A stretch of DNA of 45,363 nt, from positions 13,926 through 59,288 of the forward strand of contig CAZBJN010000001.1 of NCBI GenBank assembly GCA_964492305.1. Reading direction: 5' to 3'. The stretch comes from an uncultured Candidatus Saccharibacteria bacterium (GTDB taxonomy: Bacteria > Patescibacteriota > Minisyncoccia > Phycocordibacterales > UBA918). This document shows positions 1 through 45,363 of the stretch, piece by piece (position 1 is the stretch's first letter; each line of letters begins with the position of its first letter). Position numbers and translations under genes: made by a program. Below the pieces are notes generated by a model. It saw only the letters and a program-made list of their open reading frames with translations. It made no database searches and was not told the DNA's origin.

Positions 1-76
1 CTTAGCCAGCAGCGGTACGCGTAAACAGTACCCCATACTGTTTACCCTTGTTAAGGAGAGGTACACAATCACATAT

Positions 77-149
77 GCGCCCATAGCTCAGCCGGTAGAG
101 CAGCTCCCTTTTAAGGAGAAGGTCCTAGGTTCGATCCCTAGTGGGCGCA
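77..149 (+). tRNA. tRNA-Lys, anticodon UUU
   Basis: Hand-folded cloverleaf: acceptor GCGCCCA/TGGGCGC, D-arm GCTC-AGCCGGTA-GAGC, anticodon loop CTTTTAA (TTT at positions 34-36), 5-nt variable loop, T-arm CTAGG-TTCGATC-CCTAG, discriminator A. CCA is not encoded. Confidence 0.9.
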
Positions 150-156
150 CAGACGA

Positions 157-200
157 AAAACATAAAACCTCAAGTCACCTGACTTGAGGTTTTATGTTTT
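157..200 (+). terminator. intrinsic terminator after tRNA-Lys
   Basis: About 21-bp perfect inverted repeat aaaacataaaacctcaagtca / tgacttgaggttttatgtttt, ending in a T-run. Confidence 0.8.
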
Positions 201-480
201 AGCACCTGCCCTGCGGCAGGTGCGACGTCTGTGCGAACCGCAGCGATGCCGGAGGCGAGCGAGGTGGGGTCGAGAACACTTAGTAGATTTGGAGCAGAGC
301 GAACAAATATACTTAGTGATTCGTGACCACAGAAGAAAGTCGAGATTTATTAGTAACCTGTGACCACAATTTAAAACACAGGTAAGGTGTACAGCCCCTG
401 TTAAGGGGAGATACCCCTAGTGGCGACAAATATACTTAGATAAAAACTCTCTGGGAGATAGTTTTATCGTGACCACGTGC
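201..480. repeat. non-coding block with a GC hairpin and short direct repeats
   Basis: 9-bp GC hairpin gcacctgcc-ctgc-ggcaggtgc (202-223). acaaatatacttag occurs twice (303-316, 426-439). gtgaccac occurs three times (323-330, 360-367, 469-476). The 20-mer cccctgttaaggggagatac (395-414) matches 17/20 with 45-64 upstream of the tRNA. Confidence 0.6.
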
Positions 481-552
481 GCCCCTTGCCTTATCAATAA
501 ATCAATGGCATAGTATGCGTCATCTGTTCTTCCCTAACTTAGGAGTTCTTCC

Positions 553-954
553 ATGGAAATCGTACTTCCTTCTGGCAAACTGTGGCGTAACTTGCTCGTC
601 TATACGCACAATTACGGCAGTGCCTTTCAAGGCCTTGCACTGCGTGAACTTGAGGACAACATGATCCTCCTGTTCAGCTTTTACAACGCAAGGACATTTT
701 CCCACCCGAAGGAAAAATGTCAGCCGATTGAAAAGCGCAGAGATTTACCCATCATGTGCAAGGAGAATTTTTGGGACGGCATCATTGTGTTCTGGAGGGA
801 CACCCCCGGCCGAGCCATCAAAGAGGGTCGACTCGACCCTGATACACGGGAGTGCGAATTTTTCTTCCGAGACCAAAAGGAGGAAGAGCGCCAAAAACCT
901 TGGATGCCCATTTGCCACTGCCAACTGATTGGACATGTGGACGCAGTCCTTTGA
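553..954 (+). CDS. hypothetical protein (GC-rich orphan cassette)
   Basis: 133-aa ORF with SD AGGAG at 541-545, 7 nt before the ATG. A terminator hairpin follows directly. The sampled stretch 781-840 is 60% GC. No family recognised. Confidence 0.45.
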   Translation: MEIVLPSGKLWRNLLVYTHNYGSAFQGLALRELEDNMILLFSFYNARTFSHPKEKCQPIEKRRDLPIMCKENFWDGIIVFWRDTPGRAIKEGRLDPDTRECEFFFRDQKEEERQKPWMPICHCQLIGHVDAVL

Positions 955-960
955 ACCACG

Positions 961-991
961 GCTGCGAATTTATTCGCGGCCGCTTTCTTTT
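961..991. terminator. bidirectional intrinsic terminator
   Basis: gctgcgaa-ttta-ttcgcggc hairpin followed by cgctttctttt, lying between convergent ORFs 553-954 (+) and 990-1691 (-). Confidence 0.6.
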
Positions 992-1691
992 ATAATGTAA
1001 GCACCCACTCCTCTAGCGCAATATCCAAATCCCGCTCCCCTCTATGCCCCTCATGATAGAGAGTAAGTAAGGCACGTGACTTTTGTTCTACCAATTCAAG
1101 CGGAAAAGTCCTAAGCGCACTTTTAGCTTTCTTGTATGGATAGTCTTTCATGCCTGCCTCTTCTGGGGTGCGGGTCAGTGCGGCTAGACGGATTGATTTT
1201 AGCTGCCACCAAAAGGTACCGATGATTTCTTCAGCCGCTAAATTATTTTGTTTTGCTTCTTGATACAAGAGCCAAAGACTGCGCTTGTCTCGAAGTGCGA
1301 GCGCATCCGCCATCACAAAGGGATTAAATTTAGCTGTAGCGGATTTTTTGTATTCTTCTACCACTGAGGCATGTTTAGCGATTTTCTTTTTCTCGGCCGC
1401 GAGCATATCACCTTCTATCACAATGAATGTATGCACCGACTCACCTAGCACTGGAAGGGCGGCCATGAAGTCTTCCTGAAATACAGCATCTGAAGCTGGA
1501 GACTCCAAAAGATAAACCTCGCTTGGCGCAAACAAAGACACACTTGAACCTAAAGCTAATAACTGCCCAGGCTCGTACGCCTCTGCCTCGATTCGCAGAC
1601 ACTCTGCCCCTTCCGGCAAAACCGCATCGATAGCTAAGTGGGCTTGTTGCCGCGCCTTTACTTGGTCAGATCCGTAAAATACTTGAAGCAT
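990..1691 (-). CDS. holA: DNA polymerase III delta subunit-like protein (short form)
   Basis: 233-aa ORF immediately downstream of polA. The N-terminus VFYGSDQ and the helical C-terminal half resemble short delta subunits. The call rests on weak resemblance and context. Confidence 0.45.
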   Translation of the reverse strand: MLQVFYGSDQVKARQQAHLAIDAVLPEGAECLRIEAEAYEPGQLLALGSSVSLFAPSEVYLLESPASDAVFQEDFMAALPVLGESVHTFIVIEGDMLAAEKKKIAKHASVVEEYKKSATAKFNPFVMADALALRDKRSLWLLYQEAKQNNLAAEEIIGTFWWQLKSIRLAALTRTPEEAGMKDYPYKKAKSALRTFPLELVEQKSRALLTLYHEGHRGERDLDIALEEWVLTL

Positions 1692-1698
1692 GTGGTAC

Positions 1699-4086
1699 TT
1701 ATTTTTTATCCTCTAGGTCAGCCCAGTTCGGACCGACTGCTACATCAACTTTTATTGGGACTCCAAAACTCTCTTTGCCTTTCATCACTCCTTCCATGAG
1801 ACCAACTAGAACTGGAATTTCTTTATCTAACAATTCATTTTTAATTTCAAACACTAATTCATCGTGTACTTGGAGCAACATTCGAATGTCACCCAACTTC
1901 TGACTCTCTTTAAGATATCCATACACTTCATTCATAGCGATTCGCATCACGTCAGCGGCCGTACCCTGGATTGGGGCGTTGATAGCCATTCGTTCTGCTT
2001 GCGCACGAATAAACGGCGCGTGCGAACTAATGCCAGGGAAATGACGACGACGACCAAATAGCGTTTCCGTGTAGCCGTTATCCCGCGCATATTGTTTGGT
2101 CTCTTCTAGATATTCAGCCAAGCGAGTAAAAGTATTGAAGTACGCATTTAAGAATTGTTGAGCTTCTTCGCGTGGAGTATCTCCACCTAGATTAGCCCGC
2201 AAAGCATTAACTCCCATACCATAAAGAATACCGAAGTTAATCACCTTGGCCTTGCGGCGCATTTCACTAGTTACTTCGCTCGGGTCAACTCCAAACACTC
2301 GCACTGCTACTCCAGTGTGAACGTCTTCACCGCGATTAAAGATATCAATAAGCTTCTCATCATGAGACATGATGGCAGCAATACGCAGTTCAATTTGCGA
2401 GTAGTCTATACCTACCATGGTGTAGCCTTTATCAGCCACAAACGCTCGCCTAATAGCGATACTCTCTTTGGTACGCACTGGAATGTTCTGCAAATTTGGA
2501 TCGCGTGAACCCATGCGACCCGTGGTTGTACCCGTCTGCAAAAAAGTAGTTCTGATTCTGCCGTCATCACTTACTTGCAGTGGCAATGTATCAGCGTAGG
2601 TTGAGACCAGTTTTTGTAATTCTCGGTAGCGCAACAATAGTGGGATGATGACATGTTCATCACGTAACTTCTCCAGTTCTGATTCTTTAGTAGAGCGTTG
2701 CCCGCCAGCTGTCTTCTTTTGATTCTTAGGCTTTAGCGCTAACGCATCAAACAACACCTCACCAAGCTGCTTTGGTGAATTAATATTAAACTCCATTCCT
2801 GCCTGCTCATAAATAGACAGCTTCAAAGCGTCTAACTCAGTATGCATCTCAGTTGCCAAAGTCTTTAGGTAAGGAACATCCAGCGCAATGCCAGTTTTGT
2901 TGATGGTTGTAATCGCCTCCTGGAGAGGTAGTTCGATTTTTTCATACACGTACTTAAGACCCGGCTCCGCCTCTACCTTTGCCAACAACTTTGCTTTGAT
3001 ATCAGCAAAATTATTTGTCTCTAGATAGGCTCGTCCATAATCAACAATGTCTTCAAAAGTTGGGTTGGTTCGCTCACTTTCTAAGAGCCAAAGTAAGATG
3101 CCGGTTTCGTGGACCTCAGCATTACTAACACCAGCTGTACTAGCTTCAATTACCGCCTCAGGTGAAAGCTTAAGCGCGGTCCGGACGCGAGTGCCAAGGG
3201 TTCGAAAACCAAGTTCACTAAAGAGGGTGATGATTTTTTCAGGATCTGCTTCTTCACGCCAACTTTTGGCTGGTAGTTCAAATTTTACTGGCACGTCAAT
3301 GCGAATGGTCGCGAGCATTTTAGAAAAGCGGGCCTCCTCCTCCCCTTCTTTAAGTAGTTTTACGATACGTGGTTTTATCCCAGCCTCAAGAAATGCCTCT
3401 TCGCCTTTCTTTAGTTTTTTATAAATAGCATCAATACCACCAAACTGAACAATCAAATCAGTACCAGTTTTTTCGCCAATACCAACAATACCTGGAATGT
3501 TGTCTGAGGTATCTCCTCGCAGACCTTTGTAGTCTGGTACCAGTTTTGGCGGAAAACCAAAGCGTTCTTTAACCGCTGCTTCATCATATAAAATTGTATC
3601 TTTGATTCCCTTCTTGAGGGTATAGACTTGGACTCGCTTACCATCCACACACTGCATCGTGTCCATATCACCAGAGGCAATAATAATCTCTAAATCTTTT
3701 TGCTCTTTGGTTTGAAAGGCGATGGTACCGAGAAGGTCGTCCGCTTCAAAGCCAACCTTTTCATAAATAGGAATACCGAACGCAGCAAAGATATCGCGAG
3801 AGCGAATAATCTGCGAGACGAGAGTGTCGTCGGTTTTTTCTCGTTTGGCTTTATAGCCAGCAAAAGCGTCGTGGCGGTAAGTTGGTTCGGGTAAGTCAAA
3901 ACACGCCACCATATAATCTGGCTGGAAGTCTTCAACAATCTTCAAGACCATTGAGACTACACCGTAGAGAGCACCAGTCGGTTCTCCGTTCGGGGCTGTG
4001 AAGTCTGGAAGGGCGTGGTAAGCGCGATGTAAAATCGCATGCGCATCAAGGAGGATGAGTCGTTTTTTGGTGGTTTTGGAAGTCAC
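1699..4086 (-). CDS. polA: DNA polymerase I
   Basis: 5'-nuclease N-terminus (LILLDAHAILHRAYHA). Family-A motifs DYSQIELRIAA, RRKAKVINFGILYGMG and QVHDELVFE. GTG start at 4086. At 795 aa the central region is short, so a proofreading domain is probably vestigial. Confidence 0.95.
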   Translation of the reverse strand: MTSKTTKKRLILLDAHAILHRAYHALPDFTAPNGEPTGALYGVVSMVLKIVEDFQPDYMVACFDLPEPTYRHDAFAGYKAKREKTDDTLVSQIIRSRDIFAAFGIPIYEKVGFEADDLLGTIAFQTKEQKDLEIIIASGDMDTMQCVDGKRVQVYTLKKGIKDTILYDEAAVKERFGFPPKLVPDYKGLRGDTSDNIPGIVGIGEKTGTDLIVQFGGIDAIYKKLKKGEEAFLEAGIKPRIVKLLKEGEEEARFSKMLATIRIDVPVKFELPAKSWREEADPEKIITLFSELGFRTLGTRVRTALKLSPEAVIEASTAGVSNAEVHETGILLWLLESERTNPTFEDIVDYGRAYLETNNFADIKAKLLAKVEAEPGLKYVYEKIELPLQEAITTINKTGIALDVPYLKTLATEMHTELDALKLSIYEQAGMEFNINSPKQLGEVLFDALALKPKNQKKTAGGQRSTKESELEKLRDEHVIIPLLLRYRELQKLVSTYADTLPLQVSDDGRIRTTFLQTGTTTGRMGSRDPNLQNIPVRTKESIAIRRAFVADKGYTMVGIDYSQIELRIAAIMSHDEKLIDIFNRGEDVHTGVAVRVFGVDPSEVTSEMRRKAKVINFGILYGMGVNALRANLGGDTPREEAQQFLNAYFNTFTRLAEYLEETKQYARDNGYTETLFGRRRHFPGISSHAPFIRAQAERMAINAPIQGTAADVMRIAMNEVYGYLKESQKLGDIRMLLQVHDELVFEIKNELLDKEIPVLVGLMEGVMKGKESFGVPIKVDVAVGPNWADLEDKK

Positions 4087-4129
4087 ACTATCAGTATACT
4101 TATTTTTCGGAGGCTCTGCACTAGAGTGG

Positions 4130-4585
4130 CTATTTTCCGTGATGGTAGGTTATTTGGCGAACGTTTGCATCGGGCATTGTTAAAGCCAGGAAGTGAGTGT
4201 TCTCTGGCAAGGCTTCATAAATTCTCTCCGCCCACTCAATACAGATAAGGGTGTTTGGTTGCTGCATAATTTCAGCCAAACGAAGTGGGCGTAGCTCGTC
4301 CTCCTCTTCAATCCGATAAGCATCCATATGGATGAGAGTTGTGAAAGGTGCACCAGGCGCAGTCTCATACCCTTTCATGATAGTAAAAGTTGGACTAGTG
4401 ACCACATCTGTCACCCCAAGGAGTCTGGCTAGAGTCTGGACGAAGGTCGTTTTACCCGCGCCTAAATCTCCAGATATGCCAACAACTACTGCGCCTTTTA
4501 CCTCAGACTTAGAAATTTCATTCAAAAACAGCTCCGCAAATTGCGCGAGCTCATCTAGAGTAGTGATAGTGTGTGTCTTTTCCAT
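4130..4585 (-). CDS. tsaE: tRNA t6A37 biosynthesis ATPase TsaE (YjeE)
   Basis: GDLGAGKTTFVQ P-loop and SPTFTIMKGYE motif. Start moved to MEKTH (4585) because TACAAT sits exactly 6 nt upstream; the track ORF extends to 4636. Confidence 0.85.
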   Translation of the reverse strand: MEKTHTITTLDELAQFAELFLNEISKSEVKGAVVVGISGDLGAGKTTFVQTLARLLGVTDVVTSPTFTIMKGYETAPGAPFTTLIHMDAYRIEEEDELRPLRLAEIMQQPNTLICIEWAERIYEALPENTHFLALTMPDANVRQITYHHGK

Positions 4586-4605
4586 AGACGTATTGTACAG
4601 ATTTC

Positions 4606-4643
4606 TAAAATAAAAACAGCCACACATGACGAGCATGGTGGCT
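4606..4643 (-). terminator. intrinsic terminator of the lipoprotein gene
   Basis: agccacacatg...catggtggct hairpin, followed on the minus strand by a tttttatttt run. Confidence 0.55.
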
Positions 4644-4666
4644 ATTGTTCGGTTGGACCGCTGAAT

Positions 4667-5032
4667 TCACTTCTCACAGCCTTTCACGAGGGCCGTGGCC
4701 GTGGTCCGGAAGGAAGACCATTCTTCCTTCTTAGCTTCTTTGTAGAGCGCTTTGCACTCTTCGCGCTTCGCGGAAGCAGTTCCTTTCTGGTTCCCAGACG
4801 CCACGTTCGCGGCGTCGTCTTCGTAACTCAGCATCGCCGCCAACGCCAAGCCTGGCCCAACAAAAGGAACAGCAACGAGGCCAACGCCAGTGGCAACAGC
4901 TCCAGCGCCCAACACCTTGGTTCTGGTGCTGATTCCGTCATTTTTTGTGTTGCCCGTCAAGGACATGCCAGCGCAGCCGGACAGGAAAACCGAAGCAGCC
5001 AAGATGGCAACCGAGAGTTTGATGAATCGCAT
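4667..5032 (-). CDS. small lipoprotein with glycine-zipper segment (GC-rich orphan cassette)
   Basis: MRFIKLSVAILAASVFLSGC signal peptide with lipobox. Gly/Ala-rich stretch GAGAVATGVGLVAVPFVGPGLALAA. SD AAGGA lies 8 nt upstream of the ATG at 5032. 4681-4800 is 55-57% GC by hand count. Confidence 0.6.
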   Translation of the reverse strand: MRFIKLSVAILAASVFLSGCAGMSLTGNTKNDGISTRTKVLGAGAVATGVGLVAVPFVGPGLALAAMLSYEDDAANVASGNQKGTASAKREECKALYKEAKKEEWSSFRTTATALVKGCEK

Positions 5033-5177
5033 GATTCGTGTCCTTTCGAGGAACAGTTTGAACAAGGATGGGAGGAGAAATTACCAACAACTATTATACA
5101 TATTTTTTAGGAAAAAGCAAGTGTCTCCCCACTTCTTTGGGTCACCGCCGTATCTTGCGTGATACAATAAATTAACT

Positions 5178-6914
5178 ATGGTTCAATTTAATGATTCATT
5201 TACTAATTCTCGTATTGAAATACTAAGGCGAGATGAAGAAGAAAAGTTGGTGCAAGCCTTGGCTCCTCAATATGGCTTTGAATACATAAATCTTCGTGGC
5301 TACACCATCAACCCTGAAGCTTTGGGTACTTGCCCAGAGAAGAAGGCTAGGGCTGCCAAACTAGTTGTTTTTGACATGACCCACAAATCTCTCTCGGTTG
5401 CTGTCCAAACCCCAAATAACCCTGTAACTCTCCAACTCCTTGAAGAACTCCAAAACGACCGTCGCGACCTTCATGTCTTCATGTGTTCAATGGGTAGCCT
5501 AGAGCATGCCTGGAAGCGCTACGCAGACCTAGTTGCTTCAAACGCTGAGAAACGTGGTGTATTTGATATCAGTTCTGAAGACATCATTAACTTTAGTAAA
5601 CTTATTACCAAAAAAGACGATGTGTCGGCACAGATGGCCAAAATCAGCACCATGAATAACTCGAGGCGAATTACTGAGACTCTCGAGCTTATGCTGGCTG
5701 GAGCTCTTGGTCTCCGCGCCTCAGACATTCACATCGAACCAGAACAAAACGTTATCCGCATGCGATACCGACTCGATGGTGTACTTCACGATGTGTTTGA
5801 TATTGACCGATATATTTATGAGCGTTTGATGTCTCGACTCAAACTCCTTTCTGGAATGACTTTAAACCAGAAGAACGAAGCTCAAGACGGCCGCTTCACC
5901 TTTGAGGTGGGCGAACAAGAAATTGATGTACGTGCCTCTATCATTCCAGGCGCCTCTGGTGAATCAATAGTAATGCGCCTTTTGGATGCCGGGGTGGCTG
6001 GATTTACGCTTGATAAAATTAAGCTAAACGCTCGACTGCAGGAGATTATGGTAACTGAACTCAAGAAGCCAAATGGTCTTATTGTAACTACCGGTCCAAC
6101 AGGATCTGGAAAGACCACTGCCCTTTACGCCTTCTTGCGTGAGACCCATAAGGAAGGGGTTAAAATCATTACCATTGAAAACCCGGTTGAATACAAGATT
6201 GAAGGTATTGTGCAAACTCAAACCAGTGACGAGTACACTTTTTCATCTGGACTAAGAGCCATTCTTCGTCAGGACCCTGACGTAATTTTGGTTGGAGAAA
6301 TTCGTGACCGTGAGGTAGCAGAGACAGCTCTACATGCTGCTCAGACCGGACACTTGGTGTTCTCTACCCTTCACGCCAACAACGCTGCGGCGGCTTTCCC
6401 TCGACTGATTGACCTTGGGGTTGATCCACGCGTACTGGGAACATCTATTAATATTATTCTCGGCCAACGTTTGGTGCGTGTACTGTGTGATGACTGTAAG
6501 GTGGCCTACCCTGCTTCTCCGGCTGAAGTCCAGACCATAAAACAAACTCTAGCCACCCACCCAGGACACATTGAGGTTATTGAACCACTAACTCTTTATA
6601 AGGCAGTTGGTTGTCCTGTCTGCCGAAACACTGGCTACAAGGGTCGCCTTGGAATCTTTGAAGCCATCAAGATGGATGAAGCAGTGGAAGAGGCGGTTAT
6701 CCGTGATCCACGCGAACACATCATCCTTGAGGCTGCCGCTCCACAACAAATTCCAAGCATGCTACAAGACGGTATGGAAAAAGTTATTGCCGGAATTACT
6801 TCACTTGATGAACTTGAGCGAGTGATTGAAATCCCTCTCACTGCAGACACACCAGCCGAAGCGATTGAACCAGGCGATGATACCGACACCTTCCTCGCTC
6901 ACATCGTTACTTAA
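5178..6914 (+). CDS. pilB: type IV pilus / type II secretion assembly ATPase (PilB/GspE family)
   Basis: Walker A GPTGSGKTT, Walker B/Asp-box region ILVGEIRD, His-box TGHLVFSTLH, tetracysteine CDDCK...CPVCRNTGYKGR. Confidence 0.9.
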   Translation: MVQFNDSFTNSRIEILRRDEEEKLVQALAPQYGFEYINLRGYTINPEALGTCPEKKARAAKLVVFDMTHKSLSVAVQTPNNPVTLQLLEELQNDRRDLHVFMCSMGSLEHAWKRYADLVASNAEKRGVFDISSEDIINFSKLITKKDDVSAQMAKISTMNNSRRITETLELMLAGALGLRASDIHIEPEQNVIRMRYRLDGVLHDVFDIDRYIYERLMSRLKLLSGMTLNQKNEAQDGRFTFEVGEQEIDVRASIIPGASGESIVMRLLDAGVAGFTLDKIKLNARLQEIMVTELKKPNGLIVTTGPTGSGKTTALYAFLRETHKEGVKIITIENPVEYKIEGIVQTQTSDEYTFSSGLRAILRQDPDVILVGEIRDREVAETALHAAQTGHLVFSTLHANNAAAAFPRLIDLGVDPRVLGTSINIILGQRLVRVLCDDCKVAYPASPAEVQTIKQTLATHPGHIEVIEPLTLYKAVGCPVCRNTGYKGRLGIFEAIKMDEAVEEAVIRDPREHIILEAAAPQQIPSMLQDGMEKVIAGITSLDELERVIEIPLTADTPAEAIEPGDDTDTFLAHIVT

Positions 6915-6947
6915 AAACTCTTCTGACCGCCCGGTAGTCTGAAATAC

Positions 6948-6974
6948 AAAAAACAGCTGGTCAAGCTGTTTTTT
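6948..6974 (+). terminator. intrinsic terminator after pilB
   Basis: aaaaaacagct-ggtca-agctgtttttt hairpin. Confidence 0.75.
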
Positions 6975-7016
6975 AATACATCTATGCTATAGTCGATTTA
7001 ACGTCGTTCTTGAGGG

Positions 7017-7214
7017 GGAAAATTCCAGAATATAACTCTCTAAGCAAGCTTCCGCATTGAAAGTGAACACCGCGCTAAGAGAAATTTTGCAGCACCCTCA
7101 CTCTAGGTGAGAGCCACAAAAACCTCGCAACGTGCTCAGGTTGCTTAGAGAGTTATCCTCTGGAATATAAGGTGCGGAAGATGCCTGTGAAGGCTTCTTG
7201 GAGAACGTTTTACA
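7017..7214 (-). ncRNA. candidate ~200-nt structured RNA of unknown class
   Basis: A 26-bp inverted repeat (7022-7047 / 7141-7166; 24 complementary pairs and 2 mismatches, one of which becomes G-U on the minus strand) encloses a 93-nt interior with its own hairpin (ctcac-tctag-gtgag). On the minus strand it is followed by UUU and preceded by a consensus promoter. No ORF longer than 5 codons. No Rfam family recognised by eye. Confidence 0.4.
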
Positions 7215-7220
7215 TTTTCT

Positions 7221-7249
7221 ATACTAGCACACTTATAATTTTTTGTCAA
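7221..7249 (-). promoter_or_regulatory. sigma-70-like promoter, TTGACA-17-TAGTAT
   Basis: On the minus strand, TTGACA at 7249..7244, a 17-nt spacer, and TAGTAT at 7226..7221. It points into the inverted-repeat element, with no CDS downstream on that strand. Confidence 0.45.
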
Positions 7250-7364
7250 TACTTTCTCTTGCCGTTTCTTCTCTGTTCCCTCTTTTCATCTAAATGTACC
7301 CTTATTTATATGGGTATTATCACATTTAACCCACTTTTCAATAATAATTTGGTAGAATAGCGTT

Positions 7365-8357
7365 ATGCAAAAACCAGTTACTCGTGAAGAAGGCGGCAAC
7401 CTTGATCAGACCTTACGCCCCCAGACCTGGGAAGAGTATATTGGTCAAACCAAAATCAAAGAGAACCTCCGCATCCTACTTACCGCCGCTCGTGAGCGCG
7501 GACACGCCGCCGAACATATTCTCCTCTACGGACCACCAGGACTTGGCAAGACCACCTTGGCTCACCTCATCTCAAAGACGCTTGGTACCAACATGCGCAC
7601 CACTTCTGGTCCAGCTATTGAGCGAGTGGGAGACCTAGCCGCTATCCTCACCAACCTCTCACCAGGTGATGTTCTCTTTATTGATGAAATCCATAGACTC
7701 TCCAAGAGCATCGAGGAGGTCCTCTACCCGGCCATGGAGTCTGGAGTACTTGATATCATTATAGGTAAAGGACCATCAGCTCGTACTGTACAGCTAGACT
7801 TGCCACCATTCACTTTAGTGGCTGCAACTACCCGCATCTCGATGCTATCTGCTCCACTACGATCTCGTTTCTCAGGCGGAACGTTTCGTCTAGAGTTTTA
7901 TGACGAGAGTGAGATTGCCGCTATCCTCACCCACTCAGCTGAGTTACTGGGTGTCGCGGCTGACGCAACAATCATGCGCTCGGTTGCTAGTCGCTGCAGA
8001 GCCACTCCTCGTACCGCCAACTACCTACTTAAGCGTTGTCGTGATATGGCCCAGTTGGATGGTGGCGTTTTAACTAACGACATTGTTCTGCGCACCTTTA
8101 ACCTACTTGAAATAGACAACCTCGGACTTGGTCGTCCTGATCGTGCCGTACTTGAAGCTATTATGCATAAATTTAATGGTGGGCCAGTTGGCCTAAATAC
8201 CATTGCCGCTGCCACTGGCGAAGAACAATCCACTATTGAAGACGTAATTGAACCTTACCTCATCCGCCTCGGACTACTGGAGCGGACGCCACGCGGGCGC
8301 ATCACCACCGCAGAAGCAGTCGCCCACATTGAGAATCACCTAGCCACACTTTCATAA
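7365..8357 (+). CDS. ruvB: Holliday junction branch migration ATPase RuvB
   Basis: [19 protein letters not shown] and a typical RuvB C-terminal winged helix. TGgTAGAAT ends 6 nt before the ATG. Confidence 0.95.
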
Positions 8358-8369
8358 ACAACTCACTAT

Positions 8370-8918
8370 ATGTCTGGACATAACAAATGGTCAAAAATTA
8401 AGCACAAGAAGGCAGCCACTGATGCGCAGCGTAGTCGCATTTTTTCTAGACATTCGAGGGCCATCACTATGGAGTCACGTCAGGCAGGCGGCGACATCAC
8501 TTCCCCAAGTCTGGCAGCAGTAATTGAGCGGGCCAAAAAGGATTCAATGCCAAAAGAAAACATTGATCGAGCTGTTGCTAAAGGTAAGGATGCTGATGGC
8601 GCAGCTCTACAAGAAATTCTATTTGAAGCCTTTGGTCCCGGCGGCACCGCCCTTCTCATCACTACCGTTACCGACAACAACAATCGCACTGCTCCAGAAC
8701 TAAAAAATATCTTTACTAAAGCCGGCTACCATCTTGGCGCACCAGGATCAGCCGCTTGGGCTTTTACCAAAACCGCTGAAGGCTATCTCCCAAACACTCC
8801 GCTTGAGTTGTCTGACGAAGATGGTGAAAAACTAGCAGCTCTAATTGAACGTCTAGAGGAGCATGATGACGTGCAAGATATTTACACCACCGCAGACGAC
8901 CCTAGTCATGAAGAGTAA
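8370..8918 (+). CDS. yebC: YebC/PmpR-family protein (short, 182 aa)
   Basis: N-terminus MSGHNKWSKIKHKKAATDAQRSRIF and C-terminus LEEHDDVQDIY are diagnostic. The middle domain appears shortened. Confidence 0.85.
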   Translation: MSGHNKWSKIKHKKAATDAQRSRIFSRHSRAITMESRQAGGDITSPSLAAVIERAKKDSMPKENIDRAVAKGKDADGAALQEILFEAFGPGGTALLITTVTDNNNRTAPELKNIFTKAGYHLGAPGSAAWAFTKTAEGYLPNTPLELSDEDGEKLAALIERLEEHDDVQDIYTTADDPSHEE

Positions 8919-8920
8919 TT

Positions 8921-9391
8921 ATGAAAGTACTAGCCATTGACCCTGGATACGACCGTCTTGGAATTGCAGTTTTAGAAAACAGCCCTCAAGGTGAGGTCCT
9001 ACATCACTCATCGTGTTTTGAAACTGACAAAAAAGCTGACTTGTCTGACCGCCTGCTAGCGCTTGGAACCCATATTGAAGAACTTATAATTACCCACAAC
9101 CCAAACAGCGTCGCAATTGAGACACTGTTCTTTAATAAGAACATCACAACTGCCATCGGAGTAGCCCAGGCTCGTGGGGTTATTATGTATTTGGCGCGCA
9201 AACACAACTGTGCCGTCTATGAATTTGGCCCTCAGGAGATAAAAGTGGCTACTACCGGCTACGGCAAGAGTGATAAGGCGGCAGTAGTTCAAATGGTTAA
9301 GCGTTTGGTTAAAGGGGCGCCGGAAACGGCTTTGGATGATGAATATGACGCCATTGCGGTTGGGGTCACCTGTCTTGCGCACCATAGATAA
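8921..9391 (+). CDS. ruvC: Holliday junction resolvase RuvC
   Basis: MKVLAIDPGYDRLGIAVLE (catalytic Asp), ...AIETLFF..., DDEYDAIAVG. Confidence 0.9.
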   Translation: MKVLAIDPGYDRLGIAVLENSPQGEVLHHSSCFETDKKADLSDRLLALGTHIEELIITHNPNSVAIETLFFNKNITTAIGVAQARGVIMYLARKHNCAVYEFGPQEIKVATTGYGKSDKAAVVQMVKRLVKGAPETALDDEYDAIAVGVTCLAHHR

Positions 9392-9474
9392 CATGGTAGA
9401 ATCCGAAGCGTCGTATAAATAGTTTGAATTTTTTCTGTAACTCTGTTACAACATACCGTAAATAAATTGAATGT

Positions 9475-9744
9475 ATGATATTTTTTAGAAATAGTGATGA
9501 GGAAGAAGAACTAGAAACCCCTGACGATGAGGAAGCGGCTTTGGCTGACGACCTTCTTGATGAGGTGGGTGACGATGCTGTAGCCGCTGATGACGACATG
9601 GAGGGGTTTGGTCTTTTAACCGAAGACGATGTGCCTGAGGAGGAAGAAAAAGAGAAGGAGGACGAAGATGAAGAAGAAGCCACTCTAGACGAAGATGCTG
9701 AGGATGTAGATTTTGATACTTTTGACGATATAGACGAGATGTAA
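9475..9744 (+). CDS. extremely acidic small protein (89 aa, 46 Asp/Glu, 3 basic residues)
   Basis: ORF with its own strong terminator. Composition counted by hand. No family recognised. Confidence 0.5.
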   Translation: MIFFRNSDEEEELETPDDEEAALADDLLDEVGDDAVAADDDMEGFGLLTEDDVPEEEEKEKEDEDEEEATLDEDAEDVDFDTFDDIDEM

Positions 9745-9751
9745 AAACATC

Positions 9752-9789
9752 AAAACAAACCCTCGGGCTCAGGCCCGAGGGTTTGTTTT
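9752..9789 (+). terminator. intrinsic terminator
   Basis: aaaacaaaccctcgggc-tcag-gcccgagggtttgtttt hairpin. Confidence 0.8.
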
Positions 9790-10002
9790 GAACCAGGGTG
9801 TTTTTGCTGGCAGAAGAGCCGTCCACCGACGGCACATTTTTAACGTCACCTCTACCCTCGCCCGCTCGGGTATTCAGTGACACACCAGTAGCCACCACCT
9901 AACAAAATACTGCAACAATTGGGTTGCGGGTTTTGTTACATTTAACACAACTGTGCGTATAAGTAAGCAGTGAACTTACGACACACCACCATTCATTAAT
10001 TG

Positions 10003-10131
10003 TCTTAGAGCCTGCCCAAAAACCTCCAGATGCGAGGCGCAACCAAACGAGAACATGAGGCGTATCGGTTATACGGTGAATGTTTGAGTGAGGGAAGCAA
10101 CAAAGTATATGGGGTTTGTGGGCAGGCTCTA
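10003..10131. repeat. ~125-nt palindrome-ended repeat, copy A
   Basis: ttagagcctgcccaaaaacc ... ggtttgtgggcaggctctaa closing stem. The interior aligns with 14096-14223 and includes an identical 30-mer gaatgtttgagtgagggaagcaacaaagta. Confidence 0.8.
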
Positions 10132-10170
10132 AACAAATCGTGGTAATATAGGCTATATATAGGTATATTT

Positions 10171-12384
10171 ATGAAACAAAAATCTTGGTTTAGAAGGAAC
10201 ATTAAGGACATAGCGATCGATTTTTCAATTATCCTCTTTGCAGGAGGTATTATTTTGGCTGCGGGGGTACTTTTTTGGGTATCAACACTTGAAATTCCTG
10301 ACCTCTCAGCTTTTGAAGAGCGCCGTGTCTTACAATCAACCAAAATCTATGACCGTACAGGAGAAATCCTTCTTTACGACCTTCACCAGGATGTTCGTCG
10401 TACAGTAGTGCCATTTGAAAACATCTCTCGCCACCTAAAAAACGCCACTATCGCCATCGAAGATGACAACTTCTATAACCACTACGGAATTGAACCACTT
10501 TCAATCATTCGTGCTGTTGTTGCCAACTTCCAACAAGGAGACCTACTTGGCGGACAAGGCGGCTCTACCATCACCCAGCAGGTAATCAAAAACTCTATTC
10601 TCCAAAAAGAAAAGACTGTGACTCGTAAGGTTAAAGAGTGGATTTTGGCTATTAAACTAGAGCGAATGTTGTCTAAAGATGAAATTCTGTCTATTTACCT
10701 TAATGAATCTCCATACGGCGGAACTATGTACGGGGTTGAAGAAGCAGCGCAATCATTCTTTGGAAAAAGCGCGGCTGATGTCACCTTAGCAGAAGCTGCT
10801 TATATGGCCGCCCTTCCCCAACTACCGACCTACTATTCACCATACGGAAACAACAAAGAAGATCTTGATGAAAGACAAGATTTGGTGCTACAGCGTATGC
10901 TTGTAAAAGGATTTATTACTGAAGAAGAATATAACGAAGCTAAGGATGCAACAGTAGAATTTCAACCTCAGGCTTTGACCGGTATCCGCGCTCCACACTT
11001 TGTGATGTTTATTCGTGAATATCTAGCTGAAAAATACGGTGAGGAAGCCTTGGCTGAGAGAGGCCTAAAAGTAATTACTACCCTAGACTGGGAACTCCAA
11101 AAAGAAGCGGAGCGTATATTGTTTGAAAGAGGTGCCTCAAACGTCGAGAAATTTAAAGCCGACAACGCCGGCATGATTGCCACCGATCCAAAAACTGGAG
11201 ACCTACTAGTAATGGTTGGGTCACGTGATTATTTCAGTGAAGAGATTGATGGTAACTTCAATGTTACTTTAGCTGAACGTCAGCCAGGATCTTCAATTAA
11301 ACCGTTTATCTACGCCACAGCTTTTAGTAAAGGCTTCTTGCCAGACACTGTGGTGTTTGATGTGCGCACACAGTTCTCTCCCGCTTGTCCGGCTGATAGC
11401 TTTAGCTCTGAATCACCTTGTTACTCTCCAAATAACTACAACAACAAGTTCCTGGGCCCGATAAGCTTACGAAATGCTCTTGCTCAATCACTAAACATCC
11501 CGGCCGTGAAGACACTTTACCTAGCGGGAGTAAAAGACAGTCTCAAGCTAGCAGCTGATATGGGTATCACTAGTCTTACCGACCCAGAACGATATGGTCT
11601 CACTTTGGTACTTGGAGGTGGTGAAGTAAAGCTAATTGATATGACTTACGCTTATGGCGTATTTGCCAACAAGGGTGTCCGGGCTGAACCACGCAGCATT
11701 CTCCGCATCGAAGACAACCGCGGAAATATTGTGGAAGAAAACCAAGTCCAAACCCAAAAGGTTCTTGATGAAAATGTGGCTCTGATGATTAGTGACGTAC
11801 TTTCAGATAATGTGGCCCGTACTCCACTTTGGGGCGCAAACTCACTGGTAAACTTCCCAAATAGATCAGTGGCCTCAAAAACTGGTAGTACCAATAACCT
11901 ACGAGACGCTTGGCTTATGGGCTACGCGCCAAACCTAGCAGTAGGAACTTGGGTTGGTAATAATGATAACTCTGCGATGGGTGGCGGACTTTCTGGCTTA
12001 ATTGTTACCCCGATGTGGCGTGAGTTTATGGATATCGCACTAGCTAAACTACCGGAAGAAAGCTTTGAACAACCTGTCATCAATAGAGTTGGAGTAAAAC
12101 CAATTATCCGAGGTGAATATATAGATACTTCAAATCTATTGTCACAAATTGAAAACGGGGATGAAATAGACATCTCATCTATCTACCAAAACATTCACTC
12201 AATTCTCCATTATGTAGACAAGAGCAACCCACTCGGCCCAGACCCTATAAACCCGTCTAGCGACCAACAGTATCAAAACTGGGAATACGCCGTACAGCTA
12301 TGGAAAAATCAAACCTACGGCACTCCAGCTGTTCAGGAGGAGACTGTAGAGGAGGATGAAGGTAGGGATAGGAACAGAAATTAA
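10171..12384 (+). CDS. ponA: class A penicillin-binding protein (glycosyltransferase + transpeptidase)
   Basis: N-terminal TM segment. GT51 motifs EDDNFYNHYGIE, GGSTITQQ, RKVKEW. Transpeptidase motifs SSIKP (SxxK) and KTGST. Confidence 0.9.
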   Translation: MKQKSWFRRNIKDIAIDFSIILFAGGIILAAGVLFWVSTLEIPDLSAFEERRVLQSTKIYDRTGEILLYDLHQDVRRTVVPFENISRHLKNATIAIEDDNFYNHYGIEPLSIIRAVVANFQQGDLLGGQGGSTITQQVIKNSILQKEKTVTRKVKEWILAIKLERMLSKDEILSIYLNESPYGGTMYGVEEAAQSFFGKSAADVTLAEAAYMAALPQLPTYYSPYGNNKEDLDERQDLVLQRMLVKGFITEEEYNEAKDATVEFQPQALTGIRAPHFVMFIREYLAEKYGEEALAERGLKVITTLDWELQKEAERILFERGASNVEKFKADNAGMIATDPKTGDLLVMVGSRDYFSEEIDGNFNVTLAERQPGSSIKPFIYATAFSKGFLPDTVVFDVRTQFSPACPADSFSSESPCYSPNNYNNKFLGPISLRNALAQSLNIPAVKTLYLAGVKDSLKLAADMGITSLTDPERYGLTLVLGGGEVKLIDMTYAYGVFANKGVRAEPRSILRIEDNRGNIVEENQVQTQKVLDENVALMISDVLSDNVARTPLWGANSLVNFPNRSVASKTGSTNNLRDAWLMGYAPNLAVGTWVGNNDNSAMGGGLSGLIVTPMWREFMDIALAKLPEESFEQPVINRVGVKPIIRGEYIDTSNLLSQIENGDEIDISSIYQNIHSILHYVDKSNPLGPDPINPSSDQQYQNWEYAVQLWKNQTYGTPAVQEETVEEDEGRDRNRN

Positions 12385-12387
12385 TAT

Positions 12388-12678
12388 CTAAAGAACGGTT
12401 TGAGGCGAACTCTTCGCTCCAAGCCGTTTTTTTAATTCTGAAAGTAACTCAGTGTGTTTAAATTTTAGCTCTTGTTTAATTACACTAGGAGCGTTTATAG
12501 CCAAAACACGTGTGCTAACAGTATAGGAAATTTGGTGTTCTTTTAGAGTAATGTTGGTTAGTTCACCAATCACTCTAATTGCCTCTAATTCGACGGTTTT
12601 TTGAGGCGCCTGGAGGGTTTTACGGTACTTCTCAAACAAATCCTTAACCGCCACAATTTCACCGCGACGTTTAAACAT
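12388..12678 (-). CDS. DUF721/DciA-like small protein
   Basis: 96-aa ORF directly downstream of dnaN. The C-terminal pattern VLAINAPSVIKQELKFKHTELLSELKKRLG resembles DUF721. The call rests on context plus weak resemblance. Confidence 0.45.
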   Translation of the reverse strand: MFKRRGEIVAVKDLFEKYRKTLQAPQKTVELEAIRVIGELTNITLKEHQISYTVSTRVLAINAPSVIKQELKFKHTELLSELKKRLGAKSSPQTVL

Positions 12679-12681
12679 ACA

Positions 12682-13779
12682 TTACCGATTCATCGGCATT
12701 ACTAAGTAGCGAAGTGACGTATCAGAAGCGCCGGTAATTACGAGCGGCCGTCCAATACCAGCAAAGTTGAGAATAATACTCTCATCGGTAATATGTGAAA
12801 GTGGCTCAATCACATATTGCTGATTAAAGTTAAGAGAAAGCTCATCTCCATTTACAACTGCGTTAATAGTGTCGGTAATGTGACCCACTTCATTATTTTG
12901 AGAAGAAATAGTAACTGTTTTATCTGTAACAGTAAGAGACACCTGCATAAACTTATTTAAGAAAACTGAAGTCTTTTTGAAGGCATTTTGAAGATCATTT
13001 TTAAGGAGCGTAGCCTTAGTTACATATTCCTTTGGAATAATTTGTTCGTAGTCAGGGAAAGATCCTGATACTAACCGTGAAGTTATATATACACCTTCAT
13101 CTGTAAAAGAAAGAGCACATTGATTTTCAGTCACCACTAAAAGTGGGTCTGTTTGTAGTAAGTCACAAATACGAGCTAGTTCAATTGCGTTCTTTTGTGG
13201 CACTAAAAATGAATGTTGAAGAATCACCCCTTTTTGTGGAACGGTTTTTTCCATTAATCTAAATGAGTCAGTAGAAACAAAGGTTAGTGAATGCTCTTTC
13301 TTTTGTTGAATAAATACACTACCAAGTTCTGGTTTAATTGAAGACTGTGAAGCTGCAAAAGCAGATGTTTTGATACCAAGAGCAAAAAGTGATCGGTTTA
13401 ATTGAATACCCTCTCCTTCAAGATGGTGAATATTAGGAAACTCGTCAGCTGAAATAGATTTAATTGAGGTATTAGTTTGTTTTGATTCAATTAACAAAAC
13501 TCCATCCTCAGTTCTAAGTGTCACATCTGATTGACTGATGTATTGAATACTTTGAAGTAGAGTGGCGGCCGGAATAGCAATAGTTCCAACTTCCTGAACT
13601 CTACCAGGAAGTACCACTTCGATACTCAGTTCTAGATTAGTCGCCTTACACACAATTTTATCTTCCGTTACAGTAATGAGTACGCACTGTAGTACTGGCA
13701 ATGTTACATGCTTCGTACTTATTTTTGTGATTAATTCAAGTGATTTAATAAGTTGTGCGTGTGGGACTATTATTTCCAT
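12682..13779 (-). CDS. dnaN: DNA polymerase III beta sliding clamp
   Basis: 365 aa, immediately downstream of dnaA. N-terminal LxxxLxxVxxxxxxKxxxPxL pattern and C-terminal LRYLVMPMNR. Confidence 0.9.
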   Translation of the reverse strand: MEIIVPHAQLIKSLELITKISTKHVTLPVLQCVLITVTEDKIVCKATNLELSIEVVLPGRVQEVGTIAIPAATLLQSIQYISQSDVTLRTEDGVLLIESKQTNTSIKSISADEFPNIHHLEGEGIQLNRSLFALGIKTSAFAASQSSIKPELGSVFIQQKKEHSLTFVSTDSFRLMEKTVPQKGVILQHSFLVPQKNAIELARICDLLQTDPLLVVTENQCALSFTDEGVYITSRLVSGSFPDYEQIIPKEYVTKATLLKNDLQNAFKKTSVFLNKFMQVSLTVTDKTVTISSQNNEVGHITDTINAVVNGDELSLNFNQQYVIEPLSHITDESIILNFAGIGRPLVITGASDTSLRYLVMPMNR

Positions 13780-14220
13780 ATTTAAACTATTTTACTCTCT
13801 ATTATTAGGGTTGTGGAAGTGTGCATATCCTAATTATATGTTGTATTAATTGATTTTTATAGGTGGTCGATTTCCTATCCTAGCTGGGATTTCCTGGGGG
13901 TAGTAGTTAATTACTTGGGGAGAACTGTCATCGATTTGATTATGTACGGTTCTTACCTCTATTTCTCCCCAGCTCGGAGTAACTCCCCTCCCCAACTTCA
14001 CCCACTTCCTTGGCAACTTATACACGATTTATTATACGTTATCCTCAGGTATTTTCAGAATAAAAAATGAGTACCGTTAGGTACTCATTTTTTTATCTTA
14101 GAGATTATCCACAAACTCCCAGCTACGAGGCGCGACTAAACGAAAATATGAAACGTATTTGCTATACGGCGAATGTTTGAGTGAGGGAAGCAACAAAGTA
14201 GGTGGGGTTTGTGGCAGGCT
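13780..14220. promoter_or_regulatory. candidate oriC (dnaA-dnaN intergenic region)
   Basis: Perfect DnaA box TTATCCACA at 14105-14113, 1-mismatch TTATCCTCA at 14039-14047, 2-mismatch TTATACACG at 14018-14026. AT-rich stretch 13790-13860 next to the dnaN start. Confidence 0.55.
14062..14094. terminator. bidirectional intrinsic terminator downstream of dnaA
   Basis: aaaaaatgagtacc-gtta-ggtactcatttttt hairpin. Confidence 0.8.
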
Positions 14221-14223
14221 CTA
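14096..14223. repeat. ~125-nt repeat, copy B
   Basis: Aligns with 10003-10131. The 3' ~65 nt differ at only about 4 positions. It contains the DnaA box at its left end and the dnaA stop codon (14221-14223) at its right end. Confidence 0.8.
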
Positions 14224-15606
14224 CTTTAAGAGCATACGAATTTGGGATATCTCTTCCTCTAGTTCAGAGTTTGATTTAAGTTCAGCCTTTATCTTTTCAC
14301 AAGAGTGAATGACAGTGGTGTGGTCTCGACCACCAAGTTTTTTGCCGATGGCTGGGTATGAAACTTGGAAATCTTCACGGAGGATATACATAATAATCTG
14401 TCTTGGCTTCACAATCTCCTTCCGGCGAGTCTTTTCATAGATACTAGCCTGATCAACATCAAAGTATCTAGCCACCTTATCTACTACATCAGATACTGCC
14501 AAAGTTTTACGCGGCCTTGAGCTGTTTTTAATGATGGCCTTTACCTCATCAAGAGAGAGGGTTCGTCCAAGAAGTTGAGACTGACACATAATAGTGTTCA
14601 AAGCTCCCTCAAGTTCACGGATGTTGCCTTCAATTGAGTGAGCGAGGTGCTCTACTACATCATCAGATAGATTAATACTGTTTTGAGCCGCCTTAGCCTT
14701 AAGAATAGCTGCTCTAGACTCAAGATCTGGGGCTGGGATATCTACAATCATTCCTTGGGCAAAACGTGACTGAAGTCGTTCTTCAAGTCCTGAGAGTAGT
14801 GCCGGGTGCATGTCACTTGAGAAGACAATCTGCTTGTTGGTATCGTGTAAGGCGTTAAAGAGGTGGAAGAGTTCTTCTTGGGTCTTCTCTTTACTGGCCA
14901 AGAATTGTACGTCGTCCATGATGAGTACATCATACTGACGGTACTTATCCTTAAAGCTGTTTGCGGTACCACTTTGGAGTGAGTTGAAATAATCAACTGC
15001 AAAACGCTCACTAGTTACATAAAACACCTTCTTCCCTTGCTTCTTAACTTGGTTCCCTACAGCTTGAATAAGGTGAGTCTTACCATGACCAGTCTTACCG
15101 TAGATAAAGAGTGGATTGTACGCAATACCAGGCTTTTCACTTACAGTCTTGGCGGCAGCGTGAGCTAGAGCGTTGTATGGGCCAATTACAAAGTTCTCAA
15201 AAGAGTATTTTGGATTGAGATTGTCACTCTTATTGATGTAGTATTCCTCTAGCGGAAGAGCGGCGTTGACGGTTTGGGTCTTACTTCCCTCGCTACGTCT
15301 ATCACTTCTTTGTACTACTTCGTATTCTACGCTTCGGACATATGGAGAGACGTCACGAAGGGTTTTTAGAATCATTGATTGGAACTTATCCTGCAACCAA
15401 TCGCGCACAAATACACTAGGAACCGCCAAAGTAGCGGTTCCGTCTTCAAGTGAGAGAATATATGTATCACGGAACCAAGTTTTGAAGTTGGCTGGAGTAA
15501 TCGATAGCTCAATCTTTACTAATGCATCATCCCAAAGCTTTTTTACATCAATGTGTTCGGTGCGAACTATGCTGTTGGTGGTAGAAGGGTGTGAGATAGG
15601 ATTCAT
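14221..15606 (-). CDS. dnaA: chromosomal replication initiator DnaA
   Basis: GKTGHGKTHLIQAVGN, IMDDVQFL, sensor region and C-terminal DNA-binding helix HTTVIHSCEKI. Confidence 0.97.
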   Translation of the reverse strand: MNPISHPSTTNSIVRTEHIDVKKLWDDALVKIELSITPANFKTWFRDTYILSLEDGTATLAVPSVFVRDWLQDKFQSMILKTLRDVSPYVRSVEYEVVQRSDRRSEGSKTQTVNAALPLEEYYINKSDNLNPKYSFENFVIGPYNALAHAAAKTVSEKPGIAYNPLFIYGKTGHGKTHLIQAVGNQVKKQGKKVFYVTSERFAVDYFNSLQSGTANSFKDKYRQYDVLIMDDVQFLASKEKTQEELFHLFNALHDTNKQIVFSSDMHPALLSGLEERLQSRFAQGMIVDIPAPDLESRAAILKAKAAQNSINLSDDVVEHLAHSIEGNIRELEGALNTIMCQSQLLGRTLSLDEVKAIIKNSSRPRKTLAVSDVVDKVARYFDVDQASIYEKTRRKEIVKPRQIIMYILREDFQVSYPAIGKKLGGRDHTTVIHSCEKIKAELKSNSELEEEISQIRMLLK

Positions 15607-15721
15607 AACATTGCAAACAATCTATACAGTAACAAGCATTATACTCTCCTTCTCTGACCTGTAAAATTTCACCTCCAAAATAACTAAAAATGAACCTCTT
15701 TCAAACATAAAAAAACGCAAC

Positions 15722-15751
15722 TGTGAATAACCTGTGTATAAATTATTCCAC
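15722..15751. promoter_or_regulatory. DnaA-box-like cluster upstream of dnaA
   Basis: TGTGAATAA (15722-15730) and TGTGTATAA (15733-15741) each have 1 mismatch to TGTGGATAA. ttattccac follows at 15743-15751. Confidence 0.4.
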
Positions 15752-15837
15752 GACAAACATCAACATCCCATTAATGGCTTGGAAACAATCTTTTAGAGAA
15801 GGAGGTGTTTTTTATGATTTAAACTATTGTGAACGTA

Positions 15838-15866
15838 TTGACACACCCCTATTCGTATCCTACTAT
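15838..15866 (+). promoter_or_regulatory. sigma-70-like promoter, TTGACA-17-TACTAT
   Basis: TTGACA at 15838-15843, a 17-nt spacer, TACTAT at 15861-15866. It lies upstream of the secreted-protein gene at 15934. Confidence 0.5.
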
Positions 15867-15933
15867 TGAAATTGGTAGTCAGTTCCTTGACCTAACCAAT
15901 TCCCCAACCCCCCAACCTTTTAGGAGGTGCATC

Positions 15934-16416
15934 ATGACTTTAGTCAAAACCCTGGTCACTTTTGTGGCCATTACCCTCTCTGTCATGTTGACAGGGGTGG
16001 CTCATGCAGAAACCACAGTCATCAACTACAAGGCACAGCTGCCGGACATCAAGTTCGACACGATCATTGAAACGCACCACATCACCGGCAAAAAGGTGTC
16101 GCTGGCCGACTTCAAAAAAATGGCCAGCGCTTGGTTCGCGAATGACGTCGAGCTGAATACGGCACGCCTGTGCAAAAAGGACCGCGGATCTTTCGCGAAC
16201 ATCGTTCCGTATGAGTACCTTCTGGTCTACTCCATCCGCAAGGGCGAAGACACCTACTTCACTGAAGTCAATGTGTCCGCCAAGGTCGCAAAAGGGTTTG
16301 TGTCGTCTTTAGATAGACGCGAAGACCCATTTTGCGGGGTTTTGACACTAGAGGGTGAAAGCCCCGTGATTGCCGTCATGTACAAGTTTTCACCACCGAA
16401 GGTCGCTGCTCAATGA
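15934..16416 (+). CDS. secreted hypothetical protein (GC-rich orphan cassette)
   Basis: MTLVKTLVTFVAITLSVMLTGVAHA-ETT signal peptide. SD AGGAGG at 15922-15927, 6 nt before the ATG. 16021-16140 is 50-55% GC. The track ORF starts earlier, at 15829. Confidence 0.6.
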   Translation: MTLVKTLVTFVAITLSVMLTGVAHAETTVINYKAQLPDIKFDTIIETHHITGKKVSLADFKKMASAWFANDVELNTARLCKKDRGSFANIVPYEYLLVYSIRKGEDTYFTEVNVSAKVAKGFVSSLDRREDPFCGVLTLEGESPVIAVMYKFSPPKVAAQ

Positions 16417-16439
16417 TCTGTCCACCGACCCCATCCCAT

Positions 16440-16470
16440 ACGCTAGCACTCCCCTGCTAGCGTTCTTTTT
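16440..16470 (+). terminator. intrinsic terminator
   Basis: acgctagca-ctcccc-tgctagcgt hairpin followed by tcttttt. Confidence 0.7.
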
Positions 16471-16599
16471 ATATAGGTTAATAACAAGGCAGGATAAATA
16501 ACATAATAAAATGATAGTAATCTTCGATTAAAGTCATTTGTTTTAACATCCGAATGCCCCCTATTGAATTATTACTACATTCATGTATAGTTGTGCGGT

Positions 16600-16749
16600 A
16601 TGAGTAAAAGAACCTATCAGCCAAGTAAGCAAAAGCGTGCGACCACGCACGGTTTCTTGGTTAGAAGTGCGAGCACGTCTGGCGCCAAAGTAATCCAAGC
16701 TAGACGAAGAAAGGGCCGAGCCCAACTGACTGTAAAAAAAGCTCAATAG
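16600..16749 (+). CDS. rpmH: 50S ribosomal protein L34
   Basis: Hand translation gives [49 protein letters not shown] (49 aa). It is below the 60-aa cutoff of the ORF track. It sits in the canonical position before rnpA. Confidence 0.9.
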
Positions 16750-16760
16750 GAGCTTTTTTT
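16734..16760 (+). terminator. hairpin overlapping the rpmH stop codon
   Basis: aaaaaaagctc-aatag-gagcttttttt hairpin. Confidence 0.6.
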
Positions 16761-16796
16761 CGTTATGGAGGTATACTTTAGGGATATTTGAGGTAT

Positions 16797-17123
16797 ATGT
16801 TAAAAAAGACAGAAAGACTAAACCGTGCCGCTTTCTCAACCTATTTTGCTAGTGGTAAGCGTACCCACGGCACGTATTTAACTATCATTACTGCTCCGGC
16901 TGAGACACTCCTCTCTTCGGTAGTGGTAGGTAAAAAAGTCTCCAAAAAAGCCCCAACTCGTAACTCCATCAAACGGCGCATTTATGCTCAGTTAGAAACC
17001 TTGGCTAAAAAAGTTGGGTATACTGGAGTGGTTATTATTATTGCCAAGCCTGATACCGCTAAGCTGTCTCGAAAGGACTTCCAAAAGGCTATAGAAGGAG
17101 AGCTTGGACGAGTTATAAATTAA
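16797..17123 (+). CDS. rnpA: RNase P protein component
   Basis: Position after rpmH. Basic region KKAPTRNSIKRRIY (RNR-like motif). ATG at 16797 preferred over the TTG at 16788. Confidence 0.8.
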   Translation: MLKKTERLNRAAFSTYFASGKRTHGTYLTIITAPAETLLSSVVVGKKVSKKAPTRNSIKRRIYAQLETLAKKVGYTGVVIIIAKPDTAKLSRKDFQKAIEGELGRVIN

Positions 17124-17139
17124 GGGTAGAATACCAGGC

Positions 17140-17868
17140 ATGTTTACATATATTTGGCACACATTTTTCTTTGACCCAGTCTACAACGGCCTGGTGTTTT
17201 TTATTGACGTAATACCAGGAGCAGACGTTGGTTTGGCGATTATTGCAACAGTGGTGGTGGTTAAGACCATCCTCCTTCCCCTTTCTATTAAGGCAGCCAA
17301 GACCCAGCGGGTAATGCGGGAGATTGAGCCAAAGCTCAAGGAGATTCGCGAGACTCTAAAAGATAAGAGGCAGGAGCAAGGCGAAGCGATGCTTAAGCTC
17401 TATCGTGAAGCTGGGATTAGTCCGTTTGCGAGTATCTTACTTATCTTCCTCCAAATTCCAATTGTCATTGCCTTGTATTTGTCGGTCAATACTGGTGGTG
17501 GAATTGCTCTCCCAGCCATTAATACAGAAATTCTGTATTCCTTTGTACGGATTCCAGAGTTCGTGAATATGAACTTCCTCGGCATGCTTGATATAACCGG
17601 TAAGAGTCTTGCCCTAGCTCTATTGGCAGGTGTAACACAGTTCTATCAGGTTAAGCTTGCGATGCCAGCGCTACCGCCACGTGATCCAGACGCCGCCCCG
17701 AACTTCAAAGAGGACTTTGGACGCAATATGCAGCTGCAGATGCGTTATGTAATGCCGGTCATCATTTTCTTTGTGGCTTACTACATATCAGCCGCCATCG
17801 CTCTCTACTTCTTTGTTAGTAACCTGGTAGCCATCCTTCAAGAGTTATATATCAAGAAGCATCGGTAG
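17140..17868 (+). CDS. yidC: membrane protein insertase YidC (short form)
   Basis: rpmH-rnpA-yidC synteny. Multi-TM protein. Motif QRVMREIEPKLKEIRE...AMLKLYREAGISPFAS. Confidence 0.85.
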   Translation: MFTYIWHTFFFDPVYNGLVFFIDVIPGADVGLAIIATVVVVKTILLPLSIKAAKTQRVMREIEPKLKEIRETLKDKRQEQGEAMLKLYREAGISPFASILLIFLQIPIVIALYLSVNTGGGIALPAINTEILYSFVRIPEFVNMNFLGMLDITGKSLALALLAGVTQFYQVKLAMPALPPRDPDAAPNFKEDFGRNMQLQMRYVMPVIIFFVAYYISAAIALYFFVSNLVAILQELYIKKHR

Positions 17869-17886
17869 AAATCATACGAATAAAAT

Positions 17887-17916
17887 AAAATCCCTCACCA
17901 ATTGGTGAGGGATTTT
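17887..17916. terminator. bidirectional intrinsic terminator
   Basis: aaaatccctcacc-aatt-ggtgagggatttt hairpin between convergent yidC and the last gene of the secretion cluster. Confidence 0.8.
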
Positions 17917-17931
17917 ATATTGGGGTATGAT

Positions 17932-18735
17932 TTATTGACCGCCTCTTGGTCTACCCTCGCCCGCTTGTGGTCTAGGTTTGTTCGGAGTGAAGCAGCTAAT
18001 TTGGTATTCATTATTGCCGTTTTGGGTTGCCGTAGATACAACATTAGGGTCCCTGGTTCGGCATTGTTCGCGAGCTGCGGTACAGTCAGCCATTTCCAGT
18101 TGTGATGCAGAATTTATGACCTGCTTACAATTATAGATATTAGTCGCACCATAGTTACAAGTTACTATGGTTCCGGAACTTGTTTTTCCTTGCGTTACTA
18201 CACCATTCGGACTTTGATAGCAGGTATCCGCCGCAGCTGTACATGTTTCCGGTGTGGTACACAAAGTTACCACATCACCCTGTCCTGCAACTCGTCCAGG
18301 TAATGGTGCGGTACCAGTTTGGGTAGGAGTGTCTCGAACCGGACGACCCGGTGCTTGAGCGGCCGGCTCAAGGAAGAGTCTCATGGCTCGTAATTGAGGA
18401 TTGATAGTCTCTAGGATGACTACAGCAGAAATAACAATCAAGAGACCAATAAGTGCCCCTTGGATGTCGCTTTTAGCATCTGCCTTTGAGGTCACTACAT
18501 CAGACAGCATGTACTTAACCCCAGCAATAATAATCTTAATTACTGCCAATAAAGCAGCAATACTTATAGATAGAATATACAGGGCATTAATATATTGCCC
18601 GATACTGGCAGTGTTGGCGTCAACTCCAGGGATACCAACCAAAACACGGAATGGAGGTGGAGGGGTTTGGGCAAAAACTATCGCCGGCGTGACGGCAATA
18701 ATAAAAGTGACAACTGAAAGAATTTTATAATTCAT
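17932..18735 (-). CDS. VirB2/TrbC-like pilin-type protein with Cys-rich C-terminal extension
   Basis: Signal peptide MNYKILSVVTFIIAVTPAIVFAQ, then two hydrophobic helices separated by a charged loop (ALYILSISIAALLAVIKIIIAG ... GALIGLLIVISAVVIL). The ~150-aa tail holds 8 Cys within ~95 aa. The family call is by architecture only. Confidence 0.5.
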   Translation of the reverse strand: MNYKILSVVTFIIAVTPAIVFAQTPPPPFRVLVGIPGVDANTASIGQYINALYILSISIAALLAVIKIIIAGVKYMLSDVVTSKADAKSDIQGALIGLLIVISAVVILETINPQLRAMRLFLEPAAQAPGRPVRDTPTQTGTAPLPGRVAGQGDVVTLCTTPETCTAAADTCYQSPNGVVTQGKTSSGTIVTCNYGATNIYNCKQVINSASQLEMADCTAAREQCRTRDPNVVSTATQNGNNEYQISCFTPNKPRPQAGEGRPRGGQ

Positions 18736-19903
18736 ACATCCAAAGGGTGTTATCAAGCTTGTTTATAAAATACAACACTTCCCCAGTGTCGTTAAGATCT
18801 AGATTAATAACATCAAGCTGACGACCACTTTCTTCAAGTGCGTCGAAAAGCAATTCGCCAGTAAGTGAGTTACCATCAAGGAGCCAAACTGAGTCAGAAA
18901 AGGTTATTTCCCCAGTGTACCAATCCTCTTGGTCACGCAGGTTTGTTTTACTACTGTCTTGGGCGCAGATAAAAATACCTTCATCTTCTACTCCAAGACA
19001 TTTCTCAACCAAGACGGCAGAATCAAGTGGCTGACTAACTCCGATTGAGTTATTGAAAAAATAACTCTTAAGTCGTTGCCCTTCAATAATGTTGTATAGG
19101 GTTATGTCGCCACTTTCCCGTGCTGTGAGGCCAAGTCCTTGAATTGGTAGACGAGTAAGTGCACTGCCTGACACTTCATAAAGTTGTCCTTCAAGGGCGG
19201 AGGCTGGTTTTGGATAGACTAAATGTGAGTCTCCTCTTCTACTCCCCCACTCAACTGATGCCTCAAGAAATGGAAGAGTGAAAAGTGGCGTTGAGCTATT
19301 ACTTTGTGGGCTATAAGTTACGGCGCTGCTACTATCTCCATCACGATTGAGGATATAAAGTTCATCGTTGTCATTAAAGGCAGCGTCAAAGGCGTTACCT
19401 TCGTACAATCTTGTGATACTAACAGTTGATGTAGATAGTGCTCCTACAGTTAGCGGCATAAGTTTTGTAGCGCTAGCACCACGCATGGCGTAGTAAAGTC
19501 CAGTGTTTGAAATTTCTGCCGCTACAGTCTGTGGGAAGGTGGTAGCAGAGACACGTAGCGTCTCGCCACTTTGGGTATTGATAGTGTAAACATGTCCGGT
19601 GCCCATTTCAACGTAATACAATAAAGCTGGTGTGGTGGTACTGAGTTGTACTTCTCTAAAACCAGCTACTGGGCCAGTTGTGAGTTGACGGAGTCGTCCA
19701 GCGTCCACGTTTACTACCGGAGCCTCTTCAACTTCAATCGGAGGTAGTATAGCTCCCTCCCCAGTCACTTCTCCCTCAGTGCCTAGGTTGGCAAAGATAT
19801 CGTCGGTGGTAGCTGGTGCTCCATAAACCAATAAATAAGCCCAAACACCCAAGAGAAGCAAGATTACCGCTAGACCACCAATAATAAAGAATTTTTTATT
19901 CAT
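18725..19903 (-). CDS. membrane-anchored hypothetical protein (392 aa)
   Basis: N-terminal TM segment FFIIGGLAVILLLLGVWAYLLVY. Tightly packed in the operon. No family recognised. Confidence 0.7.
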   Translation of the reverse strand: MNKKFFIIGGLAVILLLLGVWAYLLVYGAPATTDDIFANLGTEGEVTGEGAILPPIEVEEAPVVNVDAGRLRQLTTGPVAGFREVQLSTTTPALLYYVEMGTGHVYTINTQSGETLRVSATTFPQTVAAEISNTGLYYAMRGASATKLMPLTVGALSTSTVSITRLYEGNAFDAAFNDNDELYILNRDGDSSSAVTYSPQSNSSTPLFTLPFLEASVEWGSRRGDSHLVYPKPASALEGQLYEVSGSALTRLPIQGLGLTARESGDITLYNIIEGQRLKSYFFNNSIGVSQPLDSAVLVEKCLGVEDEGIFICAQDSSKTNLRDQEDWYTGEITFSDSVWLLDGNSLTGELLFDALEESGRQLDVINLDLNDTGEVLYFINKLDNTLWMYEL

Positions 19904-19906
19904 AGA

Positions 19907-20869
19907 CTAGAAGTTTAATTTAAACTGACCGCGCACTCCCTGGAGTAACGAGCTCAAGTTACGAACATGAAAATCAATAGTTGAGGCTGAGAAAGTTTGA
20001 TTATCGGCCGTTAAGGTTATTTCGTAGGGATTCTGGTTTGGGTTTCGAACCACTGCGCCGTTAATTTTCCATTCAACTAAATCAGGTAGATTATAGGTCT
20101 CAATAGCAAGGTTGTATGGTTCAGCCTGCATAGTGATACTGTCTCCCGTTAGGTTAAGGGATGATACTGAACGGTTACTAAGTCCATAGAGAGAACTCTT
20201 TTCATAAAAATGAAGAGTTGGTGAGACTGATGGTACTGAGACGGTGCGGCGAGCCAATATTTCACCAGTCAAAGTACTAACTTCAAGTCCAATCAAAAAT
20301 GCTGTCCCGGCCGGAGTAGTGATTGAGGTTTTGTTTTTACCACGCTGCGCTCCCCCACCAATTACGGTGTTATTCAAACGCCAGGTGTAGAGTAGATTCC
20401 CGTTAGCAATAGCAGTATTACTTAAAACTGCCGTTAGATTAACTGTACTATCAGCACTAGGAAGGGGTCTGCCGAGATAAAAAGATGGGGTTTTGGTTTG
20501 TGCTTCAACGATAATATCCAAATACCTTGGAGTGACGGTTTGTTTGATCGTTTGGGTTCGGCCAGTACTAAATGTAACCACAGCTTCAATAATTGTTGAT
20601 TGTCCCCCCTCCATAGAACGAAGGTTTAATTCTCGTAGGTTAGCGGCTGATGGTATTACTTCCCCATCAACTTTCCAGGCGATATTGGTTACCCGGTCAA
20701 TTGAAGAATAATCATCTAACGAGGCTGTAAAGGCAGTGTTTGGTTCTGGGTAGGTCGGAGTTATTTTGATTGATATACCTGGTTCAGCAATGCTGGCACC
20801 AATTTGAGCGTGGGTAACAAAAATTGGCAAAAACAGGAATATAAAAATACTTACTAGTACGTGCTTCAT
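19907..20869 (-). CDS. secreted protein with three ~100-aa repeats
   Basis: Signal peptide MKHVLVSIFIFLFLPIFVTHA. The recurring motifs IAWKVDGEVI, YTWRLNNTVI and VEWKINGAVV have their Trp at residues 65, 163 and 266. Confidence 0.7.
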   Translation of the reverse strand: MKHVLVSIFIFLFLPIFVTHAQIGASIAEPGISIKITPTYPEPNTAFTASLDDYSSIDRVTNIAWKVDGEVIPSAANLRELNLRSMEGGQSTIIEAVVTFSTGRTQTIKQTVTPRYLDIIVEAQTKTPSFYLGRPLPSADSTVNLTAVLSNTAIANGNLLYTWRLNNTVIGGGAQRGKNKTSITTPAGTAFLIGLEVSTLTGEILARRTVSVPSVSPTLHFYEKSSLYGLSNRSVSSLNLTGDSITMQAEPYNLAIETYNLPDLVEWKINGAVVRNPNQNPYEITLTADNQTFSASTIDFHVRNLSSLLQGVRGQFKLNF

Positions 20870-20915
20870 ACAGTAATCATAACAAATTAAATTTCATAAT
20901 TACTGCTCCAAGTGG

Positions 20916-21680
20916 TTATTTTGGGTATTTCCAGACCACTGCCACAAAGACCAAAAACCAAGGGAATAGGTTCAAAATTGGGGTAGCGTAGCCAATGATA
21001 GCTATCAAGAAAGCCACATACTTGGTGCCAGAATGTTCACCGGAAAGTGGTTGTATTAAAGACGCCATGTATTGAAAACTGGCGGCACACAAAGTTCCAA
21101 AACCAATCGCAAATACAACCATATAAAGTGCCATAAAAACTCCAGCTCCTATATCGCTAACACTAATTGTTGTGCCAGATATTAACCATGTCCCCCCTTC
21201 CACTGCTCGCTCAACTAACCAGCCACCTATTCTAGTTACCAGATTGCTACTTATACCCGCATCTCCAGCCCCCATGAGACCAAGAAAGATTGTACTAATT
21301 AGGGCAAATATCACTTGTATAGTCCATAGAGACATACCCCAGGCCACAATTGAGGCGCTGACAGTTGTGGTCTTGGCGTACTTAAAAAGCTTCTTGTTGT
21401 TGCGTAACGAAAGTATTGTTTTTCGACCAGGTATGGTGGGTCGTACATTTGGGGTTGAGATAGAGTGCTCAGGCAGATGTGACTTTGCTTGGTCAACAGC
21501 TTTTTTGGCGATTCGTTCTTCGCGTTCACGAAGGGTGGGGTTGACTGAGCTCATTAGCCTTGGATCAGCTTCCACATCAGAAACTAGACCCCGACGCTCA
21601 ACCTTCTGGGCGTTGCGTACCTGGTACTGGTAGGTATTTGGAGATTGCCCTTCGTTAGATTGTCTTTGCGGGAGCGCCAT
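20916..21680 (-). CDS. polytopic membrane protein, hypothetical
   Basis: Hydrophilic ~100-aa N-terminus followed by 4-5 hydrophobic segments. Lies directly downstream of the VirB4-like gene. Confidence 0.65.
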   Translation of the reverse strand: MALPQRQSNEGQSPNTYQYQVRNAQKVERRGLVSDVEADPRLMSSVNPTLREREERIAKKAVDQAKSHLPEHSISTPNVRPTIPGRKTILSLRNNKKLFKYAKTTTVSASIVAWGMSLWTIQVIFALISTIFLGLMGAGDAGISSNLVTRIGGWLVERAVEGGTWLISGTTISVSDIGAGVFMALYMVVFAIGFGTLCAASFQYMASLIQPLSGEHSGTKYVAFLIAIIGYATPILNLFPWFLVFVAVVWKYPK

Positions 21681-21695
21681 ATACGCATAAGTATA

Positions 21696-23498
21696 CTACA
21701 TGCGTGAACTCTGGTATTCTTCGCGGGCTTTTTTGATTTGGAGAAGTTGAGCTGGGTCAGAGGTGATAATTTGGTTTTCTGTATATGAACCGAGAATTCT
21801 AATAGCTACGTGTTTCATACCAACGAAGAATATCCCCTCCCCAACGTTTGATTCTAGAAGCAAGAACTTCTCCTCATCAGTCAGGTTAAAGGTTTTTTGA
21901 ATGTTATCGATAGCCGTTGGTGACTGCTTCATCAAAAATTGCATTGATGAGTTGGTAATCATTGGTACTCCATATGGGGAGCGTAAGAAGTCGTCCACGT
22001 CTTGGGTAATAGTTGCGATACCCAAGTAGTACTTTCTTCCTCGCTTGGCCATACTAAAGAGGAATGAAGCCGTGTCTTCAGATTTCATCATCCACCAAGC
22101 TTCGTCGATAACCAGTAAACGCTTAACCATTCGTCGTCTCACTGACCCCCAGATAAAGTTTGTGATGATGTACATCGCAATGGTCTTGAGCTCATCTTCC
22201 ATGTCTCGTAGTGAGAACACCACAAACTTTTGGTTAATATCAACGTTTGTTGGTTGGTTCATGAACCCAGACCAAGTACCAGAAGTGTACTTTTGTAGTC
22301 GAGTAATAAGTGACGCGCTACCGTCCATACCAGCTAGCACCATCTCAAAGTCAGAGAGAAGTGGTGGTTCTTGGCTACCAAAATCTGAGTCACCGGTAAT
22401 ATCCTTTAGGGCATAGGTTTCTTGGATGGCAAGGTCAAGTACAGTCTCCTCTTCGGGACTGAGTCCACCAAGCATCAAACGGAAAAGACCAATTAATTCA
22501 ATGATGTGACTGCGAAGAATATCGCGCGGATTTTCGTCTGGAAGTGGTGGTGGAAGGTCAAACGGATTAATGTGGTGATCAGAAGAAAGTGAAATATTAA
22601 AGAATCTTCCACCAGTAGCTTCAGCTAGATACTCATACTCACGTTCTGGGTCTAGCACAATCACCTCTGTTCCAAACATCAGTGAACGCAAAATCTCGAG
22701 CTTCAAAGCGTATGACTTCCCTGCTCCAGAAGTAGCAAAGGTTACAGAATTGTAGTTGGTAAGAGAAAATCTATCAAAGAGTACCAAGGATGAATTGTGG
22801 CGGTTTACGCCGTAAAGTACACCAGTGTCAGAAGTTAGGTCAAAAGAGGTAAATGGGAAAAAGCTTGAAAGTGGTGAGGAGTTAAATTTGCTGTGTACCA
22901 ACAGTTGGTCTGTAGCCAGCGGTAAGGTACTTTGCATACCCTGCTCTTGCTGGAATAGGGCCGGCTTGATGTAGACGAGGCGAGCGTCCAAGATTCCTTT
23001 GATGTCATTCTCAGCCTTATTAAGAGCGGCGTCATTTTCGCCGTAGATGGTTATATATAGACCAACATCAAAAAGCTTCTCTTCAGATTGTTGGAGTTTG
23101 TCGCGAAGTTCTTCGAGGTTACGGTAAGCGGCTTCGAGTTGCGGGTCTCGCACTTCCCCCTTCTCAGCTTTGATATTTATTTGGCTCTGTACCTCGGCTA
23201 CCTTTTTCTGGAATTTCTTTAAAGTTTCAGACGTGTCTATAGGATGAATAACAATTGAGACGTCCAATTCCTTTTCGAGATTAAGGATAGGTTCCATCCA
23301 ACCTTCAGTTAAGTATCGTGGGTAGGCCACGGCGTAATACACCCGGGCACTCATGCCACTGATGTTGATACTACGCGGGCCAATATTTATGGCTGAAGGA
23401 GCAATAACGTCAGTCAGTGTAAGTAACTGGTCACTGACTGAAGGCGTACCCTCTACAGGTTGGTTGTTTTTTGGTTGTAGGAAATCAAACAATGCCAT
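21696..23498 (-). CDS. virB4: VirB4/TrbE/CagE-family type IV secretion ATPase
   Basis: Walker A ATSGAGKSYALK, Walker B LLVIDEAWWMM, N-terminal VIAPSAINIG...YPRYLTEGWM pattern typical of VirB4. Start set at MALFDF (23498); the track ORF extends to 23576. Confidence 0.85.
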   Translation of the reverse strand: MALFDFLQPKNNQPVEGTPSVSDQLLTLTDVIAPSAINIGPRSINISGMSARVYYAVAYPRYLTEGWMEPILNLEKELDVSIVIHPIDTSETLKKFQKKVAEVQSQINIKAEKGEVRDPQLEAAYRNLEELRDKLQQSEEKLFDVGLYITIYGENDAALNKAENDIKGILDARLVYIKPALFQQEQGMQSTLPLATDQLLVHSKFNSSPLSSFFPFTSFDLTSDTGVLYGVNRHNSSLVLFDRFSLTNYNSVTFATSGAGKSYALKLEILRSLMFGTEVIVLDPEREYEYLAEATGGRFFNISLSSDHHINPFDLPPPLPDENPRDILRSHIIELIGLFRLMLGGLSPEEETVLDLAIQETYALKDITGDSDFGSQEPPLLSDFEMVLAGMDGSASLITRLQKYTSGTWSGFMNQPTNVDINQKFVVFSLRDMEDELKTIAMYIITNFIWGSVRRRMVKRLLVIDEAWWMMKSEDTASFLFSMAKRGRKYYLGIATITQDVDDFLRSPYGVPMITNSSMQFLMKQSPTAIDNIQKTFNLTDEEKFLLLESNVGEGIFFVGMKHVAIRILGSYTENQIITSDPAQLLQIKKAREEYQSSRM

Positions 23499-23508
23499 AA
23501 ATAGATAC

Positions 23509-24141
23509 TTAGGTGTTAAATACTGGAGCCGCTCCAGTTGGATCAGTTGGATTATAAATGTGATAGTACAGCTCAACCAAATCTTCAGACTTCAAAGGGA
23601 TAGTGCGAACACCAATTCGAGACAGTCCTTGTTCGACTACTGATATACGCTGTTCCAGTTGGATGCGATGCTCTTCAAATTGCATATCAGCTGGGGTGGC
23701 CTTTTGCCCTGGCGAGAAGAATGACGTAATACCTTTGCTGATGTTGATGGCGGCTGGTGTATAAGGGACTACCACAAAGAAACTTTTACTCATAACATCA
23801 ACTTCCGAGGTGAAGGTCCGGATAAAGTCCATGTATTCACGGAGCTGAATTCGCATAAGGTCGTTGTCTTGTAGGCTTTCACGGGTAGCAAGTAGTGCTA
23901 GGTAAGGTTCGATGTTTAGACGTCTTGATTGCACGTAGATTTGGAGTGAGAAATCTAGAGTATTAAGAAAGCTTTGGAATTGATGCAAAATTGCTTGTTG
24001 TTCATCGCCAGATTTCAGGGCAAAGTTAATTGAAGAAGCCAAAAGCACGGAACACATTTGTCCGCTCTTGAGAATAACAACACCATCTTTTATATCTTTG
24101 ATGGCAACAAAATCTTGTGAAGAGGGAGTGGCTTTTGGCAT
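23509..24141 (-). CDS. secretion-cluster protein resembling a VirB4 N-terminal domain
   Basis: 210 aa. The pattern FVAIKDIKDGVVILKSGQMCSVLLASSINFALKSGDEQQAILHQF is reminiscent of N-termini of Gram-positive VirB4-type ATPases. No ATPase motifs are present. Confidence 0.35.
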   Translation of the reverse strand: MPKATPSSQDFVAIKDIKDGVVILKSGQMCSVLLASSINFALKSGDEQQAILHQFQSFLNTLDFSLQIYVQSRRLNIEPYLALLATRESLQDNDLMRIQLREYMDFIRTFTSEVDVMSKSFFVVVPYTPAAINISKGITSFFSPGQKATPADMQFEEHRIQLEQRISVVEQGLSRIGVRTIPLKSEDLVELYYHIYNPTDPTGAAPVFNT

Positions 24142-24142
24142 A

Positions 24143-24562
24143 TTATTCTTTTTTTTGTAAAGCTTCTAATTCGAGGCGTCGTGCTAGTGAGGCGATGTTC
24201 TTTGGGGCGTTTAATGGTGAGGCATTTGGAAGTGGAGCGTCAGGAATTTGCGAAGGGGTGAAGTTGTACTTGTGTACCTGATCTTGCTTCTGCTTCCAGA
24301 GGTAGAGTTTAGTCCCGCCTAAATAGCCAATGATAGCCTCAAGGAAGAATGAGAACGGTCGGTTGTTAACTGGGTAAAAAGCCAAAGCACCGGCCAGGAG
24401 AGCTAGCGGCAAACCAAAGATTACAAAAATAATAAATGGGGTAGTAAAAAATAGTACCACTCCCATCCCTACCCCACCGCCGAGGTAGAGAAACTGACGC
24501 CAGGTAAGTGGACCAAAGATTTTGTCTTCAATCTCAATAAATTGTGGGACTTCAAATCGCAT
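24143..24562 (-). CDS. PrgI-family / VirB3-like membrane protein
   Basis: MRFEVPQFIEIEDKIFGPLTWRQFLYLGGG followed by two TM helices. Start at 24562 is supported by TATAAT exactly 6 nt upstream. Confidence 0.6.
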   Translation of the reverse strand: MRFEVPQFIEIEDKIFGPLTWRQFLYLGGGVGMGVVLFFTTPFIIFVIFGLPLALLAGALAFYPVNNRPFSFFLEAIIGYLGGTKLYLWKQKQDQVHKYNFTPSQIPDAPLPNASPLNAPKNIASLARRLELEALQKKE

Positions 24563-24625
24563 GTTTCTATTATACACGCTTCCTCTCCACTCTTTGTAAT
24601 AATTGAAGTAGACTATCCCCAATTT

Positions 24626-24653
24626 AAAAAGCCTCCCGAGTGGGAGGCTTTTT
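24626..24653. terminator. intrinsic terminator inside the secretion cluster
   Basis: aaaaagcctccc-gagt-gggaggcttttt hairpin. Confidence 0.75.
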
Positions 24654-24664
24654 AACTTAGCCCT

Positions 24665-25159
24665 TTATTTACTTTCGTTGATGATTGCGGACTGAGTACT
24701 GGTGTAGGTGTCTTCGGTGGTACTGCTGTAACCAATTTGTTTTCCATCACTCGCCATGGTGCGAACAGGATTAATTTGGTGTAGTGACTTTTCAATTTCC
24801 GCTAAGTCTTCTTCAATGGATGATTGAGGAAGAGGTGTAGAAGTGACCAATTCTTCCGGTAGAGTAGCCGTACGTACATCGCTTACTATTTGAGCGATAC
24901 ATAGCTTAGCAGTGTCAGGATCAACGCCAAGTTCAACCAATAAGTTCACAATCTCCCCATCTTGTATTGAGCCAAGAGCTAAATAAATATAAGCATTTGA
25001 AAAATTTTTCCGTAAATCAGGAGGAAGCACATACTGGACGTATAAAGCATCAACTGCTTTCATTATTTGCTCTGAGTCGATATACAATTTTACTGTATCA
25101 GGCGCGGCCTGATACTCTGTAGAAAAACTATCGTGGTACTTGATCCAGAAATTGTTCAT
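24665..25159 (-). CDS. hypothetical protein (164 aa, no TM)
   Basis: ORF packed between the VirB6-like gene and the internal terminator. No family recognised. Confidence 0.6.
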   Translation of the reverse strand: MNNFWIKYHDSFSTEYQAAPDTVKLYIDSEQIMKAVDALYVQYVLPPDLRKNFSNAYIYLALGSIQDGEIVNLLVELGVDPDTAKLCIAQIVSDVRTATLPEELVTSTPLPQSSIEEDLAEIEKSLHQINPVRTMASDGKQIGYSSTTEDTYTSTQSAIINESK

Positions 25160-25173
25160 AATAATAGTTTATT

Positions 25174-27168
25174 TTAGTAGCCCAGCATCGAAGCAAATAT
25201 ATCCTCTCTTATCCATTTATTCCACCTATCTTTTTCTTTGATTGGTGTCGATGGGTCTGCAATATAGGTATCAATATTACCCTTTATTGCTACCTTCTCA
25301 GCAGTAGTTAAGTTATTCTTTAGCCTTTCTACTATCATAGGAGGCTTAATATATTTGGCCATATTAGGGTCAGAGAAGATACTAGCAGGGAGCTTCCCGA
25401 CCTCCTTAATGCTCTTATTAAGCAGTTCGGCGCGTTGTGATGTAATTACAGTCGCACTTGGGTTGTGGGCTGTAGATATTGTGCTGCCTCCAGTAGCAAT
25501 TGCCGCAAATCCAGTCTTGCGGGCGCTCTTAATTTGTTGTATATCTTGAGCACTAAACTTACCTGATTTTTCAAGATTTTCAAAATCACTATCAGAATAA
25601 TGAACAGCCATGTTAGTAACTTTTCGCAGTGAAGCCGGGTCCCCTTTCTTTAGGTCTTTCAAAGAGTCAGCTACAAGATTCTCTTTTTCTTCTTTGGTCA
25701 TGTCACGAATTGTTTTGCTCAAGTCTGTAAGTGCTGTCTCTAGATCGGTAGCAGATTTTGTGTTGTCTTCCAGAGTGGTATTAGCGGCATCCAACTCAGC
25801 CTTGCGCTTTTCTTCAGCTGCGGTTTGATTAGCTCTTGATTGAGTCTTGGCAGCATAATCCTGCTCAGCTTTTCGACTGGTACCAGTACCGAACTGTGCA
25901 GCCGTAGCAGCCGTAGCAGCCCCCCTAGCTTTTCTGTCAACGACGTTGGTCCTAGCAGCTTTTCCTACCCAACCATCTCTAGTTTGTAGTACATTGAGTT
26001 TCTTTTCTGCCCAAGCCCCAGTTCTGTTAGCGACTTCACGTCCGGCCAATCTCGGGGCATACGTGGCTACGTTTACCGCTCCCTTCCCTGCACCAACTGC
26101 AATTTTTTTGGTTCGGTTGGTAAATCTGCTGGCTGCTTGTCGGCCCATCGATACCGCCGTATCGGCTCCATGTGCTCCCATCTTTTGGGCAACTACCAGT
26201 GAAGCGATAAGGAAACCAGCCGTCATAAAGAAGAACGGAATCACCGCACCGAAGTTGTTCCCCACTGTACCGGTTTGTCCTGAAAATACAGCGCCATAAC
26301 TACCAGTATTCATTCCGTTGGCTCCCTGCATACTAACCAAGACTTGGTTGGCGAAGTACAGCATGAGTAGGTACGCTGGTGCAAAAAAGGCTCGACTCAT
26401 GAATTTAGTCCAGTAGCTATGTGAGACTGAAGCCATTCCAGGGAAAACCCAGCCCAAGAACATAACTGGAGACAGAATCATGTAGATGATAAGTACAATG
26501 TAGCGGATAATCAGCATGATTCCCCCGGCCATAAACACGAAGGCTAGAATGATGTATAAGAACATCGTACTAAAGATATAAGTGTAGCTAGCTGAGCTGC
26601 CGGCAATCTTAGACAAAGTTGCTCCAGGGCTAAACAATTCATTAAACCCAAGAATGTTCATGAACGACGAAGAAACAGAGTGAGTCCCGTTCTGTAGTGG
26701 AAAGGCTGCAGCAATTTGTGCCGCAGCGATATTTGAGAAGTCGATCACAAACTTTGTGATGAAGAGACTGAAGTTTACCAAGAGAGCAGCGAGTATCAGT
26801 GAAATCAGCATGCTGCGCGCTCTTGAGTCACCATTGTTTAGGATTAACTTTAGTCCGATGTACACCAACCCAAAGATAAAGGTAAGGTTGAATACATCAC
26901 GCACTACTGTCCAGAGGATGTTGACGGAGTTTCCGGTGCCTGATTCGAGGAAGTTGTGTCCAAATCCAACCACGTAGTGAGTTACGGCATAGTTGAGAGT
27001 TTGACCACCTAACCAAGCAAAGAAACCGAAGACAGCGTTAACGACGCTCCAAAGGGTTTCTTGAATAAAACTCGTTTGAGCTAAAGCCAGGTGTGGTACA
27101 AACAAAACCACCAAAACAGCTGCAATAAGCGCGTTGTGCATTAGGCTGATTTTGTGGAATTTGTTCAT
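25174..27168 (-). CDS. TrbL/VirB6-like polytopic membrane protein with long hydrophilic C-terminus
   Basis: Signal peptide, at least 6 hydrophobic segments over ~330 aa, then a ~300-aa charged, coiled-coil-like tail. Family assignment is by architecture and context. Confidence 0.55.
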   Translation of the reverse strand: MNKFHKISLMHNALIAAVLVVLFVPHLALAQTSFIQETLWSVVNAVFGFFAWLGGQTLNYAVTHYVVGFGHNFLESGTGNSVNILWTVVRDVFNLTFIFGLVYIGLKLILNNGDSRARSMLISLILAALLVNFSLFITKFVIDFSNIAAAQIAAAFPLQNGTHSVSSSFMNILGFNELFSPGATLSKIAGSSASYTYIFSTMFLYIILAFVFMAGGIMLIIRYIVLIIYMILSPVMFLGWVFPGMASVSHSYWTKFMSRAFFAPAYLLMLYFANQVLVSMQGANGMNTGSYGAVFSGQTGTVGNNFGAVIPFFFMTAGFLIASLVVAQKMGAHGADTAVSMGRQAASRFTNRTKKIAVGAGKGAVNVATYAPRLAGREVANRTGAWAEKKLNVLQTRDGWVGKAARTNVVDRKARGAATAATAAQFGTGTSRKAEQDYAAKTQSRANQTAAEEKRKAELDAANTTLEDNTKSATDLETALTDLSKTIRDMTKEEKENLVADSLKDLKKGDPASLRKVTNMAVHYSDSDFENLEKSGKFSAQDIQQIKSARKTGFAAIATGGSTISTAHNPSATVITSQRAELLNKSIKEVGKLPASIFSDPNMAKYIKPPMIVERLKNNLTTAEKVAIKGNIDTYIADPSTPIKEKDRWNKWIREDIFASMLGY

Positions 27169-27194
27169 AACAATGTGTGTGGTGGTCTAGGTCT

Positions 27195-28694
27195 TTAGTT
27201 GTTCGAGGCGGTGTTGGCTTCAATTGCGTCTAGGGTTGCTTGGGCTTCTTCAGCACGTTGCCGGGCCTCAGGGTCTTCTTCTGGGGGTGGAACTTCTCGG
27301 ATGTAGCGTTCCCAGTTGTTAATTTGAGCATTTACTAGGGCGTCGTTATGAAGTTCTAGTCTGGCGTACTCTTCGGCGATGGCCTGACGTTCACGTTTAG
27401 TTACTTCTGTATCAGCAGCTGGGTCAGGGAGACGGGCTTGGCGAGCGAGAAGATCTTCTACTGCGGCAATATTTCGGTATATGCCGGGTAGGATAGTGAT
27501 GATTATTTCTGCTTCATCTCGTGCAGCGGCCTTCTGCAGTGGATGAGCTGGGCTACTGGTAGCGGCAAACTCTAGAAGTAATGGATAGGCATGTACTGCT
27601 GCATCACGATAGCGTCGTTCTGTAGCAAGAGCTGACTCCATATCTCCGACGAACTCTTCTTGATCTATAGTATTTTCCAAAGCTACATCACCTAAGTATG
27701 AGCCGGATTCATATCCTTCGTACGTTTGTCCAGTACCGCCAGATAGGCCTAAGAGTCCAGCGGCACCAGTAATTGCAGTTTGGGTAAGTTGACTAAATAA
27801 GGCGGCTAGAATTTCTTGAATTTCGTCAGCCTCAATGAGAACACGACCCCCTACTTCTAGTTGGAAGCTAAGTGCTTCTTGAATAGCTTTTCCTGGTGTT
27901 GAAATAACACAGTTTTGCATAGTGCCTTCCCCACCAACAGACTCACAGATTCGACTTGATAGGAAGCCACTACCGTAATTGAGTAGAGTCGATTCACGTT
28001 TTTTGGCTTCCTCCACTTTTGATTCCGCTAGACGCTCTGAGGTCAGGTATTGTCCGTAAGCGGTATAGGTCTCTGGCTTGGTGGTAATTTCTAGCCAAGC
28101 ATCCCAACCACCTTCATTAAAGTTTCCAGACATAAAGCTCTCGATATTTTCTAGAGCTCCGGTAATTGTACAACTTGGAGCGCTGTTATCGCGGGTCTCA
28201 GACTTAATGGTGGCCAGTGCAATTCGGACATCAAGTCTAAATGGGTCACATAAGAATGACAGGTCAGCCATTTGCTCTAGGTATAGACCTAAAGTCTCAT
28301 CAGCAGCATTAAGCAGGAAGCGATCTAGGTCTTGGACAAAGGATGGACTACCCTCAAAACCAGTATTAATCCAGTTAATGATACTGGTAACCATGTTTGA
28401 AAGGGTTTGTTTGGCCATGGCCCACATCAATCCATCAAGTGTCAGCTCTTTGTAGTTTAGAGTAGTCTGGAGCCCAGCTGATACTCCAGTTGAAGCGGCG
28501 GTTGAGCCAGTTGTACCGGCAGTGACGGTGTTAACAGCAGTGTTGCCAGGATCTGAGATCACACTACCAGAAGCCAGAGCGTGAGCTTCTTTGATTTCAT
28601 TAAATGGTTGTGGAATGTATGTGGCAGTGAAGGCAACAATCAGGAGGAAGAGTCCTGTGGCGAATTTTTGTACGATGTTGTGAAAAGAATTCAT
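27195..28694 (-). CDS. secreted/membrane-anchored hypothetical protein (499 aa)
   Basis: N-terminal hydrophobic segment FATGLFLLIVAFTATYI, Thr/Gly/Ala-rich linker, charged helical C-terminus. Confidence 0.7.
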   Translation of the reverse strand: MNSFHNIVQKFATGLFLLIVAFTATYIPQPFNEIKEAHALASGSVISDPGNTAVNTVTAGTTGSTAASTGVSAGLQTTLNYKELTLDGLMWAMAKQTLSNMVTSIINWINTGFEGSPSFVQDLDRFLLNAADETLGLYLEQMADLSFLCDPFRLDVRIALATIKSETRDNSAPSCTITGALENIESFMSGNFNEGGWDAWLEITTKPETYTAYGQYLTSERLAESKVEEAKKRESTLLNYGSGFLSSRICESVGGEGTMQNCVISTPGKAIQEALSFQLEVGGRVLIEADEIQEILAALFSQLTQTAITGAAGLLGLSGGTGQTYEGYESGSYLGDVALENTIDQEEFVGDMESALATERRYRDAAVHAYPLLLEFAATSSPAHPLQKAAARDEAEIIITILPGIYRNIAAVEDLLARQARLPDPAADTEVTKRERQAIAEEYARLELHNDALVNAQINNWERYIREVPPPEEDPEARQRAEEAQATLDAIEANTASNN

Positions 28695-28711
28695 AAAATT
28701 TCTATTACCTA

Positions 28712-29602
28712 TTAGTTGCTACCTCTGTAATCCACGAATAATAAAGCCGAATCGTTTCGTTCAAAGGCACTGGCATACGGCAATACCGCCTGGTACATGT
28801 TTTCCATCGCGTACACCAGTCCGTCGGCGTCATCCTCGTAGCGCTGTAAGCGAATCAAGCTGACCATTGGGTCTGTGATGGCGCCCTGCATAGCTGAAAT
28901 ATCAATATAGAGCGCCTGGTAGACGTTAATTAAATCCAAATGCATTTTGGCCAATTGGGGTGGAACTACTAGCTTCTGAACTTGTTCAGACATGTTTTTG
29001 TAGGCATTGGCGATTACACCGAGCTCCTTTGCGGCCTCAGGACTAGCGGTTTTTAGAAGTTCATCAAGAACTTCAAGCTCAGGACGTGTCCCGGTTTTAC
29101 CGTAGGTAAGGATAATGTCAGCATGGGAGTTAGCGTAAGTGCGAACCGCTTGGGCTGACGAGTCCTCACCAATCACGATGCTTCTGACGTCAATTATGGT
29201 GTCTTTGGCTAGGCTGGTTAGGTTTTTAATTGTGTCATTCAAAACCTGCTCCTCTGTGCGGCCAATTCCGTCGTACCCTTTCATGCGAACGATGTCTTGA
29301 AAAAAGTTTACACCAAATTGCTCAGTCACTGTTTCTGGGACAAATGGAGTGGTGGTACTAGTGTTTGACCGGATAGTTTGTGATGGAGTAATAAATGTCT
29401 CACGCCAATCTTCTATACCGTCATCGTTAGCATCCTGTACTTCTATAGCAACCCGAGTTGGGGCAGCAGCCACAGTTGCAACACTCTCTGTTGGAACTGA
29501 GAGTGTTGGTTTGGTAAATGAACTGAGGGTATATGCACCAGCGACGATGGCAAAGCCTACGACAAAAGCGCCAATGACTCTATTTTTAGATTGGTCATCC
29601 AT
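28712..29602 (-). CDS. membrane-anchored hypothetical protein (296 aa), first gene of the cluster
   Basis: TM segment VIGAFVVGFAIVAGAYTL and a DANDDGIEDW acidic motif. TATAAT sits exactly 6 nt upstream of the ATG. Confidence 0.7.
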   Translation of the reverse strand: MDDQSKNRVIGAFVVGFAIVAGAYTLSSFTKPTLSVPTESVATVAAAPTRVAIEVQDANDDGIEDWRETFITPSQTIRSNTSTTTPFVPETVTEQFGVNFFQDIVRMKGYDGIGRTEEQVLNDTIKNLTSLAKDTIIDVRSIVIGEDSSAQAVRTYANSHADIILTYGKTGTRPELEVLDELLKTASPEAAKELGVIANAYKNMSEQVQKLVVPPQLAKMHLDLINVYQALYIDISAMQGAITDPMVSLIRLQRYEDDADGLVYAMENMYQAVLPYASAFERNDSALLFVDYRGSN

Positions 29603-29702
29603 TCATTTATTATAGCAGTTAAACCGCGGACGCTTTCTTAGGTGTGTATATATCTGTGTATGAAATGTGAGTAGCGTGTATTAAGTATGAAACTGCTGTG
29701 GA

Positions 29703-30569
29703 TTAGAGTGTGGATAGTTTTTTGGTCAGTAGCAGCCAGTTGTTGAGTGATACATCTTCCCCGCGGATAGTGAGCGACAGGTCAAGTTCGGTAAATACCG
29801 TCTCTAAATCATCTCGCTTAAATTTTTCAGTGAGGTTAGCCAGTAGTTGCTTGCGCTTCTTACCTAGGCCAAGATGAAGGATTTCAAAAAAAAGAGCCGT
29901 GTATACTCCAATAAAGTGGTCACGATTAATGTTTTTTATAGTCAAAATGGCTGAATCCACCTTTGGAATAGGGTGGAAATGACCCCGGCCGACAGATTTA
30001 CTGTAAATTGGCTCCCCAAACGCTTTTACAGAAAGCGATAACAGGGATTCTTTTTTGGCGCGGGCGATTCGGACAGCCAGCTCTTTTTGGATTAAAAAGG
30101 TCAAAGTAGAAGGCTGAATGGCAGTTTCTAGGAGGGATCGCAGCAAAAAACCTGATAAATAATAAGGAATGTTGGCTACTACCTTAAAAGAGTGGTCAGT
30201 AAGTCCAAGATAGTGGGGAGTTATTTCCCTTGCATCGCCATGGTGAATTGATAGTTGACCAGACTCAATTTGTTGGGAAAAGGTACTTTTGAGTGTCTCA
30301 ATTGCTCTTATATCTGCCTCAACTGCGATGACTCGGGCGCCGGTGGCCAGTAAGGCCTTGGTCAACATACCAGTGCCTGGTCCGATTTCTAGCACTAGGT
30401 CGTTGGCCGTAACTTCGGCTGACGCAGCCATCCAGCCCGGCACAATGTCGCTGGTTAGAAAGTTTTGACCCAATGAGCGTTTGTGGGCAAATTTTTCTGG
30501 TGTTTCGCCTTCTTTATCAACGGGCTTCCCTCTTAGTTTCCCGTGGTGTTTTGTCATGTCTTCGAGCAT
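29703..30569 (-). CDS. rsmA: 16S rRNA (adenine1518/1519-N6) dimethyltransferase
   Basis: KRSLGQNFL, LEIGPGTGMLT, VANIPYY. Confidence 0.9.
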   Translation of the reverse strand: MLEDMTKHHGKLRGKPVDKEGETPEKFAHKRSLGQNFLTSDIVPGWMAASAEVTANDLVLEIGPGTGMLTKALLATGARVIAVEADIRAIETLKSTFSQQIESGQLSIHHGDAREITPHYLGLTDHSFKVVANIPYYLSGFLLRSLLETAIQPSTLTFLIQKELAVRIARAKKESLLSLSVKAFGEPIYSKSVGRGHFHPIPKVDSAILTIKNINRDHFIGVYTALFFEILHLGLGKKRKQLLANLTEKFKRDDLETVFTELDLSLTIRGEDVSLNNWLLLTKKLSTL

Positions 30570-30596
30570 ACCGACCTAACTCCAAAAGAGCAAGGC

Positions 30597-32555
30597 CTAG
30601 TCTAACCAGACGGTTGTTTCGTAGCCTGAGGAACCACCACGTTCGTTTGGATTTCCACCCTCAATGTATTTGGTACTAATATCGTTTAAGAATGATGAAG
30701 GGAGGTTTACTCGCTGACTACCATATATTGTACGAAGATGGGCGTAGGTTAAAAATAGTTTTTTGGCCGCTCGGGTAATGGCTACATAAAACAGCCGCCG
30801 CTCTTCTTCGTGATCGATACCAGTGTCATCTAGTCGCTCGTGCGGAAATAGTCCTTCTTCAAGTCCAGAGATAAACACGTATGGGAATTCAAGTCCCTTG
30901 GCAGAGTGAATGGTCATGAGTCGAACAGCGTCCTGTTCTTCTTTGTCTTTGAGTTCATCTTGGTCACTTTGTAGAGCAGCTGTTTCGATGAGGGCTTCTA
31001 CTGCAGCTTCTGGTGACATCTCGTCATAGCGACGACCAAGAGTAACGAGCTCTTGAAGGTTTTCAAGACGTGAGAGATCTTCCTCCGTGCCGCTCTTCTT
31101 AAGTTCAACTTCAATGCCGGTCCGCTTAATAATAAATTTAAGCGTTTCAGATAATGGCTTGGTCCGAGCTTCGTCGGCGATGTCCATCATCATTTGGTCA
31201 AAGCGCTCAACTTTTTCTAGGGTCGCTCCTTTGAGTTCAGATCGCTTTCCCTCAACTACTTTTAGCATGGTTACCTTACCGATGCCGCGCGGTGGTTCGT
31301 TAATTACCCGCACCAAATCAGCGTTACTGCCAGGGTTCAAAGCGAGACGTAAGTAAGACAACACATCCTTAATTTCTTTGCGTTCATAGAACTTGGTGCC
31401 GAGAAGCTGGTACGCCACTTGGTAATTTAAGAAGGCTTCTTCCAGGGCGCGTGATTGGAAGTTAGTGCGGTACAAGACAGCGATATCAGTTGGATTGGCA
31501 CCGGCTTCGATAAGTGACTTCGCAGTTAAGGCGATGTACTCAGCTTCGTCTTGTCCGGTCATGGCCGCGTAGAGAGTGATCTTATCCCCCTCTTCGTTGC
31601 TGGTAAATACTTCTTTGGCTACACGATTTTTATTCTTCTCAATAATTTCATTTGAAGCGGCAATGATGGTCTTCGTTGAGCGGTAATTTTCTTCAAGCAA
31701 AATAGTTTGGGCGCCAGGAAATTCACGTTCAAATTGTAAAACGTTTTTGATGTCAGCACCGCGCCATGAGTAGATGTTTTGATCAATGTCCCCCACTACG
31801 CAAACGTTGGCTTTTTCGCCAGCGAGAATTTTAGCAATTGAAAACTGCACTGCGTTGGTGTCTTGGTACTCATCCACATGGATGTACTTAAAACGATTTT
31901 GTAGGGTCTCTCGAACCACCGGATTATTTTTTAAGAGGCCAAGAGTACGGATAAGAAGGTCGTCAAAATCTAGTGCATGTTCAGCGTGAAGGATTGATTC
32001 GTAGTGCTCCCAGACATTGGCAGCGACCTGATCAGGAAAAGTACTGGCTGACAATTTATACTCAGGGGCAGTAATGGCGTCACCTTTAGCTCGAGAGATT
32101 TTGCTCAGGATTTTCTTTGGTTCAAATTCTTTAGGGCTATAGCCAGCTTTCTCAACAGCAGACTTTACAGCCCGGAGGGTGTCAGAGCGGTCATAGATGG
32201 TGAAGTGGCGAGGTAGGCCAAGTTGGTCATGAAACTCTCGCAAAATTCGTACTCCAAGAGCGTGAAAAGTCGTCACGACCGGTAGTGAGTCTACCGCCGC
32301 TCGTTCACTTGGTGGGTACTTTTTGATTAACGCCTCCACTCTTTCGCGCATTTCTTTGGCGGCTTTGTTGGTAAAAGTAACGGCCAAAATATTATATGGA
32401 GCTGTGCCTCGGTGTATGATGTGCACAATCCGATGAGTAATTACACGGGTTTTTCCAGACCCGGCGCCAGCAAGGACCAGAAGCGGTCCCTCAGTATGGA
32501 TAACGGCGTCACGTTGTTTGCTGTTTAAACTTTCAAGGTATGGGAATCCTGTCAT
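30597..32555 (-). CDS. pcrA: UvrD/PcrA-family DNA helicase
   Basis: AGAGSGKTRVITHRI, TFTNKAAKEMRERV, VDEYQDTN, TIHSAKGLEF, YVAITRA. Confidence 0.9.
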   Translation of the reverse strand: MTGFPYLESLNSKQRDAVIHTEGPLLVLAGAGSGKTRVITHRIVHIIHRGTAPYNILAVTFTNKAAKEMRERVEALIKKYPPSERAAVDSLPVVTTFHALGVRILREFHDQLGLPRHFTIYDRSDTLRAVKSAVEKAGYSPKEFEPKKILSKISRAKGDAITAPEYKLSASTFPDQVAANVWEHYESILHAEHALDFDDLLIRTLGLLKNNPVVRETLQNRFKYIHVDEYQDTNAVQFSIAKILAGEKANVCVVGDIDQNIYSWRGADIKNVLQFEREFPGAQTILLEENYRSTKTIIAASNEIIEKNKNRVAKEVFTSNEEGDKITLYAAMTGQDEAEYIALTAKSLIEAGANPTDIAVLYRTNFQSRALEEAFLNYQVAYQLLGTKFYERKEIKDVLSYLRLALNPGSNADLVRVINEPPRGIGKVTMLKVVEGKRSELKGATLEKVERFDQMMMDIADEARTKPLSETLKFIIKRTGIEVELKKSGTEEDLSRLENLQELVTLGRRYDEMSPEAAVEALIETAALQSDQDELKDKEEQDAVRLMTIHSAKGLEFPYVFISGLEEGLFPHERLDDTGIDHEEERRLFYVAITRAAKKLFLTYAHLRTIYGSQRVNLPSSFLNDISTKYIEGGNPNERGGSSGYETTVWLD

Positions 32556-32721
32556 ATATATGTATAGGAGAACACTATACCATGCCTACCCGAAGGGCCT
32601 GTTCCTGTCCTGGGTCCAAAATACAAAGCATTTATACTGTAATGTCAATACTAATTATTTGGCTTCAAATAAGGTTTAAAAACATCCTTTTTCCTTTCCA
32701 GTACAAATGTGTATTCGTCAA

Positions 32722-32809
32722 TTGCGCTTAAGTCTTGGTCTAGTAGAATTGCCGTATACCAAAAAAGGTACAGAGTTCACTAAGAAAGTCGCAAGACTTC
32801 TTTTTATTT
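32722..32809 (+). promoter_or_regulatory. promoter (TTGCGC-16-TAGAAT) plus terminator-like hairpin: ~55-nt sRNA or attenuator
   Basis: TTGCGC at 32722-32727 and TAGAAT at 32744-32749. Hairpin aagtc-gcaa-gactt (32786-32799) is followed by ctttttattt. No CDS lies between them. The M23 peptidase gene starts 110 nt further on. Confidence 0.35.
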
Positions 32810-32918
32810 CCGAAATTTTCCGTAGCGGTTGTATGAGCGGTGAGTCCATAACAAACTTCGTATAAAACCCACAGTAGAAGATTCTGATTCAAGCGTACGT
32901 GGAAGCGTATCCGTTCAG

Positions 32919-33950
32919 ATGACATATCAAGCCGACACTATTTCTCCGAAGAGAGCTTTTCTAGAATATCTCGCAGTGTTGCTCATTATTATTATTCCAA
33001 TCTCAGTACAAGCTGGGATTTTTGGCGGTGCTGATACAGCTGAAGCCAAAGACACTAACCTTTCAAATGTAGAGAACAGTAAATCTGCCATCGATGTGTC
33101 AGTTTTGTCTGCTCAGCAAAACCCAAATCCGCAAGGCGCTCTTGGTGGGGCTGAGGTATTAGTTAACGAAGACACTCTCGTATCTTCAGGTCCGGTTGGA
33201 GCTGATGTGATTGCAAGTACCAAAGCCTCTTCAGGCGAGATTAGCGTGTACACTGTGCGCAGTGGCGACACCCTCTCTCACATCGCTGAGATGTACGGAG
33301 TAACTACAAACACCATTCTCTGGGCCAACGATCTTCCGCGCGCTACTAGTATTCGCGAGGGACAGACACTTATTATTTTGCCGATTGCTGGAGTGCGTCA
33401 CACAGTTGTGAAGGGTGACACTATTAATTCCCTTGCCAAGAAGTACGATGGCGATGCAGAAGAAATCACTTCATACAACGAGCTTTCAGCTGATGATGGA
33501 CTTATCGTCGGTTCAATCATCGTGATTCCTGGTGGCGCTATCCACACTGCTCCAGTAGTAGCTGCTCAACCGGTTCGTACCTCAGGTTCAACTTCGGTCT
33601 CAGGCGCAGGTTGGTTATCACACCCAGTTCCAGGAGCTATTAAGACACAAGGTATTCACGGCTATAACGCCATCGACCTAGCGGCTGGAGCAGGAACCTC
33701 AATTAGAGCAGCTGCCGGCGGAGAAGTTATAGTTTCAAAGAGTTCAGGCTGGAACGGCGGATACGGACAATATATTGTAGTGAAGCATGCTAACGGCGCT
33801 CAAACACTTTACGCTCACCTTTCACAAAATCACGTTGGAGTTGGAGCTTATGTCAGTCAAGGAGAAGTGATTGGTGCTATGGGTAACACTGGCCGCTCTA
33901 CTGGTACCCACCTTCACTTTGAAGTCCGTGGTGCTGGCAATCCATTCTAA
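32919..33950 (+). CDS. LysM-domain M23 family peptidoglycan endopeptidase
   Basis: Two LysM repeats (YTVRSGDTLSHIAEMYG, HTVVKGDTINSLAKKYD). M23 motifs HGYNAIDLAA and GTHLHFEVRG. Confidence 0.85.
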   Translation: MTYQADTISPKRAFLEYLAVLLIIIIPISVQAGIFGGADTAEAKDTNLSNVENSKSAIDVSVLSAQQNPNPQGALGGAEVLVNEDTLVSSGPVGADVIASTKASSGEISVYTVRSGDTLSHIAEMYGVTTNTILWANDLPRATSIREGQTLIILPIAGVRHTVVKGDTINSLAKKYDGDAEEITSYNELSADDGLIVGSIIVIPGGAIHTAPVVAAQPVRTSGSTSVSGAGWLSHPVPGAIKTQGIHGYNAIDLAAGAGTSIRAAAGGEVIVSKSSGWNGGYGQYIVVKHANGAQTLYAHLSQNHVGVGAYVSQGEVIGAMGNTGRSTGTHLHFEVRGAGNPF

Positions 33951-33965
33951 GAGAGTCCTCAAATT

Positions 33966-33997
33966 AAAAAACTCGCATCAATTGATGCGAGTTTTTT
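33966..33997. terminator. bidirectional intrinsic terminator
   Basis: aaaaaactcgcatc-aatt-gatgcgagtttttt hairpin. Confidence 0.8.
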
Positions 33998-35510
33998 AAT
34001 TTTGGATGCGGTACTGTAGCGCCTCAAGCACATGTTTGGTCTCTAGCTCTGTGCTCTCATCCAGATCAGCAATGGTGCGGGCTACTTTTATGAGACGGTG
34101 GTAACTGCGAGGCGATAAGTTTAGTTTTGTTGAAGAAAGTTTTAATAAATCAGATACTTCGGGAGACAGGGTGATGGTGTGATCAATATCACGACTAGTC
34201 ATCTCAGCATTGGTGGCAATTCCCCGTTCACGGAAGCGGGCAGCCTGCGTCTGTCTGGCGATAGAAATTGCCTTTCTTGCTCGACTGGTCTCTCCTTCAG
34301 ATCGTTTAAGGTTGGCAAGGGTTTCGTAATCAATATGTGGCACTTCTATCCATAAATCAATTCGATCTAGGATTGGTCCAGATATCTTACCTTTGTAGGT
34401 TTCTCGCATTGCTCTAGCTAAGTTAACGGTGCCATCTTCCGCTCCTCGGTATGGATTCATGGCTGCCACCAAAATGAAATCTGCTGGAAAAAGTGCAGTG
34501 CCTTGGATACGAGAGATGCTCACTACCCTGTCCTCTAGTGGTTGACGTAGTGCATCCAGTGAACGTCTGTCAAACTCAGGAAATTCATCCATAAATAGTA
34601 CTCCTTTGTGCGCTAGCGTGACTTCACCAGGCTTAGGATTGGCTCCGCCTCCTACAAGAGCGGTGTGTGAAGCGGTATGATGCGGAGTACGAAATGGTGG
34701 AGTGCTGGTGATTCCGCCTTCATGCCCACAAAGTGAATTGATGGCTGTGACCGCCAACATGTCCTCGCGCCCAAGTGGGGGGAGTAGTCCCTGAAAAGCA
34801 CGAGCGAGCATTGTCTTGCCTGTGCCAGGCGGCCCAACTAATAGTATGTTATGTCGTCCGGCGGCAGCTATGGTAAGGGCACGCTTGGCACTTTCTTGGC
34901 CTTTGATATCTTCAAGTACCACTGAGCCATCATTCCAAATGTTTTCATCAATGATTGTTAGGGGTTGAGGGGTAAGTTTGGCGTGGTCAGGTCGACTACC
35001 GTCTAGGTGGGCCAGAACAGATTGCAGATTTTTGGCAGGATAAATAGTAATGCCATCAATTAAAGCAGCTTCGGTGGCGTTGTCGGCTGGAATAATAATT
35101 TCTTTATAGCCATTTTCTTTGGCAGCCATGACCATATTAAGAACGCCGCGTACGGAGCGCACGCTGCCGTCTAAACCAAGTTCCCCTACCAAGAGTATGT
35201 CTTCGGGCACAGTAATTTCTCCAGCTGCAGATAGATAGGCAATGGCAATTGGTAAATCAAACAGCGGCCCCTCTTTCTTTAAATCAGCTGGCGATAATGA
35301 AATGGTGATCTTTTGGTTTTTGCTTTTAGGTGACTCAAAACCAGAATGTTTGATAGCGCTACTGATACGATCTTTAGATTCTTCAATGGCTTTGCCTGCC
35401 AGACCGACAATTGAAAACGAATGCAGACCTCGTGAGAGGTCTGCTTCAATCCGGATAATAGTTCCGGAAAGTACATGCGGCTGGACAGTGTGAACAAGCG
35501 CGAGCGACAT
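33996..35510 (-). CDS. comM: YifB/ComM-family Mg-chelatase-like AAA ATPase
   Basis: Lon-protease-like N-domain, LVGPPGTGKTMLA, GVLFMDEFPEF. Start set at MSLALVH (35510). Confidence 0.9.
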   Translation of the reverse strand: MSLALVHTVQPHVLSGTIIRIEADLSRGLHSFSIVGLAGKAIEESKDRISSAIKHSGFESPKSKNQKITISLSPADLKKEGPLFDLPIAIAYLSAAGEITVPEDILLVGELGLDGSVRSVRGVLNMVMAAKENGYKEIIIPADNATEAALIDGITIYPAKNLQSVLAHLDGSRPDHAKLTPQPLTIIDENIWNDGSVVLEDIKGQESAKRALTIAAAGRHNILLVGPPGTGKTMLARAFQGLLPPLGREDMLAVTAINSLCGHEGGITSTPPFRTPHHTASHTALVGGGANPKPGEVTLAHKGVLFMDEFPEFDRRSLDALRQPLEDRVVSISRIQGTALFPADFILVAAMNPYRGAEDGTVNLARAMRETYKGKISGPILDRIDLWIEVPHIDYETLANLKRSEGETSRARKAISIARQTQAARFRERGIATNAEMTSRDIDHTITLSPEVSDLLKLSSTKLNLSPRSYHRLIKVARTIADLDESTELETKHVLEALQYRIQN

Positions 35511-35517
35511 GAGTTGT

Positions 35518-35895
35518 TTATAGTGGCAACTGCCCTTCTTCATCCATGTGGGTCATACAGGTTCGGGCGTCTGGTTTAAACTGCAATCTTTTTTCTTCAA
35601 TTGGCTCACCAGAAACTTCACACATGCCGTATGTACCGGCTTCAATCTTGGCCAAGGCTCGTTTGATGTTACGGTAGTCTCGTTCAAGATCAGAAAGTGT
35701 CGCTCGTCTTTCATTCCAGGCTTCAACTGAGTCAGCATTGGTGTTCTCATCAGCATCGACAGCCACATCTTCTTCGTCAGGAATCGCTTCCCAGTTGTCA
35801 GTTGCTTCATCAAGTGTTCCGATAGTCTGCAGTTCAGTAGTTACTGCTACTAACATTTCTTCTAACTTGGTCTTGTGGAGAGTAAAGTCTGACAT
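35518..35895 (-). CDS. DksA/TraR-family protein with degenerate zinc finger
   Basis: Coiled-coil N-terminal part. C-terminal C-x2-S-x17-C-x2-H (CEVS...CMTH) at the spacing of the canonical C4 finger. Confidence 0.7.
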   Translation of the reverse strand: MSDFTLHKTKLEEMLVAVTTELQTIGTLDEATDNWEAIPDEEDVAVDADENTNADSVEAWNERRATLSDLERDYRNIKRALAKIEAGTYGMCEVSGEPIEEKRLQFKPDARTCMTHMDEEGQLPL

Positions 35896-35902
35896 AAAGA
35901 GT

Positions 35903-37513
35903 TTATTTTAAAAGGGTGGTTAATTGAGCAAAGCTCGCACTGTTGGTGGTAATGACAATAGTACCAGAAACAATGCCATAGAGTAATCGTTCTGATCCAT
36001 TGATATTTTTAAGTATTCGAACATCAGTCCCGCCAATGGTTGCGTCCAAGAAGGAATCAGTAGCTTCAGGTGCAAGAGACATAAGCGTTGTGAGGTCGCT
36101 ATACATAGTACTTTCCCACATCAGGAGACCGCCACGGGCTGCAGTTTCGTCTTTAATTTTTAGTAGTAAGTAGGGAGATTGGTTGATATAGCCTACACGC
36201 ACAGCGCTGATGGTTTGAGCAAAGTCTGGTGCTATTTCAAGCGGAAGTGCAGAGATAATTTGTGTTGGTGAGACTACTTCTGTACTACCTATAGTTGAAG
36301 TGAACATAAATACACCTTGTGTTGTGTTCCGTTCATTTTGCAGGCTTTCAAACGCTTCGGTAATTGAATCAGTGGTAATCGTGTAGAGTAAAAGCGTTCT
36401 GACTTCAGTGTCGTTGAGAAGAGTGTCTGGTACCGGTGTATTTGATAGGACTGCCCCATCTTTGTAAAGCATGAAGTAACCTGTGGCGCCGAGTGTGGCG
36501 ATTAATACAACAAAACCTGAGATTGATAAGGTGAGCGTATTGGTGTTGATTTTAAGTAGATCAAAGCGACCTTTTTTGACAGGGTTCGTTTTTACAGGAA
36601 CTGCTACTGGTACTTCCTCTATTACATCCACTTCGTCTTCTTTCGGTGGTGTTTGAGGTACTTCTGGCACCTCTTCTACTTCGTCTATCGCAGCAACGGC
36701 CGGCAAGTTAACTTCGGGCGCTGCGGCTCTGACAGTAGCAGCCCAACGGTTATCGTCAGGACCATCAGTTTCTGTCTCGGTCTCGTATATTGGTTCAGGT
36801 TCAGGCATTACTTCTGTTGGCGTCGCGCGGAAACTTTTGCGGGCCACCATCTGAACATTGCTAATCTTTTGAGTGGTGGTCTCAGCTAGGAGTGCAAAGC
36901 CTGGTTCGGTGTTGGCTGTCCAGATAGTATCTGGCTCATCATCCCTCAAGGCTTTTGCTGCAGCATTTGCCTTTCTCTCCAAGATGCGTTCCTGGATTGA
37001 GCTAAAGTCAGACGAGGCGAATTTACCAGTTTTTGAAGTAGCCTTTTGGATAATGCCCTTGCGACGAGTAGTGTCTGGGACGGTGTACTTTGGTATTTTC
37101 TTGGCTTTGTATCCTCGTTTCTTAGCTAAGAACCAGTCATGAATCGAATTGATGATGGCTGGTATGAGCTTAAACTCATCATGTTTGGTGTCAGTAATGA
37201 TGGTGGCAGCAGCCCCATCTTCATTGTCCATGATGATGGTAGGGTCATTTTTTGTTGGGGTAATTGGCTTAAGGGCAGGTACTTCTTTTGGTGCCTTTTT
37301 GGGTACTGGTTTAGAAGCCGGTACTTCAACCCTACTGACTTTAGTAGTAAGAGTATCAGAAGCCCGAACAGGCTCCTTGTCCATTTGCTCCGCTGCTTCT
37401 ACCACAGCCGGTTCTGCGGCGGCACTGGCCTTGTGATTACGATTACTATCCAAATCTTTGGCGTAAGTCCGTATGGCGGCGAGTTTAGTTGGTGCTTTGG
37501 TTTCCGTATCCAT
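35903..37513 (-). CDS. hypothetical single-pass membrane protein (536 aa)
   Basis: Lys/Pro/Ala-rich N-terminal half, TM segment FVVLIATLGATGYFMLY, ~190-aa C-terminal domain. No family recognised. Confidence 0.7.
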   Translation of the reverse strand: MDTETKAPTKLAAIRTYAKDLDSNRNHKASAAAEPAVVEAAEQMDKEPVRASDTLTTKVSRVEVPASKPVPKKAPKEVPALKPITPTKNDPTIIMDNEDGAAATIITDTKHDEFKLIPAIINSIHDWFLAKKRGYKAKKIPKYTVPDTTRRKGIIQKATSKTGKFASSDFSSIQERILERKANAAAKALRDDEPDTIWTANTEPGFALLAETTTQKISNVQMVARKSFRATPTEVMPEPEPIYETETETDGPDDNRWAATVRAAAPEVNLPAVAAIDEVEEVPEVPQTPPKEDEVDVIEEVPVAVPVKTNPVKKGRFDLLKINTNTLTLSISGFVVLIATLGATGYFMLYKDGAVLSNTPVPDTLLNDTEVRTLLLYTITTDSITEAFESLQNERNTTQGVFMFTSTIGSTEVVSPTQIISALPLEIAPDFAQTISAVRVGYINQSPYLLLKIKDETAARGGLLMWESTMYSDLTTLMSLAPEATDSFLDATIGGTDVRILKNINGSERLLYGIVSGTIVITTNSASFAQLTTLLK

Positions 37514-37563
37514 TACAACTAGTATCTCACACTACAACCTCTTTGTGGGAGACCGCTGTGGCT

Positions 37564-39681
37564 TTATTCTGACTTTTCTAGACCCCGCTTACTCGCAAAT
37601 TCAGGGTCTGCTTGTTTGATTGATAGTCCAATTTTACCTTCCTCTATCTTGCTAACTATTACTGGAACAGTTTCCCCAACAATGAGCACACCTTCTACTT
37701 GCTCGATTCGGAATGGAGCTATTTCTGAAATGTGAATTAGCCCCTCATTATAGGTGTCTAGTTTAGCGAAAGCGCCAAAGGTAGCGAGTTTGGTAATTAC
37801 AGCGTCTACCCTATCTCCAACTGAGTAACGTTTAGTCAGTGCTTTAATTCTTTCGGCCGCGGCTTCAGCAGTGCCGTTCTTGCCAGTGATATAGACTCGA
37901 CCGTCGTCTTCAATGGCAATTTCTTCTACTCCAGTATCGGCCTTGATGCCGTTAATGGTTTTGCCGCCGCCTCCAATCACGAGACCAATTTGCTCAGGTA
38001 AAATTTGGAGTGAAATAATCTGCGGTGCTCGCGGAGAGATGGAGGCGCGAGGGGTGGCTAGTTCGGCGGTCATCACCGTTAGGATTTGAAGTCGAGCAAG
38101 TCGCGCTTTTTCGAGAGCTTCAGCGAGAACTTTAACTGGGATACCATCTACCTTTACATCCATTTGGATAGCCGTCACTCCCTCAGTTGTGCCAGCCACC
38201 TTAAAGTCCATGTCACCAAATTCATCTTCGGGTCCTTGGATGTCAGTTAAGAGAGCGTACTTCCCGTCTTTCATCATGACACCAGAGGCAATTCCGGCGA
38301 CTGGCCTTGTGATGGGCACTCCCCCGTCCATGAGCGCAAGAGTAGAGGCGCAGACAGACCCCATTGAACTAGATCCGTTACTAGACATGGTCTCAGAGAC
38401 TAGTCTAATGGTGTAGGGAAATTTATCAGCTGAAGGGATAACTGGTACTAGTGCTTTTTCGGCCAAAGCTCCATGTCCAATCATTCGTCTGTTAAACCCG
38501 CCGACGCGACCAGTCTCACCGACTGAAAACGGTGGAAAGTTGTAGTGGTGCATAAACTGCTTTTTGCCGTCACGCTCTTCCATAGTGTCTATCATTTGTG
38601 CCGCTTCTGGTCCGCCAAGAGTTAGGGCTGAAAAAATGCGAGTGCCGCCACGATAAAATATGCCTGAACCATGCAGTACTGGCGATACTCCCCCAGCCTG
38701 CGCGTATAGTTCGCGAACATCATCCATACCTCGTCCATCAGCGCGAAGGTTTTTTTCTACCGCACCAAGGTGTAGTTCTAGATCAACCATCTCCTCAAAG
38801 AGTGCGCTGGCAGCCTTTGGTTCCTCAAGTGCGGCAGTGGCATTTAGGAATTCTTCTTTAAGCTCGTAGATATGATCCTTCCCAGCTCGGTTTGAGAACA
38901 AGGTGGCACGTAGTTTTTCGGCAAAGTTATTTTGAAAGTATTCTGTGACTGTTGCTGGAGTTTCAGGTGCTTCAATGACACGTTTAGGCTTCCCGATTTC
39001 AGCAATAATAGTTTTCTGGAATTTTTCTAGTTCGGCGTGATTACTTGTTGCGGTCTGGAGAAGAGCTGTGACATCCGTTTCGTTACATTCGTAGGCGGCC
39101 GTCTCAATCATATTGATGTTGCCATCTTTACCGCAAGCTAAGACTTCGATATCCAAATCACCCACACTTCGGTCTAGGTAGGTTGGGTTTTGGATAATTT
39201 CACCAGTGGCTTTATTGCGGGCAAGACGTACTACACCAACTGGTCCGTTCCATGGAATGTCAGATACACCAAGTGCAAGTGAGGCGCCAACAACACCGAG
39301 GATGTCAGGATCATCTTCACCGATAGCTAGTACGGTTATTACCACCTGCACATCTATCTTGAGGTGAGATGGAAAAAGTGGACGAATAGTGCGGTCGACG
39401 ATGCGAGCAGAAAGTACTGCTTCATCACTTGGTTTCCCTTCGCGGCGCATAAACCGACTACCCAAAATTTCTCCCGCGGCATAAAACTTTTCTTCGAACT
39501 CAACTGAGAGTGGAAAGTATGGTAGACCCGCGTTATCGTTTTTGCCCATGACCGCTGTGACAAGGACAACTGTTTCTCCGTACTTAATCATCACTGAACC
39601 ATTAGCCTCTGCAGTAAGGTCGTTAAATTCCGCCGTTAAGGTTTTTCCTCCGAACTCAGTTGTGTAGATTTTTCTTTGCAT
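37564..39681 (-). CDS. pnp: polyribonucleotide nucleotidyltransferase (PNPase)
   Basis: Two RNase PH domains, KH (GGGGKTINGI) and S1 (FGAFAKLDTYNEGLIHISEI). Start set at MQRKIYTTEFGG (39681); the 40-aa extension in the track is unlikely. Confidence 0.95.
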   Translation of the reverse strand: MQRKIYTTEFGGKTLTAEFNDLTAEANGSVMIKYGETVVLVTAVMGKNDNAGLPYFPLSVEFEEKFYAAGEILGSRFMRREGKPSDEAVLSARIVDRTIRPLFPSHLKIDVQVVITVLAIGEDDPDILGVVGASLALGVSDIPWNGPVGVVRLARNKATGEIIQNPTYLDRSVGDLDIEVLACGKDGNINMIETAAYECNETDVTALLQTATSNHAELEKFQKTIIAEIGKPKRVIEAPETPATVTEYFQNNFAEKLRATLFSNRAGKDHIYELKEEFLNATAALEEPKAASALFEEMVDLELHLGAVEKNLRADGRGMDDVRELYAQAGGVSPVLHGSGIFYRGGTRIFSALTLGGPEAAQMIDTMEERDGKKQFMHHYNFPPFSVGETGRVGGFNRRMIGHGALAEKALVPVIPSADKFPYTIRLVSETMSSNGSSSMGSVCASTLALMDGGVPITRPVAGIASGVMMKDGKYALLTDIQGPEDEFGDMDFKVAGTTEGVTAIQMDVKVDGIPVKVLAEALEKARLARLQILTVMTAELATPRASISPRAPQIISLQILPEQIGLVIGGGGKTINGIKADTGVEEIAIEDDGRVYITGKNGTAEAAAERIKALTKRYSVGDRVDAVITKLATFGAFAKLDTYNEGLIHISEIAPFRIEQVEGVLIVGETVPVIVSKIEEGKIGLSIKQADPEFASKRGLEKSE

Positions 39682-39773
39682 GTGTAATCGTCTATGAGTG
39701 GGACATGTTTTAGATCTCAAGTTTTGAAATCTACCTACACATCCCCCTCGTTTAGTAATACATTGAGCATAAC

Positions 39774-39812
39774 AAAATAGCCGATGGGTACAAGTACCCA
39801 TCGGCTATTTTT
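39774..39812. terminator. intrinsic terminator after the NYN gene
   Basis: aaaatagccgatgggtac-aa-gtacccatcggctatttt hairpin. Confidence 0.8.
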
Positions 39813-39817
39813 GTTTC

Positions 39818-40390
39818 CTATCGCTTGTTGTCTTTGTTTCCACGCTCTGGTTGCTTCCGAGCTTGCGGTCGCTTTTTGCTCATCTTGTAACCTATCAAAA
39901 ATTCGTGTGGGTTTTCATCCATATCAATGAAGTCGTCGACAACTTCACGAAGTCGTGAAGAAGCTGATCTACCAAATGTGATGACTTCAACCTGACACCC
40001 TTGGTTTTTGACATACTCCACTAGCGGGATAAAATCGCCGTCGCCGGACGCGAGAACAATTGAGTCAACTTTGTTGGCAAGCTTGATAGCGTCAATCGCT
40101 AGTCCAACATCCCAGTCGGCTTTCTTGGCCCCTCCGTAAAAAATCTGCAGGTCTTTGGTTTTGATTTCGATACCGACTTTTTCAAGTGCCTCAAAGAAAG
40201 CGCTCTCTTCCCCACTCTCCGTGTTTACCACGTAAGAGAGGGCGCGGATAAGTTTTCGTTCCCCAAGCGCAGCTTTTACAACTGCAGCAAAGTTCACTTT
40301 TGATTTGTATAAATTTTTCGCACTATGGTAGAGATTTTGTGTGTCTATCAAAATTGCGACCCGTTGTTCGGGGTGGCGTATAACACTCAT
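39818..40390 (-). CDS. NYN-domain (LabA/DUF88-like) predicted ribonuclease
   Basis: VAILIDTQNLYHSAKNLY and LASGDGDFIPLVEYVKNQGCQVEVITF. Basic C-terminal tail. Confidence 0.8.
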   Translation of the reverse strand: MSVIRHPEQRVAILIDTQNLYHSAKNLYKSKVNFAAVVKAALGERKLIRALSYVVNTESGEESAFFEALEKVGIEIKTKDLQIFYGGAKKADWDVGLAIDAIKLANKVDSIVLASGDGDFIPLVEYVKNQGCQVEVITFGRSASSRLREVVDDFIDMDENPHEFLIGYKMSKKRPQARKQPERGNKDNKR

Positions 40391-40461
40391 ATTGTATAAA
40401 TATAAAAACTAATAATACTTTTAAAATAACCGTCGCCTCACTCAACTATACCGTGAAAAAT

Positions 40462-40488
40462 AAAAATGCTCCAGAGAGGAGCATTTTT
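40462..40488 (-). terminator. intrinsic terminator after rpsO
   Basis: aaaaatgctcc-agaga-ggagcattttt hairpin. Confidence 0.8.
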
Positions 40489-40490
40489 AT

Positions 40491-40757
40491 TTAGCGCTTA
40501 AGACCAAGTTTCTTGATGAGAGCATTGTATGACTTCTCATCTTTCTTCTCGAGATACTTAAGGTGCTTTCGTCTATCAGCTACCATCTGGAGCAAACCGC
40601 GACGTGAGTGAAAGTCTTTCTTATGCTTGCGCAAGTGAGTTGAAAGTTCTTCAATCTGTCGTGTAAGGAGTGCTACTTGTGCTTCTGGAGAACCAGTATC
40701 ACTATCGTGACGACGGTTGTCCTTTAAGACGTTTTCTTTTACTCGTTTTGTTAACAT
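40491..40757 (-). CDS. rpsO: 30S ribosomal protein S15
   Basis: DTGSPEAQVALLTRQIEELSTHLRKHKKDFHSRRGLLQMVADRRKHLKYL. Confidence 0.95.
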   Translation of the reverse strand: MLTKRVKENVLKDNRRHDSDTGSPEAQVALLTRQIEELSTHLRKHKKDFHSRRGLLQMVADRRKHLKYLEKKDEKSYNALIKKLGLKR

Positions 40758-40935
40758 ATATATGTATGAAGCGGCCCCTTGTATTAGATACGCACCGAAA
40801 TGCTTACAGGTAGCTCGCAGTAATAACCGCGAAGGTTGTATATACTATAGCATAGATTTTTATATTTTGCAAGCTAGACCGCTGGTTTGCCTGTTTGTCA
40901 AAACAGTGTCGGGATAGACGTTGTATACTGTAGGT

Positions 40936-41856
40936 ATGACTCTCATGGAACTGAAACGACAATTTTTAGAGTATCTCGAAATCGAGAGGGGACGTAGTGT
41001 AAAGACGGTTGAGAACTATGATCGGTATATAAACCGCTTTTTTGAGTTTTCCAAGGCCAAAACACCGAGTGATGTCACTGAGGAACAGGTCCGTGAATTC
41101 AGACTTTTCCTAAATCGCCAAGCTGGCACCAAGGTTGGTGGTAGGGTCGAACCCATGAAACGTCGTACTCAGAACTATTACCTCATAGCACTTAGGGCGT
41201 TTCTCAAGTATATGCGTAAGCGAGGTGTGAGCTCACTTTCTCCGGAACGCATTGAGTTGGCCAAAGTACCAGAGCGCTCACTTGATTTAATCTCCGCCTC
41301 TGAGCTCGAACGCCTACTAAACGCACCACCAGTTAGTACCATTGAAGGTAAGCGTGACCGGGCAATTCTCGAGCTCCTCTTCTCCACCGGCTTGCGTATC
41401 TCAGAGCTCTGTTCCCTCTCTATCGATAGTGTAGACCTGTCTCGGGATGAGTTCTCTGTCCGAGGAAAGGGAGATAAAGTTCGGGTGGTGTTCCTCTCTG
41501 AAGACGCCCGTACCGCTATCAAAAACTACCTGGCTGGACGGAAGGATATGGAAGATGCCCTCTTCATTCGGTACGGACGAAAGGCTCATATTGGTGAAGA
41601 CGCCCGCATCACGCCGCGTACTGTCCAGCGACTTTTGAAACTCTACGCCACCAAAGCCGGTATCACGCGTAAAGTGACTCCCCACGTTATTCGTCACAGC
41701 TTCGCCACCGACCTTCTCAGTAACGGCGCTGACCTTCGCTCGGTGCAAGCCCTCCTCGGTCATGCGCATATCGGGACGACTCAAATCTACACCCACGTCA
41801 CTGACGCTCATCTGCGTGAGGTTCACAAAAAATTTCATACCAACCGCAAAAAATAA
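40936..41856 (+). CDS. XerC/XerD-family tyrosine recombinase
   Basis: N-terminal SAM-like core-binding domain. Catalytic motifs RISELCSL, HVIRHSFAT and LGHAHIGTTQIYTHV. ATG at 40936 is preceded by TATACT at 6 nt. Confidence 0.85.
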   Translation: MTLMELKRQFLEYLEIERGRSVKTVENYDRYINRFFEFSKAKTPSDVTEEQVREFRLFLNRQAGTKVGGRVEPMKRRTQNYYLIALRAFLKYMRKRGVSSLSPERIELAKVPERSLDLISASELERLLNAPPVSTIEGKRDRAILELLFSTGLRISELCSLSIDSVDLSRDEFSVRGKGDKVRVVFLSEDARTAIKNYLAGRKDMEDALFIRYGRKAHIGEDARITPRTVQRLLKLYATKAGITRKVTPHVIRHSFATDLLSNGADLRSVQALLGHAHIGTTQIYTHVTDAHLREVHKKFHTNRKK

Positions 41857-41884
41857 AAACCTCAGGCAACTGCCTGAGGTTTTT
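41855..41884. terminator. bidirectional intrinsic terminator
   Basis: aaaaacctcaggca-ac-tgcctgaggttttt hairpin. Confidence 0.8.
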
Positions 41885-41895
41885 ATTTTAACGAG

Positions 41896-42786
41896 CTAGA
41901 AAAGTTTTATGAGTGCTTGAATGCCTGCTTGGTTTCGCTGCCATTCTGAACTCGTGCGAGTCTCGAGCTCAACTGTAATTGCGGGAATTCCAATTGAGGC
42001 TAACCAACCCTCCGCGTCACCACTAATTGGATAGGCATCAAATGATGAGACCTTGTTGTAGTTGGCTGCGTCAGCATACGCATTCATGATGGCGAGAGTT
42101 TGTGGCAAAATCCCGGCTTCACATTCAGACGCGTAGACTGTGTTCGCTTGGCTGTGCCAAAACACTACTGCTGCCGGACTCTCGTTTTCAACTACTCGTC
42201 TAAGTGTCTGCGCTTCTGGTTCGGAGAACGCTCCTGTGCCCGCACTGACGACTTTACTTCGCCAAGTACTTTCTGGTTTCCACTTACAATCGAAGTTACG
42301 ATTGAGATCTACATCGTTCGCGTTGAAGCGACCACGACCAGTCGTGTGGGCATCGTTTGGTGGAATTTCTGATGCGATAAATTTTCCACTTGTACCTACT
42401 ACCTCAAATAGTCCGTCGGGATTAAGAGTTGGGATAATCACAAATCGCAGATGTGCAGGTACGATGAATGTACCAGCTTCAAGTACGTCGATAAATTCAT
42501 AGGCCAAGAGTGTGCTGTTCCATTCGTATCCTCCATGTACTCCTCCGACAAAAAGTAGAGTGGTACTACCTGTTCCATATGCGTAAGTCTCGATGATACG
42601 ACCTTCAACTGAAGTGCCGACCACTGCATTCTTCGGAATTGGAGTTGGCTCCACTTCGACTACTGGTGCTGGTTCTTCTGTCACCACGGTAGCTTCTTTA
42701 TTGGTCAACATGAAGATACTAATCGCAAACACAATTAGTGTAAGAGATAGGGCAACGCCAATAATTTTATTATTTCCGGTCGGCAT
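41896..42786 (-). CDS. M14-family zinc carboxypeptidase, membrane-anchored (catalytic residues present)
   Basis: N-terminal TM segment. Motifs GGVHGGYEWN, NANDVDLNRNF, FWHSQ, ITVELE. Confidence 0.75.
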   Translation of the reverse strand: MPTGNNKIIGVALSLTLIVFAISIFMLTNKEATVVTEEPAPVVEVEPTPIPKNAVVGTSVEGRIIETYAYGTGSTTLLFVGGVHGGYEWNSTLLAYEFIDVLEAGTFIVPAHLRFVIIPTLNPDGLFEVVGTSGKFIASEIPPNDAHTTGRGRFNANDVDLNRNFDCKWKPESTWRSKVVSAGTGAFSEPEAQTLRRVVENESPAAVVFWHSQANTVYASECEAGILPQTLAIMNAYADAANYNKVSSFDAYPISGDAEGWLASIGIPAITVELETRTSSEWQRNQAGIQALIKLF

Positions 42787-43715
42787 TATTCAGCGTACTT
42801 ACTGAGCATGGCTTCTAGGCCAGCTACGTTCTTACTAAACTCAGTGTCGGTGTGGTTAGTGAGAAGTACACTGATGGCTGGAATTTTTTGACCAGCAAAC
42901 CAGTTGACCATGTCGCCGGTGATTTGATAGTAGTCGAATTCTTCGTGGGCGGTATAACCAGCGGCATCAGCAAATAGGTTGGTAAGCTCTCTGGTCTCAG
43001 TAGAGATGCCGTTGTTGCAACTTGAAGAGTACACTCCCCCGGCCGCACTGTACCAGGTAACACCTGCTGCGGGTTTGTTTGCTTCTACATAAGCTCTTAC
43101 AGCAGCACTTTCTGGTTCAGAGAATGGAGTGTCTCCACCACTGACGCTGCGGTTTTGCCAAGTACCAACTGATTCCCATTCACAGTCAAAGTTTCGATTG
43201 ATATCAACCTCGTTGGCGTTAAAGCGTCCAGTGATACGAACTGTTTCTGCGGTATTCACAGCTGAAGCCTTGAACAGTCCGGTGGTTCCGGTCACAACCT
43301 TAAGTCCATCTGGATTTAAGACTGGGATAATTGTCACCTTTACGTTCTCGGGAACCTTATCCTCATTTTCTTCGAGCCAGTCAATGAGCTCAAACGCTAG
43401 GAGACTCGTGTTCCAAGAATACCCGCCATGGATACCACCAATAAATAACAGTTCGGTTTCACCAGTACCAAAGTGGTAGGCAGTAATTACCTCTCCCCCG
43501 GCTGATGTGCCAAGTACACTGGTTGGTTCGTCCGAAGCGGATTCTTCGGGCGTGGTGGTCGCTTGCTCCGGTTGTGCTTCTGGTGTTGCGCTGGTCGGAG
43601 CGGTTGGGGTAGTAGATTCGTTTTCGACCAATTGACTGTCTTCGCTCATGAGCATATAAACTCCTCCACCAACTAGGATTAATATGGCCACTGCAATTAA
43701 AATAATATTTTTCAT
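42786..43715 (-). CDS. M14-like paralogue, membrane-anchored, predicted catalytically inactive
   Basis: Aligns along its length with the downstream paralogue, but reads GGIHGGYSWN, TWYSA and ISVLLT at the three catalytic/zinc positions. NANEVDINRNF is retained. Its stop overlaps the next start as TAATG. Confidence 0.75.
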   Translation of the reverse strand: MKNIILIAVAILILVGGGVYMLMSEDSQLVENESTTPTAPTSATPEAQPEQATTTPEESASDEPTSVLGTSAGGEVITAYHFGTGETELLFIGGIHGGYSWNTSLLAFELIDWLEENEDKVPENVKVTIIPVLNPDGLKVVTGTTGLFKASAVNTAETVRITGRFNANEVDINRNFDCEWESVGTWQNRSVSGGDTPFSEPESAAVRAYVEANKPAAGVTWYSAAGGVYSSSCNNGISTETRELTNLFADAAGYTAHEEFDYYQITGDMVNWFAGQKIPAISVLLTNHTDTEFSKNVAGLEAMLSKYAE

Positions 43716-43979
43716 AGACTCTTATTGTATGCCGATTAGTGGCACTTGACCACCTTTGCATTCGTAACCCTTCGCACCTCGGAACACTCACGTTATAGGC
43801 ACCACGATTTTCTCCGGCGTACGTACAGGTGCGCTATATGAAAAATCATTTGCCCATGCCTTGTATTTGGGCGGGTGTGGAGTTACCAGTGGATATCTTT
43901 ATCTTTGGTATATTTTGTGGTTTAATGTTGTCAGAGTCAGTTCCGCTAAGTGACACTTTTTTACAGAAAGGGGGTTGTC

Positions 43980-44360
43980 ATGAAGACAATTGAAGAATTT
44001 GATTATTTCAGGGATGTGCCTCTGGTGGCAGTTCAACAGATGGACACACCAGCAGCACGTTTGAGTAAAGGTATGTATGAAGTTTGGATTAAGCCAGCTG
44101 GAAATGCGGCCATGTCCACTGCCTTCGCTCTCCTTTTGCTGCATCACTACCAAGGAGTCAACGACGATGAGTCATTGCTGGAACCGGTGTCCAAGTATGA
44201 TCGCTTGGCCTCCGAGTTCGTCCCCGGGGTTCCCTCTGCCGCCGTTGGCTTCCGCTTCTCGCTTCTTGATACCGCAAACGGCCCAGTCGTTTCGGCGGTC
44301 TTCGGAAAAAAGTCGGACATGAGTGATTTCGACGATGTCTGTCTGGAGGCATCAGATTGA
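43980..44360 (+). CDS. hypothetical cytoplasmic protein (GC-rich orphan cassette)
   Basis: 126 aa from MKTIEEF. SD AAAGGGGG ends 5 nt before the ATG. A GC-rich terminator follows. 44161-44220 is 55% GC. Confidence 0.5.
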   Translation: MKTIEEFDYFRDVPLVAVQQMDTPAARLSKGMYEVWIKPAGNAAMSTAFALLLLHHYQGVNDDESLLEPVSKYDRLASEFVPGVPSAAVGFRFSLLDTANGPVVSAVFGKKSDMSDFDDVCLEASD

Positions 44361-44373
44361 CCGCCCAACAAAA

Positions 44374-44413
44374 ACCGCCGCCAGATAAATGTCTGGCGGC
44401 GGGCTTTCGTTTT
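44374..44413. terminator. bidirectional intrinsic terminator
   Basis: ccgccgccaga-taaatg-tctggcggcgg hairpin followed by gctttcgttttt. Confidence 0.75.
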
Positions 44414-44419
44414 TATATT

Positions 44420-45363
44420 TTAAGCAGCCAGTTCTTCGGCGCTAAAGTCAGCTCGAGTTAGTTCGATAGTGCCCCCTTTTGTGGCACCACCACTAATGAT
44501 GAGTTGCGCAATTTTTTCTTCAACTACATCTTGGATAACTCGTTGCATTGGCCGTGCCCCAAACTGCGGACTGTATCCCTTTTCAACTAAGATATCCATC
44601 AGGTCACGGTTTACTATGAGCTCATATCCTTGATCTTTGACTCGTTCGTATAGTCCGCGGAGCATGAGTCCAGCTACTTGCCCCTGTTCTTCTTGTACAA
44701 GTGGTTCGAAGATAATGGTGTTATCAAAGCGGTTGATGAGCTCGGGTCGGAAGATACCTTCCTTAATAATATGATTGATAATTTCAGCAGAAAGGGTCGA
44801 TAGTTCTTTTCTTTGTTCGATAGTCTTTAGGATTAGTTGGCTGCCGGCATTTGAGGTGGCGATAATGATGGTGTTGCGTGCGTTTACTTTGTCTCCCCTC
44901 GCATCGGTGAAGATGCCTTCATCAAGAACCTGCAAGAAAATGTCATGGACTGACTGGTTCGCTTTTTCTAGTTCATCAAGAAGAAGAACTGAGTATGGGT
45001 GTTCGCGAAGCATATCTGGCAAAATCCCAGAGGTGACACCGTCACCAATTAGTCGCTCTAAGGCATCTCCCCCACTAAACTCAGACATGTCGATACGGTG
45101 CATGTTAGTCTCACTACCAAAGAAGACGTGAGCAAGAGCTTTGGCTGTTTCGGTCTTTCCTACACCGGTTGGCCCCAGGAACAAGAATGATCCAATTGGT
45201 TTGTCACTAGACTGAATGCCGGCGCGAGCGCGACGCATAGTGCGTGCAATAGCATCAAGCGCGCGCTGTTGTCCAATAACCCTCTCATGTAGTGTGTCTT
45301 CTAGATTAAGAAGTAAGTCTCGTTCAACTTCGCCGATTGGTCCAGTTGGAATGCCGGTCTTCT
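44420..45363 (-). CDS. ClpB/ClpC-type AAA+ chaperone, C-terminal part (partial; runs off the window)
   Basis: AAA2 module: IGSFLFLGPTGVGKTETAKALA, LLLDELEKA, RPELINRFD, C-terminal D2-small domain. The reading frame stays open to 45363. Confidence 0.9.
   Translation of the reverse strand, partial: KTGIPTGPIGEVERDLLLNLEDTLHERVIGQQRALDAIARTMRRARAGIQSSDKPIGSFLFLGPTGVGKTETAKALAHVFFGSETNMHRIDMSEFSGGDALERLIGDGVTSGILPDMLREHPYSVLLLDELEKANQSVHDIFLQVLDEGIFTDARGDKVNARNTIIIATSNAGSQLILKTIEQRKELSTLSAEIINHIIKEGIFRPELINRFDNTIIFEPLVQEEQGQVAGLMLRGLYERVKDQGYELIVNRDLMDILVEKGYSPQFGARPMQRVIQDVVEEKIAQLIISGGATKGGTIELTRADFSAEELAA

Follow-up and report, generated by a model that had tools for sequence, protein, structure and literature searches.

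The minus strand between positions 17932 and 29602 of the window (the whole 45,363-nucleotide stretch of DNA that was analyzed) carries one tight cluster of 11 co-directional genes, with intergenic distances of -11 to ~100 bp. The first-pass annotation had described 12 tightly packed, co-directional genes; the direction and packing hold, but the gene number does not. This is a real type IV secretion system (T4SS) cluster. Five of the 11 genes encode recognizable T4SS parts (a VirB4 ATPase, a TrsD/TraD-type protein, a PrgI/VirB3 protein, a putative extended VirB6-like protein, and a putative VirB2-like pilin), and the other six encode a TolB-like beta-propeller (g10), a secreted tandem-Ig protein (g9), and four orphans (g1, g2, g4, and g8). 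The features are as follows.

32919..33950, plus strand: LysM-LysM-M23 peptidoglycan hydrolase, 3.3 kb upstream of the cluster
29603..29702, minus strand: ksgA-g1 spacer, predicted promoter region
28712..29602, minus strand: g1 (296 aa), N-terminal TM anchor, linker, and extracytoplasmic all-alpha helical bundle; orphan family
27195..28694, minus strand: g2 (499 aa), TM-anchored, ~320-aa conserved core with four near-invariant Cys residues, variable C terminus; large orphan family
25174..27168, minus strand: g3 (664 aa), putative extended VirB6/TrbL-like polytopic membrane protein
24665..25159, minus strand: g4 (164 aa), small soluble orphan, fixed in position and fast-evolving in sequence
24143..24562, minus strand: g5, PrgI/VirB3-type small membrane protein, predicted VirB4 membrane anchor
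23509..24141, minus strand: g6 (210 aa), TrsD/TraD-type, matching the N-terminal region of full-length VirB4 models
21696..23498, minus strand: g7 (600 aa from the ATG), VirB4 ATPase of the CD1110/MPF-FATA type
20916..21680, minus strand: g8 (254 aa), basic hydrophilic N terminus followed by three to four TM helices; orphan
19907..20869, minus strand: g9 (320 aa), signal peptide and tandem Ig-like beta-sandwich domains; secreted or wall-associated
18725..19903, minus strand: g10 (392 aa), N-terminal TM anchor and TolB-like beta-propeller
17932..18735, minus strand: g11, putative VirB2-like T4SS pilin with a variable Cys-rich C-terminal tail
17885..17918, minus strand: terminator-like hairpin, a 15-bp stem and T run directly after the pilin stop codon

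Immediately to the left of the cluster lie dnaN-dnaA-rnpA-yidC, ksgA-uvrD flank the other side, and the GC content of the cluster is the same as that of the neighboring genes. The hairpin probably marks the 3' end of the operon. The ksgA-g1 spacer contains an extended -10 element (TGcTATAAT) ~8 nt ahead of the ATG and, at its upstream edge, DnaA-box-like 9-mers that are enriched ~3.6-fold in the equivalent spacer of related loci; judged from its motifs, it is the probable promoter region of the cluster. Neither a VirB1-like nor a VirB8-like gene was found inside the cluster, but the earlier statement that the window contains no VirB1 has to be qualified, in that the LysM-M23 gene (Pfam Peptidase_M23, 5.1e-28; LysM, 4.3e-25) places a putative wall-cutting enzyme near the cluster. 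VirB1-type matches with LysM/M23 domains associate with virB4 in Paceibacteria (PMC12102498), and we regard this hydrolase as a candidate wall-opening enzyme, analogous to VirB1.

For comparison, 589 VirB4 relatives were confirmed, and the best 80 species genomes among them formed the conservation set. VirB4, whose start we took at the ATG (the mechanical ORF opens at TTG 23576), is the sole ATPase of the cluster. It matches Pfam P-loop_TraG (5.9e-26), AAA_10 (1.1e-10), and TraC_F_IV, scores 358 bits against the NCBIfam CD1110-family model NF045971 (cut-off, 325), and contains Walker A (SGAGKS) and Walker B (LLVIDEAW) motifs. The PrgI/VirB3 protein, likewise read from its ATG (the mechanical ORF opens at TTG 24622), matches PF12666 (PrgI; 6.4e-10) over the gathering score and was found in 79 of the 80 loci. 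Both identifications agree with the first-pass annotation, which had also listed g6 among the proteins of no nameable family. That listing was mistaken: NCBIfam and hhalign place g6 in the TrsD/TraD type. It matches positions 103-233 of the 894-position VirB4_plasma model (1.9e-8) and the TrsD model NF041427 (4.6e-6), and on the CD1110 model (752 positions) it covers positions 7-119 and the VirB4 gene positions 165-732, so that VirB4 appears to be split between the two genes. Present in all 80 loci at a median identity of 53%, g6 aligns with the gene upstream of VirB4 at a Pontibacillus locus (hhalign, 99.6%) and with the C-terminal part of a PrgI-TrsD protein from an actinobacterial relative, Embleya, in which the two are fused (97.9%). 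The order PrgI, TrsD-like, VirB4 is also that of the Pontibacillus locus.

The VirB6-like protein and the pilin had been recognized from their architecture at first reading, and both assignments stand, reached by way of families. g3 has at least five TM helices and a hydrophilic C-terminal half of ~330 aa, and gave no direct Pfam or NCBIfam match. However, 16 of its 59 orthologues match PF04610 (TrbL/VirB6; best, 2e-8), its family profile has TrwI, the VirB6 of R388, as the top match in the PDB (7o3v_F; E = 1.2e-3), and it aligns at 94.5% probability (hhalign) with the protein upstream of PrgI in an Embleya conjugative locus. Through its orthologue family only, g3 is thus putatively VirB6-like. 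The pilin alone falls just under the PF18895 threshold (1.3e-5, 25.6 bits; threshold, 26.6), but among its 61 orthologues 54 match PF18895 and 14 match PF04956 (TrbC/VirB2), and it also matches NF045849 (Mbov_0395 pilin-like; 9.5e-5) and two Pontibacillus pilin-like genes (hhalign, 96%); assigned through this family, g11 is probably a VirB2-like pilin. It consists of a signal peptide and two-helix hairpin (~130 aa), followed by a Cys-rich tail of ~140-150 aa. Conservation stops near residue 130, the tail being hypervariable and orthologues ranging from 122 to 580 aa. No second pilin gene was found in the window.

Roles for g1, g2, g4, g8, g9, and g10 can be read solely from topology and fold class. 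Two of the proteins initially left without a family do have recognizable folds: the g10 profile matches the TolB beta-propeller in the PDB (5.8e-7), with weak PD40, WD40, and DPPIV_N matches among its orthologues and two invariant Cys residues (C302 and C313), and the g9 profile matches the Ig domains of T4 Hoc (1.7e-6), with BiPBP_C in 32 of 67 orthologues and further matches to Ig_3 and PKD-like families. g1, with a TM segment at residues 9-27, gave no Pfam, NCBIfam, or PDB sequence match. Its AF2 model (pLDDT, 81) has helices at residues 92-292 and recovers only weak four-helix-bundle sensor domains from the PDB with Foldseek (E > 0.1). An NTF2/VirB8-like identity was rejected, the predicted fold being a helical bundle. 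Orthologues of g1 were found in 34 of the 80 loci, a set in which truncation on the g1 side is frequent. g2, for which no Pfam, NCBIfam, PDB, or plasmid match was found, belongs to a family of ~5,400 sequence clusters (5,403 at 50% identity, E <= 1e-3) without a Pfam model; some orthologues append C-terminal F5/8-type-C lectin, Ig, PKD, or beta-helix modules, and the AF2 model (pLDDT, 65) renders the core poorly and has no Foldseek match. g4 has no TM segment and no Pfam or PDB match. g8, with no Pfam or NCBIfam match, carries a conserved C-terminal motif, PLSG..K..GY.P.LN.PW..VVW.YP; it does not open with the signal peptide or TM segment once ascribed to it, the first ~100 residues being hydrophilic and basic and the TM helices lying at ~110-239.

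The order of the cluster, between the same housekeeping genes, is common to 80 distinct species genomes labeled Paceibacteria/Kaiserbacteria. Even the fast-evolving g4 and g8 slots are still filled by the same families, a member being found by iterative HMM at the same position in 59 of 61 and 46 of 58 loci, respectively. Across the 80 genomes, VirB4 (66-89% identity) is conserved about as well as DnaA and UvrD (median identity to the window protein: VirB4, 69%; DnaA, 59%; UvrD, 66%; DnaN, 39%), in a comparison that is biased in favor of VirB4 because the loci were picked as its best matches. No T4CP, relaxase, VirB11, or VirB7-10 was detected by Pfam in the scanned ORFs, as the first-pass annotation had stated, or among precomputed Pfam matches in ~9 kb beyond the right end, and the cluster borders have neither an integrase nor a tRNA gene. 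Because of the conserved synteny, the housekeeping-level conservation of VirB4, and the lack of a relaxase, coupling protein, and bordering integrase, the cluster is a vertically inherited resident machine and not an ICE, which bears out the original reading of a resident surface machine set among core genes near oriC. These absences apply to the 45-kb window, and a gene for a coupling protein might lie at another site in the genome. Many Patescibacteria have VirD4-like T4CPs, mostly at a distance from virB4 (PMC12102498), and the cluster might therefore still serve conjugation or T4CP-dependent secretion. The bearer is an uncultivated groundwater bacterium of the CPR; with relatives labeled as above, it is Paceibacteria-like and not a member of the Saccharibacteria.

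A T4SS studied experimentally in Ca. Southlakia epibionticum ML1 (SEML1_0006-0019; PMC10633639) is, like the cluster here, chromosomal, near dnaA/dnaN, and without a relaxase or T4CP, and shares the order PrgI, a protein later called TrsD-like, and VirB4, a large VirB6-like protein upstream, and VirB2-like (PF18895) pilins. The bearers differ in class, S. epibionticum belonging to the Saccharimonadia. As judged from the lengths and product names of the genes and from the partial, structure-based annotation that the paper tabulates in its supplement, and not from sequence, S. epibionticum has a divergent array of six short pilins, whereas here a single pilin with a long Cys-rich tail closes the operon. 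Its virB4 is directly followed by genes for a lysozyme-rich protein and a 1,113-aa protein, where here those for the small polytopic, tandem-Ig, and propeller proteins follow, and it has two VirB6-like proteins of ~1,000 aa instead of one of 664 aa. A phylum-wide survey of the Patescibacteria VirB4 clade (Quinonero-Coronel et al., 2025; PMC12102498) likewise found a VirB4 related to MPF-FATA, with TrsD, PrgI/VirB3, VirB6, and a VirB2-like pilin nearby, relaxases absent, T4CPs rarely near, and a dnaA, dnaN, rnpA, and ksgA neighborhood, especially in Paceibacteria; no feature of the cluster contradicts it. The main text that we read does not mention the families of g1, g2, g4, g8, g9, and g10, and gray in its synteny figure denotes genes without homology to profile libraries. 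The first-pass description of the substrate, architecture, and accessory proteins of such loci as uncharacterized remains true of the substrate and most accessory proteins, but the system itself is better characterized than that, given these two papers.

Further afield, monoderm MPF-FATA systems (pIP501 Tra, pCF10 Prg, pGO1 Trs, and CTn2/CD1110-type ICEs) share the CD1110-family VirB4, the VirB3-TrsD/TraD-VirB4 module, a VirB6-like protein upstream, and the lack of an outer-membrane core (VirB7, 9, and 10). Unlike them, the present cluster is chromosomal, vertically inherited, and origin-proximal, has no relaxase, oriT, T4CP, VirB8-like (NTF2) protein, or in-cluster VirB1 hydrolase, and has a VirB2-like pilin, which they generally lack. 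Modules that run from pilin-like genes through a large membrane protein, a PrgI-like protein, and a TrsD-like protein to a CD1110 VirB4 occur on the Pontibacillus sp. ALD_SL1 megaplasmid (NZ_CP062975, 351-361 kb) and in Mycoplasma ICEs (Mbov_0395/0397-type). At the Pontibacillus locus, hhalign scored the pilin, TrsD, and VirB4 at 96-100% and the PrgI-like protein at 88%, and detected no counterpart of g1, g2, g8, g9, or g10; VirB4 there is only 33% identical and is followed by a 1,050-aa M23 hydrolase. Over the 25.8 kb inspected there, the annotation lists neither a relaxase nor a T4CP, and the plasmid is non-mobilizable according to MOB-suite. Bordetella Ptl, Brucella VirB, H. pylori ComB, and Sulfolobales Ced also work without a relaxase and, except for Ced, without a coupling protein, but they have Gram-negative or archaeal envelopes and other accessory sets, and no sequence relationship to them was found beyond VirB4, VirB6, and VirB2. 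They show that a machine built around VirB4 is able to export proteins delivered by Sec or to bring in DNA.

The cluster might build an import device, a pilus or tube that penetrates the host envelope and admits host cytoplasmic macromolecules (RNA, nucleotides); VirB4 would supply the power for assembly and for retraction or uptake. A 2026 preprint reports host-RNA uptake in a cultured patescibacterium, together with tubes that reach the host and are interpreted as possible T4SS pili, and describes VirB4 and PNPase as each forming a monophyletic group within the phylum (bioRxiv 10.64898/2026.06.21.733656). PNPase and an NYN nuclease are encoded in the window, ~8-10 kb from the cluster, although this closeness may have no other cause than the gathering of core genes around oriC. 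Import-type relatives exist in ComB and in Ced, cited as a DNA-import system in PMC12102498; VirB4 gives a weak partial match to the CedB model (1.5e-8, far under the cut-off), and the missing T4CP and relaxase suit a machine that makes no selection among substrates to be sent out. However, the preprint itself treats the uptake mechanism as unsettled, the link between T4SS and RNA uptake is without genetic support, and no cluster protein resembles a nucleic-acid-binding or translocating protein; on balance, we consider import unlikely. Less probable again is a T4CP-independent exporter resembling Ptl, in which the apparatus of VirB4, VirB6, and VirB2 drives effectors or toxins that have crossed the membrane by Sec outward or onto the host. 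T4CP-less effector systems are known (Ptl and Brucella VirB; PMC12102498, PMC12857230), Wang et al. (PMC10633639) favor protein export or an alternative role, several cluster proteins are extracytoplasmic with a Sec signal or anchor, and the lectin and beta-helix modules of g2 orthologues are typical of secreted factors. Yet Pfam and NCBIfam revealed no toxin or enzyme domain in any cluster protein, the accessory genes keep a fixed order, as structural parts do, rather than varying as effectors do, and Ptl spans a periplasm and outer membrane that a monoderm does not have.

A ComB-type DNA-uptake system feeding natural transformation seems improbable. In its favor are the DNA-processing neighbors, the adjacent uvrD/pcrA, a ComM-like Mg-chelatase ATPase (33996-35543), and ruvB/ruvC, and the T4SS loci found alongside comF, recG, and radA in class ABY1 (PMC12102498), but the neighbors here are the ordinary origin-proximal core set in conserved synteny. 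Moreover, S. epibionticum uses type IV pili and ComEC for competence, and deletion of comEC abolishes transformation but not viability (PMC12857230), whereas its T4SS is essential (PMC10633639). We give very little weight to a decayed or cryptic ICE whose relaxase, T4CP, and integrase lie just beyond the window. VirB4 does come from a conjugative family (CD1110), its nearest plasmid relatives (33-36% identity) include an Embleya locus with a T4CP and a relaxase, and the window encodes a tyrosine recombinase (40921-41856), but the same yidC-ksgA position in dozens of species genomes contradicts such an origin, as do the housekeeping-level conservation, uniform GC, lack of border tRNA genes, and lack of mobility genes in the additional ~9 kb to the right. 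The recombinase lies 11 kb off and adjoins rpsO, and since its context, with an identical M14 peptidase neighbor, is repeated on two other contigs, it fits Xer better than an ICE integrase.

In our view, the most likely product of the cluster is a pilus or tube that makes contact with the host. Its ancestor would have been a monoderm conjugation machinery of the MPF-FATA type that lost its DNA-processing and coupling functions. The membrane core comprises VirB4, a separate TrsD-type protein, PrgI/VirB3, and the extended VirB6-like protein, with a single VirB2-like pilin. VirB4 would be docked at the membrane via PrgI and the TrsD-like protein, and the pilin, inserted by Sec, would be pulled from the membrane by VirB4 and assembled into a VirB2-type pilus or tube, with the VirB6-like protein as the platform for polymerization. 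The two ends of the pilin both point outward in known VirB2/TraA pili; if the same is true here, the variable Cys-rich tail would coat the outside of the pilus and might determine host specificity. Adhesion-type folds in the extracytoplasmic accessory proteins and lectin modules in some g2 orthologues are consistent with a wall-spanning scaffold and adhesive parts, formed by the propeller, the tandem-Ig protein, g1, g2, and g8, which may substitute for VirB7-10 and VirB8. The assembled structure would touch or penetrate the host cell that obligate epibionts require, a reading favored also by the tubes, possibly T4SS pili, that reach the host in the cultured patescibacterium (bioRxiv 10.64898/2026.06.21.733656). 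Most genes of the homologous S. epibionticum cluster are essential for epibiotic growth by Tn-seq (PMC10633639), in a different class and with an accessory set and six-gene pilin array that differ by gene length and product name. The system is biologically important, and it was already described in 2023-2025 (Wang et al., 2023; Quinonero-Coronel et al., 2025) rather than newly discovered here. Overall, it is likely that this cluster, known from its genes alone, is a Patescibacteria-clade T4SS, a former conjugation machinery that has become an origin-proximal housekeeping operon with which the bacterium may contact or penetrate its host.

The T4SS-like cluster at 17932-29602 consists of 11 minus-strand ORFs, one fewer than the 12 genes counted in the first-pass annotation, and its intergenic distances run from an 11-bp overlap to gaps of about 100 bp. 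A strong terminator-like hairpin (15-bp stem followed by a T run) lies at 17885-17918, directly past the last gene. The start codons of virB4 (ATG 23498), prgI (ATG 24562) and the pilin gene (ATG 18735) were refined against orthologues. Where direct searches failed, we scanned whole orthologue sets, which recovered the identities of the VirB6-like protein, the pilin, the propeller and the Ig protein, and gave no family for g1, g2, g4 or g8. The genes are, from g1 to g11:

28712-29602, minus strand: g1, a TM anchor followed by an all-alpha bundle (AF2 pLDDT 81)
27195-28694, minus strand: g2, a TM-anchored orphan with a conserved core of ~320 aa, four near-invariant cysteines and a variable C-terminus
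25174-27168, minus strand: g3, a polytopic VirB6-like protein of 664 aa, assigned through its orthologue family
24665-25159, minus strand: g4, a small, soluble, fast-evolving orphan
24143-24562, minus strand: g5, PrgI/VirB3 (PF12666 PrgI, 6.4e-10, above the gathering score)
23509-24141, minus strand: g6, a TrsD-like protein of 210 aa (TrsD NF041427, 4.6e-6; VirB4 N-terminal region, 1.9e-8; both scores below the whole-protein cut-offs)
21696-23498, minus strand: g7, VirB4 (Pfam P-loop_TraG, 5.9e-26; AAA_10; TraC_F_IV)
20916-21680, minus strand: g8, ~100 hydrophilic, basic N-terminal residues, 3-4 TM helices and a conserved C-terminal motif
19907-20869, minus strand: g9, a signal peptide followed by tandem Ig-like domains
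18725-19903, minus strand: g10, an N-terminal TM anchor followed by a TolB-like beta-propeller
17932-18735, minus strand: g11, a VirB2-like pilin in which a signal peptide and a VirB2-type hairpin of two helices are followed by ~140-150 aa of Cys-rich tail

The cluster is an instance of a system that has already been published. Wang et al. (2023; PMC10633639) described a homologous cluster, SEML1_0006-0019, close to dnaA in Ca. Southlakia epibionticum; it encodes PrgI, VirB4, VirB6-like proteins and an array of PF18895 pilins, and lacks a relaxase and a coupling protein of the VirD4/TraG type (T4CP). Tn-seq showed that this cluster is essential for growth on the host, a host-dependent requirement demonstrated for S. 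epibionticum only (PMC10633639). In a survey of the phylum, Quinonero-Coronel et al. (2025; PMC12102498) placed patescibacterial VirB4 in a separate clade with affinity to MPF-FATA, and found that TrsD, PrgI/VirB3, VirB6 and VirB2-like pilins lie near virB4 and that relaxases are almost absent; the survey also cites a cultured strain of the class Paceibacteria. In the Paceibacteria and Microgenomatia, the virB4 neighborhood includes dnaA, dnaN, rnpA, ksgA and rpmH, and "VirB1" matches containing LysM/M23 go with virB4 in the Paceibacteria (PMC12102498). The cluster studied here shares with the Patescibacteria-clade systems its VirB4 type, a TrsD-like gene adjoining virB4, a VirB2-like pilin, and a chromosomal, origin-proximal location with no relaxase or T4CP in the surveyed neighborhood. 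Finally, a 2026 preprint (bioRxiv 10.64898/2026.06.21.733656) described a cultured patescibacterium that feeds on RNA of its host and has tubes reaching that host, suggested that these tubes are T4SS pili, and called the uptake mechanism unresolved. With these three reports, every element of the initial observation and its interpretation is in print: the feature is real and was read correctly, and the accompanying remark that its substrate and most accessory proteins are uncharacterized still holds against the published work.

To the left of the cluster lie yidC (17140-17868, plus strand), rnpA, dnaA (14221-15606) and dnaN, with dnaA and dnaN 2-5 kb away; to the right lie ksgA, uvrD/pcrA and genes for a LysM-M23 hydrolase, a ComM-like ATPase, a DksA/TraR-type protein and PNPase. 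VirB4 relatives were sought in one genome per GTDB species, and 589 stretches were confirmed. The best 80 of these are 66-89% identical in VirB4 and come from MAGs whose labels are for the most part those of Patescibacteria lineages, among them Paceibacteria, Kaiserbacteria and Parcubacteria; the organism of the window, itself known from an uncultivated groundwater MAG, also occurs in Rifle-type groundwater metagenomes. Wherever contigs extend far enough for gene order to be judged, the related loci read dnaN, dnaA, rnpA, yidC, pilin, g10, g9, g8, VirB4, TrsD, PrgI, g4, VirB6, g2, g1, ksgA, uvrD, with the pilin and g10 exchanging positions in some lineages. Synteny, which the first-pass annotation had proposed as a check, is kept through both flanks in 80 species genomes. 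Median identities to the window proteins were as follows, in a comparison biased toward VirB4 because the 80 loci were picked by VirB4 similarity:

VirB4: 69%
UvrD: 66%
DnaA: 59%
TrsD-like g6: 53%
PrgI: 51%
YidC: 46%
DnaN: 39%
Extracytoplasmic accessory proteins and VirB6-like protein: 26-33%

Even with this VirB4-biased sampling, the sequence comparisons clearly indicate that the cluster evolves together with the genome. The alternative, that it is an integrative and conjugative element, would call for a relaxase, an oriT and a T4CP, and for mobility signatures such as a border integrase, att repeats or a tRNA target, a patchy distribution and deviant composition. Among the window ORFs scanned with Pfam, none matched a T4CP, relaxase or VirB11 family, as first noted from sequence, and there was none among precomputed Pfam matches for ~9 kb beyond the right end of the window. 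Cluster GC (0.42-0.47) is uniform with the rest of the window, in line with the earlier remark that it equals that of the housekeeping genes. The sole tRNA, which was also the only hit of an Rfam scan, is at 77-150 and not at the cluster borders. Nor is there an integrase at those borders, again as reported initially: the sole recombinase lies 11 kb off, in an Xer-like context. Because synteny is conserved across the 80 species genomes and no mobility genes were found in the ORFs scanned or in the ~9 kb beyond, we reject the conjugative-element reading. Synteny, the lack of mobility genes and the uniform GC all agree with the original view of a resident cell-surface machine.

The recombinase in question (40921-41856, plus strand) is a tyrosine recombinase with a Phage_integrase domain and a SAM-like N-terminal domain, located between two M14 carboxypeptidase genes and rpsO. 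The same context recurs on two other groundwater contigs with an identical neighboring M14 peptidase, and the protein is most likely XerC/D rather than an element integrase. The two M14 zinc-carboxypeptidase paralogues, which lie in tandem at 41896-43715 (minus strand; 296 and 309 aa), could have peptides or the cell wall as substrate and are unrelated to the T4SS cluster.

VirB4, the sole ATPase of the cluster, scores 358 bits with the NCBIfam equivalog NF045971 ("VirB4-like conjugal transfer ATPase, CD1110 family"), whose cut-off is 325, and both Walker A (SGAGKS) and Walker B (LLVIDEAW) can be read in it. Its closest plasmid relatives are from Actinomycetota and Bacillota, at 33-36% identity. 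By sequence, it is affiliated with the monoderm MPF-FATA class and carried by Patescibacteria genomes. The window VirB4 covers only positions 165-732 of the CD1110 model, and g6 aligns to positions 7-119 of the same model and to positions 103-233 of the NCBIfam mycoplasma VirB4 model, so that together the two proteins span nearly all of one full-length VirB4 model. BLASTP found no similarity between g6 and the window VirB4, the link to the VirB4 N-terminus appearing solely through profile models. g6 was found in all 80 loci. In hhalign, its profile matched, at 99.6%, a Pontibacillus protein encoded upstream of VirB4 and, at 97.9%, the C-terminal half of an Embleya protein annotated as "PrgI family protein", a fusion of PrgI and TrsD that belongs to a conjugative locus. 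These profile matches argue that g6 is a TrsD/TraD-type protein.

The VirB6/TrbL assignment of g3 is transitive, through its orthologues. The protein itself has no Pfam or NCBIfam match by direct search; PF04610 TrbL/VirB6 is matched by 16 of 59 orthologues (best 2e-8), and among PDB entries the family profile aligns best with TrwI, which is VirB6 in plasmid R388 (E = 1.2e-3, ~250 residues aligned). Because its hydrophilic C-terminal half is ~330 aa long, g3 fits the "extended VirB6" type described in PMC12857230. The pilin falls 1 bit short of PF18895 (25.6 bits; cut-off, 26.6), which is matched by 54 of 61 orthologues; PF04956 TrbC/VirB2 is matched by 14 orthologues. Conservation is confined to the first ~130 residues and the orthologues are 122-580 aa long; a tblastn search of plasmids gave no match. 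Whereas S. epibionticum has an array of PF18895 pilins, the window has a single pilin gene.

Three of the eight ORFs to which no family could first be put are now nameable or have an assigned fold (g6, g9 and g10), while g1, g2, g4 and g8 remain orphans, with no match in direct Pfam and NCBIfam searches. The g10 profile matches TolB in the PDB at 5.8e-7, and its orthologues match PD40 weakly; for g9, BiPBP_C occurs in 32 of 67 orthologues and the PDB match is T4 Hoc (1.7e-6). In iterative HMM searches, the corresponding position was occupied by a member of the g4 family in 59 of 61 related loci and by a member of the g8 family in 46 of 58. Contrary to the first-pass annotation, g8 does not begin with a signal peptide or TM segment, its first ~100 residues being hydrophilic and basic. 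The g2 family comprises 5,403 clusters (50% identity) at E <= 1e-3 in an exhaustive HMM search. No Pfam domain covers its conserved core in any of 120 listed relatives, and F5/8-type-C lectin, Ig, PKD or beta-helix modules are present C-terminally in some species. Its profile gave only coiled-coil noise against the PDB (Ski7), Foldseek of its mediocre AF2 model (pLDDT 65) found nothing in the PDB, and tblastn against plasmids gave no match. For the g1 model, Foldseek returned only generic four-helix-bundle sensor domains (E > 0.1), with VirB5/TraC structures absent from the top 50 matches. A g1 of 82% identity is encoded on a 914-kb contig. The confidently predicted all-alpha bundle rules out g1 as a VirB8-like protein of the NTF2 fold. 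No VirB8-like bitopic protein of that fold was found among g1 (all-alpha), g9 (Ig-like) and g10 (beta-propeller); the g2 core is poorly modeled, and could thus hold a cryptic VirB8-like domain.

In Gram-negative systems, VirB4 dislodges the membrane-inserted VirB2 pilin, the pilus is assembled on a VirB6/VirB5 platform, and VirB3 is the membrane anchor of VirB4; the solved structures of VirB2/TraA pili have both termini of the pilin on the outside. The component set and its chromosomal fixation are direct observations. By analogy, the product of the cluster is probably an apparatus for assembling a VirB2-type pilus or tube, the details being less certain; we favor this reading because VirB4, a TrsD-like protein, VirB3, VirB6 and VirB2 without a T4CP amount to a pilus-assembly module minus substrate recruitment. 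If outward-facing termini hold here, the long, variable, Cys-rich pilin tail would coat the filament, and would be a plausible host-specificity determinant. The TM-anchored propeller, the secreted Ig protein, g1, g2 and g8 are candidates for a wall-spanning or adhesive scaffold that would stand in for VirB7-10 and VirB8, and the LysM-M23 hydrolase (32919-33950, plus strand), 3.3 kb off, may open the wall.

Such a tube may import host material, or may export Sec-delivered proteins in the manner of Ptl. DNA uptake is the least likely of its possible roles, because comEC is dispensable for viability in S. epibionticum but the T4SS is not (PMC12857230; PMC10633639). Beyond the probable pilus- or tube-building machine, a far more specific proposal is that the Paceibacteria T4SS is a feeding organelle: a VirB2-type tube in which each subunit carries a hypervariable, disulfide-stabilized, host-recognizing surface domain, assembled by a core reduced to VirB4, the TrsD-like protein, VirB3 and VirB6 without a T4CP, held by a previously undescribed scaffold of propeller, tandem-Ig protein, g1, g2 and g8, and extracting macromolecules such as RNA from the host cytoplasm. 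Taken as a whole, we regard this proposal as unlikely.

Several neighboring genes deserve mention. PNPase (37564-39801) and an NYN nuclease (39818-40390) are RNA-degrading enzymes 8-10 kb from the T4SS; their proximity may reflect core-gene clustering near oriC, and PNPase and VirB4 have both been proposed to be ancestral to an RNA-feeding lifestyle in the phylum (bioRxiv 10.64898/2026.06.21.733656). Part of a type IV pilus system is likewise present in the origin region, where a PilB/GspE-type T2SSE ATPase with an MshEN domain (5178-6914, plus strand) is encoded 11 kb from the T4SS; tubes on such cells could come from either system. At 35518-37513 (minus strand), a 536-aa ORF without a Pfam match comes before the gene for the DksA/TraR-type zinc-finger protein (125 aa), and the pair is kept on other contigs apparently from the same organism.

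One exact DnaA box and three one-mismatch boxes surround dnaA, with DnaA-box-like sites at 15722-15741, 14039 and 14105, and the dnaA-rnpA spacer is likely the oriC/rpmH region. A 195-aa mechanical ORF in this spacer (15829-16416, plus strand) is probably not a gene, because none of the 80 related loci has an equivalent. The ksgA-g1 spacer (29603-29717, minus strand), at the upstream edge of the cluster, contains two DnaA-box-like 9-mers, each with one mismatch, 12 bp apart. In the corresponding spacers of 29 related loci such boxes are ~3.6 times denser per kb than in the loci overall, and 9 of 10 have the orientation of the gene; they could represent DnaA-linked regulation of the T4SS operon, or chance. 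The spacer also contains repeated ATACAC motifs and an extended -10 element (TGcTATAAT) ~8 nt upstream of the g1 ATG, so near that the transcript may be leaderless. A sigma-70-like promoter scan was uninformative, giving fewer sites than shuffled sequence.

On the Pontibacillus sp. ALD_SL1 megaplasmid NZ_CP062975 (351-361 kb), two Mbov_0395-type pilin-like genes and genes for a 780-aa protein, PrgI-like and TrsD-like proteins, a CD1110 VirB4 and a 1,050-aa M23 hydrolase adjoin flagellar genes; the part of the record examined has no annotated relaxase or T4CP. The locus appears to be a non-CPR analogue of a relaxase-less, pilin-bearing monoderm T4SS. When all 11 family profiles were compared by hhalign with every gene of the Pontibacillus and Embleya loci, matches were confined to VirB4, TrsD, PrgI, the pilin and, in the Embleya locus only, VirB6.

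Patescibacteria account for much of bacterial diversity, and their cultivated members are obligate epibionts. Few envelope machines have been shown to be essential to the epibiont lifestyle; the T4SS is one of them, on evidence from Saccharimonadia only. The window does not contain a new kind of system; it offers a clean, compact Paceibacteria example in which all 11 positions are kept across many species and VirB4 is conserved about as well as DnaA. To the annotation we add the explicit VirB4/TrsD split; folds for the TrsD-like protein, the TolB-like propeller and the tandem-Ig protein; four position-conserved orphan families, one of ~5,400 clusters without a Pfam model; a non-CPR analogue on the Pontibacillus megaplasmid; and, as a further lead, a pilin with a hypervariable tail. 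The underlying biology is an attractive problem, for which the orphan families and the variable pilin tail are targets for structural work and for genetics in cultivable relatives.
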